Assembly: GCA_017555585.1 (NCBI GenBank)
Contig: JAFZGA010000005.1
Span: 102,656 to 166,655 of the forward strand
Length of the DNA: 64,000 bases
Direction of reading: 5' to 3'
Source of the DNA: Bacteroidaceae bacterium
Lineage (GTDB): Bacteria > Bacteroidota > Bacteroidia > Bacteroidales > Bacteroidaceae
Positions within the stretch are counted from its first letter, which is position 1; each line of letters begins with the position of its first letter. The notes under the pieces are model-generated. The model was not told where the DNA came from and did not search any database. It worked only from the letters and a program-made list of their open reading frames with translations. The translations under genes and the position numbers were made by a program. Of the stretch, positions 1-64,000 are shown one piece after another.

Positions 1-2
1 AG

Positions 3-974
3 TTTGTCGATAACATCACCACACGCACCATTGAGGTTACCATGGGACGCATATACGACTACAAGGTCAACTATTCACAGTATCTTGTGCTGCGTGCCGA
101 GCGTCGTCAGCAACAGCAGAAGCAGTACGAGGAGCAGCAGAAGATGATTCAGGAGACCAAGGACTTTATTGAGCGTTTCAAGGGTACATATTCAAAAACC
201 CTGCAGGTGCAGAGCCGTGTAAAGATGCTCGAGAAGCTTGAGATAATTGAAGTGGATGAAGAGGATACATCAGCTTTGAGACTTAAATTCCCACCATCGC
301 CACGTTCCGGACAATATCCTGTCATCATGGACGGCGTGGGCAAGGCATTCGATGGCAAACAAATCTTCTCCGGTGCATCGCTCACCATAGAACGAGGCGA
401 CAAGGTAGCTTTTGTAGGTCGTAACGGTGAGGGTAAATCAACCCTTGTAAAATGTATAATGAAGGAGCTGGAGCATGAGGGCTCTCTGCAACTCGGACAC
501 AACGTGCAGATAGGTTACTTTGCACAGAATCAGGCATCGCTGCTCGATGAGGAACTGACAGTTTTTCAGACTATCGACGATGTGGCAAAGGGCGATATCC
601 GCAACAAGATACGCGACCTGCTCGGTGCATTCATGTTCGGTGGAGAGGCAAGCGCAAAGAAGGTCAAGGTTCTGTCGGGTGGAGAACGCACCCGTCTGGC
701 ATTGATGAAGCTGTTGCTTGAGCCGGTGAATCTGCTTATCCTCGACGAGCCTACCAATCACCTCGACCTAAAGACCAAAGATATCCTCAAACAGGCTCTT
801 ATGGACTTCGACGGCACGCTCATCTGTGTGAGCCACGACCGTGACTTCCTCGACGGGCTTGTAACAAAGGTGTATGAGTTCGGACACGGAAAGGTACGCG
901 AACACCTCTGTGGTGTATACGAGTTCCTCGCAAACAAGAAGATGGAAGAGCTTCAGGAATTGGAAAGGAAGTAA
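3..974 (+). CDS. ABC-F family ATPase, C-terminal part (5' end lies outside the window)
   Basis: The frame is open from the window edge (FVDNITTRTIEVTMGRIYDYK...). A Q/E/R-rich linker precedes the second NBD, which has Walker A GRNGEGKST, signature LSGGERTR, Walker B LLILDEPTNHLD and H-loop VSHDR. It is collinear with the C-terminal half of the ABC-F at 61011..62939. Confidence 0.9.
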   Translation, partial: FVDNITTRTIEVTMGRIYDYKVNYSQYLVLRAERRQQQQKQYEEQQKMIQETKDFIERFKGTYSKTLQVQSRVKMLEKLEIIEVDEEDTSALRLKFPPSPRSGQYPVIMDGVGKAFDGKQIFSGASLTIERGDKVAFVGRNGEGKSTLVKCIMKELEHEGSLQLGHNVQIGYFAQNQASLLDEELTVFQTIDDVAKGDIRNKIRDLLGAFMFGGEASAKKVKVLSGGERTRLALMKLLLEPVNLLILDEPTNHLDLKTKDILKQALMDFDGTLICVSHDRDFLDGLVTKVYEFGHGKVREHLCGVYEFLANKKMEELQELERK

Positions 975-1033
975 AACGTTATCATATTGATACGGTATGT
1001 CGTGTCAATATTGCTACTCGAAAAAATAATAGG

Positions 1034-2032
1034 ATGGAAAAGTATATAGCATCAGTTGCAAGATATGACAACGGTGATATGCTCTATCGCCGTTGTGGTG
1101 GCAGCGGAATACTGTTGCCAAAGGTTTCTCTTGGTTTTTGGCAGAACTTCGGTGCCGATGCATCATACGACAACTGCCGTTCGATAGCCCGTATGGCATT
1201 CGACAACGGTATAACACATTTTGATCTTGCCAACAACTACGGTCCACCTCCCGGCTTTGCCGAAGAGATGGTAGGACGTATGCTCAAAGAGGATTTCGCA
1301 TCACACCGCGACGAACTGCTCATTGCCACAAAAGCCGGCTACGATATGTGGGCAGGACCTTATGGCAGTTGGGGTTCCCGCAAACACCTTATGGCAAGTC
1401 TCAACCAGAGCCTGCGTCGTTTGGGGCTTGATTATGTCGATATATTCTACATTCATCGCTTCGACCCTGTTACACCGCTTGACGAAACCCTGCAGGCCCT
1501 TGTCGATATTGTACGTGCAGGCAAGGCTTTTTATATAGGAATATCCCGATGGCCACTCGAGGCATTGAAATATGCCGACACATTCCTGCGTTCGCAGGGT
1601 GTGCCTCCGCTTATATTCCAAGGCCGTCTGAATCTGCTTGACAGGGCAGTGCAGCAAGAGGGTATTCTCGATTATTGTAACGGTAATGGACTCGGATTCA
1701 TCTCTTTCTCGCCATTGGCGCAAGGTCTGCTTTCGGCACGTTATCTGAACGGAATTCCTGAAGGCTCGCGCATGTCGCGTGGCGGCTCGCTCAAAGCAGA
1801 GATACTCACACCCGAGCTGCTTGAATACCTCAACCAACTGAATAACATTGCCACAGAACGCGGAGAATCGCTTACCACAATGGCACTTTCCTGGATTCTC
1901 TCACAGCGCGGTGTAACATCCCTGATTGTCGGTGCCCGCACACCCGAGCAGTTTATGGAATCGCTCAAGTGCGTGGACTCTGCTGTATTGACAGCTGTTG
2001 ACCTTCCGTTATATCCTCACAAGGTATTCTGA
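1034..2032 (+). CDS. aldo/keto reductase (YghZ / Kv-beta-like)
   Basis: 332 aa with AKR-type motifs GITHFDLANNYG, LDYVDIFYIHRFD and ISFSPLAQGLL. Confidence 0.85.
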   Translation: MEKYIASVARYDNGDMLYRRCGGSGILLPKVSLGFWQNFGADASYDNCRSIARMAFDNGITHFDLANNYGPPPGFAEEMVGRMLKEDFASHRDELLIATKAGYDMWAGPYGSWGSRKHLMASLNQSLRRLGLDYVDIFYIHRFDPVTPLDETLQALVDIVRAGKAFYIGISRWPLEALKYADTFLRSQGVPPLIFQGRLNLLDRAVQQEGILDYCNGNGLGFISFSPLAQGLLSARYLNGIPEGSRMSRGGSLKAEILTPELLEYLNQLNNIATERGESLTTMALSWILSQRGVTSLIVGARTPEQFMESLKCVDSAVLTAVDLPLYPHKVF

Positions 2033-2090
2033 TTCAGTACAACAGCATTGTAAAAAACAGTCTTTGTCGTGTATGACTGCTTAATATGAC

Positions 2091-2116
2091 AAAATGCCGG
2101 CATTGGCCGGCATTTT
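2091..2116. terminator. bidirectional hairpin terminator between convergent genes
   Basis: aaaatgccggc-attg-gccggcatttt forms a perfect 11-bp stem with A/T runs on both sides. It lies between the AKR stop (+) and the S46 peptidase stop (-). Confidence 0.7.
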
Positions 2117-2160
2117 GATATGATGGGATTTTGAAAACCCGTGTTATATGAATCACCTGT

Positions 2161-4305
2161 TTATTTTACGATGTTCATCTCGTCGATGAGGCGTTTGCAG
2201 TTACCTAATTTCTCGATAACGAAAAGTACATAACGGATATCGACGTTGATGCAACGCTGGAGATTATCGTCGAAGTTGATGTCACCACTGAGCGATTCCC
2301 AGTTGCCGTCGAAAGCCAAACCGATGAGCTCGCCACGTGAGTTCATTACGCCACTACCGCTGTTACCGCCGGTGATGTCGTTTGTTGTAAGGAATGCAAC
2401 AGGCATCTCACCGTTAGGCAATGCATACTGGCCAAAGTCCTTTGCCTCATACAGCTCCTTCAGGCGTGCAGGAACGATGAACTCGCTGCTTTCGGGGTTC
2501 TCTTTCTCCATTACACCCTTCAATGTGGTGTAGTGGTTGAATGTAACACCATCCTTGGGGCTGTATGCCTTTACGTTACCGTAGGTCATACGCATTGTGA
2601 AGTTTGCATCGGGTGCCATAGGTGCGCCGTTTGCCTTCTCCATCAAGCCTTTGAGGTATGTCTTGTGCAATGGATTGATTCTCTTTGCGAACTCGTTGCT
2701 CTTTGCTGTAATCTCCATGTATGATTCGAACACTGCATGGCGTAGCTTGTATGCAGGGTCAGCCTCGTAAGCCTTCAAGGTAGGTTTCTTCATGAACTTG
2801 TCGAAGTTCTTCTTGTTTGCGAGTATTGACTTCTCGTATACCATGTCGAGGTACTTTCCGAGGTTGCCTTTATACTTTGCATATACTTCGTTGAGGTATG
2901 CAGGGCGCTCGTTCTCTTCGGTCAACTTAAAGTAGAGCGGTAGAACCTCTTTTGCAATGCGCAAGTCGATTTCATGGACATAGTCACGGTTGTGCAGCCA
3001 GTTGTATATGTTGTTCATCTGGTCCTTTATGAGCAATGGGCTTTCATTGAACATGCTCTTGCTGTTATCAGAGAGGTTGCGCTGTATGAACTCTACGTTG
3101 CTGATGAGCTCTGTGATTACAGTAGAGAGGTATACGGTGCGGTTCATATCCTTGACACATGCGTTGATGTCGTTCACGATATTCATGTACTCTTTGTTGC
3201 CGGTCTGCTTTGCCCATGTAAGGAACTCTGCCTCCTCTGCGAGTTTTGTTTCTACTACTTTGTTGTCGACAATAGCCTTGTTCATACCGATAGAGTTCTT
3301 CCAGTAGTTGCTTATGCGTGCCTGCTTGTTGGCGTATCTGATTGCGATATCCTCGCTCTTTGCCATCTCGTCACGGATAATGTTCAAAGTTACGTCACGC
3401 ATTGCTATGCGTGGCTCATTGCCTTGGTACATTCTCTGCTCAACCTCTTCGCCTGTGAGGTAGCGTGATGTGCTGCCTGGGAATCCCATGATCATCGCGA
3501 AGTCGCCGTACTCGAATCCTTTCAACGATACGCTGAGGTGCTTTGGTGTGCTGAGCGGAGTGTTGTCCTTGCTGTATGCAGCCGGGTTACCGTCCTTGTC
3601 ACCGTAGATACGGAATACCGAGAAGTCGCCAGTGTGACGTGGCCACATCCAGTTGTCGGTCTCGCCACCGAACTTGCCGATAGAGTTGGGAGGTGTTGCT
3701 ACAAGGCGTACATCGGTATATTTCTTGTAGTATACGAGATAGTATTTGTTGCCCTCGAAATATGGAAGCAGCTGTGGGTACATATGCTCCTTGCCGGCGA
3801 GGTTGTCTGCGTCGAACAACTCTTTTGCGATGGTGGCAAGTGCATTGCGCTGGAATGAAGCCTCTTCGGTCAATCGGCCGTCAGCAACGCGCTTGTTGAT
3901 CTCGTCGGTAACGTCCTTGATCTCCTCTACGAATGTAAATGCAATGCCTTCGCATGGCAACTCCTCTTCGTAGCTCTGGCTCCAGAAACCGTTGTGAAGG
4001 TAGTTGTGCTCTACTGTACTCAACTGCTGGATAAAGCTGAAACCGCAGTGGTGGTTGGTGATTACAAGGCCGTTAGGTGAAATTACCTCACCTGTACAGC
4101 CACCGCCAAAGATACCGATAGCATCCTTGAGTGATGGTGTGCCCGGGTTGTAGATCTCGTCAACTGATATTTCAAGGCCCTGCTTGCGCATCTGGTCCTC
4201 GAGATTTTGCTGGCGCATGAGCTGTAGAAGCCACATGCCTTCGTCGGCCATGGCCTGCGGTGTGATGAGCACTGCCAAGAGCAGCGTTGATAGGATTTTT
4301 TTCAT
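2161..4305 (-). CDS. S46 family dipeptidyl-peptidase (DPP7-like)
   Basis: 714 aa with a signal peptide followed by the DEGMWLL start typical of S46 enzymes. The catalytic Ser context is TGGNSGSGV, and the putative S1 position reads AFDGNWE. Confidence 0.9.
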   Translation of the reverse strand: MKKILSTLLLAVLITPQAMADEGMWLLQLMRQQNLEDQMRKQGLEISVDEIYNPGTPSLKDAIGIFGGGCTGEVISPNGLVITNHHCGFSFIQQLSTVEHNYLHNGFWSQSYEEELPCEGIAFTFVEEIKDVTDEINKRVADGRLTEEASFQRNALATIAKELFDADNLAGKEHMYPQLLPYFEGNKYYLVYYKKYTDVRLVATPPNSIGKFGGETDNWMWPRHTGDFSVFRIYGDKDGNPAAYSKDNTPLSTPKHLSVSLKGFEYGDFAMIMGFPGSTSRYLTGEEVEQRMYQGNEPRIAMRDVTLNIIRDEMAKSEDIAIRYANKQARISNYWKNSIGMNKAIVDNKVVETKLAEEAEFLTWAKQTGNKEYMNIVNDINACVKDMNRTVYLSTVITELISNVEFIQRNLSDNSKSMFNESPLLIKDQMNNIYNWLHNRDYVHEIDLRIAKEVLPLYFKLTEENERPAYLNEVYAKYKGNLGKYLDMVYEKSILANKKNFDKFMKKPTLKAYEADPAYKLRHAVFESYMEITAKSNEFAKRINPLHKTYLKGLMEKANGAPMAPDANFTMRMTYGNVKAYSPKDGVTFNHYTTLKGVMEKENPESSEFIVPARLKELYEAKDFGQYALPNGEMPVAFLTTNDITGGNSGSGVMNSRGELIGLAFDGNWESLSGDINFDDNLQRCINVDIRYVLFVIEKLGNCKRLIDEMNIVK

Positions 4306-4324
4306 AGTGTATTATTCTAATTGG

Positions 4325-5062
4325 TTATTGTTTGTTGTAAAGTGTGTTGGCAATGGCTGTTTCAGCCTCGGCCATCATGCGGTCAACATTCTCGGCATCG
4401 CGTCCATTGCATTCAATCGGTGCATGGAATGTAAGTGTTACAGGTGACCAGTGCAAGCATTTGCAACCTTTTGGCAGAATGTTGTATGAACCGTCAATGG
4501 TAATTGGAATGATGGGTACTTGGGTCATGTTGGCAATTACAAAAGCACCCTTCTTGAATGGATTCATCTTGCCGTTTCTGCAACGTGTGCCTTCCGGGAA
4601 TATACCCATTGAGGCTCCGCTCTTCAATATATTGATTGATTTACGCAACAGGTCCTTCTGAGGGGTAGAACGGTTCACAAAAATGTGCCCGGTCTGCGCG
4701 CATGCCCTGCCAAGCAAAGGCATCTTGCGGAGTGTGTCCTTCATGATCCATTTGAATCGCTTGCAGACATATCCGTACATTACAAAAATATCGAACATAC
4801 CCTGATGGTTTGCCACAAAGATATAGTTCTGGTCCTTCTTTACATATTTGTCGCGGTCGACAACCTTTACCGGGATAAGGAATATCCAGCAAGTGAGTTT
4901 GCACCATATCACAGCTGGTGTGTGGTCGGCATTCTTTATCTTGAAACGGTAGCCGAACAGGCTGATGATTATGGCAGTGATTGTAACAACGATCAATGCT
5001 GCCCACCAGGCAAAAAGAACCTGGTACAGAATGTAGAGCGGGTGTAGAATTTTACGTAGCAT
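4325..5062 (-). CDS. plsC: 1-acyl-sn-glycerol-3-phosphate acyltransferase
   Basis: 245 aa with an N-terminal TM segment, the HX4D motif NHQGMFD and the FPEGTR motif. Confidence 0.85.
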   Translation of the reverse strand: MLRKILHPLYILYQVLFAWWAALIVVTITAIIISLFGYRFKIKNADHTPAVIWCKLTCWIFLIPVKVVDRDKYVKKDQNYIFVANHQGMFDIFVMYGYVCKRFKWIMKDTLRKMPLLGRACAQTGHIFVNRSTPQKDLLRKSINILKSGASMGIFPEGTRCRNGKMNPFKKGAFVIANMTQVPIIPITIDGSYNILPKGCKCLHWSPVTLTFHAPIECNGRDAENVDRMMAEAETAIANTLYNKQ

Positions 5063-5122
5063 AATTGTATGTTATTATGTTATGGAATTACAACGGGTGT
5101 AATATCTTTTCGCAGTTTACGG

Positions 5123-5130
5123 CAAAGATA
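5123..5130 (-). promoter_or_regulatory. Bacteroidetes-type -7 box (TATCTTTG) for plsC
   Basis: The minus strand reads TATCTTTG, matching the TAnnTTTG consensus. It lies about 60 nt upstream of the plsC ATG at 5062. Confidence 0.5.
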
Positions 5131-5175
5131 CCCTAAAATTTCTTTATTTGAAACGTTTTTTATGATAATGTGGTG

Positions 5176-5985
5176 TCATTCAACGTTCTTTGACAGGAAT
5201 TTGTACAGTTCGGCAGCAGTCGTTCCGCTTCTTTGGACGTAATCTTCAAGTTGCTCTTCCGTTATTTTGCCCACAGCAAAGTAGCATGCCCTGGGATGAG
5301 AAATCATCATTCCGCATACCGATGCGTGCGGTGTCATTGCTCCGTTGGGTGTAATGGTTATTCCTATTCTTTCTGTTTGTAACAGTTTGTTGAGAACGAA
5401 GATGATGCTCTGGTCGGGCAGTGAAGGGTAGCCCACAGCCGGGCGTATGCCCTGGTTTTTCTCAAGGAGCAGTTCCTCCATCGTAAGCTCTTCGTCTTGT
5501 GAATATCCCCACAGCTCTTCGCTGGTGCGTATCTGCCAGTGCAGCAGTGTGGCTGTTGCCTCGGCAAGGCGGTCGGCAAGAGTCTGCGCAAGCAGGTAGC
5601 GGTATGGATCATCTTTATATTCCGCTCCGAAATCGTTGTCTGTCGTTGTGGCGAAAATGCCTAACTTGTCGCCGTATGGCGAAACGAAATCGCTGAGGCA
5701 AAGATTAGGTTTTCCGTCAATGGCGTGTTGCTGTCTTAGGCAAGGGATTGTCACACCTTCGGCTATTATGTTGTCTCCGTCACCATTGGCATCGCAGAGC
5801 ACAAAGATGGCATGCGTCCGGCATTTGTCGCCCATGTCGTGCAATAGTCTCTTTGCATCATTTATCACCTCTTCGGCCGTCTCTCCTGTTGCTTTGCCCG
5901 AAAGCCCCCATGCATGAAGCAGGTAGCTCCAATCAATGTATGGAGCTACCTCGCTTATGCTATAGTGGAAAATGTGTCTTTTCAT
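5176..5985 (-). CDS. stand-alone methionine synthase (MetH) reactivation / AdoMet-binding domain protein
   Basis: The tracked ORF 5176..6117 is trimmed to Met45 (MKRHIFHYSISEVAPYIDWSYLLHAWGLSGK...). It is collinear with the C-terminal activation domain of E. coli MetH (PYIDW, RQQ, LADRLAEA, QGIRPAxGYP, SVxG...SHP...YFAV). Its ATG overlaps the upstream gene's stop by 4 nt (ATGA). Confidence 0.85.
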   Translation of the reverse strand: MKRHIFHYSISEVAPYIDWSYLLHAWGLSGKATGETAEEVINDAKRLLHDMGDKCRTHAIFVLCDANGDGDNIIAEGVTIPCLRQQHAIDGKPNLCLSDFVSPYGDKLGIFATTTDNDFGAEYKDDPYRYLLAQTLADRLAEATATLLHWQIRTSEELWGYSQDEELTMEELLLEKNQGIRPAVGYPSLPDQSIIFVLNKLLQTERIGITITPNGAMTPHASVCGMMISHPRACYFAVGKITEEQLEDYVQRSGTTAAELYKFLSKNVE

Positions 5986-7328
5986 CGGTTGAATCTGAGG
6001 GCCTTTCCGCGTATATCTTCGTTTATTCTTCCGCTCTTGTACACGCACTCGCCGTTTACCCAAGTCTGTTCTACTTTCCATTTGAATGTTGTGCCTTCGA
6101 ACGGACTCCAGCCACAAAGGCTTATTATATCGTCCTTTGTTACAGTGTGCGGGCTGTTCGGGTTCAGCAATACAAAATCGGCATGGTTGCCTTTTGTTAT
6201 ATAACCTCGTTTGTCAATGTCGAATATCCTTGCAGGCGCGTGGCACATCTTCTCGACAAGCTCTTCTATCGTGAACTGTTTCTCATCGACAAGGTTCAGC
6301 ATCGACAGCAACGAGAACTGTATGCTCGGCATGCCCGAAGCAGCTTTCAGTGCGCCACCCTTCTTGTCATCGGGGTGGTGTGGGGCGTGGTCTGTTCCAA
6401 TGAGGTCTATCTTGCCTTCTGCAACAGCCTTGCGCAGGGCTTCGCGGTCATCGGCACTCTTTATAGCCGGGTTGCACTTTATTTTTGTGCCCAATGTGGC
6501 ATAGTCGGCATCGCAGAATGTAAGGTGTGCCGGTGTCACTTCGGCAGTGATTTTCTTGTTTTCGGGTTTGCCGGCAGTGAGAAGCTCAAGCTCCTTGGCG
6601 GTGCTGATGTGCATTACATGAAGGCGTGTGCCGAACTTTTCGGCAAGTTCCACTGCGCTTGCGGTGCTGCGGTAGCATGCCTCCTCGCTGCGTATCACAG
6701 GGTGGAACTTAACGTCGGGGTCATCACCCTCCTGCTCCTTTATCGCTTTTGTGTTCGCTGCGATGATTGAACTCTCCTCGCAATGTACGGCTACTGGCAT
6801 ATTCAATCTTTCAGCCTCCTTGAAAATCTTTTCAAGCTCGTTCTTCTTGTCAACGAGCATGTTGCCTGTGCTCGAACCCATGAAAAGCTTTATACCACAA
6901 ACTTTTTTCGTATTGAGTTTTGCGAACTCATCGCAGTTGCTGTTTGTCGCACCAAAGTAGAAAGAGTAGTTTATTACGCTCTCCTTTTCGGCGATGGCAT
7001 ATTTCTCTTTCAGAGCCTCGATGGTAGTTGTCTGTGGAACAGTGTTGGGCATCTCCATGAACGATGTCACACCACCTGCTGCCGCTGCGCGGCTCTCTGT
7101 GGCTATTGTTGCCTTGTGGGTGAGTCCCGGCTCGCGGAAGTGTACATGGTCGTCTATTACACCCGGTATAAGATACATGCCGGTGGCTTCTATTATTTCA
7201 TCGCACTGGGCGCGTGGCAGTTCGTTCTCGCGCAGAATCTCTACTATCTTGCCGTTGTTCACTACTATTGAGCCACGGAACTGCTCACCGTTGTTCACTA
7301 TCGTGGGGTTGCTTATAATTGTACGCAT
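5982..7328 (-). CDS. pyrC: dihydroorotase-type cyclic amidohydrolase
   Basis: 448 aa with the metal-binding motif DDHVHFREPG, MHIST and GTDHAPH, typical of class I DHOase/allantoinase-fold enzymes. Confidence 0.75.
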   Translation of the reverse strand: MRTIISNPTIVNNGEQFRGSIVVNNGKIVEILRENELPRAQCDEIIEATGMYLIPGVIDDHVHFREPGLTHKATIATESRAAAAGGVTSFMEMPNTVPQTTTIEALKEKYAIAEKESVINYSFYFGATNSNCDEFAKLNTKKVCGIKLFMGSSTGNMLVDKKNELEKIFKEAERLNMPVAVHCEESSIIAANTKAIKEQEGDDPDVKFHPVIRSEEACYRSTASAVELAEKFGTRLHVMHISTAKELELLTAGKPENKKITAEVTPAHLTFCDADYATLGTKIKCNPAIKSADDREALRKAVAEGKIDLIGTDHAPHHPDDKKGGALKAASGMPSIQFSLLSMLNLVDEKQFTIEELVEKMCHAPARIFDIDKRGYITKGNHADFVLLNPNSPHTVTKDDIISLCGWSPFEGTTFKWKVEQTWVNGECVYKSGRINEDIRGKALRFNR

Positions 7329-7356
7329 AGTTGTTATAAAGTTTTTGCGAATATAT

Positions 7357-7384
7357 AAAAAAAGAGATTGCGTTAAGCAATCTC
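7357..7384 (-). terminator. intrinsic terminator after the HIT gene
   Basis: The hairpin gagattgc-gttaa-gcaatctc (7364..7384) overlaps the HIT stop codon. On the minus strand it is followed by a run of 7 U (plus-strand A run 7357..7363). Confidence 0.65.
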
Positions 7385-7768
7385 CTTGTTTATTTTCTCG
7401 GCAATCTCCTTGAATTCTTCGGGAGTGAGCTGCAATTTTGGATTGGTGAAGAGCATGTCCTTTTCGCTATGCATCGGAACAAGGTGTATGTGTGCATGCG
7501 GAACTTCAAGTCCCAAAACTGCCTGTCCCACCTTTATGCAGGGGAATGCACGCTTTATTCCTTCGGCAACTTTCTTTGCGAAAATCTGCATTGCACCAAT
7601 CTCTTCGTCTGTCAGGTCGAAGAAGTAGTCAACTTCGCGTTTGGGGATTACAAGGGTGTGGCCCTTTGCAAGCGGGTTGATGTCCAGGAATGCATAGAAC
7701 TGCTCGTTTTCGGCTACCTTGTAGCTCGGAATTTCTCCTGCGACTATTCTGCTGAAAATTGTTGCCAT
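7373..7768 (-). CDS. HIT (histidine triad) family protein
   Basis: 131 aa with the histidine triad HAHIHLVP. Confidence 0.9.
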   Translation of the reverse strand: MATIFSRIVAGEIPSYKVAENEQFYAFLDINPLAKGHTLVIPKREVDYFFDLTDEEIGAMQIFAKKVAEGIKRAFPCIKVGQAVLGLEVPHAHIHLVPMHSEKDMLFTNPKLQLTPEEFKEIAEKINKEIA

Positions 7769-7774
7769 ATTTCC

Positions 7775-8236
7775 TTAGAATGAAATGCTTGTAATTTCAA
7801 GGAATAACTTGCCCTGTGGTACAGTAATCTCTGCAGTTTCACCAACCTTCTTGCCTAATAGACCTTTTGCGATAGGTGTGTTGATGGAGATCTTTGCTTC
7901 GCGCAGGTTTGCCTCACTCTCAGGTACAATAGTATATTGCATTGTCATGCCGGTCTTTGTGTTTTTAAGACCAACCTTGGTCAATACCTGCACAGTGTCG
8001 GTATTCAACTTTGTGGTGTCGATGATCTTTGCATCTGCAATGACAAGCTTGAGTTCGTTAATTCTCATCTCCAACAAACCCTGTGCCTCTTTTGCCGCAT
8101 CGTACTCCGCATTCTCTGACAAATCGCCCTTGTCGCGTGCCTCAGCAATCTGACGGACAACTTCAGGACGTTTTGCCTCCAACTCTTTCAAATCGGCTAA
8201 CAGTTTTTTGTAGCCCTCTTCGGACATATAACTCAT
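7775..8236 (-). CDS. greA: transcription elongation factor GreA
   Basis: The ORF is trimmed to Met21 (MSYMSEEGYKKLLADLKELE...). It has the GreA coiled-coil N-terminus (DLSENAEYDAAKE) and a C-terminal globular domain. Confidence 0.9.
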   Translation of the reverse strand: MSYMSEEGYKKLLADLKELEAKRPEVVRQIAEARDKGDLSENAEYDAAKEAQGLLEMRINELKLVIADAKIIDTTKLNTDTVQVLTKVGLKNTKTGMTMQYTIVPESEANLREAKISINTPIAKGLLGKKVGETAEITVPQGKLFLEITSISF

Positions 8237-8317
8237 GATATTCTCTTTATTTAAAATAGTAAAACAATGGATTCCAACACAAGTGCTGGAACCCAATTTC
8301 CCTCTTTATTTCTTTGG

Positions 8318-8325
8318 CAAAGGTA
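8318..8325 (-). promoter_or_regulatory. -7 box (TACCTTTG) for greA
   Basis: The minus strand reads TACCTTTG (TAnnTTTG), about 80 nt upstream of the greA ATG at 8236. Confidence 0.45.
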
Positions 8326-8421
8326 ACCCCTTTTTATATAGAAACCAAATAAAATATGTTATTTTTTCTCTTTTTGACTTTTTGTAACTCTTTTATTTAA
8401 GGAAAGTTCTTCAGTTGATGT

Positions 8422-9603
8422 TTATTTTTTCAACAGTTTCTCAATCTCTTTCTCAAGGTCTTCAACCTGTGCGTCACGCAGTGTGATTTCGTTGTCTCTG
8501 TTTATGAGAAAGTATGTAGGCAATGTCTGTACGTTGTACAGTCTTATATACGACGAGTATGTGCCTTCGCCATCACGTACGCATATCCATGGCAGGTTGC
8601 TTGCCGACTGCTGCCAGAAGTGTTCGCGTGTGTCGTACGATATCTGGAATATTTCAAGACCTTTCTCCTTGTATTTGCCGTATATCTCGCGTAGCTTTAT
8701 GTTACGGCTGCTTATTTTTGCGTCTTCGTACATTGTGAAGTCGAGCAATACCACCTTCCCTGCAAAAGATGAGAGTGATATGCTGTCACCGTCTATTCCT
8801 GGCAGCTTGATGTCAAAAAGGCCTGTGGTGGTGATGTCGCCCTCTTCAACCTCTATGTTCCTTGTTTTTTTGGGGCGTGTTGCCATCATTGCCTCTTCGG
8901 CCAATTTGCAGATGTGCTGTGTGCGCTTTGCGTTGGGGAATCTCAATTTCATGCTTGTGGCTACGGCAGCGAAGCATTTGCTATCGTTCCTGTTGTTCTT
9001 CGGCTGGAACAATGGCTCTCCGTTGAGTGTTAATGAGAGTGCGTAGTATGCACTTGCCTTGTCTGGTGTTGGAATGATGTATTGCTTTGAGATGTTGCTC
9101 TTGTATTCTCCAATGAGTGTATATATGTCGTTTCTTGTCTTTATGATTGCCGGAGATGTGCTTTTCAGCATTTCATTGACCTGCTTCTCGAGTGCAGTCT
9201 GCAGTTCGTTCATCTCTTTTATTTTTGCGCTCTCGTCATTTCCTTCAACGGTGTATGCGTTGTAGAAGTCGTTTGCATCACTGTTGATTGTCAATGTCTC
9301 GGTTGAGTCTATGGCAAATGTTATAGGCTTCTCTCCGTTGAGTGCAATGAAGAAGAAATCGTAGCTTGCAGGTTGTGGTTGGCTGAATGTGTATGAGCCG
9401 TCTTTGCTGATGGTTGTCGAGTCAAGAATAATGTTGCCTTTCAAACCTATGTTCGAAAGGTAAAGTGTCTTGCCTGCGGCATTCTCGATTTTACCGGTTA
9501 CGGTGAACGACGGGCATGCCGGCTTGTTGTTGCATGCCGAAAGCAACAGCAGTATGCTTGCTGCAAAAACGTAGAAAGGAGTGTTGTTCTTCAGAATATT
9601 CAT
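8422..9603 (-). CDS. TlpA/ResA-like thioredoxin-fold lipoprotein lacking the CXXC motif
   Basis: The ORF is trimmed to Met129 (MNILKNNTPFYVFAASILLLLSACNNK, a lipoprotein signal). The C-terminal thioredoxin-like pattern GKVVLLDF...YGKYKEKGLEIFQISYD...LPTYFLI is present. FTMYEDAKISSRN replaces the usual FWASWCGPC. Confidence 0.7.
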   Translation of the reverse strand: MNILKNNTPFYVFAASILLLLSACNNKPACPSFTVTGKIENAAGKTLYLSNIGLKGNIILDSTTISKDGSYTFSQPQPASYDFFFIALNGEKPITFAIDSTETLTINSDANDFYNAYTVEGNDESAKIKEMNELQTALEKQVNEMLKSTSPAIIKTRNDIYTLIGEYKSNISKQYIIPTPDKASAYYALSLTLNGEPLFQPKNNRNDSKCFAAVATSMKLRFPNAKRTQHICKLAEEAMMATRPKKTRNIEVEEGDITTTGLFDIKLPGIDGDSISLSSFAGKVVLLDFTMYEDAKISSRNIKLREIYGKYKEKGLEIFQISYDTREHFWQQSASNLPWICVRDGEGTYSSYIRLYNVQTLPTYFLINRDNEITLRDAQVEDLEKEIEKLLKK

Positions 9604-9718
9604 GTCTTGTGCTTTTTTATGGTGACAAACAGGCAGCAAATGTGCAGAAAGTAAAGCTGATTTTGGCATTTTACTGCGAGCGCAGCCTATTTTTATAAAT
9701 TTTTTGTAGATTTTGGTG

Positions 9719-9726
9719 CAAAGATA
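9719..9726 (-). promoter_or_regulatory. -7 box (TATCTTTG) for the TlpA-like gene
   Basis: The minus strand reads TATCTTTG. It sits back-to-back with the pnp -7 box, 22 nt away. Confidence 0.45.
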
Positions 9727-9747
9727 GTTAAAATGTCGAAAATTGTA

Positions 9748-9755
9748 TATCTTTG
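9748..9755 (+). promoter_or_regulatory. -7 box (TATCTTTG) for pnp
   Basis: The plus strand reads TATCTTTG, about 42 nt upstream of the pnp ATG at 9797. Confidence 0.5.
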
Positions 9756-9796
9756 CGAGAATTACAATAAAAAATGTATTTAAAAAATAATTTAAG

Positions 9797-11992
9797 ATGA
9801 ATGTTGTTACAAAAAATGTGGCTTTGCCCGATGGTAGAGTAATTACCATTGAAACTGGTAAGCTTGCAAAGCAGGCTGACGGCGCAGTTATGTTGCGCTT
9901 GGGCAATACGATGCTTTTGGCCACAGTCTGTGCAGCGAAGGACGCTGTTCCAGGCACTGATTTTATGCCTCTACAGGTAGAGTACAAAGAGAAATATGCG
10001 GCATTCGGCCGTTTCCCAGGTGGTTTTACAAAACGTGAAGGTAAGGCTTCGGATTACGAAATCCTTACATGCCGTTTGGTTGACCGCGCTCTTCGTCCTC
10101 TATTCCCCGATAACTTCCATGCCGAGGTTTACGTAAACATCATGCTCTGCTCTGCTGACGGTGTAGATATGCCTGATGCACTTGCAGGTCTTGCTGCTTC
10201 TGCAGCTCTTGCTGTTTCTGATATTCCTTTCGGTGGCCCAATCTCTGAGGTACGTGTTGCACGCATCGGCGGTGAGTTCGTAATTAACCCTACATTCGCA
10301 CAGCTCGATGAGGCTGACATGGATATCATGGTTGCCGCTACATACGACAACATCATGATGGTTGAGGGTGAGATGAAGGAGGTTTCAGAAAATGACCTTC
10401 TCGAGGCAATGAAGGTTGCTCACGAGGCAATCAAGGTTCACTGCAAGGCTCAGATGGAGCTTATGGAAGAGGTCGGCTCTACCGTTAAGCGTGAATATTG
10501 CCACGAGGTTAACGACGAAGAGCTCCGCGCTCAGGTTCGTGAGGCTTGCTATGCAAAGGCATACGCTGTTGCAGCAAGCGGAAACAACGACAAGCATGGT
10601 CGTGCCGAGGCTTTCGAAGCTATCAAGGCTGAATTCAAGGCTCAGTTCACTGAGGAGGAACTCGAGGAGAAGGGTGCTCTTATCGACCGCTACTATCACG
10701 ATGTAGAGAAAGAGGCAATGCGCCGTTGCATCCTTGACGAAGGCAAGCGTCTCGATGGCCGTAAGACAACTGAAATCCGTCATATCTGGTGCGAGGCCGG
10801 TTATCTTCCGGGCCCTCACGGTTCAGCAGTCTTCACACGTGGTGAGACACAGTCTTTGACAACTGTTACTTTGGGTACAAAACGTGATGAGAAAATCGTT
10901 GACGATGTAATGAACCAGGGTACAGAGCGTTTCTTGTTGCACTACAACTTCCCTCCATTCTCTACTGGTGAGGCTCGTGCACAGCGTGGTGTAGGCCGTC
11001 GTGAAATCGGTCACGGTAACCTCGCTTGCCGTGCGTTGAAGAATATGATTCCTGCTGACTATCCATATTGCGTTCGCGTTGTTTCTGATATTCTTGAGTC
11101 AAACGGATCGTCTTCAATGGCAACTGTATGTGCAGGTACATTGGCTCTTATGGATGCCGGTGTTAAGATCAAGAAGCCTGTATCAGGTATTGCAATGGGT
11201 CTTATTAAGAATGCCGGTGAAGAGAAATACGCCGTATTGAGCGATATCCTCGGCGATGAGGACCACTTGGGTGATATGGACTTCAAGGTAACAGGTACTG
11301 TTGACGGTATTACAGCTACACAGATGGATATCAAGGTTGACGGTCTTTCATACGAAATCCTTGAAAAGGCTCTTAACCAGGCACGTGATGGCCGTATGCA
11401 TATTCTCGGTAAGATTACAGAGTGCATCGCTGAGCCACGTGCAGAACTCAAGCCTCATGCTCCACGCATCGAGACAATGCGTATTCCTAAGGAGTTCATC
11501 GGTGCTGTCATTGGTCCTGGCGGTAAGATTATCCAGGGCATGCAGGAGGAGACCGGCGCAACAATCTCTATTGAGGAGGTTGATGGCGAGGGTATCATCG
11601 AGATTGCAGCAAACAACGGTCAGGCTATCAACGATGCTATCGCAAAGATTAAGGCTATCGTTGCTATCCCCGAGGCCGGTGAGGTTTACGAAGGTACTGT
11701 ACGCAGCGTAATGCCTTATGGTGCATTCGTTGAGTTCATGCCGGGCAAGGATGGTCTGTTGCACATCTCTGAAATTGACTGGAAACGTTTCGAGACAATG
11801 GAAGAGGCTGGAATCAACGAGGGTGACAAGTTGCAGGTCAAGCTCGTTGAGATTGATCCAAAGACAGGTAAGTTCAAGCTCTCTCGCAAGGCTCTCATCG
11901 AGAAACCTGAGGGTTATGAGGAGCGCGAGCGTCGTCCACGCCGCGAACGTGAGCCACGCGAACAGCGTCGTCCACGCAACGACAAGGAATAA
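9797..11992 (+). CDS. pnp: polyribonucleotide nucleotidyltransferase (PNPase)
   Basis: 731 aa with two RNase PH-like domains, then KH ([13 protein letters not shown]) and S1 ([20 protein letters not shown]) domains. It ends in an R/E-rich tail. Confidence 0.95.
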
Positions 11993-12010
11993 TCACTGAT
12001 TACACATAGC

Positions 12011-12049
12011 AAAATAAGATGCTTCCCGAAAGGGGAGCATCTTATTTTT
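12011..12049. terminator. bidirectional hairpin terminator (pnp / Ig-repeat gene)
   Basis: aaaataagatgcttccc-gaaa-ggggagcatcttatttt forms a ~17-bp stem (one G-U) with flanking A/T runs, between convergent genes. Confidence 0.75.
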
Positions 12050-12067
12050 ATTATATAAAAGTAAAGG

Positions 12068-12919
12068 TTACTTTCTTATCTTTACGTTCTTGAATATCAG
12101 GTTTGCTTGGTGACTGTAGGACCATACGGTGACATTGGATAGCTCTGTGGCCAATTCATCTACGTTCTTTACCACAATGCTTCCTTTTGCGAATACATTT
12201 TCGGGGATCGTGGTGTATACATTGTTAGGACTGTCTGATGTACCTAAGGTCAATGAAGCTTTGTTATATCCAAAGTCGTATTTGTTTCCCTGATCGTCAT
12301 AGATATATGAACGGCCACCATCTGCGCCATACAGCCTAAGGTTAACATTCTTATTTGTTACATTGGCAACTCTGTATGTAACGGTCACGGTATTGCTTGA
12401 ATTACATTTGCAATTCAGTAATGTGAATTCCAAGTCATCGCTACAAGAAACAACCGTTCCTGTGGTCTGTGGCTCCTCAATCTCGTGGTATGAACGTCCC
12501 TGTATTGCTACATTCTTGAATATCAGGTTTGCTTGGTGACTGTAGGACCATACGGTAATATTTGCAAATCTTGATGCATAGTCATCAACGTTGTAAATCT
12601 TGACCGTGCCCTTTACTTTTACTCCTACAGGGATTGTGGTGGATACATTGTTAGGACTGTCTGATGTACCTAAGGTCAATGAAGCCTTGTTATATCCAAA
12701 GTCGTATTTGTTTCCCTGATCGTCATATATATATGAACGGTCATCATCTGCGCCATAGAGTCTGAGTGCGATGGGCGTGTTTCCTGTATTTTCTACCGTA
12801 TAGCTCAATGTAGCAGTCGTTCCCGAAATTGTACAGCTTGTCAATAAAAATTTCAAATTGTCATTGCATGTGATAATCTCTTCTTTGCCACTAACAGATG
12901 TACTCTCTACGTTCATGCT
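12068..12919 (-). repeat. in-frame tandem duplication, period 426 nt (2 x 142 codons)
   Basis: Identical stretches sit at an offset of exactly 426 nt. For example ttcttgaatatcaggtttgcttggtgactgtaggaccatacggt occurs at 12087 and 12513. acattgttaggactgtctgatgtacctaaggtcaatgaagc... at 12219 and 12645 is near-identical over roughly 120 nt. More diverged segments lie between these stretches. Confidence 0.9.
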
Positions 12920-14434
12920 TACAGGTAATTCGTAATCTCCCATTTCGGTGCGGATAATAATTGTAAAACTGTACTCTCCAGGGGAAAGACCGTCTCGAAT
13001 AGCTTCGACAGTAAATGTCTCGTAAGTGCTGTTGTCTCCAGGGATGTATTCCTGGAGTACACCTTCGGTTGGACTGATGTGTGCCCAATCTGCATCACCT
13101 TTTATGTGTAGCTTGTATGTGGTTGGACCGTTATATGAGTATACGGAGAAACTCTTGGAAGTCTCTGTTCCCATATCCAGTTTCATTGGTGAAAGCACCA
13201 GATAACGATTATCAGCTTTCTCTGCATTTATTGTGACAATGAACGACTCACCATCGGACTCTACCGTAATGGTTGTACTATGCTTGCCGAATTCAAGCAT
13301 GTTGCGGTCGACTTCCACTTTTACTGTACTGCTTTTGCCCATTGCTGTAGTGCCTGAAATTGGGTTTATCTTAATCCAATCAGTTTCTACATCTTTAATC
13401 TCCCAATGCGAGCTTCCTGCATTGCCGACGTTCTTTATATTGAAAGTGAGAACTTTGGTGTCAGCTCCAAAATCAAGAATATCTTTATCCAATTCTATCT
13501 TATGGAATTTTTCTTCTATCTCTGCTGTAATTCTCAATGAAAGCGATTCACCGTCGGCATTTACAAAGATTGTTGTGCTGTGTTCTCCTACTTCTAGTTT
13601 ACTGCGATCTATATTTACTTTCACGGCACTGCTCTTGTCCATAGCTGTTGTGCCAGAGATAGGGCTGGCAGTCAGCCAATCTACGTCAATGCCGTTTATT
13701 TCCCAATCGACATTTCCTGCGTTTCCGATATTTTTTATATCAAAAGCGAGTGTGTTGTATTCTGTTCCAAAATTCAAAGAATTGGTACTCAATGATATTT
13801 TTGAATTTTTGTTTTCGGTTTCGGCTGTAATCTTGAGTGGTAGCGATTCGTTATCTGCATTTATGATGATTGTTGCTTCTTTATATTCTGTTACGCGGTT
13901 ACGTTTCAATGTAACGACAACTGCATTGCTTTTTCCGGCTTCTATGGTTCCAGAGGTTGGACTGATGCTGAACCAATCAATATCCTTTAACTCGCTGATG
14001 TTCCAGTTGATTCTTTTGTTTCCATTATTCTGTATGTTGAATGAGAGAGAAGAATTGTGGCTGCCGAAGTTTAATGAGTTTATACTTAAAGCCAATACAC
14101 CCTCTTTTACAACCGGTGTCAATTGAATGTCCCCTGATACGTCGCTTCCGGTAATGACAGTGACGGTTTTATTGTTTGATATATAACCATCTTTCTTTGC
14201 TTGAATTTCATATTGTTTGGGCTCAAGATTAAGGAATTCAAAAGTGCCATTACTGCCGGTTGTCTTTGTGTTTCCTGTAGGAGTTATAGTTACAGAAACA
14301 CCTTGCAGATACTCACCGGTTTGGGCGTCAGTGACTTTTCCCATGATGTTTCCTGTGAAAACTTCTATATCTTCAGCACAAGTGCCAAACAAAAGTATGG
14401 AAAATAATATACAAAGATATTTTATACTTTTCAT
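12068..14434 (-). CDS. surface protein: CarboxypepD_reg-like domain + 4 BACON/Ig-like repeats + 2 tandem C-terminal beta-sandwich-like domains
   Basis: The ORF is trimmed to Met53 (MKSIKYLCILFSILLFGTC signal). GKVTDAQTGEYLQGVSVTI...GTFEFLNLEPKQYEI matches the carboxypeptidase-regulatory-like fold. Four ~95-aa repeats follow the pattern L..NSLNFG...W..ISP.SGT....S..V.V...R. The last 2 x 142 aa are near-duplicates. Confidence 0.7.
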   Translation of the reverse strand: MKSIKYLCILFSILLFGTCAEDIEVFTGNIMGKVTDAQTGEYLQGVSVTITPTGNTKTTGSNGTFEFLNLEPKQYEIQAKKDGYISNNKTVTVITGSDVSGDIQLTPVVKEGVLALSINSLNFGSHNSSLSFNIQNNGNKRINWNISELKDIDWFSISPTSGTIEAGKSNAVVVTLKRNRVTEYKEATIIINADNESLPLKITAETENKNSKISLSTNSLNFGTEYNTLAFDIKNIGNAGNVDWEINGIDVDWLTASPISGTTAMDKSSAVKVNIDRSKLEVGEHSTTIFVNADGESLSLRITAEIEEKFHKIELDKDILDFGADTKVLTFNIKNVGNAGSSHWEIKDVETDWIKINPISGTTAMGKSSTVKVEVDRNMLEFGKHSTTITVESDGESFIVTINAEKADNRYLVLSPMKLDMGTETSKSFSVYSYNGPTTYKLHIKGDADWAHISPTEGVLQEYIPGDNSTYETFTVEAIRDGLSPGEYSFTIIIRTEMGDYELPVSMNVESTSVSGKEEIITCNDNLKFLLTSCTISGTTATLSYTVENTGNTPIALRLYGADDDRSYIYDDQGNKYDFGYNKASLTLGTSDSPNNVSTTIPVGVKVKGTVKIYNVDDYASRFANITVWSYSHQANLIFKNVAIQGRSYHEIEEPQTTGTVVSCSDDLEFTLLNCKCNSSNTVTVTYRVANVTNKNVNLRLYGADGGRSYIYDDQGNKYDFGYNKASLTLGTSDSPNNVYTTIPENVFAKGSIVVKNVDELATELSNVTVWSYSHQANLIFKNVKIRK

Positions 14435-14474
14435 GTTTATCTGTTTTTTTACTTGTTGTTGATTGTTACGTTTG

Positions 14475-15353
14475 TTAGAAGCCGTAGCTGAATGACAAAC
14501 CGTAGAAATCTTTTGCGGCTGTTGCTCCAAAGTGCATCTTGCGTGGTTTGACAACAACATGTCTTGCTCCTGGAGCCACAACTGCGTCAATCAGGTTGTA
14601 GATATATATAGCGGCCGCGGCACCGATACAACAGTTTCGTGCAATTTTAAAGTTGCTGGCTTTTGAGTGGTATTGTTTTGCGTATTTGGGTTGGCTGCGC
14701 ATTTTTGATATGTATGCTGCACGCATGTTTTCTGTGTATATAATGCCACCAATTGTAGCCGCTTCTGTTGCAATGATTGTGATACCTTTACCTATGCTTC
14801 CCTTATACATTTGTCCCCAGCCAGGAACTAAGGCACGAGCCGAAAAACCATATTTTTCTGTTACTCTGAATTCGTCAAACATAGCATGTTTGCCAACGTT
14901 AGAAACGACAAATAATGTATACAACTTAAATATGCGAATACCATTCTCTTCGTATATCTCATAATACTCATCTACACGTTCACAGTAAATGGAAACTTCT
15001 TTTTCTTCAGACTTTACATTGTATACGTAAGTCTCATTTTCAGAGTAATTCAAGTTATCCTTTTGTTGTTTTGTCTCAGACTGATTACTTAAATCTTCTG
15101 AAACCTGGATATTGAATTCTTTTTGAATATAACGTGTCAACTCTGTTCGTGCCAACAAACGGGATGATGAGAGAGTTTGACCATTATCAACTTCTACAAC
15201 CTTAAAAGAATAGCTTCCGTTCAAAGCCTTGGGAGTATTATTAAGCCACGCCGGCTTTTTCTTGTCTGACCTTTCAACGGTATCGGCATAAATAGGTGTT
15301 GCTACTATAGAAATAAGTAGCAACACGTATATTGTAAACAAATATCTATGCAT
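14475..15353 (-). CDS. membrane protein with a signal peptide, LPP20-like N-terminal part and DUF5683-like C-terminus
   Basis: 292 aa. The C-terminal pattern VPGWGQMYKG + TM + ...AAAIYIYNLIDAVV resembles the DUF5683 signature (PGxGQxY ... Y..N.iDA.V) as I remember it. Confidence 0.5.
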   Translation of the reverse strand: MHRYLFTIYVLLLISIVATPIYADTVERSDKKKPAWLNNTPKALNGSYSFKVVEVDNGQTLSSSRLLARTELTRYIQKEFNIQVSEDLSNQSETKQQKDNLNYSENETYVYNVKSEEKEVSIYCERVDEYYEIYEENGIRIFKLYTLFVVSNVGKHAMFDEFRVTEKYGFSARALVPGWGQMYKGSIGKGITIIATEAATIGGIIYTENMRAAYISKMRSQPKYAKQYHSKASNFKIARNCCIGAAAAIYIYNLIDAVVAPGARHVVVKPRKMHFGATAAKDFYGLSFSYGF

Positions 15354-15361
15354 AGCAATCC

Positions 15362-16069
15362 TTATTGCATTGTTGCACCTTTATAACCACTAAGGCTCTT
15401 TTCCATTTGTTCTTTGAACTTTTGTTCATCGAATTTTACACGAGCCTTTTGTTCAGATGTCAACTTTTCACTATAAACTTTTGCTACCTGAGCAGCCATT
15501 TCAGCTACACTCGTCTGATACTCAACACAAACAATGATTTTCCATTGATTATTAGGTGTTTTATAACGTGACATCTTAACAATAGCAGCCCCTTTAATCA
15601 ACTCCTTTGCTATACCATACTCGCGATCATCGGTATTCGATGTTTGGTCTGTTACAGAAGCACCTTGCTTATCATCTGCCGAAAACAGTTCTGTTCCACC
15701 GCTATAGTCTACTGTTGCGGTTTCAATGCATGTCTGTAAAGCTCTTGCCAAATTTGCACGGGCATTCAACTGCGCCAAGTTTGTTGCTGTAGATTCTTTA
15801 AAGTGTACACCGGTACCGTAAGCTCTTTTTGCAGGTTCTTCCATAGCATATTCAATACAAGGATCTAAAGCAACAGCAATATCTTGCTGACCTTGATTAG
15901 CTACAGCATTATTCTGTTGATTCTGCTGCTGTTGTTGCATCATCTGCATCATCTGCATCATCATTTCATTCTGAGAGTTCTTTGAACTCCCACATGATAC
16001 CATAAAAGAGACCAATAATCCTAATAATGAGCCGAGTACGGCATTTTTTAGATAGCGAAAGTTTTTCAT
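15362..16069 (-). CDS. lipoprotein (LPP20-like) with an M/Q-rich low-complexity linker
   Basis: 235 aa with the lipobox LVSFMVSCGSS, then NEMMMQMMQMMQQQQQNQQNN, then an alpha/beta domain loosely resembling the LPP20 family. Confidence 0.45.
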   Translation of the reverse strand: MKNFRYLKNAVLGSLLGLLVSFMVSCGSSKNSQNEMMMQMMQMMQQQQQNQQNNAVANQGQQDIAVALDPCIEYAMEEPAKRAYGTGVHFKESTATNLAQLNARANLARALQTCIETATVDYSGGTELFSADDKQGASVTDQTSNTDDREYGIAKELIKGAAIVKMSRYKTPNNQWKIIVCVEYQTSVAEMAAQVAKVYSEKLTSEQKARVKFDEQKFKEQMEKSLSGYKGATMQ

Positions 16070-16130
16070 AGTAATAAAAATTTTATGAATGTATATATCG
16101 CCTATAGTCCCCCGGATTCGGCTGTAACCT

Positions 16131-16422
16131 ATATAAAATAAAGACGTGGGAGCCTGTACTTTTGCTCATCCCACATTCAGGCCTTCGCATTGCCCCCTTC
16201 CAGGATAAGCAATGCAGCTAGCCCACGTCAGACGAATATGCAAATAACCGCGCGATATACCTATATAACGTATACGCGCGACATTTGGATAAACATCGCC
16301 CATGGACGCAAACATTGCCGTATCTTCTGGAAGTATCAAAGTTGCGAAGTTTGAATGTTGAAGATTAACGTCAAGTAAACGTCTTATATGTATGCCCACC
16401 CAACCTTTATGGGCTAGCTGAG
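16131..16422 (-). ncRNA. candidate structured RNA: riboswitch-like leader of the 16069 operon, or a stand-alone sRNA (class unknown)
   Basis: It starts just downstream of an exact -7 box. An 11-bp long-range helix pairs 16420..16410 with 16225..16215. There are hairpins at 16280..16249 and 16215..16187, and a terminator hairpin (16174..16146) followed by CUUUAUUUUAUAU. The region is visibly more GC-rich than neighbouring intergenic DNA. Confidence 0.4.
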
Positions 16423-16427
16423 CATCG

Positions 16428-16435
16428 CAAATATA
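16428..16435 (-). promoter_or_regulatory. -7 box (TATATTTG) driving the structured RNA / lipoprotein operon
   Basis: The minus strand reads agTATATTTGcgatgctcagctagccc, an exact TAnnTTTG match. It ends about 7 nt before the 5' arm of the long-range helix. Confidence 0.5.
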
Positions 16436-16543
16436 CTAAAAAATATTAAATGTAAAAATAAATAATGTCAAAAAACGGCTTGTTGCGATGTGTAAATTTA
16501 AGAATTTATATATATTCGCGGTGTAAAACAAAAATACATTCAT

Positions 16544-17443
16544 ATGAGAAAAATAAGAGCTGCCATAGTTGGTTATGGTAATATTGGAAAATATACACTT
16601 CAGGCGTTGAATGCTGCGCCTGACTTTGAGGTTGCAGGTGTTGTTCGTCGTGCGGGTGCAGAAAACCTTCCACAGGAACTTGAGGGCTACGATGTAGTGA
16701 AGGATATCCGCGAATTGGGTGATGTGGATGTTGCTATTCTTGCTACTCCTACACGTAGCGTGGAAAAGTATGCAAAGGATATTCTTGCGTTGGGAATCAA
16801 TACTGTTGACAGCTTTGATATTCACTCCAAGATTCTCGACTTGCGCCGTTCGCTGGGCGAGAGTGCCGAATCAGGAAATGCCGTTTCCATCATCTCTGCA
16901 GGTTGGGATCCGGGAAGTGACTCTGTGGTGCGTACACTGCTTGAGGCTATTGCTCCAAAGGGTATCACATATACCAACTTCGGTCCGGGAATGAGTATGG
17001 GACATACTGTTGCAGTCAAGGCTGTAGAGGGTGTCAAAGCTGCTCTTTCAATGACAATCCCGGTGGGTACAGGAATACACCGCCGTATGGTTTATATCGA
17101 GCTTGAGGATAGCTATGATTTCAATCAGGTGGCTGCAACAATCAAGTCCGACCCATATTTTGTGAACGATGAGACTCATGTAATCAAGGTGCCATGCGTT
17201 GATGACTTGCTCGACATGGGACATGGTGTGAACCTCACTCGCAAAGGTGTGTCGGGAACAACGCAGAACCAATTGTTCGAGTTCAACATGAGAATAAACA
17301 ATCCGGCTCTTACTGCACAGGTTCTTGTTTGCTGTGCGCGTGCTACCATGCGTCAGCAACCGGGTTGTTATACAATGATAGAAATTCCTCTTATCGACCT
17401 GTTGAGTGGCGACAGGGAACAGCATATTGCCCATCTGGTATAA
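16544..17443 (+). CDS. ddh: meso-diaminopimelate D-dehydrogenase
   Basis: 299 aa with the N-terminal Rossmann motif IVGYGNIGKY. Its length and overall pattern are as in Corynebacterium/Bacteroidetes Ddh. Confidence 0.8.
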   Translation: MRKIRAAIVGYGNIGKYTLQALNAAPDFEVAGVVRRAGAENLPQELEGYDVVKDIRELGDVDVAILATPTRSVEKYAKDILALGINTVDSFDIHSKILDLRRSLGESAESGNAVSIISAGWDPGSDSVVRTLLEAIAPKGITYTNFGPGMSMGHTVAVKAVEGVKAALSMTIPVGTGIHRRMVYIELEDSYDFNQVAATIKSDPYFVNDETHVIKVPCVDDLLDMGHGVNLTRKGVSGTTQNQLFEFNMRINNPALTAQVLVCCARATMRQQPGCYTMIEIPLIDLLSGDREQHIAHLV

Positions 17444-17450
17444 TGACAAT

Positions 17451-17485
17451 TTAAGTAAAGCTGCACCTGGTGCAGCTTTACTTAA
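17451..17485 (+). terminator. hairpin terminator after ddh
   Basis: ttaagtaaagctgcacc/ggtgcagctttacttaa is a ~16-bp inverted repeat starting 8 nt after the ddh stop. Confidence 0.65.
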
Positions 17486-17596
17486 TATAACGCTCGGTCT
17501 TTCTGTTAATTATTTTTAACAATTGGGGGGGGTAAAACGGGGATTTTTGCTTATCTTTCGCCTGTAAATATTAAATTATTAAATTATAGAAGCGGT

Positions 17597-18151
17597 ATGG
17601 CTATGAAGCGCGTTTTCAGTTTCCTTTTATGCATGTTCTGCGTTTTGTTTTTTGCTACCGATGTGTATGCACAGGACGCTAATGTTGTGGATGCACCCGA
17701 AAAGAAATATACCTTGCGCCCGGAATTTACGGCACGAATGTATGTGGGTTTTTACAACGGAGGCTACAGGGTGTCGGGCGGTGTGAATATAAACAACAAG
17801 CGCACTGCAGGTCTTATGCTCGGTTATCACGATTCTTATCACGATTATGCACCGGGGGATGTGTATGCAATAACTACAGCTCTCTATTATCGTCGATATT
17901 TTCACTTGGGCAAGCGCAAGATTTGTTCATTCTATATTGATGCCTATGCAGGTGCCGGATGGGTTTATAAGGTCGATGAGTGGTTCCCGGATGGCGAGGA
18001 TAATCAGATAGACATTGAAAAAGGTGAAGTAATTCCCGTTTTGGGTCTTCAGCCCGGTTTCAGAGTTCGCCTGTACCGCAATCTGCATGTGTTCCTTGGT
18101 CCCACAATAGCCACCGACTGTATAGGAGTCCATCTCGGTATAGGGTTATGA
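17597..18151 (+). CDS. hypothetical small outer-membrane beta-barrel-like protein
   Basis: 184 aa with the signal peptide FCVLFFATDVYAQ. It has alternating aromatic/Gly-rich strands and ends in an aromatic-rich GIGL. Confidence 0.5.
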   Translation: MAMKRVFSFLLCMFCVLFFATDVYAQDANVVDAPEKKYTLRPEFTARMYVGFYNGGYRVSGGVNINNKRTAGLMLGYHDSYHDYAPGDVYAITTALYYRRYFHLGKRKICSFYIDAYAGAGWVYKVDEWFPDGEDNQIDIEKGEVIPVLGLQPGFRVRLYRNLHVFLGPTIATDCIGVHLGIGL

Positions 18152-18186
18152 AAGATGAAATCTGTTGTATCACTTTAACAGAATAA

Positions 18187-18231
18187 AACAGAAATGAATG
18201 GCAAAATGTTGCGGTTCATTTCTGTTTTTTT
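18187..18231 (+). terminator. intrinsic terminator
   Basis: aacagaaatgaa...ttcatttctgtt forms a 12-bp stem followed by a T run (to 18231). Confidence 0.75.
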
Positions 18232-18273
18232 ACTAATTTCGCACCTCAATTTCTAATAATGAGATAAAAAGTC

Positions 18274-19584
18274 ATGAGCGAAAATAAAAGGGCCTCGTTT
18301 GGAGGTAAGTTGAGTGTCATTCTGGTTGCGGCTGGCAGTGCCATCGGTCTTGGTGCGATATGGCGTTTCCCATATATAGCCGGGGAGAATGGTGGTGCGG
18401 CGTTTGTTCTTGTATTCTTGTTGAGTGTACTTGTGGTAGGTATACCTGCCATGCTTGCAGAATTTGCTATCGGTCGCTATACACGTAAAAATGCTGTCGG
18501 TGCGTTCCGTTCGCTTTCAAAGCGTTGGAGCTGGTTGGGATATGGTGGTGTGCTTTGTGCTCTGTTCATTTCGGGATATTACTATCTCATAGCCGGCTGG
18601 TCTTTGGAGTATCTTGTAAATTCAGCTACGGGTCAGCTATACAGTTCGTCTCTTTCTTTTACGGAACAATTTAAGGAGTTCCAGGCTTCATGGCGGCCGT
18701 TGATATATGGCGTGATTTTTATCCTTATGACATATTTCATCGTTTCACGCGGTGTCGAAAAGGGAATAGAAAAAGCTTCAAAGATAATGATGCCTTTGCT
18801 ATTTGTCATACTTATAGTGATGGCTGTACGCGTGGCGTTCATGCCGGGAGCTTCCGAGGGTTACCGCTTTTTCCTGTCGTGTGATTTTGCTCAAGCCTTC
18901 AAGCCTGAAACCATAATGATGGCCATTGGACAAGCATTCTTCTCGTTGTCGGTGGGTATGGGATGTATGGTGACATACTCTTCATATTTCAAGAGAAACA
19001 ACAACCTTGTCAACACATCGCTGAATGTGTCGTTGCTTACTCTGATGGTCTCTGTGCTTGCCGGTCTGGTTATATTCCCGGCTGTGTTCAGTGCCGGAAT
19101 AGAACCGTCCGAAGGACCGTCGCTCGTGTTTGTCACCTTACCCGAAATCTTCAACGGTATGCCTTTGGCACCGCTGTGGTCAACAATATTCTTTGTACTT
19201 GTGATGCTTGCTTCGTTGACATCGACAATATCATTCCACGAGGTTCTTACAGCCTATTTTGCCGAGGAGTTCAAGCTCTCAAGACGTGCTGCAGCCATAA
19301 CCACAACAGCTATATCGGTAGTATTGAGTCTGCTGACGTTCAGTAAACTGTTCGGTATTGACTATCTTGATATCTTTGACAAGCTTACGGCAAATGTGAT
19401 GATGCCTCTCGGCGCAATGTTCACCTGCGTGTTCGCTGCATGGTTCCTGGAGCGTGGCTTTATGAAAAACGAGCTTACGAATCAGAATACAATAAACCGT
19501 TATGTTGCTCCGGTCATAGTGTTCATGCTGAAGTACATCACTCCGTTGCTGATATTCTATATCTTCGTTATGAACCTTATCTGA
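18274..19584 (+). CDS. sodium-dependent transporter, NSS (SNF) family
   Basis: 436 aa, polytopic, with the N-terminal NSS signature GLGAIWRFPY. Confidence 0.85.
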   Translation: MSENKRASFGGKLSVILVAAGSAIGLGAIWRFPYIAGENGGAAFVLVFLLSVLVVGIPAMLAEFAIGRYTRKNAVGAFRSLSKRWSWLGYGGVLCALFISGYYYLIAGWSLEYLVNSATGQLYSSSLSFTEQFKEFQASWRPLIYGVIFILMTYFIVSRGVEKGIEKASKIMMPLLFVILIVMAVRVAFMPGASEGYRFFLSCDFAQAFKPETIMMAIGQAFFSLSVGMGCMVTYSSYFKRNNNLVNTSLNVSLLTLMVSVLAGLVIFPAVFSAGIEPSEGPSLVFVTLPEIFNGMPLAPLWSTIFFVLVMLASLTSTISFHEVLTAYFAEEFKLSRRAAAITTTAISVVLSLLTFSKLFGIDYLDIFDKLTANVMMPLGAMFTCVFAAWFLERGFMKNELTNQNTINRYVAPVIVFMLKYITPLLIFYIFVMNLI

Positions 19585-19586
19585 TA

Positions 19587-22067
19587 TCAGTCGCTGTAAT
19601 AGACTCTCTTTATTCTGTTTGATACGGAAGTAAGTACCTCGTAAGGTATAGTGTCGAGCCATTCAGCTATGGTCGTTACAGGCAGGCTGTCTCCGAAAAT
19701 CTCGACAGTGTCGCCCTCGTTGCACTCGATGCCTGTAACATCTACCATGCACACGTCCATGCAAATATTGCCTATGTACGGTGCTTGCTTGCCGTTTATC
19801 ATGCAGTATCCTCTGCCATTGCCGAGCCTGCGGTTAAGGCCGTCGGCATATCCTATAGGGAGTGCCGCTATACGGGAGTTGCGTGCAAGTGTTCCCCTGC
19901 GGCTGTAACCTACAGTCTCGTCTGCAGGAACATCGTGTATCTGCAGTATGATGGTTTTCAGTGTCGATATTGGAGCCAGCATACTATCTTTGCCTATAGG
20001 TGATATGCCGTAGAGTCCTATTCCCAAACGTACCATGTCGTATTGTGCATCGGTAAAGCGTTCTGCACCGGCACTGTTGCATATATGTCTAAGAATCTTT
20101 TGGGTAAATGCTGTTTGCAGCATGTCGGCGGCTCTTTCGAACCTTTCCATCTGTATTTTGCTGAAGCTGTCGAAAAGAGTGCTGTCACTTCCTGCAAAGT
20201 GCGAGAATACCGAACGTGGTGTGAGTGCGCTCTGTCGTTTAAGCGTGTCTATGAGTTGCGGCATCTCTTCGGGCAGGAAGCCGAGGCGGTGCATACCGGT
20301 ATCGATTTTGATATGTATCGGATAATCGGTTATTCCTTCGTGGCATGCTGCATGGATAAGTGATTTCAACATACCAAAGCTGTATACCTCCGGTTCGAGT
20401 TTGTTGTCGAACAGGGTGCTGTATGAACTTGGTTCCGGGTTCATTACTATTATACCGGTGGTAATACCCTCCCTACGCAGTTCTGCTCCCTCGTCGGCCA
20501 CGGCCACAGCAAGGTAATCGACATTGCACTCTTGTAGGGTGCGTCCAACCTCGAGCGAACCGGCACCGTATGCCGATGCCTTTACCATACAGACGGTTTT
20601 GGTGTCAGGCTTCAAATTGTTGCGGTATTGGTTGAGGTTGTCGCGCAATGCTCTCAGGTTCACTTCGAGAATGGTCTGGTGTACCTTCTTCTCGAGTGCC
20701 TCCGATACATCTTCGAAATGGAATGAGCGTGACCCTTTGATAAGAATGCACTCGTTCTCCATCTCACGGAGAATATGTGATGAGAGCAGTTCCTCGGTCG
20801 TGTTGAAGAAATGGCACTCTATCTCCGATTTCTTGAACTTAGAGGCTTGTGAATTGATATCCTTGCCTATTCCGATGAACTTCTCAATCTTTCTCTCTTC
20901 GAGATATTGCAGTACTATACGATAGAGTGTCTGTGCGCTTTCTCCTGTCTGCTTTATGTCAGCAAGTATGAGTGTGCGTTTCAGGTGGGGGAGTGTGCTG
21001 CTGCGGCGTTCCATGAAGTCGAGTGCAATATCAAGCGATGCCGTGTCGGAGTTGTAGCTGTCGTTTATGATGAGGCAACCACGTTTACCCTCCTTGACTT
21101 CAAGCCGCATGGCTACCGGCTCGAGTTGTGCCATACGTTCTGCAATGACATCGGCAGGTATCATCAGGTAGAGTGCAGCGGCAAGGCAGCTTATCGAGTC
21201 CTCTATCGATGCGTCGTCGAGGAATGGTATACGGTAGCTGTTCTCTATTGTCAGGTAGTTGTATCTTATGGTAGTGCCGGTATCATCCTTCTCTATCGAT
21301 TTTATATATAATGGACGTTCGGGGTCTTTCCGTGACCATGCTATCTCGCGCGACGGTAGGTGTGAGCGTGTTACACAACTTGCCAATAGTGCGTCATCGG
21401 CATTGTATATTATAATTTCACTCTTGCGGAACAGCGACAGTTTCTCCATGCATTTCTCCTGCATAGTACTGAAATTCTCCTGATGGGCACTGCTTATGTT
21501 TGTTACGATACCTATAGTGGGGTCGATGATGTGCTGTAGATTGTCCATCTCGTGCGTACGTGATATGCCGGCTTCGAAAATGCCGAGAGTACTCTCGCTG
21601 TTCAGTTTCCATATCGAAAGCGGTACACCAATCTGCGAGTTGTAGCTTCGTGGCGATCTTGTGACAGTGTAGTTCCCTGCTGTGAGCTGATATAGCCACT
21701 CCTTGACAATGGTCTTGCCGTCACTACCGGTAATGCCAATAATGGGTATGTCGAACAGCGAACGATGGCTTGCCGCAAGTGTCTGCAATGCTTTCAGGCT
21801 GTCGTCTACTATTATGAAATTGGCGTTGTCAAAATCTACGAAACCGTCTGTACGGTTGACAATGAAATTCCTGACACCCCTGTTGTAAAGTTCGTTTACA
21901 TAGTTGTGTCCGTCGCCATGTTTTGTCTTTATTGCGAAGAAGATTGTCTCTTCGGGAAAACTGAGTGAACGGCTGTCGGTCAGCAGGCGTGCTACTTTGC
22001 TCCCCGGTGTGGCAATCATTGCTTCGGCTCTCAGTATATCTTTTATTTGTTCAATAGTGTATTGCAT
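19587..22067 (-). CDS. bifunctional UDP-MurNAc-tripeptide:D-Ala-D-Ala ligase (MurF) / alanine racemase (Alr) fusion
   Basis: 826 aa. The N-terminal Mur ligase part carries the P-loop GITGSDGKT. The C-terminal part carries the PLP-Lys context VCMVKASAYGAG and GIGLYG. Confidence 0.9.
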   Translation of the reverse strand: MQYTIEQIKDILRAEAMIATPGSKVARLLTDSRSLSFPEETIFFAIKTKHGDGHNYVNELYNRGVRNFIVNRTDGFVDFDNANFIIVDDSLKALQTLAASHRSLFDIPIIGITGSDGKTIVKEWLYQLTAGNYTVTRSPRSYNSQIGVPLSIWKLNSESTLGIFEAGISRTHEMDNLQHIIDPTIGIVTNISSAHQENFSTMQEKCMEKLSLFRKSEIIIYNADDALLASCVTRSHLPSREIAWSRKDPERPLYIKSIEKDDTGTTIRYNYLTIENSYRIPFLDDASIEDSISCLAAALYLMIPADVIAERMAQLEPVAMRLEVKEGKRGCLIINDSYNSDTASLDIALDFMERRSSTLPHLKRTLILADIKQTGESAQTLYRIVLQYLEERKIEKFIGIGKDINSQASKFKKSEIECHFFNTTEELLSSHILREMENECILIKGSRSFHFEDVSEALEKKVHQTILEVNLRALRDNLNQYRNNLKPDTKTVCMVKASAYGAGSLEVGRTLQECNVDYLAVAVADEGAELRREGITTGIIVMNPEPSSYSTLFDNKLEPEVYSFGMLKSLIHAACHEGITDYPIHIKIDTGMHRLGFLPEEMPQLIDTLKRQSALTPRSVFSHFAGSDSTLFDSFSKIQMERFERAADMLQTAFTQKILRHICNSAGAERFTDAQYDMVRLGIGLYGISPIGKDSMLAPISTLKTIILQIHDVPADETVGYSRRGTLARNSRIAALPIGYADGLNRRLGNGRGYCMINGKQAPYIGNICMDVCMVDVTGIECNEGDTVEIFGDSLPVTTIAEWLDTIPYEVLTSVSNRIKRVYYSD

Positions 22068-23041
22068 CGCATTCTTTCATTGTCGAAGTTAAGGTACGGA
22101 TATTTTTCTTCAAATCCTTCGATTTTATTCAATAAATTGCACAGGAAATTCCTGTAACCGTCCGATGTGGCATCGAAAGGGCGGTGTCCTGTTGCGCGGA
22201 GTACCGCTTCGATCTCCTCATTGAGCTTTTGTGTATTCTCGTCGAAAAGGGCTTTTGAAAAACATTCCCATATATATTCCACAGCAACCGGTGACGGGTG
22301 CACCATGTCGTCGGTGTAGAAGCGGTAGTCTCGCAGTTCGTCAAGAACAATCTCGTATGCAGGGAAATAGCTTGTGTTGTCGGGGTAGAGCGACATTATC
22401 CTGTCTATGGCAAGCAATAATGTGGCTTTGCTCTTCTGGTTGTCGTGTGCCCCGTCGCGCAGGTGGCGTATTGGACTTACGGTGAATATGAATCTGATGT
22501 CAGGGTTGATGTTGCGGAACTTGATGATGACCTCCGCTGTGGCATCGACAATCTCGTCTATACTGAGCAGACGGCGCGTGAACATGCCCGAGGGCAGTTT
22601 GTGGCAATTCCCTACAACAATGTTGTCACTGTTGCGGGTGTATGCGTATGCCGTTCCGAATGTTATTATTACGGTGTCGTATATTCCTGCCTTTGAATGG
22701 CATCTGCCAAGGCTTCCGTTGATGGCTTCCAGAAGTTCCTCCCTGCTATTGCGTGACCAGTCGCTGTGATGCAGTATGCTGTGCCATTTTCCGCAATGTT
22801 CGAACAACTCCGGCGACTCCTGTGTGAACGGCTGTCCGTCGATAACCCTTGTGAACATAGTGGATATGGACAACGGGTTATACAGCACACCGAAAGGGTT
22901 TATGTCGATATTGAATTTCCTTTCGGCAAGCATTGCACCAATGTTGCTTGCAAAGCATGAGCCTGTAAGCAGCAGATTGTTCTTGTGGGTTATGCAATAT
23001 TTGCTTTTGGGAATTTCTATTGTTGTTCTGAAGCGTGTCAT
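22043..23041 (-). CDS. GSCFA-domain protein
   Basis: The literal motif LLLTGSCFASNIG is present. The start is trimmed to Met26 (MTRFRTTIEIP), but the alternative ATG at 23116 is not excluded. The gene overlaps the murF-alr start by 25 nt. Confidence 0.75.
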   Translation of the reverse strand: MTRFRTTIEIPKSKYCITHKNNLLLTGSCFASNIGAMLAERKFNIDINPFGVLYNPLSISTMFTRVIDGQPFTQESPELFEHCGKWHSILHHSDWSRNSREELLEAINGSLGRCHSKAGIYDTVIITFGTAYAYTRNSDNIVVGNCHKLPSGMFTRRLLSIDEIVDATAEVIIKFRNINPDIRFIFTVSPIRHLRDGAHDNQKSKATLLLAIDRIMSLYPDNTSYFPAYEIVLDELRDYRFYTDDMVHPSPVAVEYIWECFSKALFDENTQKLNEEIEAVLRATGHRPFDATSDGYRNFLCNLLNKIEGFEEKYPYLNFDNERMRCNTLLNK

Positions 23042-23147
23042 TGTGGTATGGTGTATTTTATCGCAAAGATACTTGCAAACGAGCGAAATAATATCAAGCT
23101 TGCTTGAATATTTCACAGTGAGTGCCGCCTATTTTCGCGATTTATCG

Positions 23148-23155
23148 CAAAAATA
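23148..23155 (-). promoter_or_regulatory. -7 box (TATTTTTG) for the GSCFA/murF-alr operon
   Basis: The minus strand reads TATTTTTG, matching TAnnTTTG. Confidence 0.35.
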
Positions 23156-23229
23156 GTCAACTTCATTAATAAATGTAGTATCTTTGTGCATAATTTGTGC
23201 AGAACGTGCTTGTTTGTAGCTTAAAATAT

Positions 23230-23237
23230 TATATTTG
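23230..23237 (+). promoter_or_regulatory. -7 box (TATATTTG) for dxs
   Basis: The plus strand reads TATATTTG, about 90 nt upstream of the dxs ATG. A second candidate, TATCTTTG, lies at 23179..23186. Confidence 0.4.
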
Positions 23238-23325
23238 CATGAATGCAACCGATAGGGTATCCTGTGAAACCCCTCTTCATTGCAGTATTTGAGTTATGGA
23301 CATTCATGTGTAAAACATTCATGAA

Positions 23326-25221
23326 ATGGAAAATATGACAAAATATCCTTTGCTCGGAAAGATAAACTCTCCTGCCGATCTCAGGCAGTTGCCCGAAGAG
23401 TCTCTGCCGCAGGTGTGTAGCGAGCTAAGGAACTTTATAATTGATTCATTGGCAAACAACCCCGGCCATTTCGCTTCAAGCCTTGGCTCGGTGGAACTTA
23501 CAGTTGCCTTGCATTATGTATTCTCGACTCCTGACGACAAGCTTGTTTGGGACGTTGGTCATCAGGCATACGGCCATAAGATACTCACCGGCCGCAGGGA
23601 CCTTTTCCATACCAACCGCAAGTTCGGCGGCATCAAACCGTTTCCATCACCCGATGAGAGCGAATATGACTCTTTTGTTGCCGGTCATGCTTCTAACTCG
23701 ATATCAGCAGCATTGGGCTTGTCGGTTTCGGCGAAGTTGCAGGGACGCGATGAACATGTGGTGGCTGTCATCGGTGACGGCTCAATGAGCGGTGGCTTGG
23801 CATACGAAGGACTGAACAACCTGTCGAACACTCCTAACAATCTGCTTGTTATCCTTAACGACAACAATATGTCCATCGACAAGAGTGTGGGCGGTATGAG
23901 CCAGTTGCTAATATCAATGCACTCGTCAAGGATATACAACAAGGTGCGTTATGCCATAGCCAAAGGGTTGCGCAAGGTCGGTCTCTTGAACGAACAGCGT
24001 GCCAATGCCCTTATACGCTTCAACAACGGACTGAAGGCAATGCTTTTCCGTCAGCAGAACATATTCGAAGGAATGAGTGCCCGCTATTTCGGTCCTATAA
24101 ACGGACACGATGTCCATGAGCTTGTGCGTATGTTGCGCAGTATCAAGGATATGACAGGTCCGCGCATGCTGCATATCCACACCACTAAAGGTAAAGGCTG
24201 GGAACCTGCCGAAAAGAATGCTACAGTATGGCATCAGCCCGGTATCTTTGATATCGAGACCGGTGAACGCATCGTGTCGGAAGGCGGTACACCGCGTTTT
24301 CAGGATGTCTTTGGCGATACCCTTGTTGAACTTGCAAAGGCCGATGAAAGAATCATCGGTATCACACCGGCAATGCCTACAGGCTGTTCTATGAACAAAC
24401 TCATGAACGAGTTGCCCGACCGTTTCTTTGATGTCGGCATAGCCGAAGGTCATGCGGTCACATTCTCTGCCGGCCTTGCAAAGGGTGGTGCCTTGCCGTT
24501 CTGTAATATCTATTCGTCGTTCATGCAACGCGGTTATGATAATCTCATCCACGATGTTGCATTGCAACGCCTTGATTTCGTGCTCTGTCTTGACAGAGCC
24601 GGCCTTGTAGGTGAGGACGGTCCTACACATCATGGAGCATTCGACCTTGCCTATCTGCGCCCGATACCTAACCTGACAATATCATCGCCTTACGATGAGC
24701 GTGAATTGCGCAGGCTTATGTTCACGGCAGTGCAACCAGGCATGGGTACATTCGTCATACGTTATCCACGCGGTAAAGGCTCTCTTGTTGACTGGCGCTG
24801 TCCGCTTGAGGCTGTCGAGGTGGGTAAAGGTCGTCTGATGAGAGAAGGCAACGATGTGGCATTCCTTACATTGGGTCCTCTCGGAAAGGTCATGGAAAGC
24901 GTACTCGATGAGGCTGCAAAGCAGGGTGTCAGCGTAGCACATTACGATATGCGTTTCCTCAAACCTATAGATACAGCTATCCTTCACGAGGTGGGCGAGA
25001 AGTTCAAGTATGTCGTTACTTTGGAGGACGGTTGCGTAAGCGGCGGTCTGGGCAGTGCTGTTATCGAATATATGGCCGAAAACGGATACAACCCAGCAAT
25101 AAAGGTTATGGGTATTCCCGACAAGTTCATAGAACATGGAACACCAGAGGAACTGTATCGCGTATGTGGCATGGATAAGGAGAGCGTTTTGCATACAATA
25201 CTAAAATTCAAGGAACTATGA
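23326..25221 (+). CDS. dxs: 1-deoxy-D-xylulose-5-phosphate synthase
   Basis: 631 aa with [12 protein letters not shown] and the TPP-binding motif [12 protein letters not shown], followed by transketolase-like Pyr and C-terminal domains. Confidence 0.95.
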
Positions 25222-26555
25222 GAATCGTTATCGCCGGTGCAGGTGCTGTAGGAACACACTTGGCCAAGATGCTTTCGGTAGAAAACGAAAATGTTGTCCT
25301 GCTTGACGAGAGTGAGGAGAAACTCGGTAAGATGGAGTCTCTCTTCGATTTGCAGGCAATTGTGGGCGACCCTACAAAAATATCGGCGTTGAAGTCGGCC
25401 GGTGTCGACTCTGCGGAACTTTTCGTGGCTGTAACGCCCGACGAGAGCCGTAACATAACGGCATGTATCCTTGCTCACTATCTCGGTGCAAAGAAAACCA
25501 TTGCCCGTATCGATAACTATGAGTATTTGCAGCCCAAGCATAAGGCATATTTCGAGTCTTTGGGCGTGGATGCACTTATCTATCCCGAACAGCTCGCTGC
25601 CGAAGAGATTGCCACCAACATAAAATACTGTTGGATGCGTCAGATGCTCGAGTTCGGTGATGGAGCATTGGTGATGATAGGTGTCAAGATAAGGGAAAAT
25701 GCATCGATAAAGGATATTCCTCTTAAGGATTTCCCGAATGATATACCATATCATGTGGTTGCCATACAGCGTGGCGATGAAACGATTATACCACGTGGAA
25801 ATGATGCCATAATGGTCAACGACCTTGTCTGCTTCATGACAACGAGCGACAAGATACAGTACATGCGTTCCATCTGCGGAAAAGAGGAGTTTACCGAGGT
25901 GAACAGCCTCATAATCATGGGTGGCAGCCGCATTGCCGTACGTACCGCCAACCTCATTCCCGACAATGTGAACATAAAGATAATCGAGAGCGACCTCAAC
26001 CGTTGCCATAAGCTTCTTGAGCTTGTCGATGACAGGGTGATGATCATCAATGGTGATGCACGCGACCCCGAGCTACTGCGTAGCGAGGGCATTGACCGCA
26101 CCGATGCATTTGTAGCTCTTGGCGACAGCTCCGAAACGAATATCCTTGCCTGCATGGCGGCAAAACGTGGCGGAGTGTTCCGTACAATATCCGAAATAGA
26201 GAACATCGATTATATTTCAATGGCCGAAAGCATGGATATCGGCTCTGTAATCAACAAGAAGAAGATTGCTGCAAGTGCAATCTTCCAGATGATGCTCAAT
26301 ACCGATGTGCTTAGCGTCAAATGCCTTACATTCATTCAGGCTGTGGTTGCCGAATTCCCCGTGAACGAAGGTGACTACATAACCAAGAAACCGGTAAAGA
26401 ATCTCGGCTTGCCCGATGGTGCCAATATCGGTGGTCTCATACGTAACGGTGAGGGTATGCATGTTACCGGAAATACCATGATACAAGCCGGTGACCATGT
26501 GGTAATCTTCTGCCGCGAGCACATGCTCAAGAAATTGGAAAAATTCTTCAAGTGA
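25218..26555 (+). CDS. trkA: Trk system potassium uptake protein TrkA
   Basis: 445 aa with two RCK/NAD-binding halves ([12 protein letters not shown]; [12 protein letters not shown]). The start overlaps the dxs stop by 4 nt. Confidence 0.9.
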
Positions 26556-28009
26556 TGTTTCATCCTAAAATTATATTCCGAATAATAGGCCTGTTGCTTT
26601 ATGTCGAAGCAATATTCTTGCTTGCCTGTGTGCCAGTAGCTTTGTATTATAGCGAGCCGGTAATGCGTCCGTTGCTCATATCCATTGCTTCAATGGTTGG
26701 TGTCGGTTCACTGTTCACATATCTGTGCAACGGTACCGAACGTAACATATCGCGCAAGGACGGCTACATTGTTGTAACGCTATGTTGGATAATATTCTCG
26801 TTGTTCGGCTCATTGCCCTATATGCTCACCGGGTATATCCCATCTTTTACCGACGCGTTCTACGAGACAATGTCGGGCTTCTCGACAACCGGAGCAACCA
26901 TTCTGCAGGATATCGAAGCCATGCCCAAGTCATTGCTCTTTTGGCGTATGATGACACATTGGGTCGGCGGTTTGGGAATCATCTTCTTTACCGTAGCCAT
27001 ATTCCCGATATTCGGCCTTAGCGACATTCACCTTTTTGCCGCTGAGTCGGTAGGTCCCATGCGTGCAAAGCTACACCCGAGAATAGCTGTTACTGCCCGC
27101 TGGATTCTCACTATATATGTAGGACTTACACTCATAGCTACCGTGTCATACCATTTTGCAGGTATGGGGTGGTTCGACTCGGTGTGCCATGCCATGTCGA
27201 CCATTGCCACTGGAGGTTTCTCGACCAAACAGGATAGTATAGCCGCATTCGATTCTCCAAAGATAGAATATGTCACCACACTGTTTATGTTCCTCAGCGG
27301 TATAAACATGTCGTTGCTCTATCTGTTCATCTTTAAGTTCCGTTTCAAGGAACTGTTGCGCGATACCGAGGCTAAGACATATGTCTCTATTGTAGCCATA
27401 TACACTGTTGCAATAACAATAGGATTGTATTTTACAACTCCGGCTGATGCCGAACAGTCGTTCCGTACAGCACTGTTTCAGGTGGTATCGGTGCAGACAA
27501 CAACGGGATTTGCAACAGCCAACTATGTGACATGGTTGCCTATATTGTGGCTCTTGCTGTGTTCACTCATGTTCTTCGGAGCATGTTCAGGCTCAACATC
27601 GGGAGCCATGAAATGTGTGCGTATATCAACCCTGTTCAAGGTGATGATAAACGAGTTCAAGCGTATTGTACATCCTAATGCTGTCATTCCCGTGCGCATG
27701 GCAGGCAAGGTTGTACCTACATCGGTGCAGTCGGCAATACTTGCCTATACCGTAATATATATATTCATGCTGATTATAGGTCTTGTAGTGAATATGTGCT
27801 TCGGTATGGACTTCCTTGATTCATTCGGCCTTTCCGTTGCATCGGTAGGTAATGTAGGTCCTGCGCTCGGTCACTATGGCCCTATGGATTCTTTTGCAAC
27901 ACTGCCTTGCGTGGTAAAATGGTTCAGTGCATTCCAGATGCTTGTAGGTCGTCTTGAGTTCTTTGCTGTGCTTCTGTTATTGACACCGGTGTTCTGGAAG
28001 AAGAGATAA
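26552..28009 (+). CDS. trkH: Trk-type potassium transporter membrane subunit TrkH
   Basis: 485 aa, polytopic, with selectivity-filter-like repeats (SGFSTTGAT, TGGFST, TTTGFAT, GNVGP). It overlaps trkA by 4 nt. Confidence 0.9.
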   Translation: MMFHPKIIFRIIGLLLYVEAIFLLACVPVALYYSEPVMRPLLISIASMVGVGSLFTYLCNGTERNISRKDGYIVVTLCWIIFSLFGSLPYMLTGYIPSFTDAFYETMSGFSTTGATILQDIEAMPKSLLFWRMMTHWVGGLGIIFFTVAIFPIFGLSDIHLFAAESVGPMRAKLHPRIAVTARWILTIYVGLTLIATVSYHFAGMGWFDSVCHAMSTIATGGFSTKQDSIAAFDSPKIEYVTTLFMFLSGINMSLLYLFIFKFRFKELLRDTEAKTYVSIVAIYTVAITIGLYFTTPADAEQSFRTALFQVVSVQTTTGFATANYVTWLPILWLLLCSLMFFGACSGSTSGAMKCVRISTLFKVMINEFKRIVHPNAVIPVRMAGKVVPTSVQSAILAYTVIYIFMLIIGLVVNMCFGMDFLDSFGLSVASVGNVGPALGHYGPMDSFATLPCVVKWFSAFQMLVGRLEFFAVLLLLTPVFWKKR

Positions 28010-28063
28010 GGTGTCACAAATTCTTGAAAACAGAAAACAATCAGAATATAAGGAGTGATATTT

Positions 28064-28216
28064 ATGAGTGTGGAATTTTATTCACAGAAAAGAGAAAGAT
28101 CCTTCTCTATTCTTTTGGGTTTATTAGTTTTATATTTTTATAGTGGTTATCCATCAGCAAACGGTAATAGTGGTGACCGTTGTAACGGCCGCCCTGTTCG
28201 TTCTGTATGTCAATAA
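28064..28216 (+). CDS. 50-codon orphan ORF, possibly a remnant of a FISUMP-domain gene
   Basis: It was hand-translated because it falls below the ORF-track cutoff: MSVEFYSQKRERSFSILLGLLVLYFYSGYPSANGNSGDRCNGRPVRSVCQ*. It is preceded by AAGGAG 7 nt upstream. The tail resembles the ...YLYF.SG.......GFSVRC end of FISUMP domains. Confidence 0.25.
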   Translation: MSVEFYSQKRERSFSILLGLLVLYFYSGYPSANGNSGDRCNGRPVRSVCQ

Positions 28217-28226
28217 CAGAAATATT

Positions 28227-28272
28227 AATAGAATAAATGAGATGAAGTGCACTTCATCTCATTTATTCTATT
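28227..28272. terminator. 46-nt perfect palindrome (23-bp arms) at the 3' end of the DUF4435-like gene
   Basis: aatagaataaatgagatgaagtg | cacttcatctcatttattctatt. The right arm contains the last codons and the stop of 28263..29258. Confidence 0.6.
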
Positions 28273-29258
28273 GTTTCCAACAGTCTCTCAATATCGCTCT
28301 TTAATTTTCTATACGGAGTAGCACCTTTATAATCGGTATTCTTGTTCAGCATCATCGCTACATCGCATTGGCTGTGCCGGTATGATGCAAGCTCATTATT
28401 ATACTGTTGCCTATGATATGCGTAACGCTCTATCTCCTGCTCGCGTCTGTTACGTAACTGCCGGCATACTGGCTGCAGCACGCGCAACGTAACTCCATTC
28501 ATGATGTGATGTCCCTGTATGTATAAATATGTCTCGTCGGGGTGAATTCCAAGTTGCTTGAGTTCTTGTTTTAGATTTTCGCACTCCTTTATCAGTTCAG
28601 GGAACTGCTTCTCCAACAGCTCTATGTTGTGGCTTACCCGGTTGCCGAGTTGTTGTAGTGAATATGCAGGGTTGTCTGTGGTGAATGATGTCAGCCGTAC
28701 TATATCGCAGAATTTGAGTATGCTCATTGTCTTGGTGTCGTGCTTGCGGTATAGCAGAATGTTCCATGCAAATAACGGGTAGCATATCTTCGAGTATAAC
28801 TTGAAGAACTCTTTGATATCTATTACATTGCTGTCGTTCTGAGTGCATAGTACGCACACCTGTTTCAGACTGTCGGCATAGCAGCGGTAGTTCTCTATGG
28901 AGTATGCGTATGTATGCAGGATGAACTTGTTTTCCAGCATCTGTCGTGATGTTGCTGTAGCACCTTGCAACAGGTAGTCGTAGTCGCTGTCTACACATGC
29001 TATCATGTTACGGCCGTATGCCTTGCCGAGCATATTCATCATTGCCTGCTTCTTGCCTTTGGTGAGCTTGGTGCGTGCAGGAAGCATTATCTCGAAGTGT
29101 ATCCTGTTGCTCTCGTATTCGTTGAACACCGACCGCCAAAAAGATATGTCATCATAGCTCTCTACATATGCTATGATGCGTTGTGCAGCTCTCTTTGGGC
29201 GTAATGCATTGGCCGCCTCTATGAAATTTGAGTTGAGATATTCAGCAAGCCTTTTCAT
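28263..29258 (-). CDS. DUF4435 / TOPRIM-like protein (AriB-like candidate effector)
   Basis: 331 aa with the motif order IIAYVESYDDISFW (acidic Glu), IACVDSDYDYLL (DxD) and HTYAYSIENY, as I remember for DUF4435. The C-terminal half is helical. Confidence 0.6.
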   Translation of the reverse strand: MKRLAEYLNSNFIEAANALRPKRAAQRIIAYVESYDDISFWRSVFNEYESNRIHFEIMLPARTKLTKGKKQAMMNMLGKAYGRNMIACVDSDYDYLLQGATATSRQMLENKFILHTYAYSIENYRCYADSLKQVCVLCTQNDSNVIDIKEFFKLYSKICYPLFAWNILLYRKHDTKTMSILKFCDIVRLTSFTTDNPAYSLQQLGNRVSHNIELLEKQFPELIKECENLKQELKQLGIHPDETYLYIQGHHIMNGVTLRVLQPVCRQLRNRREQEIERYAYHRQQYNNELASYRHSQCDVAMMLNKNTDYKGATPYRKLKSDIERLLETIE

Positions 29259-29346
29259 ATCTCATTTGTTGGTGTGCTTGTAAGTATAAAATGCCAAAGC
29301 CGGTCTTTGGGGCTACGTTGAATCTGATTCGTTCTGCAGATTTGTA

Positions 29347-30171
29347 TTATTTCGTGATATCCTCCATTTCGGTCACAGCGTCCAGCCATCCGTCCATTAT
29401 TATTGCCGGTGAGTGGGTACACAGGATAATCTGTGTGTTGGGGTTAAGTGTTCGAACAAGGGTTATGAGCCGTTGCTGCCACTCTATATGCAGTGATATT
29501 TCGGGCTCGTCCATGAGCATCACGCCGGGGCGGTTCTCCTGAACAAGTGCAGTGAGCAGTATCACAAGCATCTGTTTCTCTCCCGATGAGAGTACATAAG
29601 GTGATATTGTCTCTCCGTATTGGTGGAAGAATATCTCGTTGCTGTCGCGTGCTATTGTCTTTGCCGTAGGAGCAAACAGTTCGTCGACGAGGTCCTGGAA
29701 CTGTTTCTTGGGCTTTGTCAGCTCTGTGGCAAGCCTCTGGTCGTCGGGGTTTCCCGATGTGAGCAGGGATATGATGCGGTTGCCGATGTTCACCTGATAG
29801 TTGAGATATCGGCGTTGCAGGTTATAGAGCTGCCAGTCGAGCTCTGTGCGTATGTCGGCACCGGGAATCTTGTCGAGCATGTCGCTGTTAAGGATAGGGC
29901 GGTCTATGCTGCTTATCACATCAAAATGTATGCCTGTGGCATCTTCGGGATAGAATCTTACATGTACTCCGTCCTCGGGGTTTGTGGTGATAAGTCCTTT
30001 GCGCATGACCTTGAGGTGGCGTGCCGAACGGTTTATGATGGTGCTTTTGCCTACACCGTTGCTGCCGCTCAGTATGTTCACGTCGGGGCGCAGTTCCCAA
30101 TAGATATGCTTGCGGTTACTCCACAAGGAATCAATCTCAATGCTTTTTATGTATTGTGCCATCTTCTCCAT
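29347..30171 (-). CDS. compact soluble ABC/SMC-type ATPase (AAA_15/21-like; AriA-like candidate)
   Basis: It has Walker A LSGSNGVGKST, signature-like LSSGEKQ, Walker B VMLMDEPEISLH and H-loop CTHSP, with no TM segments. The start is ambiguous (ATG at 30219, 30171 or 30162). MEKMAQYIKSIEI fits the usual N-terminus of this family. Confidence 0.75.
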   Translation of the reverse strand: MEKMAQYIKSIEIDSLWSNRKHIYWELRPDVNILSGSNGVGKSTIINRSARHLKVMRKGLITTNPEDGVHVRFYPEDATGIHFDVISSIDRPILNSDMLDKIPGADIRTELDWQLYNLQRRYLNYQVNIGNRIISLLTSGNPDDQRLATELTKPKKQFQDLVDELFAPTAKTIARDSNEIFFHQYGETISPYVLSSGEKQMLVILLTALVQENRPGVMLMDEPEISLHIEWQQRLITLVRTLNPNTQIILCTHSPAIIMDGWLDAVTEMEDITK

Positions 30172-30332
30172 AAGCGGTGCGTTTGTTGCAAATGTAATAC
30201 AATGTTTGTCTAATATCAAGTATGTTACAACCTATTTGATTTAAAAATAGTGAAAATTCTTGATTTGCTGTAATTTGTTTTTATCTTCGCATAGGAATAA
30301 GTTCCATTTGCATTTAATTTAACAACATCGTT

Positions 30333-31976
30333 ATGGTACACATTTATTGCTTGAACAATGGCGTTACAAAAGATTTTCCGATAGGAACATCGTTGCGCGA
30401 AATTTACGACGGTCTCGGACTTGACATGCCATACGGCCCCATTGCGGCAAGGGTGAACAATCGTACACACGGATTGGCCCTGAGGATATACCGCCACAAG
30501 GATGTGGAGTTCATCGACATTACCACCGATGACGGTATGCGCATGTATGTGCGTTCATTGACCTTTATCTTCATGAAAGCCATGAACGAACTTTTCCCGG
30601 GCGAGATCGTACGCTTCGAGAATGCCATTTCCAAAGGCTATTACTGCAGGATGGATTGTGCCATAAGCGAAGAACAGGTGGCAATCGTCCGTGAAAAGAT
30701 GCAGCTCATAATAAACAGCGATATACCGTTCAAGCGCATAGAGTGCCACACCGATGAGGCTATTGAACTGTTCCGCAAGGTGGGGCGTATGGACAAGGTG
30801 AAACTTCTTGAGACGTACGACAGGCTGTATACAAGCTATTACGAGCTTGACGGCTATATCGACAGCTATTATCAGGGGCTTGTACCAAGTACCGGTTATA
30901 TAAGCCTGTTCGAAATAGAGAAGTTTGCCGACGGTGTTCTTCTGCGTGTCCCCAACAAGGAGTGTCCTACAGAACTTGAGGATAAGGTTCCGCAGGATAA
31001 ATTGCAGGATCTGTTCGAGGAGCGTCTCGCATGGCATCAGAAGATGGGTGTTGAAACCATCGGTGAATTCAACAAAGGTGTCCGTTCCGGATATGGTGTT
31101 GATCTCGTGAATGTGTCAGAGGTACTTCAGGAACGTCTCCTCTCGAAGATTGCCGATGATATCCAGGCACGTGGCTCACGGGTGGTGCTTATTGCCGGTC
31201 CTTCATCATCGGGAAAGACTACCTTCAGCAAACGTCTTAGTGTGCAGCTGCTTGCATGCGGCTTGCGTCCCTATGCCATATCTCTTGACGATTTCTTTGT
31301 GAACCGCACACATACACCGCGCAAACCCGACGGTGACTACGATTTCGAGTCGTTGTATTCGATAGATCTGCCATATTTCAATGACTCTCTGACAAAGATC
31401 CTTGCCGGCGAGGAGGTTGAATTGCCGTACTACAATTTCATAAGCGGTGAACGCGAATATAGAGGAAACAAACTGAAACTTACTCCGCAGATGGTACTTG
31501 TGATAGAGGGTACACATGCCCTGAATCCTCAGCTCACCTCTCAGGTTCCCGACAGCGCGAAGTTCCGTGTGTACGTTTCGGCCCTTACATCGATAAAGCT
31601 CGATTACCACAACTATATATCAACGTCGGATAACCGTCTGTTGCGCCGTATGCTACGCGATGCAAAATATCGTGGTTACTCGGCTGTGGAGACAATCCAA
31701 CGATGGCCCGATGTGCGCAAAGGCGAGGAGGAGTGGATATTCCCTTATCAGGAGAATGCCGATGTCATGTTCAATTCATCACATTTCTATGAACTTGCGG
31801 TGCTCAGGACACATGCCGAACCAATATTGCGTGCTGTTCCGCAGAATATAAAAGAGTATTCCGAGGCAAGAAGACTTTTGCATTTATTGGAATATGTAGT
31901 ACCTTTGCAGGACAATGAACTGCCTCCTACATCAGTGGTACGCGAATTCCTCGGAGGAAGTAGCTTCAAGTATTGA
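30333..31976 (+). CDS. uridine kinase/PRK-family nucleoside kinase fused to an N-terminal TGS/ThrRS-N-like region
   Basis: 547 aa with the P-loop IAGPSSSGKTTF in the C-terminal half, plus ISLDDFF, IEGTHALNP and RMLRDAKYRG. Confidence 0.7.
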   Translation: MVHIYCLNNGVTKDFPIGTSLREIYDGLGLDMPYGPIAARVNNRTHGLALRIYRHKDVEFIDITTDDGMRMYVRSLTFIFMKAMNELFPGEIVRFENAISKGYYCRMDCAISEEQVAIVREKMQLIINSDIPFKRIECHTDEAIELFRKVGRMDKVKLLETYDRLYTSYYELDGYIDSYYQGLVPSTGYISLFEIEKFADGVLLRVPNKECPTELEDKVPQDKLQDLFEERLAWHQKMGVETIGEFNKGVRSGYGVDLVNVSEVLQERLLSKIADDIQARGSRVVLIAGPSSSGKTTFSKRLSVQLLACGLRPYAISLDDFFVNRTHTPRKPDGDYDFESLYSIDLPYFNDSLTKILAGEEVELPYYNFISGEREYRGNKLKLTPQMVLVIEGTHALNPQLTSQVPDSAKFRVYVSALTSIKLDYHNYISTSDNRLLRRMLRDAKYRGYSAVETIQRWPDVRKGEEEWIFPYQENADVMFNSSHFYELAVLRTHAEPILRAVPQNIKEYSEARRLLHLLEYVVPLQDNELPPTSVVREFLGGSSFKY

Positions 31977-31988
31977 TATATATCCTGA

Positions 31989-33419
31989 ATGGCAAACAAC
32001 ACCTTTTCACAAACACAGAAACATGAACAGACCTTGACGCAGACGCTGTCGCCGCAGCAACTGCTTACTGTTCAGCTCCTCGAACTCACTACCATGGAGA
32101 TTGAGGATAGGGTGCGTAGTGAGGTTATGGACAATCCGGCCTTAGAGGTGGTTGATGGTGATGATATATCAGGCGAAAGCAATACACCTGATGATGTCAT
32201 GTCCGAAATCTCGAACGATGGTGATGATGATTACAGCGGTAACGGCGAAATTCCTGTGTTCAGCGGCTATGGTCATGGTACGGATTATGCCATAGGCGAT
32301 TCGATGTCGTTCGGTGATACGTTGCTTGAGCAGCTTGGCGAATTGCGTCTCACTCCGCAAGAAAAGAGTATAGGGGAATATATCATAGGATCGCTTGATG
32401 AGGACGGTTTCTTGCGCAAGGATATTTCGGAGATTGAGGACGAACTGCTGATATACGGCAATGTGATGACCGACATGCAGCAGATTCTCGGAATTCTTGA
32501 ACTTATTCAGGGTTTCGAACCAGCCGGTATAGCGGCAAGGACTCTTCAGGAGTCTTTGATGATACAGCTTGAACGTATTGATAACGGCAAGGATATGACA
32601 TTGCAGAAACGTATTGTCGGTGAATTCTATGAAGATTTTGCGGCAAAGCGATGGGAACAATTGGCAGATAGGCTGGGTGTTGACAAGGAAGTGTGCCGCA
32701 CGGCTATTGCCGATATCGTGCGTCTGAATCCGCGTCCTGGTGCTTCGTTGAGTGAGAATGTGGGTTTCAGCCGCCAGCAGATAATTCCGGATTTCGTGCT
32801 TGATGTGGTGGATGACAATGTGTATGTGTCATTGAATAATTTCCATGTTCCCGAATTGAGGGTATGCGACGAATATGTGCAGATGCTTGATGATCAACTT
32901 GCCAGCGGAAATCAGGAGCAGAAAGCTGCCGCAACGTTCCTTAAACAGAAAATTGACTCGGCAAAAGGTTTCATAAGCGCAGTTCAGCAGCGCGAGAACA
33001 CCATGCTCGCCACAATGCGTGCCATTGTAGCGAAGCAGAAGGAGTACTTTATCAACGGTGGTGATGAGGCCTATCTCAAGCCGATGATTCTTGAGGATAT
33101 TGCAAAGATGACCGGCTTTGACATCTCTACAATTTCGCGTGTGAGCAACAGCAAGTATGTGCAGACTCCTTGGAATGTCTCTCCGTTGAAATATTTCTTC
33201 AGCGATGGTGTAGTGAAGGACGACGGAACGGAGCAGTCGGTATATGAGCTCTTTGCTGTAATAAAGGAACTTGTTGATGGTGAGGATAAAAACTGCCCGT
33301 TGACCGACCAGGTGCTGCAGGAGAAACTTGCAGAGCGTGGCTACAGCGTTGCGCGCCGTACAGTGGCCAAATATCGCGAACAGCTACATATCCCGGTTGC
33401 AAGGTTGAGGAAATCGTGA
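31989..33419 (+). CDS. rpoN: RNA polymerase sigma-54 factor
   Basis: 476 aa with a Q-rich N-terminus, an acidic region, an HTH and the RpoN box ARRTVAKYR. Confidence 0.95.
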   Translation: MANNTFSQTQKHEQTLTQTLSPQQLLTVQLLELTTMEIEDRVRSEVMDNPALEVVDGDDISGESNTPDDVMSEISNDGDDDYSGNGEIPVFSGYGHGTDYAIGDSMSFGDTLLEQLGELRLTPQEKSIGEYIIGSLDEDGFLRKDISEIEDELLIYGNVMTDMQQILGILELIQGFEPAGIAARTLQESLMIQLERIDNGKDMTLQKRIVGEFYEDFAAKRWEQLADRLGVDKEVCRTAIADIVRLNPRPGASLSENVGFSRQQIIPDFVLDVVDDNVYVSLNNFHVPELRVCDEYVQMLDDQLASGNQEQKAAATFLKQKIDSAKGFISAVQQRENTMLATMRAIVAKQKEYFINGGDEAYLKPMILEDIAKMTGFDISTISRVSNSKYVQTPWNVSPLKYFFSDGVVKDDGTEQSVYELFAVIKELVDGEDKNCPLTDQVLQEKLAERGYSVARRTVAKYREQLHIPVARLRKS

Positions 33420-33469
33420 AAAGCTGTTTTAAATAGTCCGTAATCTTTGTTCGTTTAAGAAAATAGCTA

Positions 33470-33477
33470 TAAATTTG
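33470..33477 (+). promoter_or_regulatory. -7 box (TAAATTTG) for fbp
   Basis: An exact TAnnTTTG match about 65 nt upstream of the fbp ATG. Confidence 0.4.
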
Positions 33478-33542
33478 CGATAATACCTTAAGAAGGTATA
33501 TCGTATCCCAAAATGACGTTACTGATATAAAATAATTGAGTC

Positions 33543-35534
33543 ATGTCAAAACAAAAAGTAACAATTGAAGAGGTAAAGGAAGACCTCAGATATCTGCGTT
33601 TGCTTGCACGTGATTTCCCTACAGTGTCAAGCGTGACAACCGAGATCATCAATCTTGAGGCGATACTCCATTTGCCAAAGCCGACAGAACATTTTCTTGC
33701 CGACATACACGGCGAACACGAAGCTTTCCAGCATATCTTGCGCAATGCTTCGGGTAATATCAAACGTAAGGTAAACGATTTGTTCGGTGATGCAATAAGC
33801 GAGGAAGCAAAGAAAGACCTCTGTACGCTCATTTACTATCCTGAGGAGAAATTGAAACTGGTGCGCCAGTCGGGTGTTGATCTGGGAAATTACTATTCGG
33901 AGTCATTGAACCGTCTGATAGTGGTGTGCCGTGACGTATCATCAAAATATACACGTTCAAAGGTGCGCAAGAGCCTGCCCGAAGAGTATGCATACATCAT
34001 AGAGGAGTTGATGCACGAGGCAAAGGATTTCCAGAACAAACAGGCATATTTCAATGTAATTATCGATACGATAATAGGTACAGGCCGTGCCGATCACTTC
34101 ATCACTGCATTGTGCTATCTTATACAGCGTCTTGTAATTGACCGCTTGCATATCCTTGGCGATATCTTCGACCGTGGTCCCGGTGCGCATCATATAATGG
34201 ATGCCCTTTGTGAATATCACCATCTTGACATTACTTGGGGTAACCACGATGTCTTGTGGATGGGTGCGGCTGCAGGAAACACATGCTGTATTGCAAGCGT
34301 GTTGCGCTTGTCGTTGCGCGATGCCAATATGAGAACCCTTGAGGATGGCTATGCAATCAATATGGTTCCGTTGGCAACATTTGCTATGGAGCAGTATGCC
34401 GATGACCCGTGCGAGATATATCAGCCACGCGTCGATGAGGAACGTACCAATTTTACCGAAAAGGATGTGCGTCTTATAGCACAGATGCATAAGGCAATAT
34501 CTGTCATAGAATTCAAACTGTCAGGTCAGATAGCTATGCAGCATCCCGAATGGAATATGATGGACCGTTGTCTGATGGAAGGCATAAACAAGGAAAAGGG
34601 TGTGATTGTCATCGAAGGCAAGGAATATGAGATGAAGGACAAGTTGTGGCCTACACTCGACCCGGCCAATCCATACGCCCTTACTCCTGAAGAGCAGGAT
34701 GTCATTGACCGTCTACGCCACTCGTTTATGCGCAGTGAGCGTCTGCAGACCCACGTCAATTGTCTGCTCATGCGTGGTGGTATGTATATGATATACAATT
34801 CGAACTTGATGTTCCATGCTGCTGTTCCCATAAATGAAGACGGTTCTATGCGCGAAGTTGTATTTGACGGTGTTCCTGTAAAGGGTAAGGAGCTTCTGAA
34901 AAAGGTGGAGCGTATGGCACGTACAGCGTTCGACAACGATGTCGACATAGAGGTACGCAACAAATATGCCGATTTCTTCTGGTATCTGTGGTGCGGTCCA
35001 GAGTCGCCGTTGTTCGGTAAGGCAAGAATGGCAACATTCGAGCGTTATCTGCTCGACGATAAGGAGGTTCAGAAAGAGCCTAAAGGCTGGTACTACATAC
35101 TGCGCGACAACGCAGAGGTGTGCGACAAGATATTGGATGAGTTTGGTGTAAAGGGCAATCATCGCCATATCATTAACGGTCACGTTCCCGTGCGTGTTGG
35201 CAAGGGCGAGACTCCGATAAAGGCCGACGGTCGCCTGATGGTCATCGACGGTGGTTTCTCAAAGATATACCACAACCGTACCGGCATCGCAGGATATACT
35301 CTCGTTTACCATAGCCGTGGCTTCGAACTTGTGCAATTGACTCCGTTTACATCAACTGAGGAGGCTATCATTAACGGAACAGATATTGACGGTACGATAA
35401 ATATCGTCGAGATGGTAGGAGAGCGCGAAAAGGTACGTGATACCGATATCGGTCGAGGAATTATGATAAAGATTGCCGACCTTGAGCGTCTGTTGTATGC
35501 ATACCGCAAAGGTGTGATAAAGGAGCGACCATAA
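33543..35534 (+). CDS. fbp: fructose-1,6-bisphosphatase, class 3
   Basis: 663 aa with metallophosphoesterase motifs ADIHGEHEAF, GDIFDRGP and WGNHD. The length is typical of class-3 FBPase. Confidence 0.9.
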   Translation: MSKQKVTIEEVKEDLRYLRLLARDFPTVSSVTTEIINLEAILHLPKPTEHFLADIHGEHEAFQHILRNASGNIKRKVNDLFGDAISEEAKKDLCTLIYYPEEKLKLVRQSGVDLGNYYSESLNRLIVVCRDVSSKYTRSKVRKSLPEEYAYIIEELMHEAKDFQNKQAYFNVIIDTIIGTGRADHFITALCYLIQRLVIDRLHILGDIFDRGPGAHHIMDALCEYHHLDITWGNHDVLWMGAAAGNTCCIASVLRLSLRDANMRTLEDGYAINMVPLATFAMEQYADDPCEIYQPRVDEERTNFTEKDVRLIAQMHKAISVIEFKLSGQIAMQHPEWNMMDRCLMEGINKEKGVIVIEGKEYEMKDKLWPTLDPANPYALTPEEQDVIDRLRHSFMRSERLQTHVNCLLMRGGMYMIYNSNLMFHAAVPINEDGSMREVVFDGVPVKGKELLKKVERMARTAFDNDVDIEVRNKYADFFWYLWCGPESPLFGKARMATFERYLLDDKEVQKEPKGWYYILRDNAEVCDKILDEFGVKGNHRHIINGHVPVRVGKGETPIKADGRLMVIDGGFSKIYHNRTGIAGYTLVYHSRGFELVQLTPFTSTEEAIINGTDIDGTINIVEMVGEREKVRDTDIGRGIMIKIADLERLLYAYRKGVIKERP

Positions 35535-35565
35535 TAATCTTGAACATAAAATTAAAACTGAATAT

Positions 35566-36072
35566 ATGAAAGCAATTGTAAGTGTTATAATGGGAAGTAC
35601 ATCGGACCTTCCCGTAATGAAGAAAGCAACAGATTTCCTTAACGAGATGCAGGTTCCTTTCGAGGTTAACGCACTCTCGGCACACCGTACACCCGAAGCT
35701 GTTGAGGCTTTCTCAAAGGGTGCCAAGGAGCGTGGAGTAAAGATCATCATTGCCGCTGCAGGTATGGCTGCGCATTTGCCTGGTGTCATAGCGGCAAGTA
35801 CAACACTGCCTGTAATAGGTGTGCCCATCAACAGCACTCTTGACGGTATGGATGCTCTGCTCGCTATCGTTCAGATGCCTCCGGGTATTCCTGTGGCTAC
35901 AGTTGGAGTCAATGCTTCGTTGAATGCTGCTATCCTGGCTGTTGAAATGCTTTCACTTGCCGATGAGGCTCTTGCTGCACGCTTGGCTGAATATAAAGAG
36001 AATCTTAAGAAGAAGATCGAAAAGGCCAACGAGGATTTGAAAGAATTGAAATATGAGTACAAGACAAATTGA
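35566..36072 (+). CDS. purE: 5-(carboxyamino)imidazole ribonucleotide mutase
   Basis: 168 aa with IMGSTSDLPVM, SAHRTP and AAGMAAHLPGV. Confidence 0.9.
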   Translation: MKAIVSVIMGSTSDLPVMKKATDFLNEMQVPFEVNALSAHRTPEAVEAFSKGAKERGVKIIIAAAGMAAHLPGVIAASTTLPVIGVPINSTLDGMDALLAIVQMPPGIPVATVGVNASLNAAILAVEMLSLADEALAARLAEYKENLKKKIEKANEDLKELKYEYKTN

Positions 36073-37783
36073 TGTTGATCTGTTCAATTACACTCGTCGT
36101 GCAACTGTAGAAGTCAATGTCGGCGGTGTGAAGATAGGAAACGGACACTCTGTCAAGGTGCAGTCGATGACCAATACCGGTACGATGGATACTGAGGGCA
36201 GTGTGGAACAGGTTATACGTATCGTGGACAAGGGAGGTGAGCTTGTGCGTCTGACAACACAGGGTAACCGCGAAGCCGTGAATCTTGGCAACATAAAGCA
36301 ACAGCTCGTTGCACGCGGCTACAGAGTGCCTCTTGTTGCCGATGTCCATTTCAATGCATCTGTTGCCGATACTGCAACCAAGTATGCCGACAAGGTGCGT
36401 GTAAATCCTGGAAACTATGTGGACACTGCACGTACATTCAAACATATTGATTACACTGACGCTGAATATGCCGACGAGTTGAAACGTCTGAGAGAGCGTT
36501 TTGTGGCATTCCTCAACCTTTGCAAAGCCGAAGGAAAGGCAGTGCGCGTAGGAGTCAATCATGGCTCTTTGAGCGACCGCATCATGAGCCGATACGGTGA
36601 TACTCCGTCGGGTGTGGTGGAATCGTGCATGGAGTTTCTTCGTATATGTCGCGATGAGGATTTCAAGGACGTTGTTGTTTCAATCAAGACCAGCAACACG
36701 TCAATGATGGTAACTACAGTGCGACGTCTTGTGCGTGTGATGGCGGAGGAGGGTATTTCCTATCCTCTTCATCTTGGTGTTACCGAAGCCGGTGATGCCG
36801 AGGATGGTCGCATAAAGAGTGCTGTAGGTATCGGTGCTTTGCTTGCCGACGGTGTAGGCGACACCCTGCGTGTCTCGCTCGCAGAGGCTCCTGAGAACGA
36901 GATTCCTGTTGCAAAGGAGCTTGTTGACTATATAACAGACCGTGCAGGGCATGCAGCTATAGAGGCTAAGGCTTACGAGGGTTTCGACTATGAAGAACCT
37001 CTCCGTCGTGCAACTGTTGCTGTAGGTATTGTCGGTGGCGAGAATGTACCGGTAGTTATTGGCGGTGTTACCGATGATACTGATGTCAAGGCCGATTTCC
37101 TTGCTTCTGATATTGACTTGCAAAGAGTCGATGCTGCCAATGACGGAGCTTTCGTAGGGATAACTCTTGGTGATTTGACTGTAGAGAATATCGAAAAGAT
37201 AAAGTCGTTGAAGGATGTTGTACTTGTTGCTTCATCGTCGCATGCCAATCCTGTAGGCGAGTTGAGAGCTGTTGTACATGCTCTTGTCAATAATGGTATT
37301 TCTGCTCCGGTAATCATGCGTCGTTCATACAATGAGGAGTCTGTTGAGACTCTGCGCCTTAAGGCGGCTGCAGATTTGGGAGTGTTGCTTATAGATGGTA
37401 TAGCCGATGGTTTGTGGTTGGAAAGCAACGTTGGTACAGCTACCGAAATAAATTCTATAGCATTCGGCATTTTGCAGGCGACACGTGCGCGTATAAGCAA
37501 GACTGAGTATATCGCATGTCCCGGTTGCGGACGTACAATGTACGACCTTCAGGGCACACTTGCACGTATCAAGGCTGCTACAGCACATCTTAAAGGTCTT
37601 AAGATTGGTGTTATGGGTTGTATTGTCAACGGCCCGGGTGAGATGGCTGATGCCGATTACGGATATGTAGGTGCAGCACGTGGCAAGGTTTCGCTCTACC
37701 GCAAAAAGGAATGCGTAGAGAAGAACATCCCCGAAGAGGAAGCTATCGAAAAGCTCCTACAATTGATAGAGAATGATAAATGA
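36053..37783 (+). CDS. ispG: 4-hydroxy-3-methylbut-2-enyl diphosphate synthase, long form with inserted domain
   Basis: 576 aa. The TIM-barrel part has PLVADVHF and VRVNPGN, followed by a ~250-aa insert. The C-terminal Fe-S ligands are IACPGCGRT and GCIVNGPGE. Confidence 0.9.
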   Translation: MSTRQIDVDLFNYTRRATVEVNVGGVKIGNGHSVKVQSMTNTGTMDTEGSVEQVIRIVDKGGELVRLTTQGNREAVNLGNIKQQLVARGYRVPLVADVHFNASVADTATKYADKVRVNPGNYVDTARTFKHIDYTDAEYADELKRLRERFVAFLNLCKAEGKAVRVGVNHGSLSDRIMSRYGDTPSGVVESCMEFLRICRDEDFKDVVVSIKTSNTSMMVTTVRRLVRVMAEEGISYPLHLGVTEAGDAEDGRIKSAVGIGALLADGVGDTLRVSLAEAPENEIPVAKELVDYITDRAGHAAIEAKAYEGFDYEEPLRRATVAVGIVGGENVPVVIGGVTDDTDVKADFLASDIDLQRVDAANDGAFVGITLGDLTVENIEKIKSLKDVVLVASSSHANPVGELRAVVHALVNNGISAPVIMRRSYNEESVETLRLKAAADLGVLLIDGIADGLWLESNVGTATEINSIAFGILQATRARISKTEYIACPGCGRTMYDLQGTLARIKAATAHLKGLKIGVMGCIVNGPGEMADADYGYVGAARGKVSLYRKKECVEKNIPEEEAIEKLLQLIENDK

Positions 37784-37788
37784 TAAAT

Positions 37789-37821
37789 ATATTGATGGTG
37801 ACCAAAAGTCACCATCAATAT
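37789..37821. terminator. bidirectional hairpin terminator (ispG / topB)
   Basis: atattgatggtgac-caaaa-gtcaccatcaatat forms a perfect 14-bp stem between convergent genes. Confidence 0.7.
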
Positions 37822-39590
37822 TATAGAGAACTATTGTCGCGCAGAACACTGTTTACTACATCGTTCAGCATCTCTTTGAGTTCCTCAATAAATGTCTTTG
37901 CCTCATACTGCCGTTTTTCGATGTCGCGGAGTTTCTTTTCCCAGCGACCTGTAAGTTCTGCACTTTTGAGCAGTTCGTTCCTTATCAGTCCAATCAGTTC
38001 AATGCCGGTCTCTGTTGCAACGATGTTCTTTTTCTCCCTGCGTATGTAATTGCGCTTGAAAAGAGTCTCTATTATTGCCGCACGAGTTGAAGGACGACCT
38101 ATACCGTTCTCTTTCATGGCATCGCGCAGTTCCTCATCCTCAACGAGCTTACCTGCTGTTTCCATGGCACGTAGCAGTGTCGCTTCGGTATAATTCTTTG
38201 GTGGTTGAGTCCATTTTTCTGCAAGCCCGGGAGTGTGCGGTCCGCTTTCGCCCACAATGAATTCCGGCAGGATGCTCTCTTTCTCCTTGTCATCATCGGT
38301 TGTCTCCCCGGCAAAAACAACTCTCCATCCCGGCTCTGTTATCACCTTGCCGCTTGTCTTGAATCCGACGCCTGCACTCTCGCCAAGCACCGTTGTGGTG
38401 CGGAATTTACAATCGGGATAGAACACAGCAATGAAATGTGTTGCAACAAGGTTATATACCTTCTTTTCAAGGTCGGTAAGTCCTTGCGGATATACTCCTG
38501 TGGGGATAATGGCATGGTGGTCGGTAACCTTTTTGTTGTCGAAAACCTTTTTCGACTTTATCAGTGGCTTATCCATCAATGGCATGGTAAGCGTCTGGTA
38601 GTCGCGCAATCCCTTTAGAATATTGGTACATTTTGGATATATGTCATCGCTCAGGAAAGTTGTATCCACACGTGGGTATGTGGTGACCTTTTTTTCATAT
38701 AGCGATTGAATTGTCTGTAATGTCTGCTCAGCAGATAATCCGAACTTCTTGTTGCAATCCACCTGCAACGATGTCAAATCATAAAGTTTTGGTGCCGACT
38801 CCGTACCATTCTTTGCTGTAACATCGGTTACGGTAAATGGCTCACCGGTAATCTTCTCAAGGGCTTCACGACCTTTCTCTTCGCTGTCGAAACGTCCTTC
38901 GGTAACACTGAATGTGGTGTCTCTGTAAACTGTTTTCAATTCCCAGTAAGGTTGCGGGACAAAGTTTGCTATTTCCAAATGACGTTTTACAATAAGTGCA
39001 AGGGTAGGGGTCTGTACACGTCCGATAGAAAGCACCTGTTTGTTCTTTCCATATTTTATGGTGTACAGGCGTGTTGCATTCATACCGAGCAACCAGTCTC
39101 CGATGGCGCGGCTTAATCCAGCCTCGTAGAGTGCTTGATATTCGCTTTGGTCCTTGAGTGTGGCAAATCCTTCGCGTATGGCCTCTTCGGTAAGCGACGA
39201 TACCCACAGACGTTTTACAGGGCATTTCACCTGTGCCTTTTGCATTACCCATCGTTGGATAAGTTCTCCTTCCTGGCCGGCATCACCGCAGTTCACAATC
39301 ATATCAGCACTCTGCATTATGCGCTCAATTGTGGCAAACTGTTTCTCGATACCCCTGTCGTTGATAAGCTTTATACCGAATCGTGGCGGAATCATTGGCA
39401 GACTGCTCAAATTCCATCGTTGCCACATGGGAGTGTAGTCATGTGGCTCTTTCAGGGTACAAAGGTGTCCGAATGTCCAAGTCACTTGGTATCCGTTTCC
39501 TTCGTAGTATCCGTCGTGCCGGCTTCTTGCTCCCAATATGTCGGCAATCTCCTTTGCTACACTCGGTTTCTCTGCAATACAAACAATCAT
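37821..39590 (-). CDS. topB: type IA DNA topoisomerase (topoisomerase III-like, short form)
   Basis: 589 aa with the TOPRIM start MIVCIAEKPSVAKEIA, the acidic cluster CGDAGQEGELI and the active-site Tyr context TTYPRVDT. No Zn-finger C-terminal extension is visible. Confidence 0.85.
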   Translation of the reverse strand: MIVCIAEKPSVAKEIADILGARSRHDGYYEGNGYQVTWTFGHLCTLKEPHDYTPMWQRWNLSSLPMIPPRFGIKLINDRGIEKQFATIERIMQSADMIVNCGDAGQEGELIQRWVMQKAQVKCPVKRLWVSSLTEEAIREGFATLKDQSEYQALYEAGLSRAIGDWLLGMNATRLYTIKYGKNKQVLSIGRVQTPTLALIVKRHLEIANFVPQPYWELKTVYRDTTFSVTEGRFDSEEKGREALEKITGEPFTVTDVTAKNGTESAPKLYDLTSLQVDCNKKFGLSAEQTLQTIQSLYEKKVTTYPRVDTTFLSDDIYPKCTNILKGLRDYQTLTMPLMDKPLIKSKKVFDNKKVTDHHAIIPTGVYPQGLTDLEKKVYNLVATHFIAVFYPDCKFRTTTVLGESAGVGFKTSGKVITEPGWRVVFAGETTDDDKEKESILPEFIVGESGPHTPGLAEKWTQPPKNYTEATLLRAMETAGKLVEDEELRDAMKENGIGRPSTRAAIIETLFKRNYIRREKKNIVATETGIELIGLIRNELLKSAELTGRWEKKLRDIEKRQYEAKTFIEELKEMLNDVVNSVLRDNSSL

Positions 39591-39610
39591 TCTTTTCTTT
39601 CAATCTATTG

Positions 39611-39649
39611 CGTAACAAAGTCCTTAAGGGCGTTATGCCTTTAAGGACT
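39611..39649 (-). terminator. intrinsic terminator after mutB
   Basis: agtccttaaggg (39619..39630) and cctttaaggact (39638..39649) form a 12-bp stem with one G-U. On the minus strand it is followed by UUUGUU. Confidence 0.6.
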
Positions 39650-39668
39650 CTGTTTCTTGTCAGTTCAT

Positions 39669-41804
39669 TTATTTCTCAAGGAATATCTCCATCAGTTCGC
39701 AGGCGGCTTTTGCAACGCTTGTTCCGGGGCCGAATATTCCAATCACTCCGGCACGGTACAGGAACTCATAGTCCTGCGCCGGTATAACACCGCCGGCAAA
39801 TACCATAATGTCGCCTCTGCCAAGCTTTTCGAGCTCCTCAATCAACTGTGGGATAAGTGTCTTGTGTCCTGCAGCAAGGGATGATACTCCCACTGCATGA
39901 ACATCGTTTTCCACAGCCTGGCGTGCAACCTCGGCCGGTGTCTGGAACAACATTCCCATGTCTACGTCAAAGCCACAGTCGGCATATCCGGTAGCGACAA
40001 CCTTTGCGCCACGGTCGTGACCGTCCTGGCCCATCTTGGCAACCATAACTCGGGGACGTCGTCCCTCTCTCTTTGCAAACTCTTCGGTTAAACGACAAGC
40101 CTTCTCAAAGTCTTCATCGTTACGGCTTTCTGCTGAATACACGCCTGAAATAGTTCTTATTACTGCTTTATAACGTCCTGCAACTTTTTCGCAGGCATCT
40201 GATATCTCTCCCAAAGTAGCACGCAGGTGGGCTGCTTCAACAGCGCATTCTAGCAAGTTGCCCTCGCCGCTTTCAGCGCACTCTGTAATCTTGTCAAGAG
40301 CCTCTCTTACAGCCTCTTCGTCGCGCGATGCACGGTTGCGCTCAATGGCTTCTAACTGTTCTTTACGTACGGCAGTGTTGTCAATCTCAAGTATATCGAT
40401 AGGCTCCTGCTCTGCAAGACGATATGCATTTGTTCCAACGATAATCTGCTTTCCGCTGTCAATGCGTGCTTGTGTACGTGCCGCAGCCTCTTCAATTCTC
40501 ATTTTCGGGATACCTGTCTCAATTGCCTTTGCCATACCACCAAGCTCTTCAATCTCCTGAATGAGTTTCCATGCTTTTTCGGCAAGTTCCTGTGTAAGGC
40601 TCTCAACGTAGTATGAACCGCCCCAAGGGTCTATTACACGGCATATATTTGTCTCTTCCTGCAAGTATATCTGTGTGTTACGTGCAATGCGTGCCGAGAA
40701 GTCGGTTGGCAATGCTATGGCTTCATCAAGAGCATTTGTGTGAAGCGACTGGGTGTGTCCCATGGCTGCCGACATTGCCTCTATTACAGTACGTCCTACA
40801 TTGTTGAATGGATCCTGTTCTGTGAGCGACCAACCCGATGTCTGGCAGTGTGTGCGCAGAGCCATAGACTTAGGATTTTTGGGGTTGAAGCTCTTTATAA
40901 TCTTTGCCCACAGCATACGTGCTGCACGCATCTTTGCAATCTCCATGAACGGGTTCATGCCTATACCCCAGAAGAACGACAGTCGCGGAGCAAAGGCATC
41001 AATGTCAATGCCTGACTCAACACCGGTGCGTACATACTCCAAGCCGTCGGCAAGAGTGTAGGCAAGCTCGATATCTGCTGACGCTCCGGCCTCCTGCATG
41101 TGGTAACCGCTGATCGATATCGAATTGAACTTCGGCATCTTTTGCGATGTGTATGCAAAGATATCACCTATTATACGCATTGAGAATGCAGGTGGATATA
41201 TATATGTGTTACGCACCATGAATTCCTTTAGGATATCATTCTGGATTGTTCCAGCCATCTCTTCGAGCTTTGCTCCCTGCTCCAATGCCGCGTTTATGTA
41301 GAACGCGAGAACCGGCAACACTGCGCCGTTCATAGTCATTGATACCGACATTTTGTTCAATGGTATTCCGTCGAACAGCTGTTCCATGTTCTCCATACAG
41401 CAAATGGAAACTCCGGCCTTTCCCACGTCGCCTACCACGCGTTCGTTGTCGGGATTGTATCCGCGGTGTGTGGGCAAGTCGAATGCTACGGAAAGTCCTT
41501 TTTGACCCGATGCAAGATTGCGGCGGTAAAAGGCGTTGCTCTCTTCGGCAGTAGAGAATCCCGCATATTGGCGTATTGTCCAAGGACGGAATGTGTACAT
41601 CATCGAATAAGGACCGCGCAGGAAAGGCGGAATACCAGCTGCATACTCCAAGTGTTCCATATCCTTAAGGTCTTCGGCTGTATATATTGGCTTGACCTTA
41701 ATATGCTCTGCTGTTTCCCAAACGTTGTCGGGCATTGCTGTCGAAGCGCATGATACAACCGTTGCACTCTCGAAAATATCTATATTGTTGAAATCTTTTC
41801 TCAT
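39669..41804 (-). CDS. mutB: methylmalonyl-CoA mutase, large (catalytic, B12-binding) subunit
   Basis: 711 aa with the C-terminal cobalamin-binding DxHxxG motif ([11 protein letters not shown]). The N-terminal TIM barrel is typical of MCM. Confidence 0.95.
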
Positions 41805-41815
41805 GGCTGTATGAT

Positions 41816-43660
41816 TTAAATACCCAACTTACTGTTAAGTTCTCTCAATGTGTCGAGGACATTCACCCTTACATGAATGAAGTTCTCGATTCCTGCCTGT
41901 TGCAGTTCCGGCATACATGCAGGAGCACCGGCGACAATGAATATGGCCTTGTTGTCAATAGCCTGAAATGCCGGTATTGCATATTCAGCATATTCGTCGT
42001 CGCTCGAACAAATGACAACAATGTCGGCTTTTGCTTCGAGTGCGGCATTTACGCCTTCTTCAACACTCTTGAATCCAAGGTTATCGATAACCTCGTAACC
42101 GGCTGTCGCAAGGAAATTGCATGAGAACTGCGCTCTTGCCTGTCGCATAGCAAGGTTACCTATGGTGAGCATGAATGCTTTTGGACGGCGACTGCTCTTT
42201 TCGGTTTGCAGACGCAATTGTTCAAACTCCTCAGCCAAACGTCTTGTGGCAATGGTGATATTTTGTGTTTCTTCGCTGTGGCAACCGCATCCGCAAGCGG
42301 CATCCTTTGGATATTTTCCTTCGGAAAGTTCGCTGAAATTCGGGTATTGGTTTGTTCCCAAAAGAATCTCCTTGCGCTTTGCAAGTGCAGTGCGACGGCT
42401 CTCGGCAGTCTTTTCTATATCTGCCTTTACTTTGCCCTCCTTAACAGCTTTGTGGAATCCACCCTCGTTCTCTATCGCAAGGAACTTTTTCCATGCTTCG
42501 TTTGCGATTGAAGCAGTAAGGCTTTCTATGTAGTATGAACCTCCGGCAGGGTCAGTAACCTTGTTGAGGTGGCTTTCGTGTTTCAAAATAAGTTGTTGGT
42601 TCTTTGCTATGCGTGTAGAAAAGTCGGTTGGCTCTTCATAAACAGTGTCGTATGGAGTAACCGTTATCGACTCTACTCCGGCAATGGCAGCACTCATTGC
42701 TTCGGTCTGCGTGCGGAGCATGTTTACATACGAATCGAAAAGAGTTAGGTTGAATTGAGATGTCTCTGCATGTATGATCATCTTGCATGCGCATTTGCAT
42801 TGTGGCTGGTATTGTTCCACAATCTTTGCCCATAGCATACGTGCTGCACGGAACTTGGCAATCTCCATAAAGAAATTGCTTGAAATTCCCATATTGAATT
42901 TGATGTTTTTTGCTATGGCATCAACAGGTATTCCTGCCTCAACAGCTGTGGTAAGGTATTCGTTACCCCAAGCAAGAGCATAACCCAACTCTTGTGCAAT
43001 GTATGCTCCTGCATTGTTCAATTTACCGCTATTTACACTAAAACAACGCATCTTTGGCATTGCGACGGTAGCCTCTATCAAGGCCTTCATCACCTCTGTG
43101 TAGTTGTCGAGAACCTTTCCTGCGAAAAGTTCCTTCTCAATTGGATCGTAATTTATTGAGCCTCGTATGTTTTCGAGGTTGAAACCGCATTGTCTGTAAT
43201 ATTCCACAAGCAGTGTGGTGAATTCAACAACCTTGCCGGGGCATACGTTAAAGTTCAACTCCACCTTTTCGGCATCGATACCATTGAGCAGGGTAGGGAT
43301 ATATTCGGGTGTAACCGACTTGCCTTTTACCTTGAATGCAATCGATTCAACACCTTCGTCAATCAGTTTCTTGGCTTTGGCATTGGCCTCGGTTGCATCA
43401 ATAACATCGATATCTTGACGTACAAGCCAGTTGTTGTCTGCTTTATTTCCGCGTGTGAACGGGAATTTATCGGGAAGCTCGTTCTCGCATCCCGCCGGCA
43501 AGTCCTCCTTGCGGTAGAATGGGTTAACATTGAATCCTTCGGCTGTTTTCCAAATCATCTTCTTTTCATAGTCGGCACCTTTAAGGTCCTCTACGATTTT
43601 GTTCTTCCAATCTTCGGATGTCACCGGTTGGAACTCATTGAAAAGTCTTTCCTTTTCCAT
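41816..43660 (-). CDS. mutA: methylmalonyl-CoA mutase, small subunit
   Basis: 614 aa, paralogous to mutB, but the DxHxxG His ligand is absent. It lies immediately upstream of mutB. Confidence 0.85.
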
Positions 43661-43747
43661 CTTGTGAAAATGTTAGTTATGCTTTAGCGAAAATTGTGCA
43701 ACTGTGTGTAAAATCTAAGGTCATTCACAGTGAATGCAAACAGTTTT

Positions 43748-43833
43748 CGCATATTCAGTTGTAAACTTAAGCAATAAATTTCGATAAATGTAATAATGTC
43801 AGTTTATTTTTTAAAACTTTAAGAAAAGTTTGT
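43748..43833 (-). promoter_or_regulatory. promoter/leader module copy A (upstream of mutAB)
   Basis: It is about four-fifths identical by eye to 48563..48648. It contains the -7-like TAAGTTTA (minus strand, 43769..43762) and the palindrome AAACTTT-N5-AAAGTTT (43815..43833). The -7 box is about 100 nt upstream of the ATG at 43660. Confidence 0.5.
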
Positions 43834-43878
43834 TACCTGATACTTGCTTTGTCTGTTTTTGTAATCCTTTCTGCAAAC

Positions 43879-43925
43879 AACAATGTGAGAGCAGCTCACC
43901 AAAATGAACCACTCTCACAATGTTA
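43879..43925 (-). terminator. hairpin terminator after the T9SS protease gene
   Basis: aacaatgtgagag ... ctctcacaatgtt forms a 13-bp stem with one mismatch and a ~21-nt loop. It lies just downstream of the stop at 43942. Confidence 0.5.
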
Positions 43926-43941
43926 AATAATGGGTAGTGTC

Positions 43942-46900
43942 TTATTTTATCAGGATTTTCTTTCCGTCCTTTATGTATATGTTTCCTTTTACGGGTTTAA
44001 GTACTTTTATTCCTTGAAGATTGTAGATTGCGCTATCTTTTATTGCACTTTCAACACTCTTCACGGCTGTTTCGCCGCCCTCTTCTCCGGAGTCCTCGAG
44101 TTCCTCCCATTCAAGGATGAACTCTTTTATTGTCAAGCACGATTTGTAGTCCAAATTGACTACCAGACCCAATGAAACTTCTGTTTCAGCCTCAAGGGTA
44201 AACTCAATTTCGTTCGAGAATACGGTTGCATGGTCATACTCCTTCATTTTGGTGTATGCTATTGCATTTGCAACATCTTCGGTGTCGGGCAAACCTTTTC
44301 CTTGTGCAGCAACAAGATAACTGTTTCCGCTTTCTCCTTCCCATTTGTCGTAATACTTGGCAATGAACTTGTACTTGCCGGCAGGCAATGTCGCTGTCTG
44401 GTAGGTCTTGTGGTTCTTGACCGCTCCGAATCCGTCCCAATTCGATGTGAATGTCATGAAGTAGTCCTTTTGCGCATCGACATGGGCTCCGGTTGTTATA
44501 TTTCCGTTTTTAACGGCATTCTCAATAGTCCACCCCGTCAGTTCGTAAAAGCGGTTGCTTATGTTTGGATTCACAAGGTTACTGCTGTGTGCAAATTCAG
44601 CACAGTAGTTGGTAAGGTATAGCGATGTTACATCCTCCTTGCTTGCCTCATCGCCGTAGCTGAGGCTGAAAACGCCTTTTGACAATCCCCAGGCATCACC
44701 ATCTGGGCCGAACCCGCTACGGACTCCATTGTTGCCGTTGGATGTACGGTCAATGACATCGCCTCCGCTCTGGTTGAAGTCATAGTAAAGCACCAGGTCG
44801 CTATGTTCGCCCGGATTTTCAATAGGTGTGTTGCATACCTCAACAAGTGCTTCGTCGTTGAGTGCTTTCTTCCATATGCGCAACTCGTCAATCTGTCCGT
44901 TCATTCTGGCATTATCATTGCCTATGGCAAATTTGCTGAGTGAAGGAATGCTTGCACTGTACGATACATAGTCCCGCTCAAAGTATTCCCCGTCACGGTA
45001 TAGGTTCACATAACCGTTTTCCAGTACAATAGCATAGTGATGCCATTCGTTTGCTATAATATAGCCTGAGAATCCTCTTATTTTTCTTCCGCCTATATGT
45101 ATGTTCACTCTGCCGTCGGCTTCTGTGGTGACAAGGAATGTCGATTCGCTCTCTCCTATACCAATGCAATAGGTCTGAAGGTTGTCCGGACGCATCCACC
45201 ATTCAACAGTGAATGCATTGCTCTGTCCCGAAAAACCATTGGTTGTTGCCGTGACTTTTGCATTGTCCCTTCCACTGAAATTCAGTCCGTTCTTGCTGTC
45301 TGCATTGCATACAGTTATTGCGCGTTCACGTGTGGTACTGCTTGAGCCGACATTGTTGCTTGCTTCAAGTGTTACACTGTAGATTCCGCTCTTCTTGGGT
45401 GTGAAACTTCCATTCTGTCCATTTATTACATATTGTTTGGAATCGCTTTCTATGGTCCATATCCAATTTACGGGAGTATATTTGGATTTGTCAGTCAGGT
45501 ATATCCTTTCTCCTTTCATGACAATCGCCGGAGTTACCTCAAAGTCAGCTACGGGAGCAGAACCTTCAACGTTGATCTCTTTGCTCGATGTTGCTGTTTT
45601 CTCTCCACTAAGCGATGTTACCTTTAGAGTTACCAGTTGCTTTCCCGGTTCTTTGAATATGGCATATCCGTGCTGTCCATAGATAGTGCTTTCCTCGGCT
45701 CCTGTGATATTCCATTCATACATCTCTCCAAATGAAGGGTTATTGATGATGAACGATACCTTTTCGCCCATAACTACATTATTCTTGCTTGCAGTAAACG
45801 ATGCATCAATATCCTTTTCGGGATATACATAAACTGTCGTACTTTTTGTAACGCTGTTACCGTTGCCGCTTTCTGCCACAACTGTTATATTCTTGTAACC
45901 TGAGCTCTTGAATGTAACAAGAGGCTCGGCTACCGCAAGATTGGTTATTCCGGCATCAGCTACAGTCCATTTAAGACTTGAAACAGCTGCGTTGTATGTT
46001 GCAGACAATTTTATTGGTGTTCCTGCGTATACATTGCTGTTTATGGCATTGATGGTGACGCTCGGTGATGTGTTGCCGTTGAGCGACTGGCTACTTGTTA
46101 CACTGCTGTAACTGCTGTTAAGGAACTCACCGTGCTTGTTCGAGATGTATTCGTGCAGCATATTCTTGCCGTTGACATTGATGATGTCGCCTTTATAATA
46201 TGCAATCAGGCCTTTAGGACACAATATTCCTGAGTATTGTGATGCATAAGAATCCTTTATCTCGTTGGCACTGCGTGCTACATTCCAGATACGTATCTCG
46301 TCATATTGTGCATCGTTGTTTGTGTTGTAATAGTCATTCTCTGCCCTGAATTCCAAATTGCCGAAGCTTCCGATTCCGCTGTAATACGATGAGGTGCAAC
46401 TACCCTTTTCCACGCCATTGGCGTAGAGGGTCATTTTGTTGCCTTTGATTACAAGTGCTATATGTGTCCATGTTCCAACACTCAATATCGATGAATTAGT
46501 GGTAAAACGGTCATTGCTGGTAGTATTCCAGCCGGCAGTGAATTGTCCGTTACCTTCAGCATGCATCATGAATGTACCCCAACCCGGACCTACAACTTGA
46601 TTATAATATTTCAATGAATTAGGCTTTATGTAGTATTCGATAGTTGCTTCTTCGTATTTTTCATTGAACAGGTCCGGTAATCTCACTCCCGATGTCCTGA
46701 AATTTACAGCCATGTTTGTACTTTCGTAAGGTATAGGTGCTATTGCTGTTGCCTTTTCTGTTTCTATGTCACCTTCGTAAACCGCAGAAACACCGAATAC
46801 ACCCTCTTTGCTCTCCGACGATGGAATGCTGTAGCTGATTGTGCTTGCCGAGACTTCTGCAATCCTGTTGTCGTTGTGGTAAATGTTGTATTTGGAAATT

Positions 46901-48474
46901 CTGTTTGTTGATGGCAATGGCGCACTCCATTGCAAAGTGTTGTTGCTTATAAACGGGTTTTGTGGTGCATAGTAAGGATCTCCATATACTATGGTCGATA
47001 TTATGGTCTTGTTGCCGGCGTTCCTTATCTCCTGTTTGCCGTTAGGGAGTATGAATGGCGTTTCAATGCCATCGGCGTTGAATTCGTAGTTCATTATTGA
47101 GGCACTGTGTATGTTACCGTTTCCTGCAGCCCAGTCACGTGTCTCTACAATAAAGAAATATTTTAATGGCATACTGCGGTCATATCCTTTGGTAAGGTCG
47201 GTCAGGTCGTATCCGAATTCCATTGCCTCTGTATGCATCTTGCCGTCGGCCCATTTACCGAGCATAGGTACTTCCGGCGCAGGTCTTGTGTTACCGTAGT
47301 TACCGTCTCCGGCATACTTGAAGTGTTCGAATTCGATGATCTTTTCAGGAGTATCGGAATTTATGTCTGATGAAATACCTGCAGACAACTTTATTTCGCT
47401 TCGACGTGAGTAGTTCATCTCAAGCTTTATGGTACGCAATGGACGATAGTCTTTTCTTACCTTGTACAGTTCGGGTTGCCACCAGTTGCCTGTGAATGTT
47501 CCATTGCTGTTGAATGTGGCACCGCCATAGGCGTAAGGGCAATATATGAAACCGTTGTTGCCCCATGAGCTTCCCCAAGAGTTTACAATAATCCATGCTC
47601 CAACCTCGTCCTTGCTTGTCTCTCCGGCAACACCGTTGCCATCAAGGTCGAATTCAATGCGGTCGTCATAACCTACAATTGTAAGCGCGTGGTCTACCTG
47701 TGTACCCCACGATTTTACATACTTCTTGCCTACAACACCGGCACTGCTGTTGGCCGATGTGTTGGGGATTTTTGCATCGTAGTTACCTCCGTCACTGCCG
47801 ACGCCGATACCGCATATACCGCCTGCTTTGAAGCTTGTATCGCCGTTGTGATTCCATAGCCAATTCTTTACAAGTTCACGTCCCTCTTCGGTGCCGACGT
47901 TCAATGGTGTGTTGACCGGTGCAAGCATACGGTTATGCATTGCCTCGAACCATTTGTCGTATCCCTGCATCCAACCGAAATAGTTGTTGCTGCAATCCTG
48001 ATTTCCGAGCAGATAAGAGTATGTCTGTCCACCGTATGTGGCGGCCGATGGGACTCCTATACTTGTGACAAATTCATTTTTGCCAGAACTGCTGTTGGTA
48101 AGCAACCAAACAAAATGCGAAGGGTAGTAGTTCTTTGATTGTTTTCCGTCAAGGTCGCGGTAAGCGTTCAGTTCGTATGTGAACATATAACATATTCGTG
48201 AAGCCGAACCGCACGAGCCTCCGTCCTGGTTGAATACAGGAGGGAAGAACTTCTGTTCAGCATTGTTTACATACGCAGGACGTGTACCTCTTGTTGCAAT
48301 GCTACGTGATAGGCCTTTCTGCGATGTTGCGGTTTGCAACATCGTGTAGTCCGGGTTGAGACGGTCGTTATAATCGGGGTATTTTTCCCTGTTTACATCA
48401 GTTTGTCCTACAGTATTTATAGGCAATGCTAAAGCAAAAAACAACATCATAGTTGTTAGAATTCTTGTATTCAT
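43942..48474 (-). CDS. T9SS-sorted multidomain papain-like (C1) cysteine peptidase with LamG-like and PKD-like domains
   Basis: The ORF is trimmed to Met32 (MNTRILTTMMLFFALALPINTVGQ signal). The catalytic-triad contexts are GGSCGSAS (Cys), VDHALTIVGYDD (His) and IVNSWGSSWGNNGFIY (Asn). There are two LamG/ConA-like blocks (WTHIALVIKGNKMTLYANG...DEIRIWNVARS; WHHYAIVLENGYVNLYRDG...DELRIWKKAL) and PKD-like repeats. The C-terminus AIYNLQGIKVLKPVKGNIYIKDGKKILIK matches a T9SS CTD. Confidence 0.8.
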   Translation of the reverse strand: MNTRILTTMMLFFALALPINTVGQTDVNREKYPDYNDRLNPDYTMLQTATSQKGLSRSIATRGTRPAYVNNAEQKFFPPVFNQDGGSCGSASRICYMFTYELNAYRDLDGKQSKNYYPSHFVWLLTNSSSGKNEFVTSIGVPSAATYGGQTYSYLLGNQDCSNNYFGWMQGYDKWFEAMHNRMLAPVNTPLNVGTEEGRELVKNWLWNHNGDTSFKAGGICGIGVGSDGGNYDAKIPNTSANSSAGVVGKKYVKSWGTQVDHALTIVGYDDRIEFDLDGNGVAGETSKDEVGAWIIVNSWGSSWGNNGFIYCPYAYGGATFNSNGTFTGNWWQPELYKVRKDYRPLRTIKLEMNYSRRSEIKLSAGISSDINSDTPEKIIEFEHFKYAGDGNYGNTRPAPEVPMLGKWADGKMHTEAMEFGYDLTDLTKGYDRSMPLKYFFIVETRDWAAGNGNIHSASIMNYEFNADGIETPFILPNGKQEIRNAGNKTIISTIVYGDPYYAPQNPFISNNTLQWSAPLPSTNRISKYNIYHNDNRIAEVSASTISYSIPSSESKEGVFGVSAVYEGDIETEKATAIAPIPYESTNMAVNFRTSGVRLPDLFNEKYEEATIEYYIKPNSLKYYNQVVGPGWGTFMMHAEGNGQFTAGWNTTSNDRFTTNSSILSVGTWTHIALVIKGNKMTLYANGVEKGSCTSSYYSGIGSFGNLEFRAENDYYNTNNDAQYDEIRIWNVARSANEIKDSYASQYSGILCPKGLIAYYKGDIINVNGKNMLHEYISNKHGEFLNSSYSSVTSSQSLNGNTSPSVTINAINSNVYAGTPIKLSATYNAAVSSLKWTVADAGITNLAVAEPLVTFKSSGYKNITVVAESGNGNSVTKSTTVYVYPEKDIDASFTASKNNVVMGEKVSFIINNPSFGEMYEWNITGAEESTIYGQHGYAIFKEPGKQLVTLKVTSLSGEKTATSSKEINVEGSAPVADFEVTPAIVMKGERIYLTDKSKYTPVNWIWTIESDSKQYVINGQNGSFTPKKSGIYSVTLEASNNVGSSSTTRERAITVCNADSKNGLNFSGRDNAKVTATTNGFSGQSNAFTVEWWMRPDNLQTYCIGIGESESTFLVTTEADGRVNIHIGGRKIRGFSGYIIANEWHHYAIVLENGYVNLYRDGEYFERDYVSYSASIPSLSKFAIGNDNARMNGQIDELRIWKKALNDEALVEVCNTPIENPGEHSDLVLYYDFNQSGGDVIDRTSNGNNGVRSGFGPDGDAWGLSKGVFSLSYGDEASKEDVTSLYLTNYCAEFAHSSNLVNPNISNRFYELTGWTIENAVKNGNITTGAHVDAQKDYFMTFTSNWDGFGAVKNHKTYQTATLPAGKYKFIAKYYDKWEGESGNSYLVAAQGKGLPDTEDVANAIAYTKMKEYDHATVFSNEIEFTLEAETEVSLGLVVNLDYKSCLTIKEFILEWEELEDSGEEGGETAVKSVESAIKDSAIYNLQGIKVLKPVKGNIYIKDGKKILIK

Positions 48475-48562
48475 ATCGCTTTTATAAGTTGTTGATGATA
48501 CTTGTTTATTCGGAAAACTGCCAAACACCATATTATCTGCTTCTTGCAGTGTAGTTATTTCG

Positions 48563-48648
48563 TACATATTCCGTTTGTAAACTTACACAATTAATTCTGA
48601 TAAACACAATAAATGTGGTTTATTTTTAAAAACTTTATAAAAAGTTTC
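48563..48648 (-). promoter_or_regulatory. promoter/leader module copy B (upstream of the T9SS protease gene)
   Basis: This is the partner of 43748..43833. It has the -7-like TAAGTTTA (minus strand, 48585..48578) and the palindrome AAACTTT-N4-AAAGTTT (48630..48647). Its distance to the ATG (48474) is similar, about 105 nt. Confidence 0.5.
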
Positions 48649-48656
48649 CTATAGAC

Positions 48657-48696
48657 AAAGCAGACCTCAAAGCCTGTTTACTTTGAGGTCTGCTTT
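48657..48696 (-). terminator. hairpin terminator after the SPFH gene
   Basis: aaagcagacctcaaag-cctgttta-ctttgaggtctgcttt forms a perfect 16-bp stem. Confidence 0.7.
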
Positions 48697-48713
48697 AATA
48701 TCCTTTTAATCTT

Positions 48714-49538
48714 TTATCTCCTGACATTCCACATTTTACTTGTTCCGTCTGCATTGAAGAGAACATCAATGTTCGCGCCTTGCTTTTCCTTGATGATCTC
48801 CCAAGCACGAAGCTGGATGAACTGGTCTGTGCTCAGGCCTAACTCGTCCTGATATGCCTTGTCTGCAATGGCTCTTTGGCGTTCTGCTGCCTCTTTTGCA
48901 ATAAGCATGTCCTTTCGTGACTCTTCGGTACGTTTTGCTTGTGTTGCAGCAGCTGTCCTATTCATCTCTTCTTTCTGCATTTCGTTAGGGATAGCTCGTC
49001 CCACAAGTACGTTAACAACCGTAATAGGCAGCTCTCCGCTCTTCATCGACAAGTCGGATATGTGTTCTTCCATGTCGTTCTTGACAGCAATATTTATAGA
49101 ATCCAGCACTTCTCTGTTACTCATAAGATCGAACGGGCCGAATTTTGAGATGTAGTTTCGGACAGTATTCCTGTATACCTCCTGGATAACATTGACATAC
49201 CAGTTTTCTCCATAGTTCCTGATCAGGACAGGAGACTTGTTGTCCTTGACCTGCAACTGTATCTGTGTGTTGAAGTCAAGCAATGTATTGTCGTTTGATG
49301 TTACGTCATCCAACTTTTCGTCATACTTGGTCGGCAACATGCCCACAATGACATAATCTGTACTCAACCAGGTATACTGGAGACCTGTTTCAACAGGTAT
49401 CTCGTCTACACCTCCATGTCCTATAAACCATGGCTTATGTATCAGAACAGCCTCTTCACCGGCGTCAGGTGTTACGCTTGTACAAGAACCAAGCATCATT
49501 GCCAAACTCAAAACCAAAAGTCCAAAAATCTTTTTCAT
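48714..49538 (-). CDS. SPFH/band-7 domain lipoprotein
   Basis: 274 aa with the lipobox AMMLGSCTS. It has a prohibitin-like core and a C-terminal coiled region (EESRKDMLIAKEAAERQRAIADKA). Confidence 0.7.
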   Translation of the reverse strand: MKKIFGLLVLSLAMMLGSCTSVTPDAGEEAVLIHKPWFIGHGGVDEIPVETGLQYTWLSTDYVIVGMLPTKYDEKLDDVTSNDNTLLDFNTQIQLQVKDNKSPVLIRNYGENWYVNVIQEVYRNTVRNYISKFGPFDLMSNREVLDSINIAVKNDMEEHISDLSMKSGELPITVVNVLVGRAIPNEMQKEEMNRTAAATQAKRTEESRKDMLIAKEAAERQRAIADKAYQDELGLSTDQFIQLRAWEIIKEKQGANIDVLFNADGTSKMWNVRR

Positions 49539-49550
49539 AAGTTATAGTTA

Positions 49551-51605
49551 TTAGTTGTTACCTTCTACTTCAATCTCGTCAGTAAAGAGCCAACCGCCCT
49601 GATTGCCGCTCTTTGCTGTGTATCGTATATAGCGTGTCTTAACTGGTTTGTCACTTTTCCATCCGTAATTCTTGAACGACAGTTCTTCGTCGCGCACCAC
49701 GTTGTGAGTGACCTCTGCAACGGTTACGAAATTGCTGTTGTCGCTCGACAATGCAACGGTCACCTCTGCTGGCATCCACACGTCGGGAATACACATCTGC
49801 ATAAAGTCGGCATGAACAGCTGTAATATCTTTCTCCTCACCCAGATCAATGGTTACGTCAATACCGCCGCAGATGAATCCTTGCCATTTCTTGTCGGTAT
49901 ATGTCCATCCACCGTGCACACCGTCTACAAGTGCCCCATTGCCGCCGGCGGTGTAACTGTTGCTGTACATCATTCCGTTGTTATAGCTGATGTTCTTGCC
50001 TTTGGCAAGGCTTTTCGATTCCATAGTGGCTTCTTTGCGCTGTCCGAACTCATTCTTGAGGTCAAATGCATTGTATCCTTTTCCTTTCAGCCATTCCACT
50101 GCATTTATGGCGCGTTCCTTGAATTCGCTGATATTGCGCTCTGCAGGGTTGCTCCAACCTATTTCTGCAATGGCAAGTATGCGTGGGTAGACCATATACT
50201 CAACCATCTCCTCAGTAGGAATATATTCGGCCCAAAGATTTCCTTGTACGCCATATATCAGTTTTGCCTTTTCTGCTTCAATGCCTTCTATCGGGTTGTA
50301 TGAATATACCTTTTCAATAGGCATATATGGACCGAATGCCATTGGTTGTGTGTGTGGGGCATCCTGGTATGAATCCAGGTAGCAGTAACCGCCCGGAGTC
50401 ATAATAGCCTTATGCCCGCTGTTTACGGCAGCCAATCCGCCCTCTGTTCCTCTCCACGACATTACAGTCGCGTTTGGAGCAAGTCCGCCGTCGAGAATCT
50501 CGTCCCAGCCAATTATCTGTCGTCCTTTGCTGTTTACGAATTTCTCTATACGCTGTATAAGGTAGCTTTGTAGTTCGTTTACATCTTTAAGGTTTTCCTC
50601 CTTCATGCGTTTTTGGCACAACGGGCAGTGTGGCCATGAGGCTTTGCCTGCCTCGTCACCGCCTATATGTATATATTCGCTGGGGAACAATTCAATTACT
50701 TCGCTCAATACATTTTCAAGGAATTCGTATGTCTTTTCGTTGCCTATGCAAAAGTCTGCCTGCTTGTATGGCTCATGGGTACATGATAGTTCCGGATAGG
50801 CTGTTAGCACCTCTTCGCTGTGTGCAGGCATCTCTATTTCAGGGATGATGGTGATGTATCTTTCCTGTGCATATTTTACAATTTCGCGGATGTCGTCTTG
50901 TGTATAATAACCGCCGTATGCACCCTCTGTGCCTTCGTTTACATACAATCGGTCACCGAACCACCAATCTTTCCACAGTCCCGGTTTGCGCCATGCGGCG
51001 AAATTTGTGAGTTTAGGATATTTCTTTATCTCAATTCGCCATCCCGCAGCATCGGTAAGGTGCAGGTGCAGGCGGTTCATCTTGAAATGCGATATTGCAT
51101 CAATCTGCTTCTTGACAAACTCCTTGTCAAAGAAGTGGCGGCTCACGTCGAGCATGAGTCCTCGGTATGCAAATGCCGGTTCGTCAGTTATAGTACCGCA
51201 AGCAATGCTGTTTCCTTCTCCAGCCATCTGCATGATTGTCTGTATACCATAGAAGAGTCCGGCACCGCCTGTTGCCTCGACGGCAATCTCTTTATGAGCA
51301 ATGGTCATGCGGTAGCCTTCGGGTGATGTTATTCCTTCTACACTGTCTTTGACAACAAGTCTGATTGTTCCTTTGTCAGAATTTTCCAATTCCGTGAGCA
51401 ATGCTCTCATGTAGCCGTCAAGTATTTTCTTGTCGCTTTCGGGAGCTTCCACAATGATTTCTGTCGCTTTTGACAATGTGAATGTCTTGCTTCCAAGTTC
51501 AACCTTTTGCGGTAAAGGCAGTACGTTACAGTTATTTGTTGTAGCCGGTTTGTTGCAAGCTATGGCAACAAAAAGCATTAAAATATAAATATGTATCCTC
51601 TTCAT
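49551..51605 (-). CDS. GH20 beta-N-acetylhexosaminidase with a C-terminal F5/8 type C (discoidin-like) domain
   Basis: 684 aa with a signal peptide. It has MLDVSRHF, HLHLTDAAGWR and the catalytic pair in IHIGGDEAG. The C-terminal ~140 aa look like a galactose-binding-like domain. Confidence 0.9.
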   Translation of the reverse strand: MKRIHIYILMLFVAIACNKPATTNNCNVLPLPQKVELGSKTFTLSKATEIIVEAPESDKKILDGYMRALLTELENSDKGTIRLVVKDSVEGITSPEGYRMTIAHKEIAVEATGGAGLFYGIQTIMQMAGEGNSIACGTITDEPAFAYRGLMLDVSRHFFDKEFVKKQIDAISHFKMNRLHLHLTDAAGWRIEIKKYPKLTNFAAWRKPGLWKDWWFGDRLYVNEGTEGAYGGYYTQDDIREIVKYAQERYITIIPEIEMPAHSEEVLTAYPELSCTHEPYKQADFCIGNEKTYEFLENVLSEVIELFPSEYIHIGGDEAGKASWPHCPLCQKRMKEENLKDVNELQSYLIQRIEKFVNSKGRQIIGWDEILDGGLAPNATVMSWRGTEGGLAAVNSGHKAIMTPGGYCYLDSYQDAPHTQPMAFGPYMPIEKVYSYNPIEGIEAEKAKLIYGVQGNLWAEYIPTEEMVEYMVYPRILAIAEIGWSNPAERNISEFKERAINAVEWLKGKGYNAFDLKNEFGQRKEATMESKSLAKGKNISYNNGMMYSNSYTAGGNGALVDGVHGGWTYTDKKWQGFICGGIDVTIDLGEEKDITAVHADFMQMCIPDVWMPAEVTVALSSDNSNFVTVAEVTHNVVRDEELSFKNYGWKSDKPVKTRYIRYTAKSGNQGGWLFTDEIEVEGNN

Positions 51606-51685
51606 AGAATGTTTATTTTTTGCGAATGTAGCATATTTTTTTAAAAAAGTTCAATAAAAATTTGGAAAGTGAATATAATTGTGGT

Positions 51686-51717
51686 TACATTTGTGGTGTA
51701 CTAATAAACTAATACAC
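51686..51717 (+). promoter_or_regulatory. -7 box (TACATTTG) plus candidate GntR operator GTGTA-N12-TACAC
   Basis: TACATTTG lies at 51686..51693. GTGTACTAATAAACTAATACAC lies at 51696..51717, with an internal direct repeat ACTAATA x2, and ends 1 nt before the ABC ATPase ATG. Confidence 0.4.
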
Positions 51718-51718
51718 T

Positions 51719-52519
51719 ATGATAGAGATCAAGAATTTGTCATTTGCTTATTCAGGAACTGATGTTCTGGATAATATAAGCACCGCTTTTGAGCAGGGTA
51801 GGGTATATGGCCTGCTCGGTGCCAATGGAGTGGGAAAGAGTACGCTTTTCAAGTTGTTGTGCGGTCTGCTCACAACAAAGCGTGGTAAAATTGATATCGA
51901 CGGCTACTCGCCTGCCGACCGCCATCCGGGTTTCCTGTCGAAGATATTCTATATACCCGAGGATTTTGAAGGCCCGGCAGTTTCAATTAAGAACTATGCA
52001 AGCGGAATATCTTCATTCTATTCCAAATACGACGAGAATCTGCTTCATAGCCTGCTTAATGATTTTGATATAGATATCAACCGCAAGTTCACTTCGTTGT
52101 CTCTCGGTCAGCGCAAGAGAGCCATACTTTCTATAGCACTTGCCATGAACACCGAATATCTGTTGCTTGACGAGCCTACAAACGGACTCGATATTCCGGC
52201 AAAGGCTGAGTTCCGCAAAATGGTTGCAAAGGCGATGGACGACAATCGCACCATTATAATCTCTACCCATCAGGTGAAGGATGTCGAGAATCTGCTCGAC
52301 CATATAATGATTCTGGACAAACGTTGTGTATTGCTTGATAGCAGTGTTGCCGATATCCAGCAGCAATATTCGTTTGACGTGACAATGCAACGCCCTGCCG
52401 ATGCGCTTTATTGCGAGGAAGGTCTCGGAGGTTATTGCTCTATCAGTAACAACACGACTGACGAGGAGAGCCGCATAAATATAGAACTCTTGTTCAATTA
52501 CATCAACTCAAAAAAATAA
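51719..52519 (+). CDS. ABC transporter ATP-binding protein (ABC-2/YtrB-like)
   Basis: It has Walker A GANGVGKST, signature LSLGQRKR and Walker B LLLDEPTNGLD. Confidence 0.9.
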   Translation: MIEIKNLSFAYSGTDVLDNISTAFEQGRVYGLLGANGVGKSTLFKLLCGLLTTKRGKIDIDGYSPADRHPGFLSKIFYIPEDFEGPAVSIKNYASGISSFYSKYDENLLHSLLNDFDIDINRKFTSLSLGQRKRAILSIALAMNTEYLLLDEPTNGLDIPAKAEFRKMVAKAMDDNRTIIISTHQVKDVENLLDHIMILDKRCVLLDSSVADIQQQYSFDVTMQRPADALYCEEGLGGYCSISNNTTDEESRINIELLFNYINSKK

Positions 52520-52525
52520 TAGATT

Positions 52526-53335
52526 ATGAATGAAGTTTTTGATATAAAGCGTTTAGGCAAGCTGATGCAATATGAGGTGATTAACTATATCCCCCACTAT
52601 TTCAAGTCGCTACTTATTTTTGCAAGCGTAATTGCTGCAGTGTGGATTTTATCACTAACCATTGAAGAACCCATTATGCCAGGTGGCAGGGATGAACTTG
52701 TAAAAGTACTTTTTGTTCTTGCGATAACGTTGAGCCCATTCATTGTATACAAGGACATGAACAACCGTAAAAAAGGATATATATATGCCATGATTCCGGC
52801 AAGCACCCTTGAGAAACTGTTGTCTATGATTGTGCTTTGTGTTGTCATTGTGCCGCTTCTTGCATATGCGGTGCTCACCGCTACTGACCTGTTGCTGTGG
52901 CTCTTGTCAAAAGTAGGTATAGGGACATTCTTGCATATGGAGTTCTATAATCCGTTTACCTCTATTAAAATTGTTGATGATGAATATCTGCTACCCCACA
53001 TATATCCTGTATTCGACAGTATTATCTATTTTGTCAATCTTGTTGCCTACACAATAATGTTCAATACAATCTTCCGCAAGAACAAGGTGTTCAAGACTAT
53101 TCTTTTCAATATTTCAATGACATTTGCCTTTGTCATATTGACAGCGGTCATTGTAAATATTACAACGCCCGAATTCTGGGAAAATCTGCTCAGTCCGTTT
53201 GTTGAGTGGCTTGATGAAAAAACAGATGTGGAACTGTTCGGTTATGTAATGACTACAGTTCGTTGCTTGACGGTTCTTATGTCAATGGCATTCCTTTACA
53301 TTACCTATTTCAGAATAAAGAAAGTAAACTATTAA
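52526..53335 (+). CDS. polytopic membrane protein (putative permease partner of the ABC ATPase)
   Basis: 269 aa with about 6 hydrophobic segments and no recognisable motif. The call rests on operon context. Confidence 0.55.
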   Translation: MNEVFDIKRLGKLMQYEVINYIPHYFKSLLIFASVIAAVWILSLTIEEPIMPGGRDELVKVLFVLAITLSPFIVYKDMNNRKKGYIYAMIPASTLEKLLSMIVLCVVIVPLLAYAVLTATDLLLWLLSKVGIGTFLHMEFYNPFTSIKIVDDEYLLPHIYPVFDSIIYFVNLVAYTIMFNTIFRKNKVFKTILFNISMTFAFVILTAVIVNITTPEFWENLLSPFVEWLDEKTDVELFGYVMTTVRCLTVLMSMAFLYITYFRIKKVNY

Positions 53336-53338
53336 AGA

Positions 53339-53692
53339 GTGTATATTATGGAGTATAACGAACATAAACCTATTTACCTTCAGAATGTCGATCTCATGCA
53401 GGAGAAGATTCTACGTGGCGACTGGAGCGAAGAAGAACGCATACCCTCGGTACGTGAGATGGGCGCGATGGTCGGTGTTAACCCCAATACTATTGTACGC
53501 TCATATCAGCTGCTCGAAGCGCAGGAAGTAATATACAACAAGCGTGGTCTTGGATATTTTGTCAAGGAAGGTGCAGTCGCGCGAATCAAGGAGAATGTAA
53601 AGCGTGAATTCATTGCCAACGAATTGCCTCAATTCAAGGCAAAATTGGAGATGCTTGGCATTACAAAAGATGAACTTCTTAAACTTTTATGA
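53339..53692 (+). CDS. GntR family transcriptional regulator, YtrA-like (short)
   Basis: 117 aa with the winged-helix pattern IPSVREMGAMVGVNPNTIVRSYQLLEAQEVIYNKRGLGYFV. The short C-terminus is as in the YtrA subfamily. Confidence 0.85.
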   Translation: MYIMEYNEHKPIYLQNVDLMQEKILRGDWSEEERIPSVREMGAMVGVNPNTIVRSYQLLEAQEVIYNKRGLGYFVKEGAVARIKENVKREFIANELPQFKAKLEMLGITKDELLKLL

Positions 53693-54093
53693 TTATGAAA
53701 AAGTCAATATTACCATTACTTGTTTTGACACTTTTTATTATGAGTTCGTGCATGCAATGCAGTGTCAGTCACACGGGAGGCAATTTCAGAAGAGTTGATG
53801 TTGCCGAGTTCAAAGAGTTCATAACAGCCCCCGATGTACAGCTTGTTGATGTGCGCACGGCCGAAGAGTTCAATGCCGGTCACATTCCGGGCAGTATAAA
53901 TATTGATGTTCTCAAAGGACACGAGGAACTTGTTGCGACACTCGATCCTGAACGTCCTGTAGCTCTCTACTGTCGCAGTGGAAGACGTAGTGAAAATGCC
54001 GCTTGGGTTCTGGAAAAGGTATTCTTCAGGAATGTGGTCGACCTGAAAGGTGGCTACAATGCCTGGGTTGAATACAATGCCAACCTCGAATGA
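53689..54093 (+). CDS. rhodanese-like domain protein (secreted or lipoprotein)
   Basis: 134 aa with a signal peptide and the active-site loop YCRSGRRS. The ATGA start overlaps the gntR stop. Confidence 0.85.
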   Translation: MIMKKSILPLLVLTLFIMSSCMQCSVSHTGGNFRRVDVAEFKEFITAPDVQLVDVRTAEEFNAGHIPGSINIDVLKGHEELVATLDPERPVALYCRSGRRSENAAWVLEKVFFRNVVDLKGGYNAWVEYNANLE

Positions 54094-54134
54094 GTGTATA
54101 CAAGATTATTAAGATAACGATTAAATGAACTATT

Positions 54135-55907
54135 ATGAAAGATTTTTTTAAAACCACATTTGCCTGCATGCTGGGTATGGTAATTGCAGGGTTAATTATC
54201 CCTATTGTGGGAATATTGATTATTGTCGGCATAGCAGCCTCTTCGAGTGCCGATAGTGATATTGAAAAGAATTCGGTACTATTCCTCGACCTTAATGGAA
54301 TTATTGAAGAGCGTGCCGAGGAGAATCCCTTTGCATCAATATTGAATGACAAGCTCAAAACCTATGGTCTTGATGATATAATAGCGGCTATCAAAGAGGC
54401 AAAGGCAAATGAGAACATAAAGGGAATTTATCTGCAGACCGGCGCTGTAGAGGGTGTATCGGGGGCTTCGCTTGAGGAGATACGCGGCGAACTTGCTTCC
54501 TTCAAGGAGAGCGGCAAGTTCATTGTTGCCTATGGCGACCAGTATTCACAGGAACTCTATTATCTTGCCACTGTTGCCGATAAACTTATCCTGAATCCGC
54601 AGGGAAGCATCGGGTGGCACGGTCTTGCATCGACTCCCGTCTTCTATAAGGATTTGCTTGAGAAGATAGGTATCGAGATGCAGGTGTTCAAGGTTGGTAC
54701 CTACAAGTCGGCTGTAGAGCCCTTCATCGCAACAGAGATGAGCGATGCCAACCGCGAACAGCTTACCGAAATGCTGGATTCCACTTGGGACGAACTGCTT
54801 ACGGCTGTTTCCGCCTCACGTAATGTGTCAAAGGAGAAACTCAATGAGTATGCCGACAAGTTCATGGATTTTTGTCAGGCCGAGGAATATGTAGCATGCG
54901 GTATGGCCGATACATTGCTCTATAAGGATGGTGTGTTGGATTATCTCAAGAGTCTTACTGGTGTTTCAGTCGACGATGAACTGAATCTTGTTACAATGAA
55001 GACAATGAAAGATAGATTGAAGGTCAGCAGTAAACTTGAGGAAGCTATCGCTGAGAGCAAGATTGCTGTATACTATGCGTTCGGAGAGATTGACGGCTCT
55101 ACCTCTTCTTTTGACGGAATAAACTCAAATAAGGTAATCAAGGATCTGCGTAAATTACGTGAGGATGACGATGTGAAGGCTGTAGTTCTCCGTGTAAACT
55201 CTCCCGGTGGCAGTGCCTATGGCTCGGAACAGATATGGCGTGAGGTGACACTCCTCAAGGCTGCGAAGCCTGTTGTGGTTTCAATGGGTGACTATGCGGC
55301 ATCGGGCGGTTACTATATCTCATGTGCTGCAGACTGCATTGTTGCAAGCCCCATCACGCTCACCGGCTCAATTGGTATCTTTGGAGTAATCCCAAGTGCC
55401 GAGAAACTGTTGAAGGAGAAGGTTGGCCTTGGCTTTGATGTGGTAAAGACTAATCCAATGGCCGACTTCGGCACCATGTCACGCACTTTCACCCCCCAGG
55501 AGAGAGTTGTTCTGCAGAACTACGTCAATAACGGATATGCACTGTTCTTGAAACGATGTGCCGACGGACGCGGTGTTGCTGTCGAAGAGATAGCAAAGAT
55601 TGCCGAAGGTCGCGTATGGACCGGCAGCAAGGCCAAGGAGATAGGTCTGGTAGATGAACTTGGCGACCTTGACAGGGCGATTGAGATTGCTGCACAGAAG
55701 GCCGGACTTGCCGATTATAGCGTTAAGGCATACCCCGAGGAGAAACCTCTTATCGAGAAACTGATGGATACAAAGAAGGAGGATTATATGGAGACTATGG
55801 CGCGTGAAACCTTCGGCGGTTATTACAATAGCGTCAAGTTCATCCGCAACATCGGTAACTGCGACCGCATTCAGGCGCGCTTGCCGTTTGACCTGAATAT
55901 ATGGTAA
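54135..55907 (+). CDS. sppA: signal peptide peptidase SppA, 67K type
   Basis: 590 aa with an N-terminal TM and two S49 (ClpP-fold) halves. The second half has NSPGGSAYGSE and GDYAASGGYY. Confidence 0.9.
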   Translation: MKDFFKTTFACMLGMVIAGLIIPIVGILIIVGIAASSSADSDIEKNSVLFLDLNGIIEERAEENPFASILNDKLKTYGLDDIIAAIKEAKANENIKGIYLQTGAVEGVSGASLEEIRGELASFKESGKFIVAYGDQYSQELYYLATVADKLILNPQGSIGWHGLASTPVFYKDLLEKIGIEMQVFKVGTYKSAVEPFIATEMSDANREQLTEMLDSTWDELLTAVSASRNVSKEKLNEYADKFMDFCQAEEYVACGMADTLLYKDGVLDYLKSLTGVSVDDELNLVTMKTMKDRLKVSSKLEEAIAESKIAVYYAFGEIDGSTSSFDGINSNKVIKDLRKLREDDDVKAVVLRVNSPGGSAYGSEQIWREVTLLKAAKPVVVSMGDYAASGGYYISCAADCIVASPITLTGSIGIFGVIPSAEKLLKEKVGLGFDVVKTNPMADFGTMSRTFTPQERVVLQNYVNNGYALFLKRCADGRGVAVEEIAKIAEGRVWTGSKAKEIGLVDELGDLDRAIEIAAQKAGLADYSVKAYPEEKPLIEKLMDTKKEDYMETMARETFGGYYNSVKFIRNIGNCDRIQARLPFDLNIW

Positions 55908-55933
55908 CCATTGTGAAATGATTTATAATTTAC

Positions 55934-56599
55934 ATGAATATGAAAAAACTTTGTTCTCTTTTTGTAGCCGCTTCCATGCTGCTTCTTGTGGGATGCGAAA
56001 TCAAATATAACGGTGTGGCAGTCCAGTTGAACAACGAGTGTACATATATCCTTGACGAGGAACTGCTTGCCTCACTTGAGTTGAGCGGTGGAGTAGATGT
56101 GGTAGTGGACACTGCCATGGCAAAGAATAAGGTACGTGTAGTTTCAAACACCGATGACTTCAGCAAGCTTGTGGTGAAAGCCGAGAAAGGCAGGCTGGTG
56201 ATTTCAAGTAAACGTGAGTTAGGGAATATTGAGTATAAGGCCTATGTTCCTGCTTGCGCTTACAGTGCAGTGGCTGTTGCAGGCGGCTGTGATTTGGAGT
56301 GGAACAACTGCGATGTCAATGAACTGACAGTGTCGGTGTCGGGCGGTGCCGACTGCGAGGTCAAGGGACGTTGTAATACTCTTACCCTTGCAGTATCGGG
56401 CGGTGCAGATGTTGATTTTGATGAACTGCTTGCCGGTGATGTATCGGTTGTTGCCTCGGGTGGTGCCGATGTCAAGCTGCATGCAGTGAGGACAATCTCT
56501 GTCTTCGCTTCGGGCGATGCCGATGTCTACATCGATGGAACACCGCAGATATCGGGCTGGAACGTTTCCGGCGGCGCCGATGTCTACATCAACGAATAA
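55934..56599 (+). CDS. DUF2807 / head GIN-domain lipoprotein
   Basis: 221 aa with the lipobox LLLVGCE. It has repeated beta-helix-like units containing SGGADV/SGGADC. Confidence 0.55.
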   Translation: MNMKKLCSLFVAASMLLLVGCEIKYNGVAVQLNNECTYILDEELLASLELSGGVDVVVDTAMAKNKVRVVSNTDDFSKLVVKAEKGRLVISSKRELGNIEYKAYVPACAYSAVAVAGGCDLEWNNCDVNELTVSVSGGADCEVKGRCNTLTLAVSGGADVDFDELLAGDVSVVASGGADVKLHAVRTISVFASGDADVYIDGTPQISGWNVSGGADVYINE

Positions 56600-56602
56600 T
56601 GG

Positions 56603-57289
56603 ATGTTGCTTATGAAAGCAAACGCAAAACTAATGGCCTCGGCAGGCATCAAGCTTCTTATGGGGCTTGTGCTTGTGGGGCTTTTGATTTTTCTACCGGC
56701 TGGGACAATACACTTTTTCAATGGATGGCTTCTTGTTGCGGTACTTTTTGTACCTATGCTCATTGCCGGTGTGGTGATGGCATTGCGCTCGCCTGAACTG
56801 TTGAAAAAACGTCTTAATGCCAAGGAGAAAGAGGATGAACAGAAGAGCGTTGTCGCAATGAGCGGCATAATGTTTGTTGCCTCTTTTGTCGTTGCCGGGC
56901 TTGACTTCAGATACACTTGGACAGCAATGCCCTCATGGATGGTGTGGAGTGCAACCGCGCTATTCCTGCTGTCGTATATCATGTATGCCGAAGTAATGCG
57001 TGAGAATACATACCTTTCGCGTACTATAGAGGTTCAGGAGAATCAGAAGGTTGTCGATACCGGGCTTTATGGTATAGTGCGCCATCCTATGTATTCGGCA
57101 ACGGTCCTGATGTTCCTCTTCATGCCACTTGTACTCGGCTCATTGCCGTCGTTTGTAATAATGTTGGCTTATATACCGCTGATCATAAAAAGAATAAAGA
57201 ACGAGGAGGCTGTTCTTTTGAGAGGTCTTGATGGATATGCCGATTATTGCAGGAAAGTTAGATATAGGATTATACCGTTCATATACTAA
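56603..57289 (+). CDS. isoprenylcysteine carboxyl methyltransferase (ICMT/PEMT) family membrane protein
   Basis: 228 aa, polytopic, with GLYGIVRHPMY and a ...EE..L tail. Confidence 0.7.
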   Translation: MLLMKANAKLMASAGIKLLMGLVLVGLLIFLPAGTIHFFNGWLLVAVLFVPMLIAGVVMALRSPELLKKRLNAKEKEDEQKSVVAMSGIMFVASFVVAGLDFRYTWTAMPSWMVWSATALFLLSYIMYAEVMRENTYLSRTIEVQENQKVVDTGLYGIVRHPMYSATVLMFLFMPLVLGSLPSFVIMLAYIPLIIKRIKNEEAVLLRGLDGYADYCRKVRYRIIPFIY

Positions 57290-57331
57290 AAATAGATATG
57301 GAGTGTCAATTGACACTCCATATCTATTTTT
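57288..57331. terminator. bidirectional terminator, 44-nt perfect palindrome
   Basis: aaaatagatatggagtgtcaa|ttgacactccatatctatttt, between the convergent ICMT (+) and thioesterase (-) genes. Confidence 0.75.
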
Positions 57332-57340
57332 GTACGTTTC

Positions 57341-58084
57341 TTAGAAAACCAGTTTTACAGCAAAATTCTGTTTGTCCGAAACCTTGCCTGTTATGTAATA
57401 GACAATGCCTTCTTCGGTCTCTTGGCGTACGCGTGAGATTTTTACCACATCGCCCGGCATAACCTCTGCATCATAGTTGATGAGCAACTCCTTCAATGGC
57501 TTTTCCTTGATGTCCTCTTGTTTTACGGCATCAATAGCCCAGACTGCATATTTCACGTTGTTCACGTGTCCGTTTGTGTCTATCTCTGACCATGTTACAG
57601 GGTGCTTCCTTACAAGTTCCGGTTCAATGTCAACCGGTATGACAACCTTGTCGGCTGGTGTCTTAATGGCATGTATGGCTGTGTCGTTCAACGCAAGGTC
57701 GCTGTTGCGTACCAGTCGTCGTGTGTTCATGTCAATGATAAGCCACGATGTTGTTGCAAGTACCATCGGGTTGCCCTCTTTGTCGCTCAGTATGAAATCG
57801 CGAAGATAAAAGAGCTTGGATACCCCCTTGTGCCATGTCTTGAGGTTTACCTCTTCGCGCCATTTGGGAGTGTTGTTGAACTTTACATGTATGCGTGACA
57901 GCACCCATGCTGTATTGCTGTTCATCATCTCGTCGTAACCGAATCCCAATGTCGATGCGTTTACGTTCGCAGCTTCCTGCATAAGGTCGAGCATTGCTGT
58001 AGGGCGCATGAGTTGGTTTGCGTCTGCCTCATAACAGGTGATAGTGTAGTCTTTTGAGAATGCTTTATCCATAATTCCTATCAT
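57341..58084 (-). CDS. acyl-ACP thioesterase family protein
   Basis: 247 aa with a double hotdog pattern (YEADANQLMRPTAMLDLMQEAA; DTNGHVNNVKY). Confidence 0.75.
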   Translation of the reverse strand: MIGIMDKAFSKDYTITCYEADANQLMRPTAMLDLMQEAANVNASTLGFGYDEMMNSNTAWVLSRIHVKFNNTPKWREEVNLKTWHKGVSKLFYLRDFILSDKEGNPMVLATTSWLIIDMNTRRLVRNSDLALNDTAIHAIKTPADKVVIPVDIEPELVRKHPVTWSEIDTNGHVNNVKYAVWAIDAVKQEDIKEKPLKELLINYDAEVMPGDVVKISRVRQETEEGIVYYITGKVSDKQNFAVKLVF

Positions 58085-58960
58085 TTATTTGCAATAATAC
58101 TTCAGCCAGTTTCCGAACAGTAGCCTTGCTGTGGCTTGCCAGCGGTTTACGGGTTCGTTGGCTGGGTTGTTGTCGCGGTAGTAGTTCAATGGCAACTCAA
58201 TGGGTAGCCCTTTTGCCACGTCACGTTTGTACTCGCCGTCAAGGGTGTAGAGGGCATATTCGGAGTGTCCTGTTATAAAGAAATCCTTTGTCCCCTTTTC
58301 CTGCATAATATACACTCCCGAAAGTTCTGATTCCGAAAGCAGTTCAAGCCTTTCTTCTGCTACAATATCCTCGCGGTGCAACTCCGTGTGACGGCTGTGA
58401 GGAACATATATTGGCTCTTCAATACCTTCAAACAATGGTATCTCTGGCTTTGCAATAGTATGTGGGAATATACCGAACATCTTTGACGGGAGCAGATATT
58501 TATGTATTCCGAATTTCTGATACACACCAGCCTGTGCAGCCCAGCAGATATACAGCGTCGATGTGACGTTCTTTCTTGCCCATTCGAATATTTCGCATAG
58601 TTCAGGCCAGTATGTCACCTCTTCGTACTCGATCTTTTCAATCGGTGCGCCTGTGATTATCAACCCATCGAAACGGCTGTTCCTAACCTCGTTGAATGAT
58701 GTGTAGTAACGGCTCATATGTTCGGGGCTTGCATGTTTTGGCGTGTGGGTGTCGAGCTTGAGCAGTGTAAGTTCAATCTCTTCGTCCGATGTAGCAAGCA
58801 GGCGTATGAAGTCTGCCTCTGTGGTCTCCTTCATCGGCATTATGTTGAGCAGTGCTATACGCAAGGTACGTGCAGTAGGTGTTTCTAACACCTTCACTGC
58901 ACTTCCTTCGTCTATTACGTTCTGTAATGCCGGTAATCCGGCAGGTACTTTTATTGGCAT
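58085..58960 (-). CDS. metA: homoserine O-acyltransferase, MetA type
   Basis: 291 aa. It starts MPIKVPAGLPA...LRIALLNIMPMKETTE, and the Cys context is LYICWAAQAG. Confidence 0.9.
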   Translation of the reverse strand: MPIKVPAGLPALQNVIDEGSAVKVLETPTARTLRIALLNIMPMKETTEADFIRLLATSDEEIELTLLKLDTHTPKHASPEHMSRYYTSFNEVRNSRFDGLIITGAPIEKIEYEEVTYWPELCEIFEWARKNVTSTLYICWAAQAGVYQKFGIHKYLLPSKMFGIFPHTIAKPEIPLFEGIEEPIYVPHSRHTELHREDIVAEERLELLSESELSGVYIMQEKGTKDFFITGHSEYALYTLDGEYKRDVAKGLPIELPLNYYRDNNPANEPVNRWQATARLLFGNWLKYYCK

Positions 58961-58972
58961 TGTTGTTGTCTG

Positions 58973-60997
58973 TTACCAAATTCTCAATCGCTCTTCGGCA
59001 GGTACGAACATCGGGTCATTCTCTGTAATGCCGAATGCAGTGTACCACTCGTCAATGTGTGGAAGAGTACCGTTCACTCTCCAGCGTGAAAGCGAGTGAG
59101 GGTCGCTCTTTGTGAGGTTACGTGCCTCTTCGTCGCGGATATTGCCGGCCCATACGTTAGAGTATGAGAGGTAGAAGCGCTGTTCGGCTGTGAAGCCGTC
59201 CTTTTCGGGTAGTGGGTTATCCTTAGTTGCATTCTGGAATGCCTGCATAGCGATAGTCAATCCGCCGTGGTCCGCAATGTTCTCGCCAACAGTGAGCTGT
59301 CCGTTTGCTTTAAGTCCCGGAAGAACTTCGATATTGTTGAAGAAGTCGATGATAACCTGTGTGCGTTCGTTGAAGCTCTTGCTGTCCTCTTCGGTCCACC
59401 AGTTTGCGAAGTTACCGTCCTTGTCGAACTGACGGCCTTGGTCGTCGAATCCGTGAGTCATCTCGTGGCCGATTACAACACCGATAGCTCCGTAGTTGAA
59501 TGCATCATCCTCGTTCATATCGAAGAAAGGATATTGAAGAATGCCGGCAGGGAAGCAGATCTCGTTTGTTGTCGGGTTGTAATATGCGTTTACGGTCTGT
59601 GGTGTCATGAACCATTTGGTACGGTCTACAGGTTTGCCCCAGTTCTCCTCGACATGCTTTTCCCAACCAAACTCTGACATCTTGCGGCAGTTCTCATAGT
59701 AGCTCAATGCTGGGTCGATAGCGAGCTTGCTGTAGTCCTCCCACTTGTCGGGATAACCGATCTTTACAGTGAAAGTGTTCAATTTCTCATGAGCGGCTTT
59801 TTTTGTCTCATCGCTCATCCACTCCTGTGCGTCGATGCGCTGTCCCAAAGCAACCTGCAGGTTCTTTACAAGCTGTGTCATGCGCTCTTTGGCAGCAGGC
59901 GGGAAGTGCTTTTCAACATATAGCTCACCGATGATATCGCCCAATGCACCGTTTACAGCTTCAAGTGCGCGTTTCCAACGTGGCTGCTGTACTTTCTTGC
60001 CACTTATTACGGTGCCGTAGAAAGCAAATGTTTCAGCCTCGATTTCGTCGCTCAACTCATTTGATGTCGAACGCATGGCTCTCCATTGCAGGTATGCGAT
60101 GAGTTCCTCCATAGGAGTGTCGTTGATAATGGCAACAGCTTCCTTGATGGCTTCGGGGTGCGCAAGGTTAACTTCTTTGATGCCGTTGATGCCCAACGCA
60201 TTGTAGAATGCGCTCCAGTCGAATCCTGGAATCTGTCTGTTCAGTTCGTCGAATGTGATTTTGTGGTAGCTGTTGAGCGGATTGCGACGCTCTACGCGGC
60301 TAAGGTGTTTTGCCGCTATGCGTGTCTCTATTTTCATTACAGCTTCCATCTTGTTTTGTGCCTCAGCCTCGCTGAAACCGTATATCTTGAACATGTTCAC
60401 TACATATTCGCGGAACTTGGTGCGGATATTTTCCGATACTTCGTCACTGTCGCTGTAGTACTCCTTTTCGGGTAGTGATATTCCACCTTGGTATATGCCA
60501 AGCTGATTATTGTCGCTGTTCATGATATCTGTTCCGACACCTGTACCGAACATTCCGCCGATACCTGTGCGGCAGTTCTTTGCCAAAAGCATCGCAATGT
60601 CGCTTCTCTCCTTGAGCGAAGCTATTTCGTCAATCAGAGGTTTGATGGGCGATACACCCTCGCTGTTGCGGCGTGTACTGTCCATAACCATATTGTACAA
60701 GTCGCCAACTTTCTGTGCATTACTTCCCGGTTCGCTCTTCTTTGCAGCTTGCTCAAGCACAAGGACTTTCAACTGTTCGCGGTTGTTTTCGCGCAGAGCG
60801 TCAAACTGTCCGTAGCGTGCATATTCGTCGGTCAGCGGATTTGCTTTTCTCCAACCACCTGTAGCATACTCGAAAAAGTCTATTCCGGGTGCATAAGTGG
60901 TATCCATGTTTGCCAATAGTCTTGATTCCATTCTTTCATTTGTTGTGCATGCTCCAAGCGCTGTGGCAAGAGCCATGCAGATGATTGATTTTTTCAT
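58973..60997 (-). CDS. M13 family metallopeptidase (PepO / endothelin-converting-enzyme-like) lipoprotein
   Basis: 674 aa with the lipobox ALGACTT, the HExxH motif VIGHEMTHGFD and the downstream GENIADHGG. Confidence 0.9.
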   Translation of the reverse strand: MKKSIICMALATALGACTTNERMESRLLANMDTTYAPGIDFFEYATGGWRKANPLTDEYARYGQFDALRENNREQLKVLVLEQAAKKSEPGSNAQKVGDLYNMVMDSTRRNSEGVSPIKPLIDEIASLKERSDIAMLLAKNCRTGIGGMFGTGVGTDIMNSDNNQLGIYQGGISLPEKEYYSDSDEVSENIRTKFREYVVNMFKIYGFSEAEAQNKMEAVMKIETRIAAKHLSRVERRNPLNSYHKITFDELNRQIPGFDWSAFYNALGINGIKEVNLAHPEAIKEAVAIINDTPMEELIAYLQWRAMRSTSNELSDEIEAETFAFYGTVISGKKVQQPRWKRALEAVNGALGDIIGELYVEKHFPPAAKERMTQLVKNLQVALGQRIDAQEWMSDETKKAAHEKLNTFTVKIGYPDKWEDYSKLAIDPALSYYENCRKMSEFGWEKHVEENWGKPVDRTKWFMTPQTVNAYYNPTTNEICFPAGILQYPFFDMNEDDAFNYGAIGVVIGHEMTHGFDDQGRQFDKDGNFANWWTEEDSKSFNERTQVIIDFFNNIEVLPGLKANGQLTVGENIADHGGLTIAMQAFQNATKDNPLPEKDGFTAEQRFYLSYSNVWAGNIRDEEARNLTKSDPHSLSRWRVNGTLPHIDEWYTAFGITENDPMFVPAEERLRIW

Positions 60998-61010
60998 TAT
61001 AATATATTTA

Positions 61011-62939
<1,929 letters not shown>

Positions 62940-63100
62940 AATTCCTATATTTTATAATGTATATACTATGTGGTCTCAAAATTACTCTTTTATGACGAAA
63001 AATAAAAATCAGCCATGCTCTCAACTTTAAAATTCCTGTGTTTTTTCATTTTTTTTTAAAATTTTGCAAAAAAAAGTCTGAAATGCTTGCATGTAATCAA

Positions 63101-63126
63101 AAACCATTATATATTTGCAATGGTTT
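63101..63126 (+). promoter_or_regulatory. -7 box (TATATTTG) bracketed by an 8-bp inverted repeat: candidate Fur/PerR operator
   Basis: AAACCATT-atatatttgc-AATGGTTT. The -7 box lies at 63110..63117, inside the spacer, about 50 nt upstream of the regulator ATG. Confidence 0.45.
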
Positions 63127-63166
63127 CAGAAATGAAATATAAAAAACAGTAAGAACAGAAATAATT

Positions 63167-63583
63167 ATGGTATCAAGAGCAGAACTAAAAGAGGAATTGA
63201 CAAAGGCTGGTATCCGTCCTTCGGTGCAGCGTCTTGCAATCTTCGAATATGTGCGCAACAGTTGTCAGCACCCTACTGCCGAAGTTGTATACGAGGCTTT
63301 GCACGATGAACTTGGATCTCTCTCCTTGACTACGGTTTATAACACATTGAAGCTCTTTGTCGATGCAGGTCTTATTCAGATGTTGACCATTGATGATACA
63401 TTCCGTTGCTTTGACGGTGATTGTAGCAATCATGCTCACTTTCTATGCAACAGATGTGGAAAGATAATGGACTTCGGTATAAAGAAGGATTTTCTATCAA
63501 TGGTTGAGGGTCTTGAAGGGCTTGAGATTACCGATGCGCAGCTGTACCTTAAAGGATTCTGTCCAAAGTGTTCAAAGAAATAA
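63167..63583 (+). CDS. Fur family transcriptional regulator (PerR-like by context)
   Basis: 138 aa with a winged-helix N-terminus ([13 protein letters not shown]), HAHF, and the structural Zn motifs CNRCG and CPKC. It lies directly upstream of rubrerythrin. Confidence 0.8.
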
Positions 63584-63624
63584 AAAAGTATAAGATAATA
63601 ATAAACAATTTAAATTTTACGACT

Positions 63625-64000
63625 ATGAAAAAGTATATTTGTTCAGTATGTGGTTATATACATGAAGGTGAATCAGCTCCAGAGCGTTGTCCAATGTGTA
63701 AGGTTCCTGCAGAGAAGTTCAATGAGTTGCAGGAGGGTCCAATCCAGTTTGTTCAGGAGCATGTTATCGGTGTAGCAAAAGGGTGCGACGATGAGATGAT
63801 CAAGGATCTCAACAACCACTTCATCGGTGAGTGTACTGAGGTTGGTATGTATCTTGCAATGAGCCGTCAGGCTGACCGTGAGGGTTATCCTGAGATTGCA
63901 GAGGCTTTCAAGCGTTACGCATGGGAAGAGGCTGAGCATGCAGCTAAGTTCGCAGAGCTTTTGGGTGACTGTGTTTGGGATACAAAGACAAACCTTGACA
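63625..64000 (+). CDS. rubrerythrin, reverse domain order (N-terminal rubredoxin-like, C-terminal ferritin-like); 3' end outside the window
   Basis: It was hand-translated because the frame has no stop within the window: [32 protein letters not shown]... then ...[46 protein letters not shown] (ExxH di-iron motif). Confidence 0.8.

What the first reader, a model, noticed from the sequence alone, without database searches (positions are those of the whole stretch)
16131..16435. Riboswitch-like structured leader (or sRNA) with three mutually exclusive helices upstream of the surface-protein operon
Seen in sequence (minus strand): an exact -7 box TATATTTG lies at 16435..16428. About 7 nt later, CAGCUAGCCCA (16420..16410) is perfectly complementary to UGGGCUAGCUG (16225..16215), about 185 nt downstream. 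This 11-bp helix (P1) closes a ~206-nt domain. My back-of-envelope expectation for an 11-mer inverted repeat in ~350 nt is about (350^2/2)/4^11, of order 0.01-0.02.
Inside that domain is an 11-bp hairpin, CGCGCGUAUAC...GUAUAUCGCGCG (16280..16249). After P1 come a GCAUUGC/GCAAUGC hairpin (16215..16187) and GUGGGA...UCCCAC (16174..16146). The latter is followed by CUUUAUUUUAUAU, which looks like an intrinsic terminator about 70 nt before the ATG at 16069.
Critically, GACGUGGG (16229..16222) shares UGGG with the 3' arm of P1. It is also perfectly complementary to CCCACGUC (16150..16143), which contains the 3' arm of the terminator.
Inference: P1, an anti-terminator helix and the terminator compete with one another. 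That is the layout of a transcription-attenuating riboswitch controlling the lipoprotein/DUF5683/Ig-repeat operon. Alternatively this is a ~290-nt independent sRNA. I could not match it to RNase P, tmRNA, SRP, 6S, cobalamin or lysine riboswitch signatures.
Basis: partly seen in the sequence, partly recalled or inferred. Interest (0 to 1): 0.7.

Follow-up and report, generated by a model that had tools for sequence, protein, structure and literature searches.

The report
New large two-state leader RNA
The stretch is a real, conserved, roughly 300-nucleotide structured RNA that sits between a promoter and many different surface-protein and anti-phage defence operons of gut Bacteroidales; it can fold in two conserved, mutually exclusive ways around a terminator, matches no catalogued RNA family, and is also used as an insertion site by mobile elements.

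Summary
An 11-bp perfect inverted repeat arises in only 17 of 2000 dinucleotide shuffles. The region is one member of an RNA family of about 295-350 nt, collected here in about 30 distinct copies. No copy matches any Rfam 15 family.

Most copies (24 of 28 aligned) have a Bacteroidetes -7 box (TAnnTTTG) upstream. Nearly all end in a stem plus U-tract, and a co-oriented gene usually follows 50-90 nt later with no promoter in between.

It has strong covariation: 24 of 46 pairs change on both sides, against 0 of 500 shuffles.

They belong to an alternative "split" fold that uses the same nucleotides as the rod.

Downstream genes vary: lipoprotein/DUF5683/BACON operons, type III restriction-modification, Snf2, HerA and GajB-like systems, and Hxs. 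An 18-bp core inside the RNA is an integrase attachment site.

Best reading: a bistable transcription-attenuating leader with an unknown effector. The word "riboswitch" is unproven.

The parts
16428..16435 (-). Bacteroidetes -7 promoter box TATATTTG (TAnnTTTG)
   Evidence: Read. The same box sits at the same alignment columns (13-20) in 24 of 28 homologues.
16133..16427 (-). Body of the RNA, about 295 nt, from just after the -7 box to the end of the U-tract
   Evidence: An nhmmer profile match covers window 16439-16132. Alignment A2. MFE -113.5 kcal/mol, z = -7.1. No Rfam match. No conserved ORF.
16392..16425 (-). 5' hairpin (Pa/P2): AUGCUCA.CUAGCC...GGUUGG.UGGGCAU. It sequesters the 5' arm of P1.
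   Evidence: MFE folds. The 5' domain folds as an equivalent stem-internal loop-stem hairpin in 21 of 21 members, with unrelated sequences.
16410..16420 (-). P1 5' arm, CAGCUAGCCCA
   Evidence: Exact 11-bp complement of 16215-16225 (I5). Homologues pair their 5' segment with the same target stretch.
16215..16225 (-). P1 3' arm, UGGGCUAGCUG. It overlaps the S1 5' arm and rod helix R8.
16367..16385 (-). Hairpin H3 (AAGACGU-UUACUUG-ACGUU) with the conserved loop UUUACUU
   Evidence: RNAalifold helix at columns 107-113/121-128, 94.7% of cells paired. Coordinates.
16304..16361 (-). 5' strand of the long rod (helices R1-R8)
   Evidence: Pairs with 16224-16170. 46 pairs including H3, 95.3% of cells paired, 24 pairs changed on both sides. 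Mapped to the window.
16170..16224 (-). 3' strand of the long rod (R8-R1). The same nucleotides form the split-fold helices.
16249..16280 (-). Variable apical hairpin of the rod (CGCGCGUAUAC...GUAUAUCGCGCG)
   Evidence: MFE folds. It is a hairpin of different sequence and length in the homologues.
16186..16216 (-).
   Evidence: Columns 325-330/349-354 are 98.2% paired. The nucleotides are shared with rod helices R4 and R7.
16200..16217 (-). Position equivalent to the 18-bp integrase crossover core. The family consensus is GGCGTTGCTCGTTTCGAC; the window has the diverged CTGCATTGCTTATCCTGG.
   Evidence: L149 (intact) compared with L179 (left junction) and L147 (right junction) overlaps by exactly 18 bp. 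Mapped.
16201..16210 (-). Pseudoknot strand PK5 (GCUUAUCCUG, the loop of L3). It pairs with 16173-16164.
   Evidence: Columns 331-338/377-384 are 95.1% paired. L192 is fully compensated, GCUCUUUUU:AAAAAGAGC.
16164..16173 (-). Pseudoknot strand PK3 (UGGGAUGAGC). It overlaps the 5' arm of the local terminator.
16222..16229 (-). S1 5' arm, GACGUGGG (segment c)
   Evidence: Pairs with 16150-16143. 99.5% of cells paired in the family. Compensated GUGAGG:CUCAC variants exist.
16143..16151 (-). Shared 3' arm, UCCCACGUC (segment e). It is the partner of either S1 or the local terminator and sits directly before the U-tract.
16169..16174 (-). 5' arm of the local terminator, GUGGGA (segment d)
   Evidence: 82.8% of cells paired. 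Compensated variants in L185 (GUGAAGC:GCUUCAC) and L201.
16133..16142 (-). U-rich tract, UUUAUUUUAU
   Evidence: A U-tract follows the 3' arm in most homologues.
16099..16122 (-). Hairpin after the terminator with a G-run loop (GGGGG at 16113-16109), about 30-50 nt before the ATG
   Evidence: An equivalent hairpin with a GGGG-containing loop occurs in lipoprotein, restriction-modification, Hxs and plasmid contexts.
15362..16069 (-). First gene of the downstream operon: a 235-aa lipoprotein. It is followed by a DUF5683-like protein (14475-15353) and a CarboxypepD_reg/BACON/Ig protein (12068-14590).
   Evidence: The 73-nt spacer contains no TTTG.

Best explanation
Window 16435-16070 (minus strand) is the promoter and 5' leader of the lipoprotein/DUF5683/BACON operon. 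It contains one member of a previously uncatalogued family of large (about 295-350 nt) cis-acting RNAs of gut and rumen Bacteroidales and their mobile elements.

The RNA is bistable.

**Rod fold.** The 5' half (16361-16304) pairs with the 3' half (16224-16170). The 3' arm UCCCACGUC (segment e) and the U-tract then lose the partner with the better terminator geometry. Segment c (GACGUGGG) is held in helix R8 and lies at the far end of the rod. Segment d (GUGGGA) is only weakly held in R1/R2.

**Split fold.** Each half folds on itself. The 3' half forms hairpin L3 plus a loop-to-d pseudoknot, closed by c:e (S1) or replaced by d:e (TERM). Either helix abuts the U-tract and should terminate transcription before the operon.

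The 5' end toggles between a local hairpin (Pa/P2) and P1. P1 pairs with segment c and so competes with both S1 and nucleation of the rod.

The balance between these folds sets read-through into the operon. What shifts the balance is unknown; candidates are a ligand, a protein, an sRNA or transcription speed.

**Shown:** conservation, covariation, shared nucleotides, promoter and U-tract, and leader position.
**Inferred:** transcription itself, termination, and which fold is ON.
For: **Family and conservation.** An nhmmer profile finds the whole element upstream of lipoprotein homologues down to 29% amino-acid identity, in four different chromosomal neighbourhoods (ddh, LptD, GrpE-DnaJ, OEP). 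It also finds it in IMG/VR contigs and in Phocaeicola plasmids.

**Promoter.** The -7 box is at a fixed position in 24 of 28 copies.

**Rod.** RNAalifold recovers it without guidance.
- 95.3% of cells are paired, against 84.0% in shuffles and 36-44% in slid controls.
- 24 pairs change on both sides, against 13.8 expected; 136 cells, against 35.
- 0 of 500 shuffles reach any of the measures.
- Single-sequence MFE recovers the rod in 19 of 21 members.

**Strand.** About 12% of rod cells are G-U pairs (tallied), and the sense strand folds 20 kcal/mol better than the antisense. The constraint therefore acts on the transcript.

**Split fold.**
- 92.5% of cells are paired, against 39-48% in slid controls.
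- S1 is 99.5% paired.
- TERM has compensated variants.
- The pseudoknot is fully compensated in L192.
- Two members have the split fold as their MFE. In L084, L095 and L102 the constrained split fold lies 0.4-3 kcal/mol above the MFE; in 14 of 21 members the gap is 10 kcal/mol or more.

**P1.** The pairing is re-created with different sequences: window CAGCUAGCCCA:UGGGCUAGCUG, L198 GGCAGAAGUCCAC:GUGGGCUUCUGC, L149 CCGGAAGCCCC:GGGGCUUUCGG, L185 16 bp, L103 13 bp.

**Leader position.** A co-oriented gene starts 51-91 nt after the e arm in 16 of the 17 copies measured. No spacer has a TAnnTTTG box; the few TTTG runs lie in the U-tract or beside the ATG. A conserved hairpin lies in between.

**Not coding.** There is no conserved reading frame and no Pfam hit for the 77-aa ORF.
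Against: - There are no expression data, so the transcription start site, the 3' end and termination are all inferred.
- In the window the rod is much more stable than any fold containing P1 (-113.9 against -95.7 kcal/mol). TERM can also coexist with most of the rod at a cost of only 3.4 kcal/mol. The rod is therefore not a clean anti-terminator on thermodynamic grounds.
- The split fold rests mostly on invariant columns: 92.5% paired against 91.1% in shuffles. Its selection is less certain than that of the rod.
- The register of P1 slides between members, so it could not be scored on fixed alignment columns. Duplex z-scores against mononucleotide shuffles are modest (mean -1.3).
- Two copies (L187, L160) have no co-oriented downstream gene and no U-tract.
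- The downstream genes share no metabolite. This argues against a classical small-molecule riboswitch.
Confidence: 0.55

Rival explanations
1. It is a stand-alone, rod-shaped small RNA of about 300 nt with its own promoter and terminator, and it acts in trans, by binding a protein or by base-pairing. Downstream genes are then just neighbours. The gene attracts cargo because integrases use it as an attachment site, as they do tRNA and tmRNA genes.
For: - Promoter and stem plus U-tract define a discrete transcript.
- The full-length terminated RNA has the rod as its ground state in 19 of 21 members.
- An 18-bp core inside the RNA is a crossover site for an integrative element, and tyrosine integrases are frequent neighbours.
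- L187 has the full RNA but no co-oriented downstream gene.
Against: - A co-oriented gene follows at a nearly constant 50-90 nt in about 22 of 24 evaluable contexts. There is no promoter box in between, and there is a conserved hairpin in the spacer.
- Integration splits the RNA and does not rebuild it. That is unlike elements that target essential RNA genes.
- The conserved mutually exclusive helices around the U-tract have no obvious purpose in a pure trans-acting RNA.
- This reading does not exclude the leader model. A terminated leader can also act in trans.
Confidence: 0.2
2. It is a processive antitermination element, working like phage HK022 put RNA or the Bacillus EAR element. The folded leader modifies RNA polymerase so that it reads through its own terminator, later intrinsic terminators and Rho-dependent terminators in long, horizontally acquired operons.
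For: - It always sits in the leader of long accessory operons on mobile DNA: restriction-modification, Snf2/HKD, HerA, Hxs, fimbria-like and surface-protein operons.
- A terminator lies directly after the RNA.
- The sequence core is conserved independently of the cargo.
Against: - There is no similarity to put or EAR, and no Rfam hit.
- The element is 4-5 times larger than put RNAs.
- The extensive conserved alternative pairing fits a switch better than a constitutive polymerase modifier.
- No NusG-paralogue gene was seen among the neighbouring genes annotated.
- The idea cannot be tested with these tools.
Confidence: 0.12
3. It is a purely DNA-level element: an integrase attachment site or invertible switch whose inverted repeats are recombination sites, with no functional RNA structure.
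For: - The 18-bp crossover core lies inside the element.
- A homologous operon (L117-L119) is controlled by a classic inverton with an adjacent recombinase.
Against: - Compensatory changes run along about 45 pairs, far beyond any att core.
- G-U pairs make up about 12% of rod cells, and the sense strand folds 20 kcal/mol better than the antisense.
- All full-length copies recovered (roughly 30 distinct) are collinear with the profile; none has an inverted middle segment.
- The promoter lies outside the repeat pair, and there is no TAnnTTTG box between the repeats.
Confidence: 0.03
4. It is a chance set of inverted repeats or a decayed coding remnant.
For: A 77-aa GTG-initiated ORF (16166-16399) overlaps the region.
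Against: - The fold has z = -7.1.
- The family is conserved across unrelated loci and shows covariation.
- Stop codons occur in all frames, and the open stretches shift between members.
- The ORF has no Pfam hit.
Confidence: 0.01

Closest known systems
Transcription-attenuating riboswitches and leader attenuators (terminator/anti-terminator expression platforms)
   Same: It is a cis leader between the promoter and the first gene. It has conserved structure with covariation, mutually exclusive helices that share nucleotides, and a stem plus U-tract before the start codon.
   Different: No aptamer or ligand is known. The downstream genes share no pathway. The switching unit is the whole ~300-nt RNA, with about 45 pairs re-partnered, rather than a short platform appended to an aptamer. 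The 3' arm of the terminator has two alternative partners.
Processive antitermination RNAs (HK022 put; Bacillus EAR, eps-associated RNA)
   Same: It is a structured RNA at the start of long, horizontally acquired or surface-structure operons, followed by terminators. It is phage- and mobile-element-associated.
   Different: There is no sequence or structure similarity. It is much larger. No effect on distal terminators has been shown.
tRNA and tmRNA genes as attachment sites of integrative elements
   Same: A site-specific tyrosine integrase uses a short core inside a conserved structured-RNA gene. Empty, left-junction and right-junction forms were all recovered.
   Different: The element does not carry a replacement 3' part. 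Integration cuts the RNA and separates the promoter and 5' part from the 3' part and the operon.
Bacteroides invertible promoters (invertons) with adjacent tyrosine recombinases
   Same: They occupy the same position upstream of homologous lipoprotein/DUF5683/BACON operons (L117-L119), and the same class of surface and defence genes is controlled.
   Different: The window has no recombinase gene adjacent to the locus among the neighbours annotated, no promoter between the repeats, and no inverted copies. The constraint is on RNA pairing.
6S RNA and other rod-shaped bacterial RNAs
   Same: The ground state is a long, imperfect rod with conserved internal loops.
   Different: There is no match to the 6S models in Rfam. 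It is longer, has no central open-promoter-like bubble, sits in a leader, and occurs in many copies per community on mobile DNA.

Membership tests
Any Rfam 15 family (riboswitches, T-box, 6S, tmRNA, RNase P, SRP, GOLLD, ROOL, HEARO, Bacteroid* motifs and others) | A match to the family covariance model at or near the gathering score | tested here: not met
   There were no gathering-score matches in the 64-kb window. In 15950-16650 only two chance matches appeared at E >= 1. No match overlapped the RNA in six other members at E <= 1.
Riboswitch | A conserved structured domain supported by covariation | tested here: met
   The rod has 24 of 46 pairs changed on both sides, and 0 of 500 shuffles reach that. 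The Pa/P2 hairpin is re-created with unrelated sequences in 21 of 21 members.
Riboswitch | An expression platform with mutually exclusive terminator and anti-terminator pairings | tested here: inconclusive
   Conserved helices share nucleotides (rod against L1/L3/PK/S1; P1 against S1; S1 against TERM). Which state terminates is inferred. TERM can coexist with most of the rod in the window.
Riboswitch | Downstream genes functionally tied to one ligand | tested here: not met
   The downstream genes are lipoprotein/BACON, type III restriction-modification, HKD+Snf2, HerA with EF-Tu-like, GajB-like, Hsp70-like, HxsD with radical SAM, and fimbria-like proteins.
Riboswitch | Direct binding of a small molecule | not testable with these tools
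   This needs in-line probing, ITC or SHAPE with candidate ligands.
Intrinsic (Rho-independent) terminator | A G+C-rich stem directly followed by a U-tract | tested here: met
   S1 (GACGUGGG:CCCACGUC) ends at the U-tract and is paired in 99.5% of cells. TERM is 82.8% paired. A U-tract is present in most members. The simple scanner misses the terminator because the loop exceeds 8 nt. Actual termination was not tested.
Bacteroidetes sigma-A-type promoter | A TAnnTTTG -7 element upstream of the transcript | tested here: met
   TATATTTG lies at 16435-16428. The box is at the same alignment position in 24 of 28 members. The transcription start site was not measured.
Inverton (invertible promoter) | Inverted repeats flanking a promoter, both orientations found, and a recombinase nearby | tested here: not met
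   There is no TAnnTTTG box between 16226 and 16409 on either strand. All homologous copies are collinear. No recombinase lies next to the window locus. A true inverton does exist at the paralogous L117.
Integrase attachment site (attB) within an RNA gene | The same locus found empty and as left and right junctions sharing a short core, with an integrase at one end | tested here: met
   L149 positions 54-1703 match L179, and L149 positions 1686-6205 match L147. The 18-bp overlap is GGCGTTGCTCGTTTCGAC. The same element end is found at two other RNA copies (L160, L159). A 738-aa ORF lies beside the junction. It is read as an integrase from its N-terminal similarity to the integrases typed and was not itself scanned. 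The window's own core is diverged, with 11 of 18 positions matching.
Processive antitermination RNA (put/EAR-like) | It confers read-through of distal terminators on RNA polymerase | not testable with these tools
   Only the genomic position is compatible.
Protein-coding remnant | A conserved reading frame or a protein homologue | tested here: not met
   Open stretches differ in frame and position between members, and stops occur in all frames. The 77-aa ORF has no Pfam hit.

The most novel reading that the evidence does not exclude
This is a new class of large, bistable regulatory RNA that serves as a portable on/off leader for anti-phage defence and surface-variation operons in Bacteroidales. 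It would be an RNA alternative to invertons. It would respond to an as yet unknown cellular or infection signal. Integrative elements would insert into its 18-bp core and thereby disconnect the operons from their promoter, a reversible, mobile-element-driven silencing of host defence.
Probability: 0.3. Interest if true: 0.88.

Novelty: new variant of a known kind. Interest (0 to 1): 0.78.

Why it matters
If the model holds, gut Bacteroidales control costly defence systems and surface antigens through a shared RNA module of unusual size and design, in which a whole-molecule refolding decides termination. Until now mainly DNA inversion was known to play this role in these bacteria.

The module travels with mobile DNA, precedes many different defence systems, and is itself a target of integrases. 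It therefore links three active fields: RNA switches, phage-defence regulation and mobile-element integration.

It also offers a tractable experimental handle, because cultured Phocaeicola strains carry it. Even if only the stand-alone-RNA reading is right, this is a widespread large structured RNA of unknown function that is absent from Rfam.

Tried and rejected
1. **Synteny through ddh.** 80 ddh loci from genome contigs (79-94% amino-acid identity) carry neither the RNA nor the operon. The ddh junction is therefore lineage-specific and this route gave no homologues.
2. **Metagenome scan with the lipoprotein.** It gave only 5 loci. It did reveal the first conserved block.
3. **My first by-eye structure.** Local helices L1, L2, L3 and the pseudoknot looked like the main fold. 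RNAalifold and the pair counts showed the rod has much stronger covariation. I kept the local helices as the alternative state.
4. **Rod extension R0 (GAAAAGCG with CGCUUUUU).** Rejected. L194 and L212 break it while keeping hairpin H3.
5. **Fixed-column scoring of P1.** It fails (13-23 of 26 paired) because the register slides. I replaced it with per-sequence duplexes.
6. **Inverton idea for the window.** Rejected; see the rival explanations.
7. **HMP2_1881 of Fremin and Bhatt 2021.** It looked promising (Bacteroidetes, radical-SAM neighbours) but is a different RNA. Only 200 of the 408 supplement files could be searched.
8. **Literature searches.** Searches found no description of this RNA.
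9. **Covariance model.** Not attempted for the whole RNA, because about 340 positions exceeds the calibration limit.
10. **Phage collection.** It gave one 52-nt end match only.
Full report
**1. The observation**

- TATATTTG at 16435-16428 fits the Bacteroidetes -7 consensus TAnnTTTG (established knowledge).
- The 11-bp perfect complement 16420-16410 / 16225-16215 is pair I5.
- The bulged CGCGCG hairpin lies at 16280-16249.
- GCAUUGC/GCAAUGC, GUGGGA/UCCCAC, the U-rich run and the 8-bp complement GACGUGGG/CCCACGUC (I15) are all present.
- The ATG is at 16069.

An inverted repeat of 11 bp or more appears in 17 of 2000 dinucleotide shuffles of the 305-nt region. The transcript strand folds to -113.5 kcal/mol with z = -7.1. 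It folds 20 kcal/mol better than the opposite strand.

It is a 5' hairpin (16425-16392) plus one long rod (16385-16141) whose tip is the CGCGCG hairpin.

**2. Context**

The region is the 474-nt spacer between two divergent units.
- On the plus strand lies meso-diaminopimelate dehydrogenase (16544-17443).
- On the minus strand lies an operon of three genes: a 235-aa lipoprotein, a DUF5683-like membrane protein, and a CarboxypepD_reg/BACON/Ig-like protein.

No Rfam 15 family matches at the gathering score in the whole window. None matches at E <= 10 in the region, apart from two chance hits outside the RNA body.

**3. Finding relatives**

Eighty ddh loci from uncultured Bacteroidaceae, Paraprevotella, Bacteroides and Phocaeicola share only ddh and about 80 nt upstream of it. 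They lack both the RNA and the operon.

Lipoprotein homologues were found through one metagenome scan, one protein search and eleven contig look-ups. Most carry the whole element, from the -7 box to the U-tract, directly upstream, even at 29-36% protein identity. They lie in four different neighbourhoods: ddh, LptD, GrpE-DnaJ and an OEP/ABC operon.

There are three exceptions.
- One lineage has a simple promoter (L110).
- One has a 146-nt spacer (L104).
- One has a tyrosine recombinase gene plus a textbook inverton in the OFF orientation (L117-L119).

L092-L094 carry a shortened version of about 190 nt.

Pattern scans of IMG/VR with conserved blocks brought in about 20 further copies. A BLAST search found copies on 92-95-kb plasmids of cultured Phocaeicola dorei and P. 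vulgatus, in an unannotated spacer. Pairwise identity of the window RNA to the others is only 52-60%.

**4. It is not tied to the surface-protein operon**

In the other copies the co-oriented downstream genes are varied:
- a type III methylase and restriction enzyme (L138);
- HKD+Snf2 helicases with DUF4391, a methylase and a restriction subunit (L158, L185);
- an EF-Tu-like GTPase, an Hsp70-like protein and HerA (L198);
- a GajB-like UvrD helicase with a radical-SAM protein (L147, L149);
- a large unannotated protein and an Hsp70-like protein (L148);
- HxsD with two radical-SAM proteins (L172, L176);
- a 1737-aa signal-peptide protein (L192);
- a run of lipoproteins (L201).

Upstream neighbours are often tyrosine integrases (Pfam). 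In three loci they are ORFs that look terminase-like but were not scanned.

A co-oriented gene starts 51-91 nt after the e arm in 16 of the 17 copies measured (73 nt in the window; 14 nt in L198). No spacer has a TAnnTTTG box; the few TTTG runs lie in the U-tract or beside the ATG. The spacer usually holds a hairpin with a GGGG-containing loop. Two copies (L187, L160) face convergent genes and lack the U-tract.

**5. Structure**

On a 28-sequence MAFFT alignment (A2), RNAalifold predicts two things without guidance: hairpin H3 (loop UUUACUU) and a long-range rod pairing columns 135-203 with 314-380. In the window this is 16361-16304 with 16224-16170.

Counts for the rod:
- 95.3% of 1266 cells are paired, against 84.0% in shuffles and 36-44% in slid controls.
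- 24 of 46 pairs change on both sides, against 13.8 in shuffles.
- 136 cells change on both sides, against 35.
- The covariation score is 0.388, against 0.189.
- 0 of 500 shuffles reach any of these measures.

Helices R2, R3 and R5 show up to five pair types per position. Single-sequence MFE recovers the rod in 19 of 21 members. About 12% of rod cells are G-U pairs, so the constraint is on the sense transcript.

The 5' domain folds as a stem-loop-stem (Pa/P2) in all 21 members, with unrelated sequences. No reading frame is conserved.

**6. A second, incompatible fold**

The same nucleotides can form a different set of helices:
- L1 (5' half on itself);
- a pseudoknot between the L3 loop and GGGACGAGC;
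- TERM (GUGGGA:UCCCAC).

Together these are 92.5% paired, against 39-48% when slid. Their columns vary little, however: shuffles give 91.1%, and 11 pairs have two-sided change, reached by 7 of 500 shuffles.

S1 is paired in 99.5% of cells. TERM is paired in 82.8%, with 10 two-sided changes (0 of 500 shuffles).

Informative variants:
- GUGAGG (c) goes with CUCAC (e) in three lineages.
- L185 has GUGAAGC:GCUUCAC for d:e.
- In L201 both c and d follow the change in e.
- L192 and L194 cannot form TERM but keep S1. In L192 the pseudoknot is rewritten as GCUCUUUUU:AAAAAGAGC.

Nucleotides that are unpaired in the rod (GGGCAAU, AGCC) are nearly invariant and pair in the split fold. Two members have the split fold as their MFE. 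In L084, L095 and L102 the constrained split fold lies 0.4-3 kcal/mol above the MFE; in 14 of 21 members the gap is 10 kcal/mol or more.

**7. P1**

The 5' segment forms a contiguous 8-16 bp helix with the stretch around GCGUGGG(G)CUUNNGC in 18 of 22 members, by my reading of the duplexes listed. The register slides, but the helix always covers the GGG of segment c, and the sequences are compensated:

| Member | 5' arm : target |
|---|---|
| window | CAGCUAGCCCA:UGGGCUAGCUG |
| L194 | GCCGAAGUC:GGCUUCGGC |
| L198 | GGCAGAAGUCCAC:GUGGGCUUCUGC |
| L201 | GCAGAGUC:GGCUCUGC |
| L149 | CCGGAAGCCCC:GGGGCUUUCGG |
| L103 | CCUUACGCCGAUA:UAUCGGCGUGAGG |
| L185 | 16 bp |

P1 excludes Pa/P2, S1 and rod helix R8.

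**8. Mechanism (inferred)**

Any duplex on the 3' arm next to a U-tract should promote intrinsic termination (established knowledge of the hairpin-invasion mechanism; oligonucleotides annealed in trans can do the same). I therefore read both c:e and d:e as terminator-competent. I do not read c:e as an anti-terminator.

Read-through requires that e finds no partner. In the rod, c sits in R8 at the far end of about 45 pairs, and d is partly in R1/R2. Alternatively, P1 holds c while the pseudoknot holds d.

Window energies show the limits of this reading.

| Fold | Energy (kcal/mol) |
|---|---|
| Rod (MFE) | -113.9 |
| Rod plus TERM | -110.5 |
| S1 enforced | -102.9 |
| P1 enforced | -95.7 |

Co-transcriptional MFEs first form the local 5'-half hairpin and then convert to the rod as the 3' half appears. 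The outcome probably depends on kinetics or on a bound factor. The effector is unknown.

**9. Attachment site**

L149 has the intact RNA followed by a helicase/radical-SAM operon.
- L179 matches L149 up to position 1703.
- L147 matches L149 from position 1686.
- The 18-bp overlap is GGCGTTGCTCGTTTCGAC, which lies in the L3 loop and in the R6-R7 strand.

The sequence beside the L147-type junction is rich in GTTAC/GTAAC repeats, and a 738-aa ORF read as an integrase lies next to the equivalent junctions in L159 and L160. The same element end abuts two other RNA copies (L160, L159).

Integration splits the RNA and is not repaired by the element. It must therefore disconnect the operon from the promoter (inference). 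The window's own core is diverged.

**10. Comparison and novelty**

It works like a terminator/anti-terminator leader. It fails the membership tests for every catalogued family. It also lacks the defining riboswitch features of a ligand and a coherent regulon.

It resembles put and EAR elements in position only. It resembles tRNA and tmRNA genes as an integration target, but integration is disruptive here. Literature searches found no description. A candidate from Fremin and Bhatt 2021 (PMC8040213), HMP2_1881, is a different RNA.

**11. Verdict**

- The feature is a new family of large bistable leader RNA, so a new variant of a known kind.
- Confidence in the attenuator model is 0.55. The main rival, at 0.2, is a stand-alone RNA.
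- Interest is 0.78.

Noticed in passing
L117:2467-2950 (also L118, L119): A homologous lipoprotein/DUF5683/BACON operon is preceded not by the RNA but by a 402-aa tyrosine recombinase gene. A 16-bp perfect inverted repeat (TCTCTTATTGAGAGAT) flanks 452 bp that hold a TAACTTTG -7 box pointing away from the operon. This is a classic inverton in the OFF orientation.
   Followed up: partly
window 16084-16094 and 16534-16544: A second perfect 11-bp inverted repeat. ATACATTCATA lies just upstream of both divergent start codons, those of ddh and the lipoprotein gene. It may be chance or a trace of the insertion that joined the two units.
   Followed up: no
window 15362-16435 compared with L086:2628-3702: The RNA and the signal-peptide region are 99% identical between the window and L086, while the lipoprotein as a whole is only 75% identical in amino acids. 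This suggests a mosaic or fast-evolving surface protein behind a conserved leader.
   Followed up: no
L092:2762-2939 (also L093, L094): A shortened version of the RNA, about 190 nt, lies next to ddh. It lacks the central part of the rod but keeps the promoter, the 5' hairpin, H3 and the 3' end.
   Followed up: no
window 16099-16122; L212 about 7265-7290; L138 about 535-560: A conserved hairpin with a GGGG-containing loop lies between the U-tract and the start codon, in many otherwise unrelated contexts. Its role is unknown; it might pair with the C-rich arms or bind a protein.
   Followed up: partly
L179:437-2087, L147:568-5087, L160:5285-5928 (oriented copies with the RNA on the + strand, as aligned): An integrative element with a 738-aa integrase-like ORF (not scanned) and GTTAC/GTAAC-rich arms inserts at an 18-bp core inside the RNA, at three or more different RNA copies. 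Insertion splits the leader from its operon.
   Followed up: partly
L138:11098-11310: A tmRNA gene, cut by the locus end, lies about 10.5 kb downstream of the RNA-led type III restriction-modification operon. The island therefore sits beside another classic integration hotspot.
   Followed up: no
PMC8040213, supplementary alignment HMP2_1881: A different promoter-proximal rod RNA of about 105 nt from Bacteroidetes, found near radical-SAM mobile-pair genes and reported as expressed. It starts right after a TAnnTTTG box, like the family studied here.
   Followed up: partly
window 12068-14590: The 840-aa ORF as listed starts at a TTG that overlaps the preceding gene by 116 nt. The real start is probably the internal MKSIKYLCILF signal peptide. 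The lipoprotein also has a Gln/Met-rich low-complexity stretch (MMQMMQMMQQQQQNQQNN) that is conserved among homologues.
   Followed up: no

Follow-up and report, generated by a model that had tools for sequence, protein, structure and literature searches.

In this study, we show that two adjacent minus-strand genes in a 64,000-nucleotide stretch of DNA from a Bacteroidaceae bacterium (hereafter the window) encode a putative ABC ATPase and TOPRIM nuclease that belong to a distinct "short-AriA" clade within the PARIS family, and that this clade is chromosomal, vertically inherited and fixed in the Bacteroidaceae. The initial annotation had described an ABC/SMC-type ATPase gene (29347..30171, minus strand) followed by a gene for a DUF4435/TOPRIM-like protein (28263..29258, minus strand), and had taken them for a PARIS-like defence module, possibly an undescribed minimal form. 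Both open reading frames are found at these positions in the ORF list, next to each other and on the same strand with the ATPase gene first, and the succession of the two domains was borne out by Pfam matches and motifs. Analysis of the sequence thus confirmed a genuine two-gene unit of an ABC ATPase and a predicted TOPRIM nuclease (DUF4435), whose domain and motif features are not attributable to chance because of their E-values. It seems probable to us that the pair is a PARIS-family complex, fixed in the lineage, in which ATP gates a TOPRIM nuclease and whose output lies either in phage defence or in a housekeeping or stress function.

The upstream gene encodes a short AriA-like ABC ATPase of 274 amino acids, recognized by Pfam (AAA_21, 67.8 bits; AAA_15, 62.2 bits), PADLOC models and motifs. 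The full ABC/SMC-type motif set that had been claimed for it can be read from the sequence in the expected order: Walker A (GSNGVGKST, G36-T44, the K42 codon lying at 30048..30046), the signature (LSSGEKQ, L194-Q200), Walker B (VMLMDE, V217-E222, with the codon of the catalytic E222 at 29508..29506) and the H-loop (CTHSP, with the H253 codon at 29415..29413), all on the minus strand. In 63 orthologues the key residues of these motifs show no or almost no variation, and the same is true across Bacteroides. Two starts had been left open for this gene. The ATG at 30171 stands, as the equivalent ATG is used by all 63 orthologues, while the TTG at 30219 is ruled out by these orthologue ATGs, by a fall in nucleotide conservation from 0.88 within the coding sequence to 0.43 upstream, and by in-frame stops no more than 16 codons upstream of the ATG in 31 of the 63. 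The AF2 model of the ATPase (pLDDT 76, pTM 0.78) has one helical insert, roughly 60 residues long (about 110-169), the first helix of which (110-137) is nearly invariant among the orthologues.

The downstream gene encodes a predicted DUF4435 (AriB-like) TOPRIM-type nuclease of 331 amino acids, recognized by Pfam and PADLOC models and by its acidic residues. The profile similarity to DUF4435/TOPRIM proteins on which the initial annotation had staked its reading was found: the protein matches Pfam DUF4435 (PF14491) with 155.1 bits (E 3e-45) over profile positions 2-236 of 238, a full-length match well above the gathering score of 27 bits. The quoted motifs are present as VES (E33, codon 29162..29160), DSD (D90 and D92, codons 28991..28989 and 28985..28983) and IEN (E122, codon 28895..28893), all on the minus strand, and D37 and D94 are further acidic residues. 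Among 61 nuclease orthologues, E33, D37, D90, D92 and D94 never vary, and conservation of E122 is at least 90%; the acidic residues are also kept across Bacteroides, Phocaeicola and a homologue with 34% identity. Residues 195-245, by comparison, make up a variable region of the nuclease. The predicted beta-alpha-beta-alpha-beta layout, with the Glu after strand 1 and the DxD after strand 3, fits TOPRIM topology in what is a low-confidence part of the model, the AF2 prediction being poor in the TOPRIM core (pLDDT 53-64).

Taken together, the adjacent genes pass the operational rule for PARIS detection of Rousset 2022 and DefenseFinder (PMC9122126), which asks for neighbouring genes with AAA_15 at 32 bits or more or AAA_21 at 27 bits or more, plus DUF4435 at 27 bits or more. 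The PARIS-like architecture is upheld by this rule and by the PADLOC models. The claim that the form is undescribed did not hold. The 253-position PADLOC v2 AriA model PDLC04164 gives an end-to-end match to the ATPase (E 2e-55, positions 3-251). Of the AriB models that match the nuclease, PDLC02983 (2e-52) and PDLC04165 (289 positions, 1e-37), the second also does so end to end, indicating that the short form already figures as PARIS in this catalogue. The same pattern of matches to the PADLOC AriA and AriB models is given by an orthologue from Bacteroides and by a homologue at 45% identity. The PADLOC scores amount to about 0.7 bit per residue, which indicates that sequences from outside this clade also went into these models. 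The short form as a whole is a large family of 295 clusters at 50% identity (E <= 1e-30).

PARIS of E. coli B185 and other validated systems (Rousset 2022; Burman 2024; Deep 2024; PDB 8ux9, 8v45-8v49) are also two-gene modules of an ABC ATPase and a DUF4435/TOPRIM nuclease. The behaviour that characterises PARIS is an anti-phage or abortive-infection phenotype with cleavage of tRNA-Lys, set off by a phage protein such as Ocr. That the ATPase is far shorter than AriA is correct (274 versus 464 amino acids), and there is no validated PARIS system with so short an ATPase. Sequence matches to AriA in the PDB (8ux9, E 3e-16; 8v45) are limited to the motif regions, namely the Walker A region and residues 192-264 of the ATPase; hhalign against canonical AriA aligns only the last 85 columns, at 40% identity, and canonical AriA meets the short PADLOC model with residues 294-429 at positions 105-238 and with its N-terminus. 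AriA carries IS1 (residues 122-180), which acts in trigger recognition, and IS2 with a coiled coil (residues 242-289; F230, F234, F238, Y304), and IS1 and IS2 together build its D3 trimer-of-dimers scaffold (PMC11464382). This region of about 190 residues with trigger-recognition and hexamer-forming inserts has no alignable counterpart in the short ATPase, and in view of the missing IS1, IS2 and ascending coiled coil neither the D3 hexamer nor the mapped trigger-recognition region is expected. The trigger pores of validated AriA are, moreover, poorly conserved (PMC11464382), in contrast to the conserved helical insert of the ATPase described here.

With regard to the nuclease, E33, D37, D90, D92 and E122 correspond in order and spacing to the conserved acidic residues E26, D30, D88, E90 and E122 of AriB, a metal-dependent TOPRIM nuclease, a correspondence of motif order with no significant pairwise alignment. 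No similarity to validated AriB was detectable by phmmer, profile search or hhalign, and a profile built from this nuclease clade fails to reach validated AriB by sequence; for that reason the homology between the two is carried by the shared Pfam/PADLOC DUF4435 model and the motif order. Foldseek with the nuclease model, weak as it is in the TOPRIM core, returned no significant match in the PDB, AriB included. Two nuclease orthologues score 171 and 221 bits against DUF4435, while a close orthologue of validated AriB gives no match at E <= 0.01. On these scores this Bacteroidales clade, and not validated AriB, lies at the centre of Pfam DUF4435; validated AriB barely matches the profile. AriB R28 and R31, which contact AriA D401 and E404 in E. 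coli, lie two and five residues after the TOPRIM Glu, and at these positions the nuclease has Y35 and I38. In the sequence alignment of the ATPases D401 corresponds to E230 (acidic and nearly invariant) and E404 to Q233, so that one of the two acidic partners is kept. The interface between ATPase and nuclease may differ from the AriA-AriB salt bridge.

Other systems that couple ABC ATPases to nucleases were also compared. Foldseek with the ATPase model found PtuA and AriA as best matches (E about 1e-8, TMq up to 0.56); among these top PDB matches AriA has the highest TM-scores, up to 0.56, and PtuA of Septu and retron systems (PDB 8ee4, 9kjx, 9n69) has the top E-values. PtuA shares the AAA_15/AAA_21 defence-type ABC ATPase fold and accounts for many PADLOC matches over the C-terminal motifs. 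However, it has 400-550 amino acids, its partner is the HNH nuclease PtuB rather than a DUF4435 protein, and its alignment with the ATPase covers only the signature, Walker B and H-loop region. The OLD-family nucleases and GajA of Gabija follow a similar ABC ATPase and TOPRIM logic (PMC11464382) but fuse the two in one polypeptide, whereas here and in every homologous locus examined they are two separate ORFs; there is no OLD-type dimerisation domain in the pair, and neither protein matches the Toprim-Old Pfam domain. The AbiL system of Lactococcus also combines an ABC ATPase (AbiLi) with a TOPRIM-like partner (AbiLii), which has been reported to lack sequence similarity to AriB (PMC13064643). 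AbiL is plasmid-borne whereas the present pair is chromosomal, and the PADLOC match of a Bacteroides ATPase orthologue to AbiLi is weak (51 bits), far below those to the AriA models.

At the locus itself, the predicted operon on the minus strand is ordered as a -7 box, the ATPase gene, the DUF4435 gene and a hairpin terminator. The Bacteroides promoter -7 consensus is TAnnTTTG. A promoter-like -7 box that fits it, TACATTTG (30189..30196, minus strand), can be read 18 nt upstream of the ATPase ATG, and the surrounding sequence ACATTGTATTACATTTG is common to the closest relatives. The 88-nt spacer noted between the two genes is real, and in relatives the apparent gap ranges from 11 to 295 nt with a median of 27. 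It contains a small G+C-rich hairpin followed by a T-run (29294..29310, minus strand), detected by a terminator-like scan, which could be an attenuator or chance; because spacer length varies so widely, this hairpin is not a conserved part of the system. The flanks had also been called unusual. A 46-nt perfect palindrome (28227..28272), which the terminator-like scan also detected, and a 50-codon ORF (28064-28216, plus strand) do exist, but both have ordinary explanations. The palindrome overlaps the DUF4435 stop codon (28263-28265), has a folding energy of -28.5 kcal/mol (z = -7.4), and is a predicted bidirectional intrinsic-terminator hairpin serving both the DUF4435 gene and the gene remnant that converges with it. 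Long hairpins stand at the equivalent position in five relatives (L003, L004, L006, L007 and L008); the stems of L004 and L006 share much of the window's stem, and those of L003, L007 and L008 are unrelated to it in sequence, for which reason a terminator was preferred to a recombination or insertion site. The ORF is not a small gene of the system. It is what is left of the 3' end of a lipoprotein gene that has been deleted: over its last 30 residues it shows 87% identity (E 6e-19) with the C-terminus of an Lcl_C-like lipoprotein of 230 amino acids, which the nearest relative still has in intact form. An Rfam scan of positions 20000-38000 found nothing.

It is possible to imagine the pair as a PARIS cassette that is mobile, was acquired recently and entered the trkH-udk junction as a divergent minimal variant, and its PARIS domain architecture would agree with this. 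The comparative data make such an origin highly improbable. Of 68 informative related species, with synonymous sites at saturation, 62 have the pair at the same trkH-udk junction, in the same order and orientation and always intact. Its distances correlate with those of housekeeping genes as well as TrkH's do, and this parallel with the divergence of its neighbours indicates vertical inheritance. The GC content of the pair equals that of its flanks, with no compositional anomaly. As had been stated, no integrase or other island genes accompany it, all of its neighbours having housekeeping domains, and the window was found to contain no tRNA gene, no insertion-type repeats and no integrase gene. 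No close relatives of the pair were found in 50,697 phage genomes or in 2.9 million viral contigs (IMG/VR), and the nuclease had no match in PHROGs. Two PLSDB entries, "plasmid 41" and "plasmid 93", suggested plasmid carriage in Bacteroides or Phocaeicola; they carry chromosomal housekeeping genes, and the same gene context is also found on chromosomal contigs, so they were discounted. Insertions do occur in some species in the spacers to either side of the pair, a point that could be held in favour of mobility. In one relative (L005) a gene has been inserted between the ATPase gene and udk and the contig breaks off within it, so this relative was not counted as a true absence. PARIS systems are described as accessory and patchy in distribution, often borne by viruses or satellites or located in defence hotspots, whereas this pair keeps to one junction in the 62 species and lacks matches in the phage collections searched. 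On comparative sequence evidence, the pair is an old, fixed and slowly evolving chromosomal resident of the Bacteroidaceae and not a mobile defence cassette.

The rate of evolution leads to the same view. Because dS is saturated, the dN/dS ratio was set aside in favour of dN and identity. The median dN of the ATPase is 0.071, as against 0.120 for TrkA, 0.139 for Udk, 0.175 for the nuclease, 0.180 for TrkH and 0.265 for RpoN, which places the ATPase lowest among the six neighbouring genes, below RpoN, TrkH, TrkA and Udk, and the nuclease about level with TrkH. All 63 ATPase ORFs are 274-276 amino acids long and all 61 nuclease ORFs 330-347, and no split or degraded pairs or pseudogenes were seen among the orthologues. 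Comparison of the orthologues shows the predicted catalytic motifs of both proteins to be under strong purifying selection. A defence function, as first proposed, is a candidate role at most: core conservation of the pair at this locus, which the initial annotation had itself named as speaking against its reading, was found, and the pair evolves as slowly as its housekeeping neighbours or more slowly, descends vertically and is absent from the phage collections. Strong conservation and synteny of this kind are unusual for a defence system, and a non-defence role fits equally well.

Validated PARIS acts as a toxin-antitoxin pair in which AriA sequesters AriB (PMC11464382; PMC13064643), and the two genes studied here are tightly linked and never found apart. 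They could accordingly be a purely addictive module in which loss of the ATPase, as antitoxin, unleashes the nuclease, as toxin, with no benefit to the host. We regard this as quite unlikely. A toxin is not shielded from being inactivated by addiction alone. Even across lineages with saturated dS, none of the 61 nuclease genes is broken and the catalytic residues do not vary, and the nuclease evolves as slowly as TrkH; chromosomal fixation over such depth implies selection for the nuclease function itself.

A possible, though not probable, explanation is that the pair is a housekeeping or domesticated machine for nucleic-acid processing or repair, which bears the PARIS label only through shared domains; examples would be a TOPRIM RNase of RNA maturation or turnover regulated by an ABC ATPase, or a RecF/RecR-like DNA transaction by ABC and TOPRIM proteins. 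The synteny is fixed in two independent, clade-specific contexts, the second of which is ThrE-EamA-pair-MscS in B. finegoldii and B. nordii (the exact protein is also named in Jilunia); the orthologous pair of Phocaeicola keeps at least the divergent EamA gene, and more distant pairs are likewise embedded among housekeeping genes. The low dN of the ATPase, the lack of pseudogenes among the orthologues and of mobile-element or defence neighbours, the absence from the phage genomes and viral contigs searched, the conserved helical insert as against the poorly conserved AriA trigger pores (PMC11464382), and a DUF4435 family defined by this clade and barely matched by validated AriB would all be in keeping with such a role. 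However, there is no functional neighbour conserved across clades that would indicate a pathway, and the closest relatives of the ATPase in sequence and structure are all defence ATPases. In six of the 68 species the pair is apparently absent next to udk. Such gaps would be strange for an essential function, though the pair may now lie at another place in these genomes. The literature search found no work on DUF4435 in Bacteroides, nor any that ties the domain to housekeeping there.

For the ATP-gated nuclease complex that we favour, the following course of events can be envisaged. The ATPase would form the usual ABC dimer, head to tail with two ATP between the subunits, and not a trimer of dimers, and this dimer would keep the TOPRIM nuclease in an inactive state. 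Release or activation of the nuclease would follow from a signal linked to the binding or hydrolysis of ATP, and the nuclease would then cut nucleic acid, most likely RNA such as tRNA by analogy with AriB. Given that the sensing surface seems to be conserved and not variable, a rapidly evolving phage protein is a less likely signal than a conserved host state or a conserved partner, which would amount to sensing of the guard type or to a physiological cue.

More tentatively, and with some doubt on our part, it may be suggested that the short ATPase and its DUF4435 partner do not sense phage proteins at all. They may be an ABC-gated TOPRIM nuclease of ancient, core status that serves the cell, whether by processing RNA or DNA or by watching over a conserved host component as a guard; possibly, too, they represent the ancestral chromosomal form behind the insert-bearing mobile PARIS systems. 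The Bacteroidaceae are abundant members of the gut microbiome. If this suggestion is true, "PARIS" calls in the family would largely represent one fixed core gene pair and not accessory immunity, and censuses of defence systems for the Bacteroidaceae would be inflated or distorted. The domain combination of the pair is otherwise already catalogued. The pair would be a natural minimal ABC-ATPase-gated TOPRIM nuclease without the trigger-recognition and hexamer inserts of AriA, and therefore a simple system in which to see what the ATPase head alone adds to the control of a nuclease. It would also raise, in testable form, the question of whether conserved, vertically inherited homologues of defence systems provide immunity, guard host processes or do the work of housekeeping enzymes.

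We show that the pair is a conserved, expressed-looking operon for a TOPRIM-type DUF4435 protein and an ABC ATPase that looks catalytically competent, and that it represents a distinct short-ATPase clade, fixed and vertically inherited in the Bacteroidaceae. Both genes lie on the minus strand between trkA-trkH and the udk-like and rpoN genes, with the ATPase ORF at 29347-30171 (274 aa from its ATG) and that of the nuclease at 28263-29258 (331 aa). The initial annotation's reading of two adjacent ORFs, an ATPase and a DUF4435/TOPRIM-like protein, was borne out, as the ATPase matches the Pfam families AAA_21 (67.8 bits) and AAA_15 (62.2 bits), the nuclease matches DUF4435 along almost the entire model (155 bits, E 3e-45), and every motif quoted was found. 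Two starts had been offered for the ATPase, and the ATG at 30171 stood while the TTG at 30219, which opens a longer frame, did not. The equivalent ATG is the start in 63 of 63 orthologues, nucleotide conservation among them falls from 0.88 over the first 48 nt of the coding sequence to 0.43 over the 48 nt upstream, and 31 of the 63 carry an in-frame stop within those upstream 48 nt; the true start is therefore ATG 30171. Bacteroides promoters have a -7 element with the consensus TAnnTTTG, which is fitted by the box TACATTTG 18 nt upstream of this ATG. Within the 88 nt that separate the two genes is a terminator-like hairpin (29294-29310, minus strand). Across species the apparent gap there is anywhere from 11 to 295 nt, which makes the element lineage-specific.

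A species-level genome scan anchored on the neighboring udk-like protein yielded 72 loci, each from another species, all uncultured Bacteroidaceae/Bacteroidales MAGs save one Lentimicrobiaceae fragment and mostly from ruminant or other animal gut. By tblastn, the pair lies directly upstream of udk, in unchanged order and orientation, in 62 of these loci. Four were uninformative because the contig end is too near (L041, L052, L071, and L005); L005 was rejected as a true absence, since its contig breaks off within an inserted gene that separates the ATPase from udk. The pair was absent upstream of udk, with other genes there, in six loci that belong to a more distant group (L037, L040, L045, L046, L047, and L063), giving 62 of 68 informative loci with the pair at this junction. 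In the scan loci the ATPase ORFs are all 274-276 aa and the complete nuclease ORFs all 330-347 aa, and thus there is no degraded copy of either gene.

The divergence of the pair tracks that of its neighbors. Pairwise distances of both genes correlate with those of the housekeeping genes about as well as TrkH does (Spearman 0.72-0.75, vs 0.70 for TrkH), a coarse three-group clustering gives the same result for the pair and these genes, and the pair does not differ in GC content from its flanks. With dS above 0.9 already for the nearest species, synonymous sites are saturated and dN/dS is not a reliable ratio. The informative quantity is dN; its median against the window is 0.071 for the ATPase, 0.120 for TrkA, 0.139 for Udk, 0.175 for the nuclease, 0.180 for TrkH, and 0.265 for RpoN. 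No tRNA gene was found in the window, and an Rfam scan of 18 kb around the pair gave no match. Neither 50,697 phage genomes nor PHROGs contained a match to the nuclease, and 2.9 million viral contigs yielded no confirmed relative. The only close plasmid matches of the nuclease were two PLSDB records, L075 (NZ_OY725943.1, "plasmid 41" of B. finegoldii) and L076 (OY726067.1, "plasmid 93" of P. massiliensis). Both bear chromosomal housekeeping genes and a gene order that recurs on ordinary chromosomal contigs; plasmid carriage was rejected because the records look like mislabelled chromosomal contigs. A separate phage-like contig (L083) encodes a 283-aa ABC ATPase 36% identical to that of the window (4584-5435). 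The contig also encodes a DHFR, an N6/N4 methyltransferase, and numerous small ORFs sharing one strand, and has no DUF4435 gene next to the ATPase.

The flanks, described initially as unusual, have ordinary explanations. The perfect 46-nt palindrome at 28227-28272, which overlaps the nuclease stop codon (folding energy -28.5 kcal/mol, z = -7.4), is an intrinsic terminator: equally long hairpins occupy the matching spot in the nearest relatives, with unrelated stem sequences in three, and where trkH abuts the nuclease gene, as shown for the scan loci L009-L012, there is no strong hairpin. The orphan 50-codon ORF (28064-28216, plus strand) is what is left of the 3' end of a gene for a 230-aa Lcl_C-like lipoprotein: over its last 30 residues it shares 87% identity with the lipoprotein C-terminus (E 6e-19). 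In the nearest relative (L004, 7247-7939) the lipoprotein gene is complete and separates trkH from the DUF4435 gene. The window lineage has lost most of this gene by deletion, leaving a pseudogene remnant. The trkH end and the remnant are bracketed by a perfect inverted repeat of 14 nt, TTCTGTTATTGACA / TGTCAATAACAGAA (27972-27985 and 28208-28221), which may be due to chance or tied to the deletion. In some species other genes have entered the spacers flanking the pair on either side: a 559-aa Ser/Thr kinase and FGE-sulfatase fusion in L070 (6265-7944), a 701-aa M6 (immune inhibitor A-like) peptidase in L057 (7536-9641) and, cut by the contig end, in L005, and inserts of 0.7-1.5 kb in the trkH-AriB spacers of the closest relatives (L003, L004, L006, L007, and L016). 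The pair itself is intact in every insert-bearing locus. The defence module of the initial annotation, read as a mobile one, is contradicted by this core conservation at the locus (62 of 68), which that annotation had itself named as evidence against it, and by the lack of a phage-borne copy in the collections searched; its PARIS-like domains hold up, and we leave very little room for a recently acquired mobile cassette.

Homologues extend well beyond these loci. Searches saturate at > 8000 matches, among them thousands of near-full-length proteins of ~274-290 aa, and an exhaustive search of cluster representatives gave 295 clusters at 50% identity (E <= 1e-30), mostly of 250-350 aa. Orthologous pairs occur in Bacteroides finegoldii (ATPase identity 56%), B. 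nordii, Phocaeicola massiliensis, and one widespread Bacteroides-type species, whose exact protein also bears the name Jilunia laotingensis; nuclease identity is 47-51%. The context there differs from that of the window yet is conserved (ThrE, divergent EamA, ATPase, DUF4435, MscS), and Phocaeicola retains at least the divergent EamA gene beside the pair. Pairs at 40-45% identity are likewise adjacent or overlapping, with housekeeping neighbors where contigs are long enough. In P. massiliensis (L076) a gene for a 1504-aa Cas9 (11129-15643) lies ~2 kb downstream of the pair; it was not seen in the Bacteroides loci, where MscS follows.

The suggestion that this was an undescribed form did not hold, for the pair is already catalogued. 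The PADLOC-DB v2 AriA model PDLC04164, of only 253 positions, aligns with the full length of the ATPase (E 2e-55), two PADLOC AriB models match the nuclease (E 2e-52 and 1e-37), and the pair satisfies the published PARIS rule of an adjacent AAA_15 (>= 32 bits) or AAA_21 (>= 27 bits) and DUF4435 (>= 27 bits) (PMC9122126). Moreover, "PARIS" has been reported in B. fragilis NCTC 9343 by DefenseFinder-based work, which may or may not refer to the orthologous pair (PMC13139388). The "PARIS" of a P2 hotspot in E. coli (Rousset 2022, supplementary system 149) couples a DUF4435 protein to a 393-aa ATPase that PADLOC recognizes as full-length PtuA (PDLC00305, 504 bits), a combination of Septu-type ATPase and PARIS-type nuclease that shows the family boundary to be blurred.

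As first noted, the ATPase is far shorter than AriA, 274 aa against 464 aa in the solved protein. All validated systems have a longer ATPase than this one; from HHpred coordinates, those of PARIS-1 and PARIS-2 are ~470 and ~440 aa. As canonical proxy we used a Pseudoalteromonas AriA whose partner AriB (L084, 3297-4229) matches solved AriB (PDB 8ux9_A) at 6e-70. In sequence, AriA and the window ATPase align only in the Walker A region and from signature to H-loop, and the match of the proxy to the short PADLOC model is split in two, with residues 294-429 on positions 105-238. Thus AriA ~50 to 294, comprising IS1, the ascending coiled coil, and IS2, has no counterpart in the window ATPase. IS1 (residues 122-180) recognizes the trigger, and IS2 (242-289) with F230, F234, F238, and Y304 mediates the trimer of dimers (PMC11464382). 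The AF2 model (pLDDT 76, pTM 0.78) has one helical insert of ~60 residues (110-169); PtuA and AriA head the PDB matches of this model (E ~1e-8), and the highest TM-scores, up to 0.56, are to AriA. Whereas AriA pore residues are poorly conserved (Burman et al., PMC11464382), the insert helix 110-137 is almost invariant in 63 species.

In the nuclease, E33, D37, D90, D92, D94, and E122 are conserved in the TOPRIM Glu...DxD order and match the order of E26, D30, D88, E90, and E122 of AriB. Neither phmmer, profile search, nor hhalign linked this clade to solved AriB, nor did Foldseek with the AF2 model, whose TOPRIM core is too weak. Pfam DUF4435 did not match the L084 AriB orthologue at E <= 0.01, and a PADLOC DUF4435-type model gave it only 39 bits, against 155-235 bits for Bacteroidales proteins; the DUF4435 model is therefore centered on this Bacteroidales clade, with validated AriB as the outlier.

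The pair belongs to the PARIS family in a broad, domain-based sense. Its ATPase would act as a simple head-to-tail dimer gating the nuclease in an ATP-dependent manner, and the signal read would be not a fast-evolving phage protein but a host state or partner that is conserved. We hold this statement of family and mechanism, taken jointly as worded, to be moderately probable. The output may be defence or a cellular function; a primarily non-defence role would suit the core-gene behavior and seems less likely than not. The domain pair itself is catalogued, with an insert-less ATPase architecture that no validated system has and with atypical core-gene behavior. The pair is ordinary to annotate; that it bears a defence label and evolves as core genes do is a concrete, testable point.
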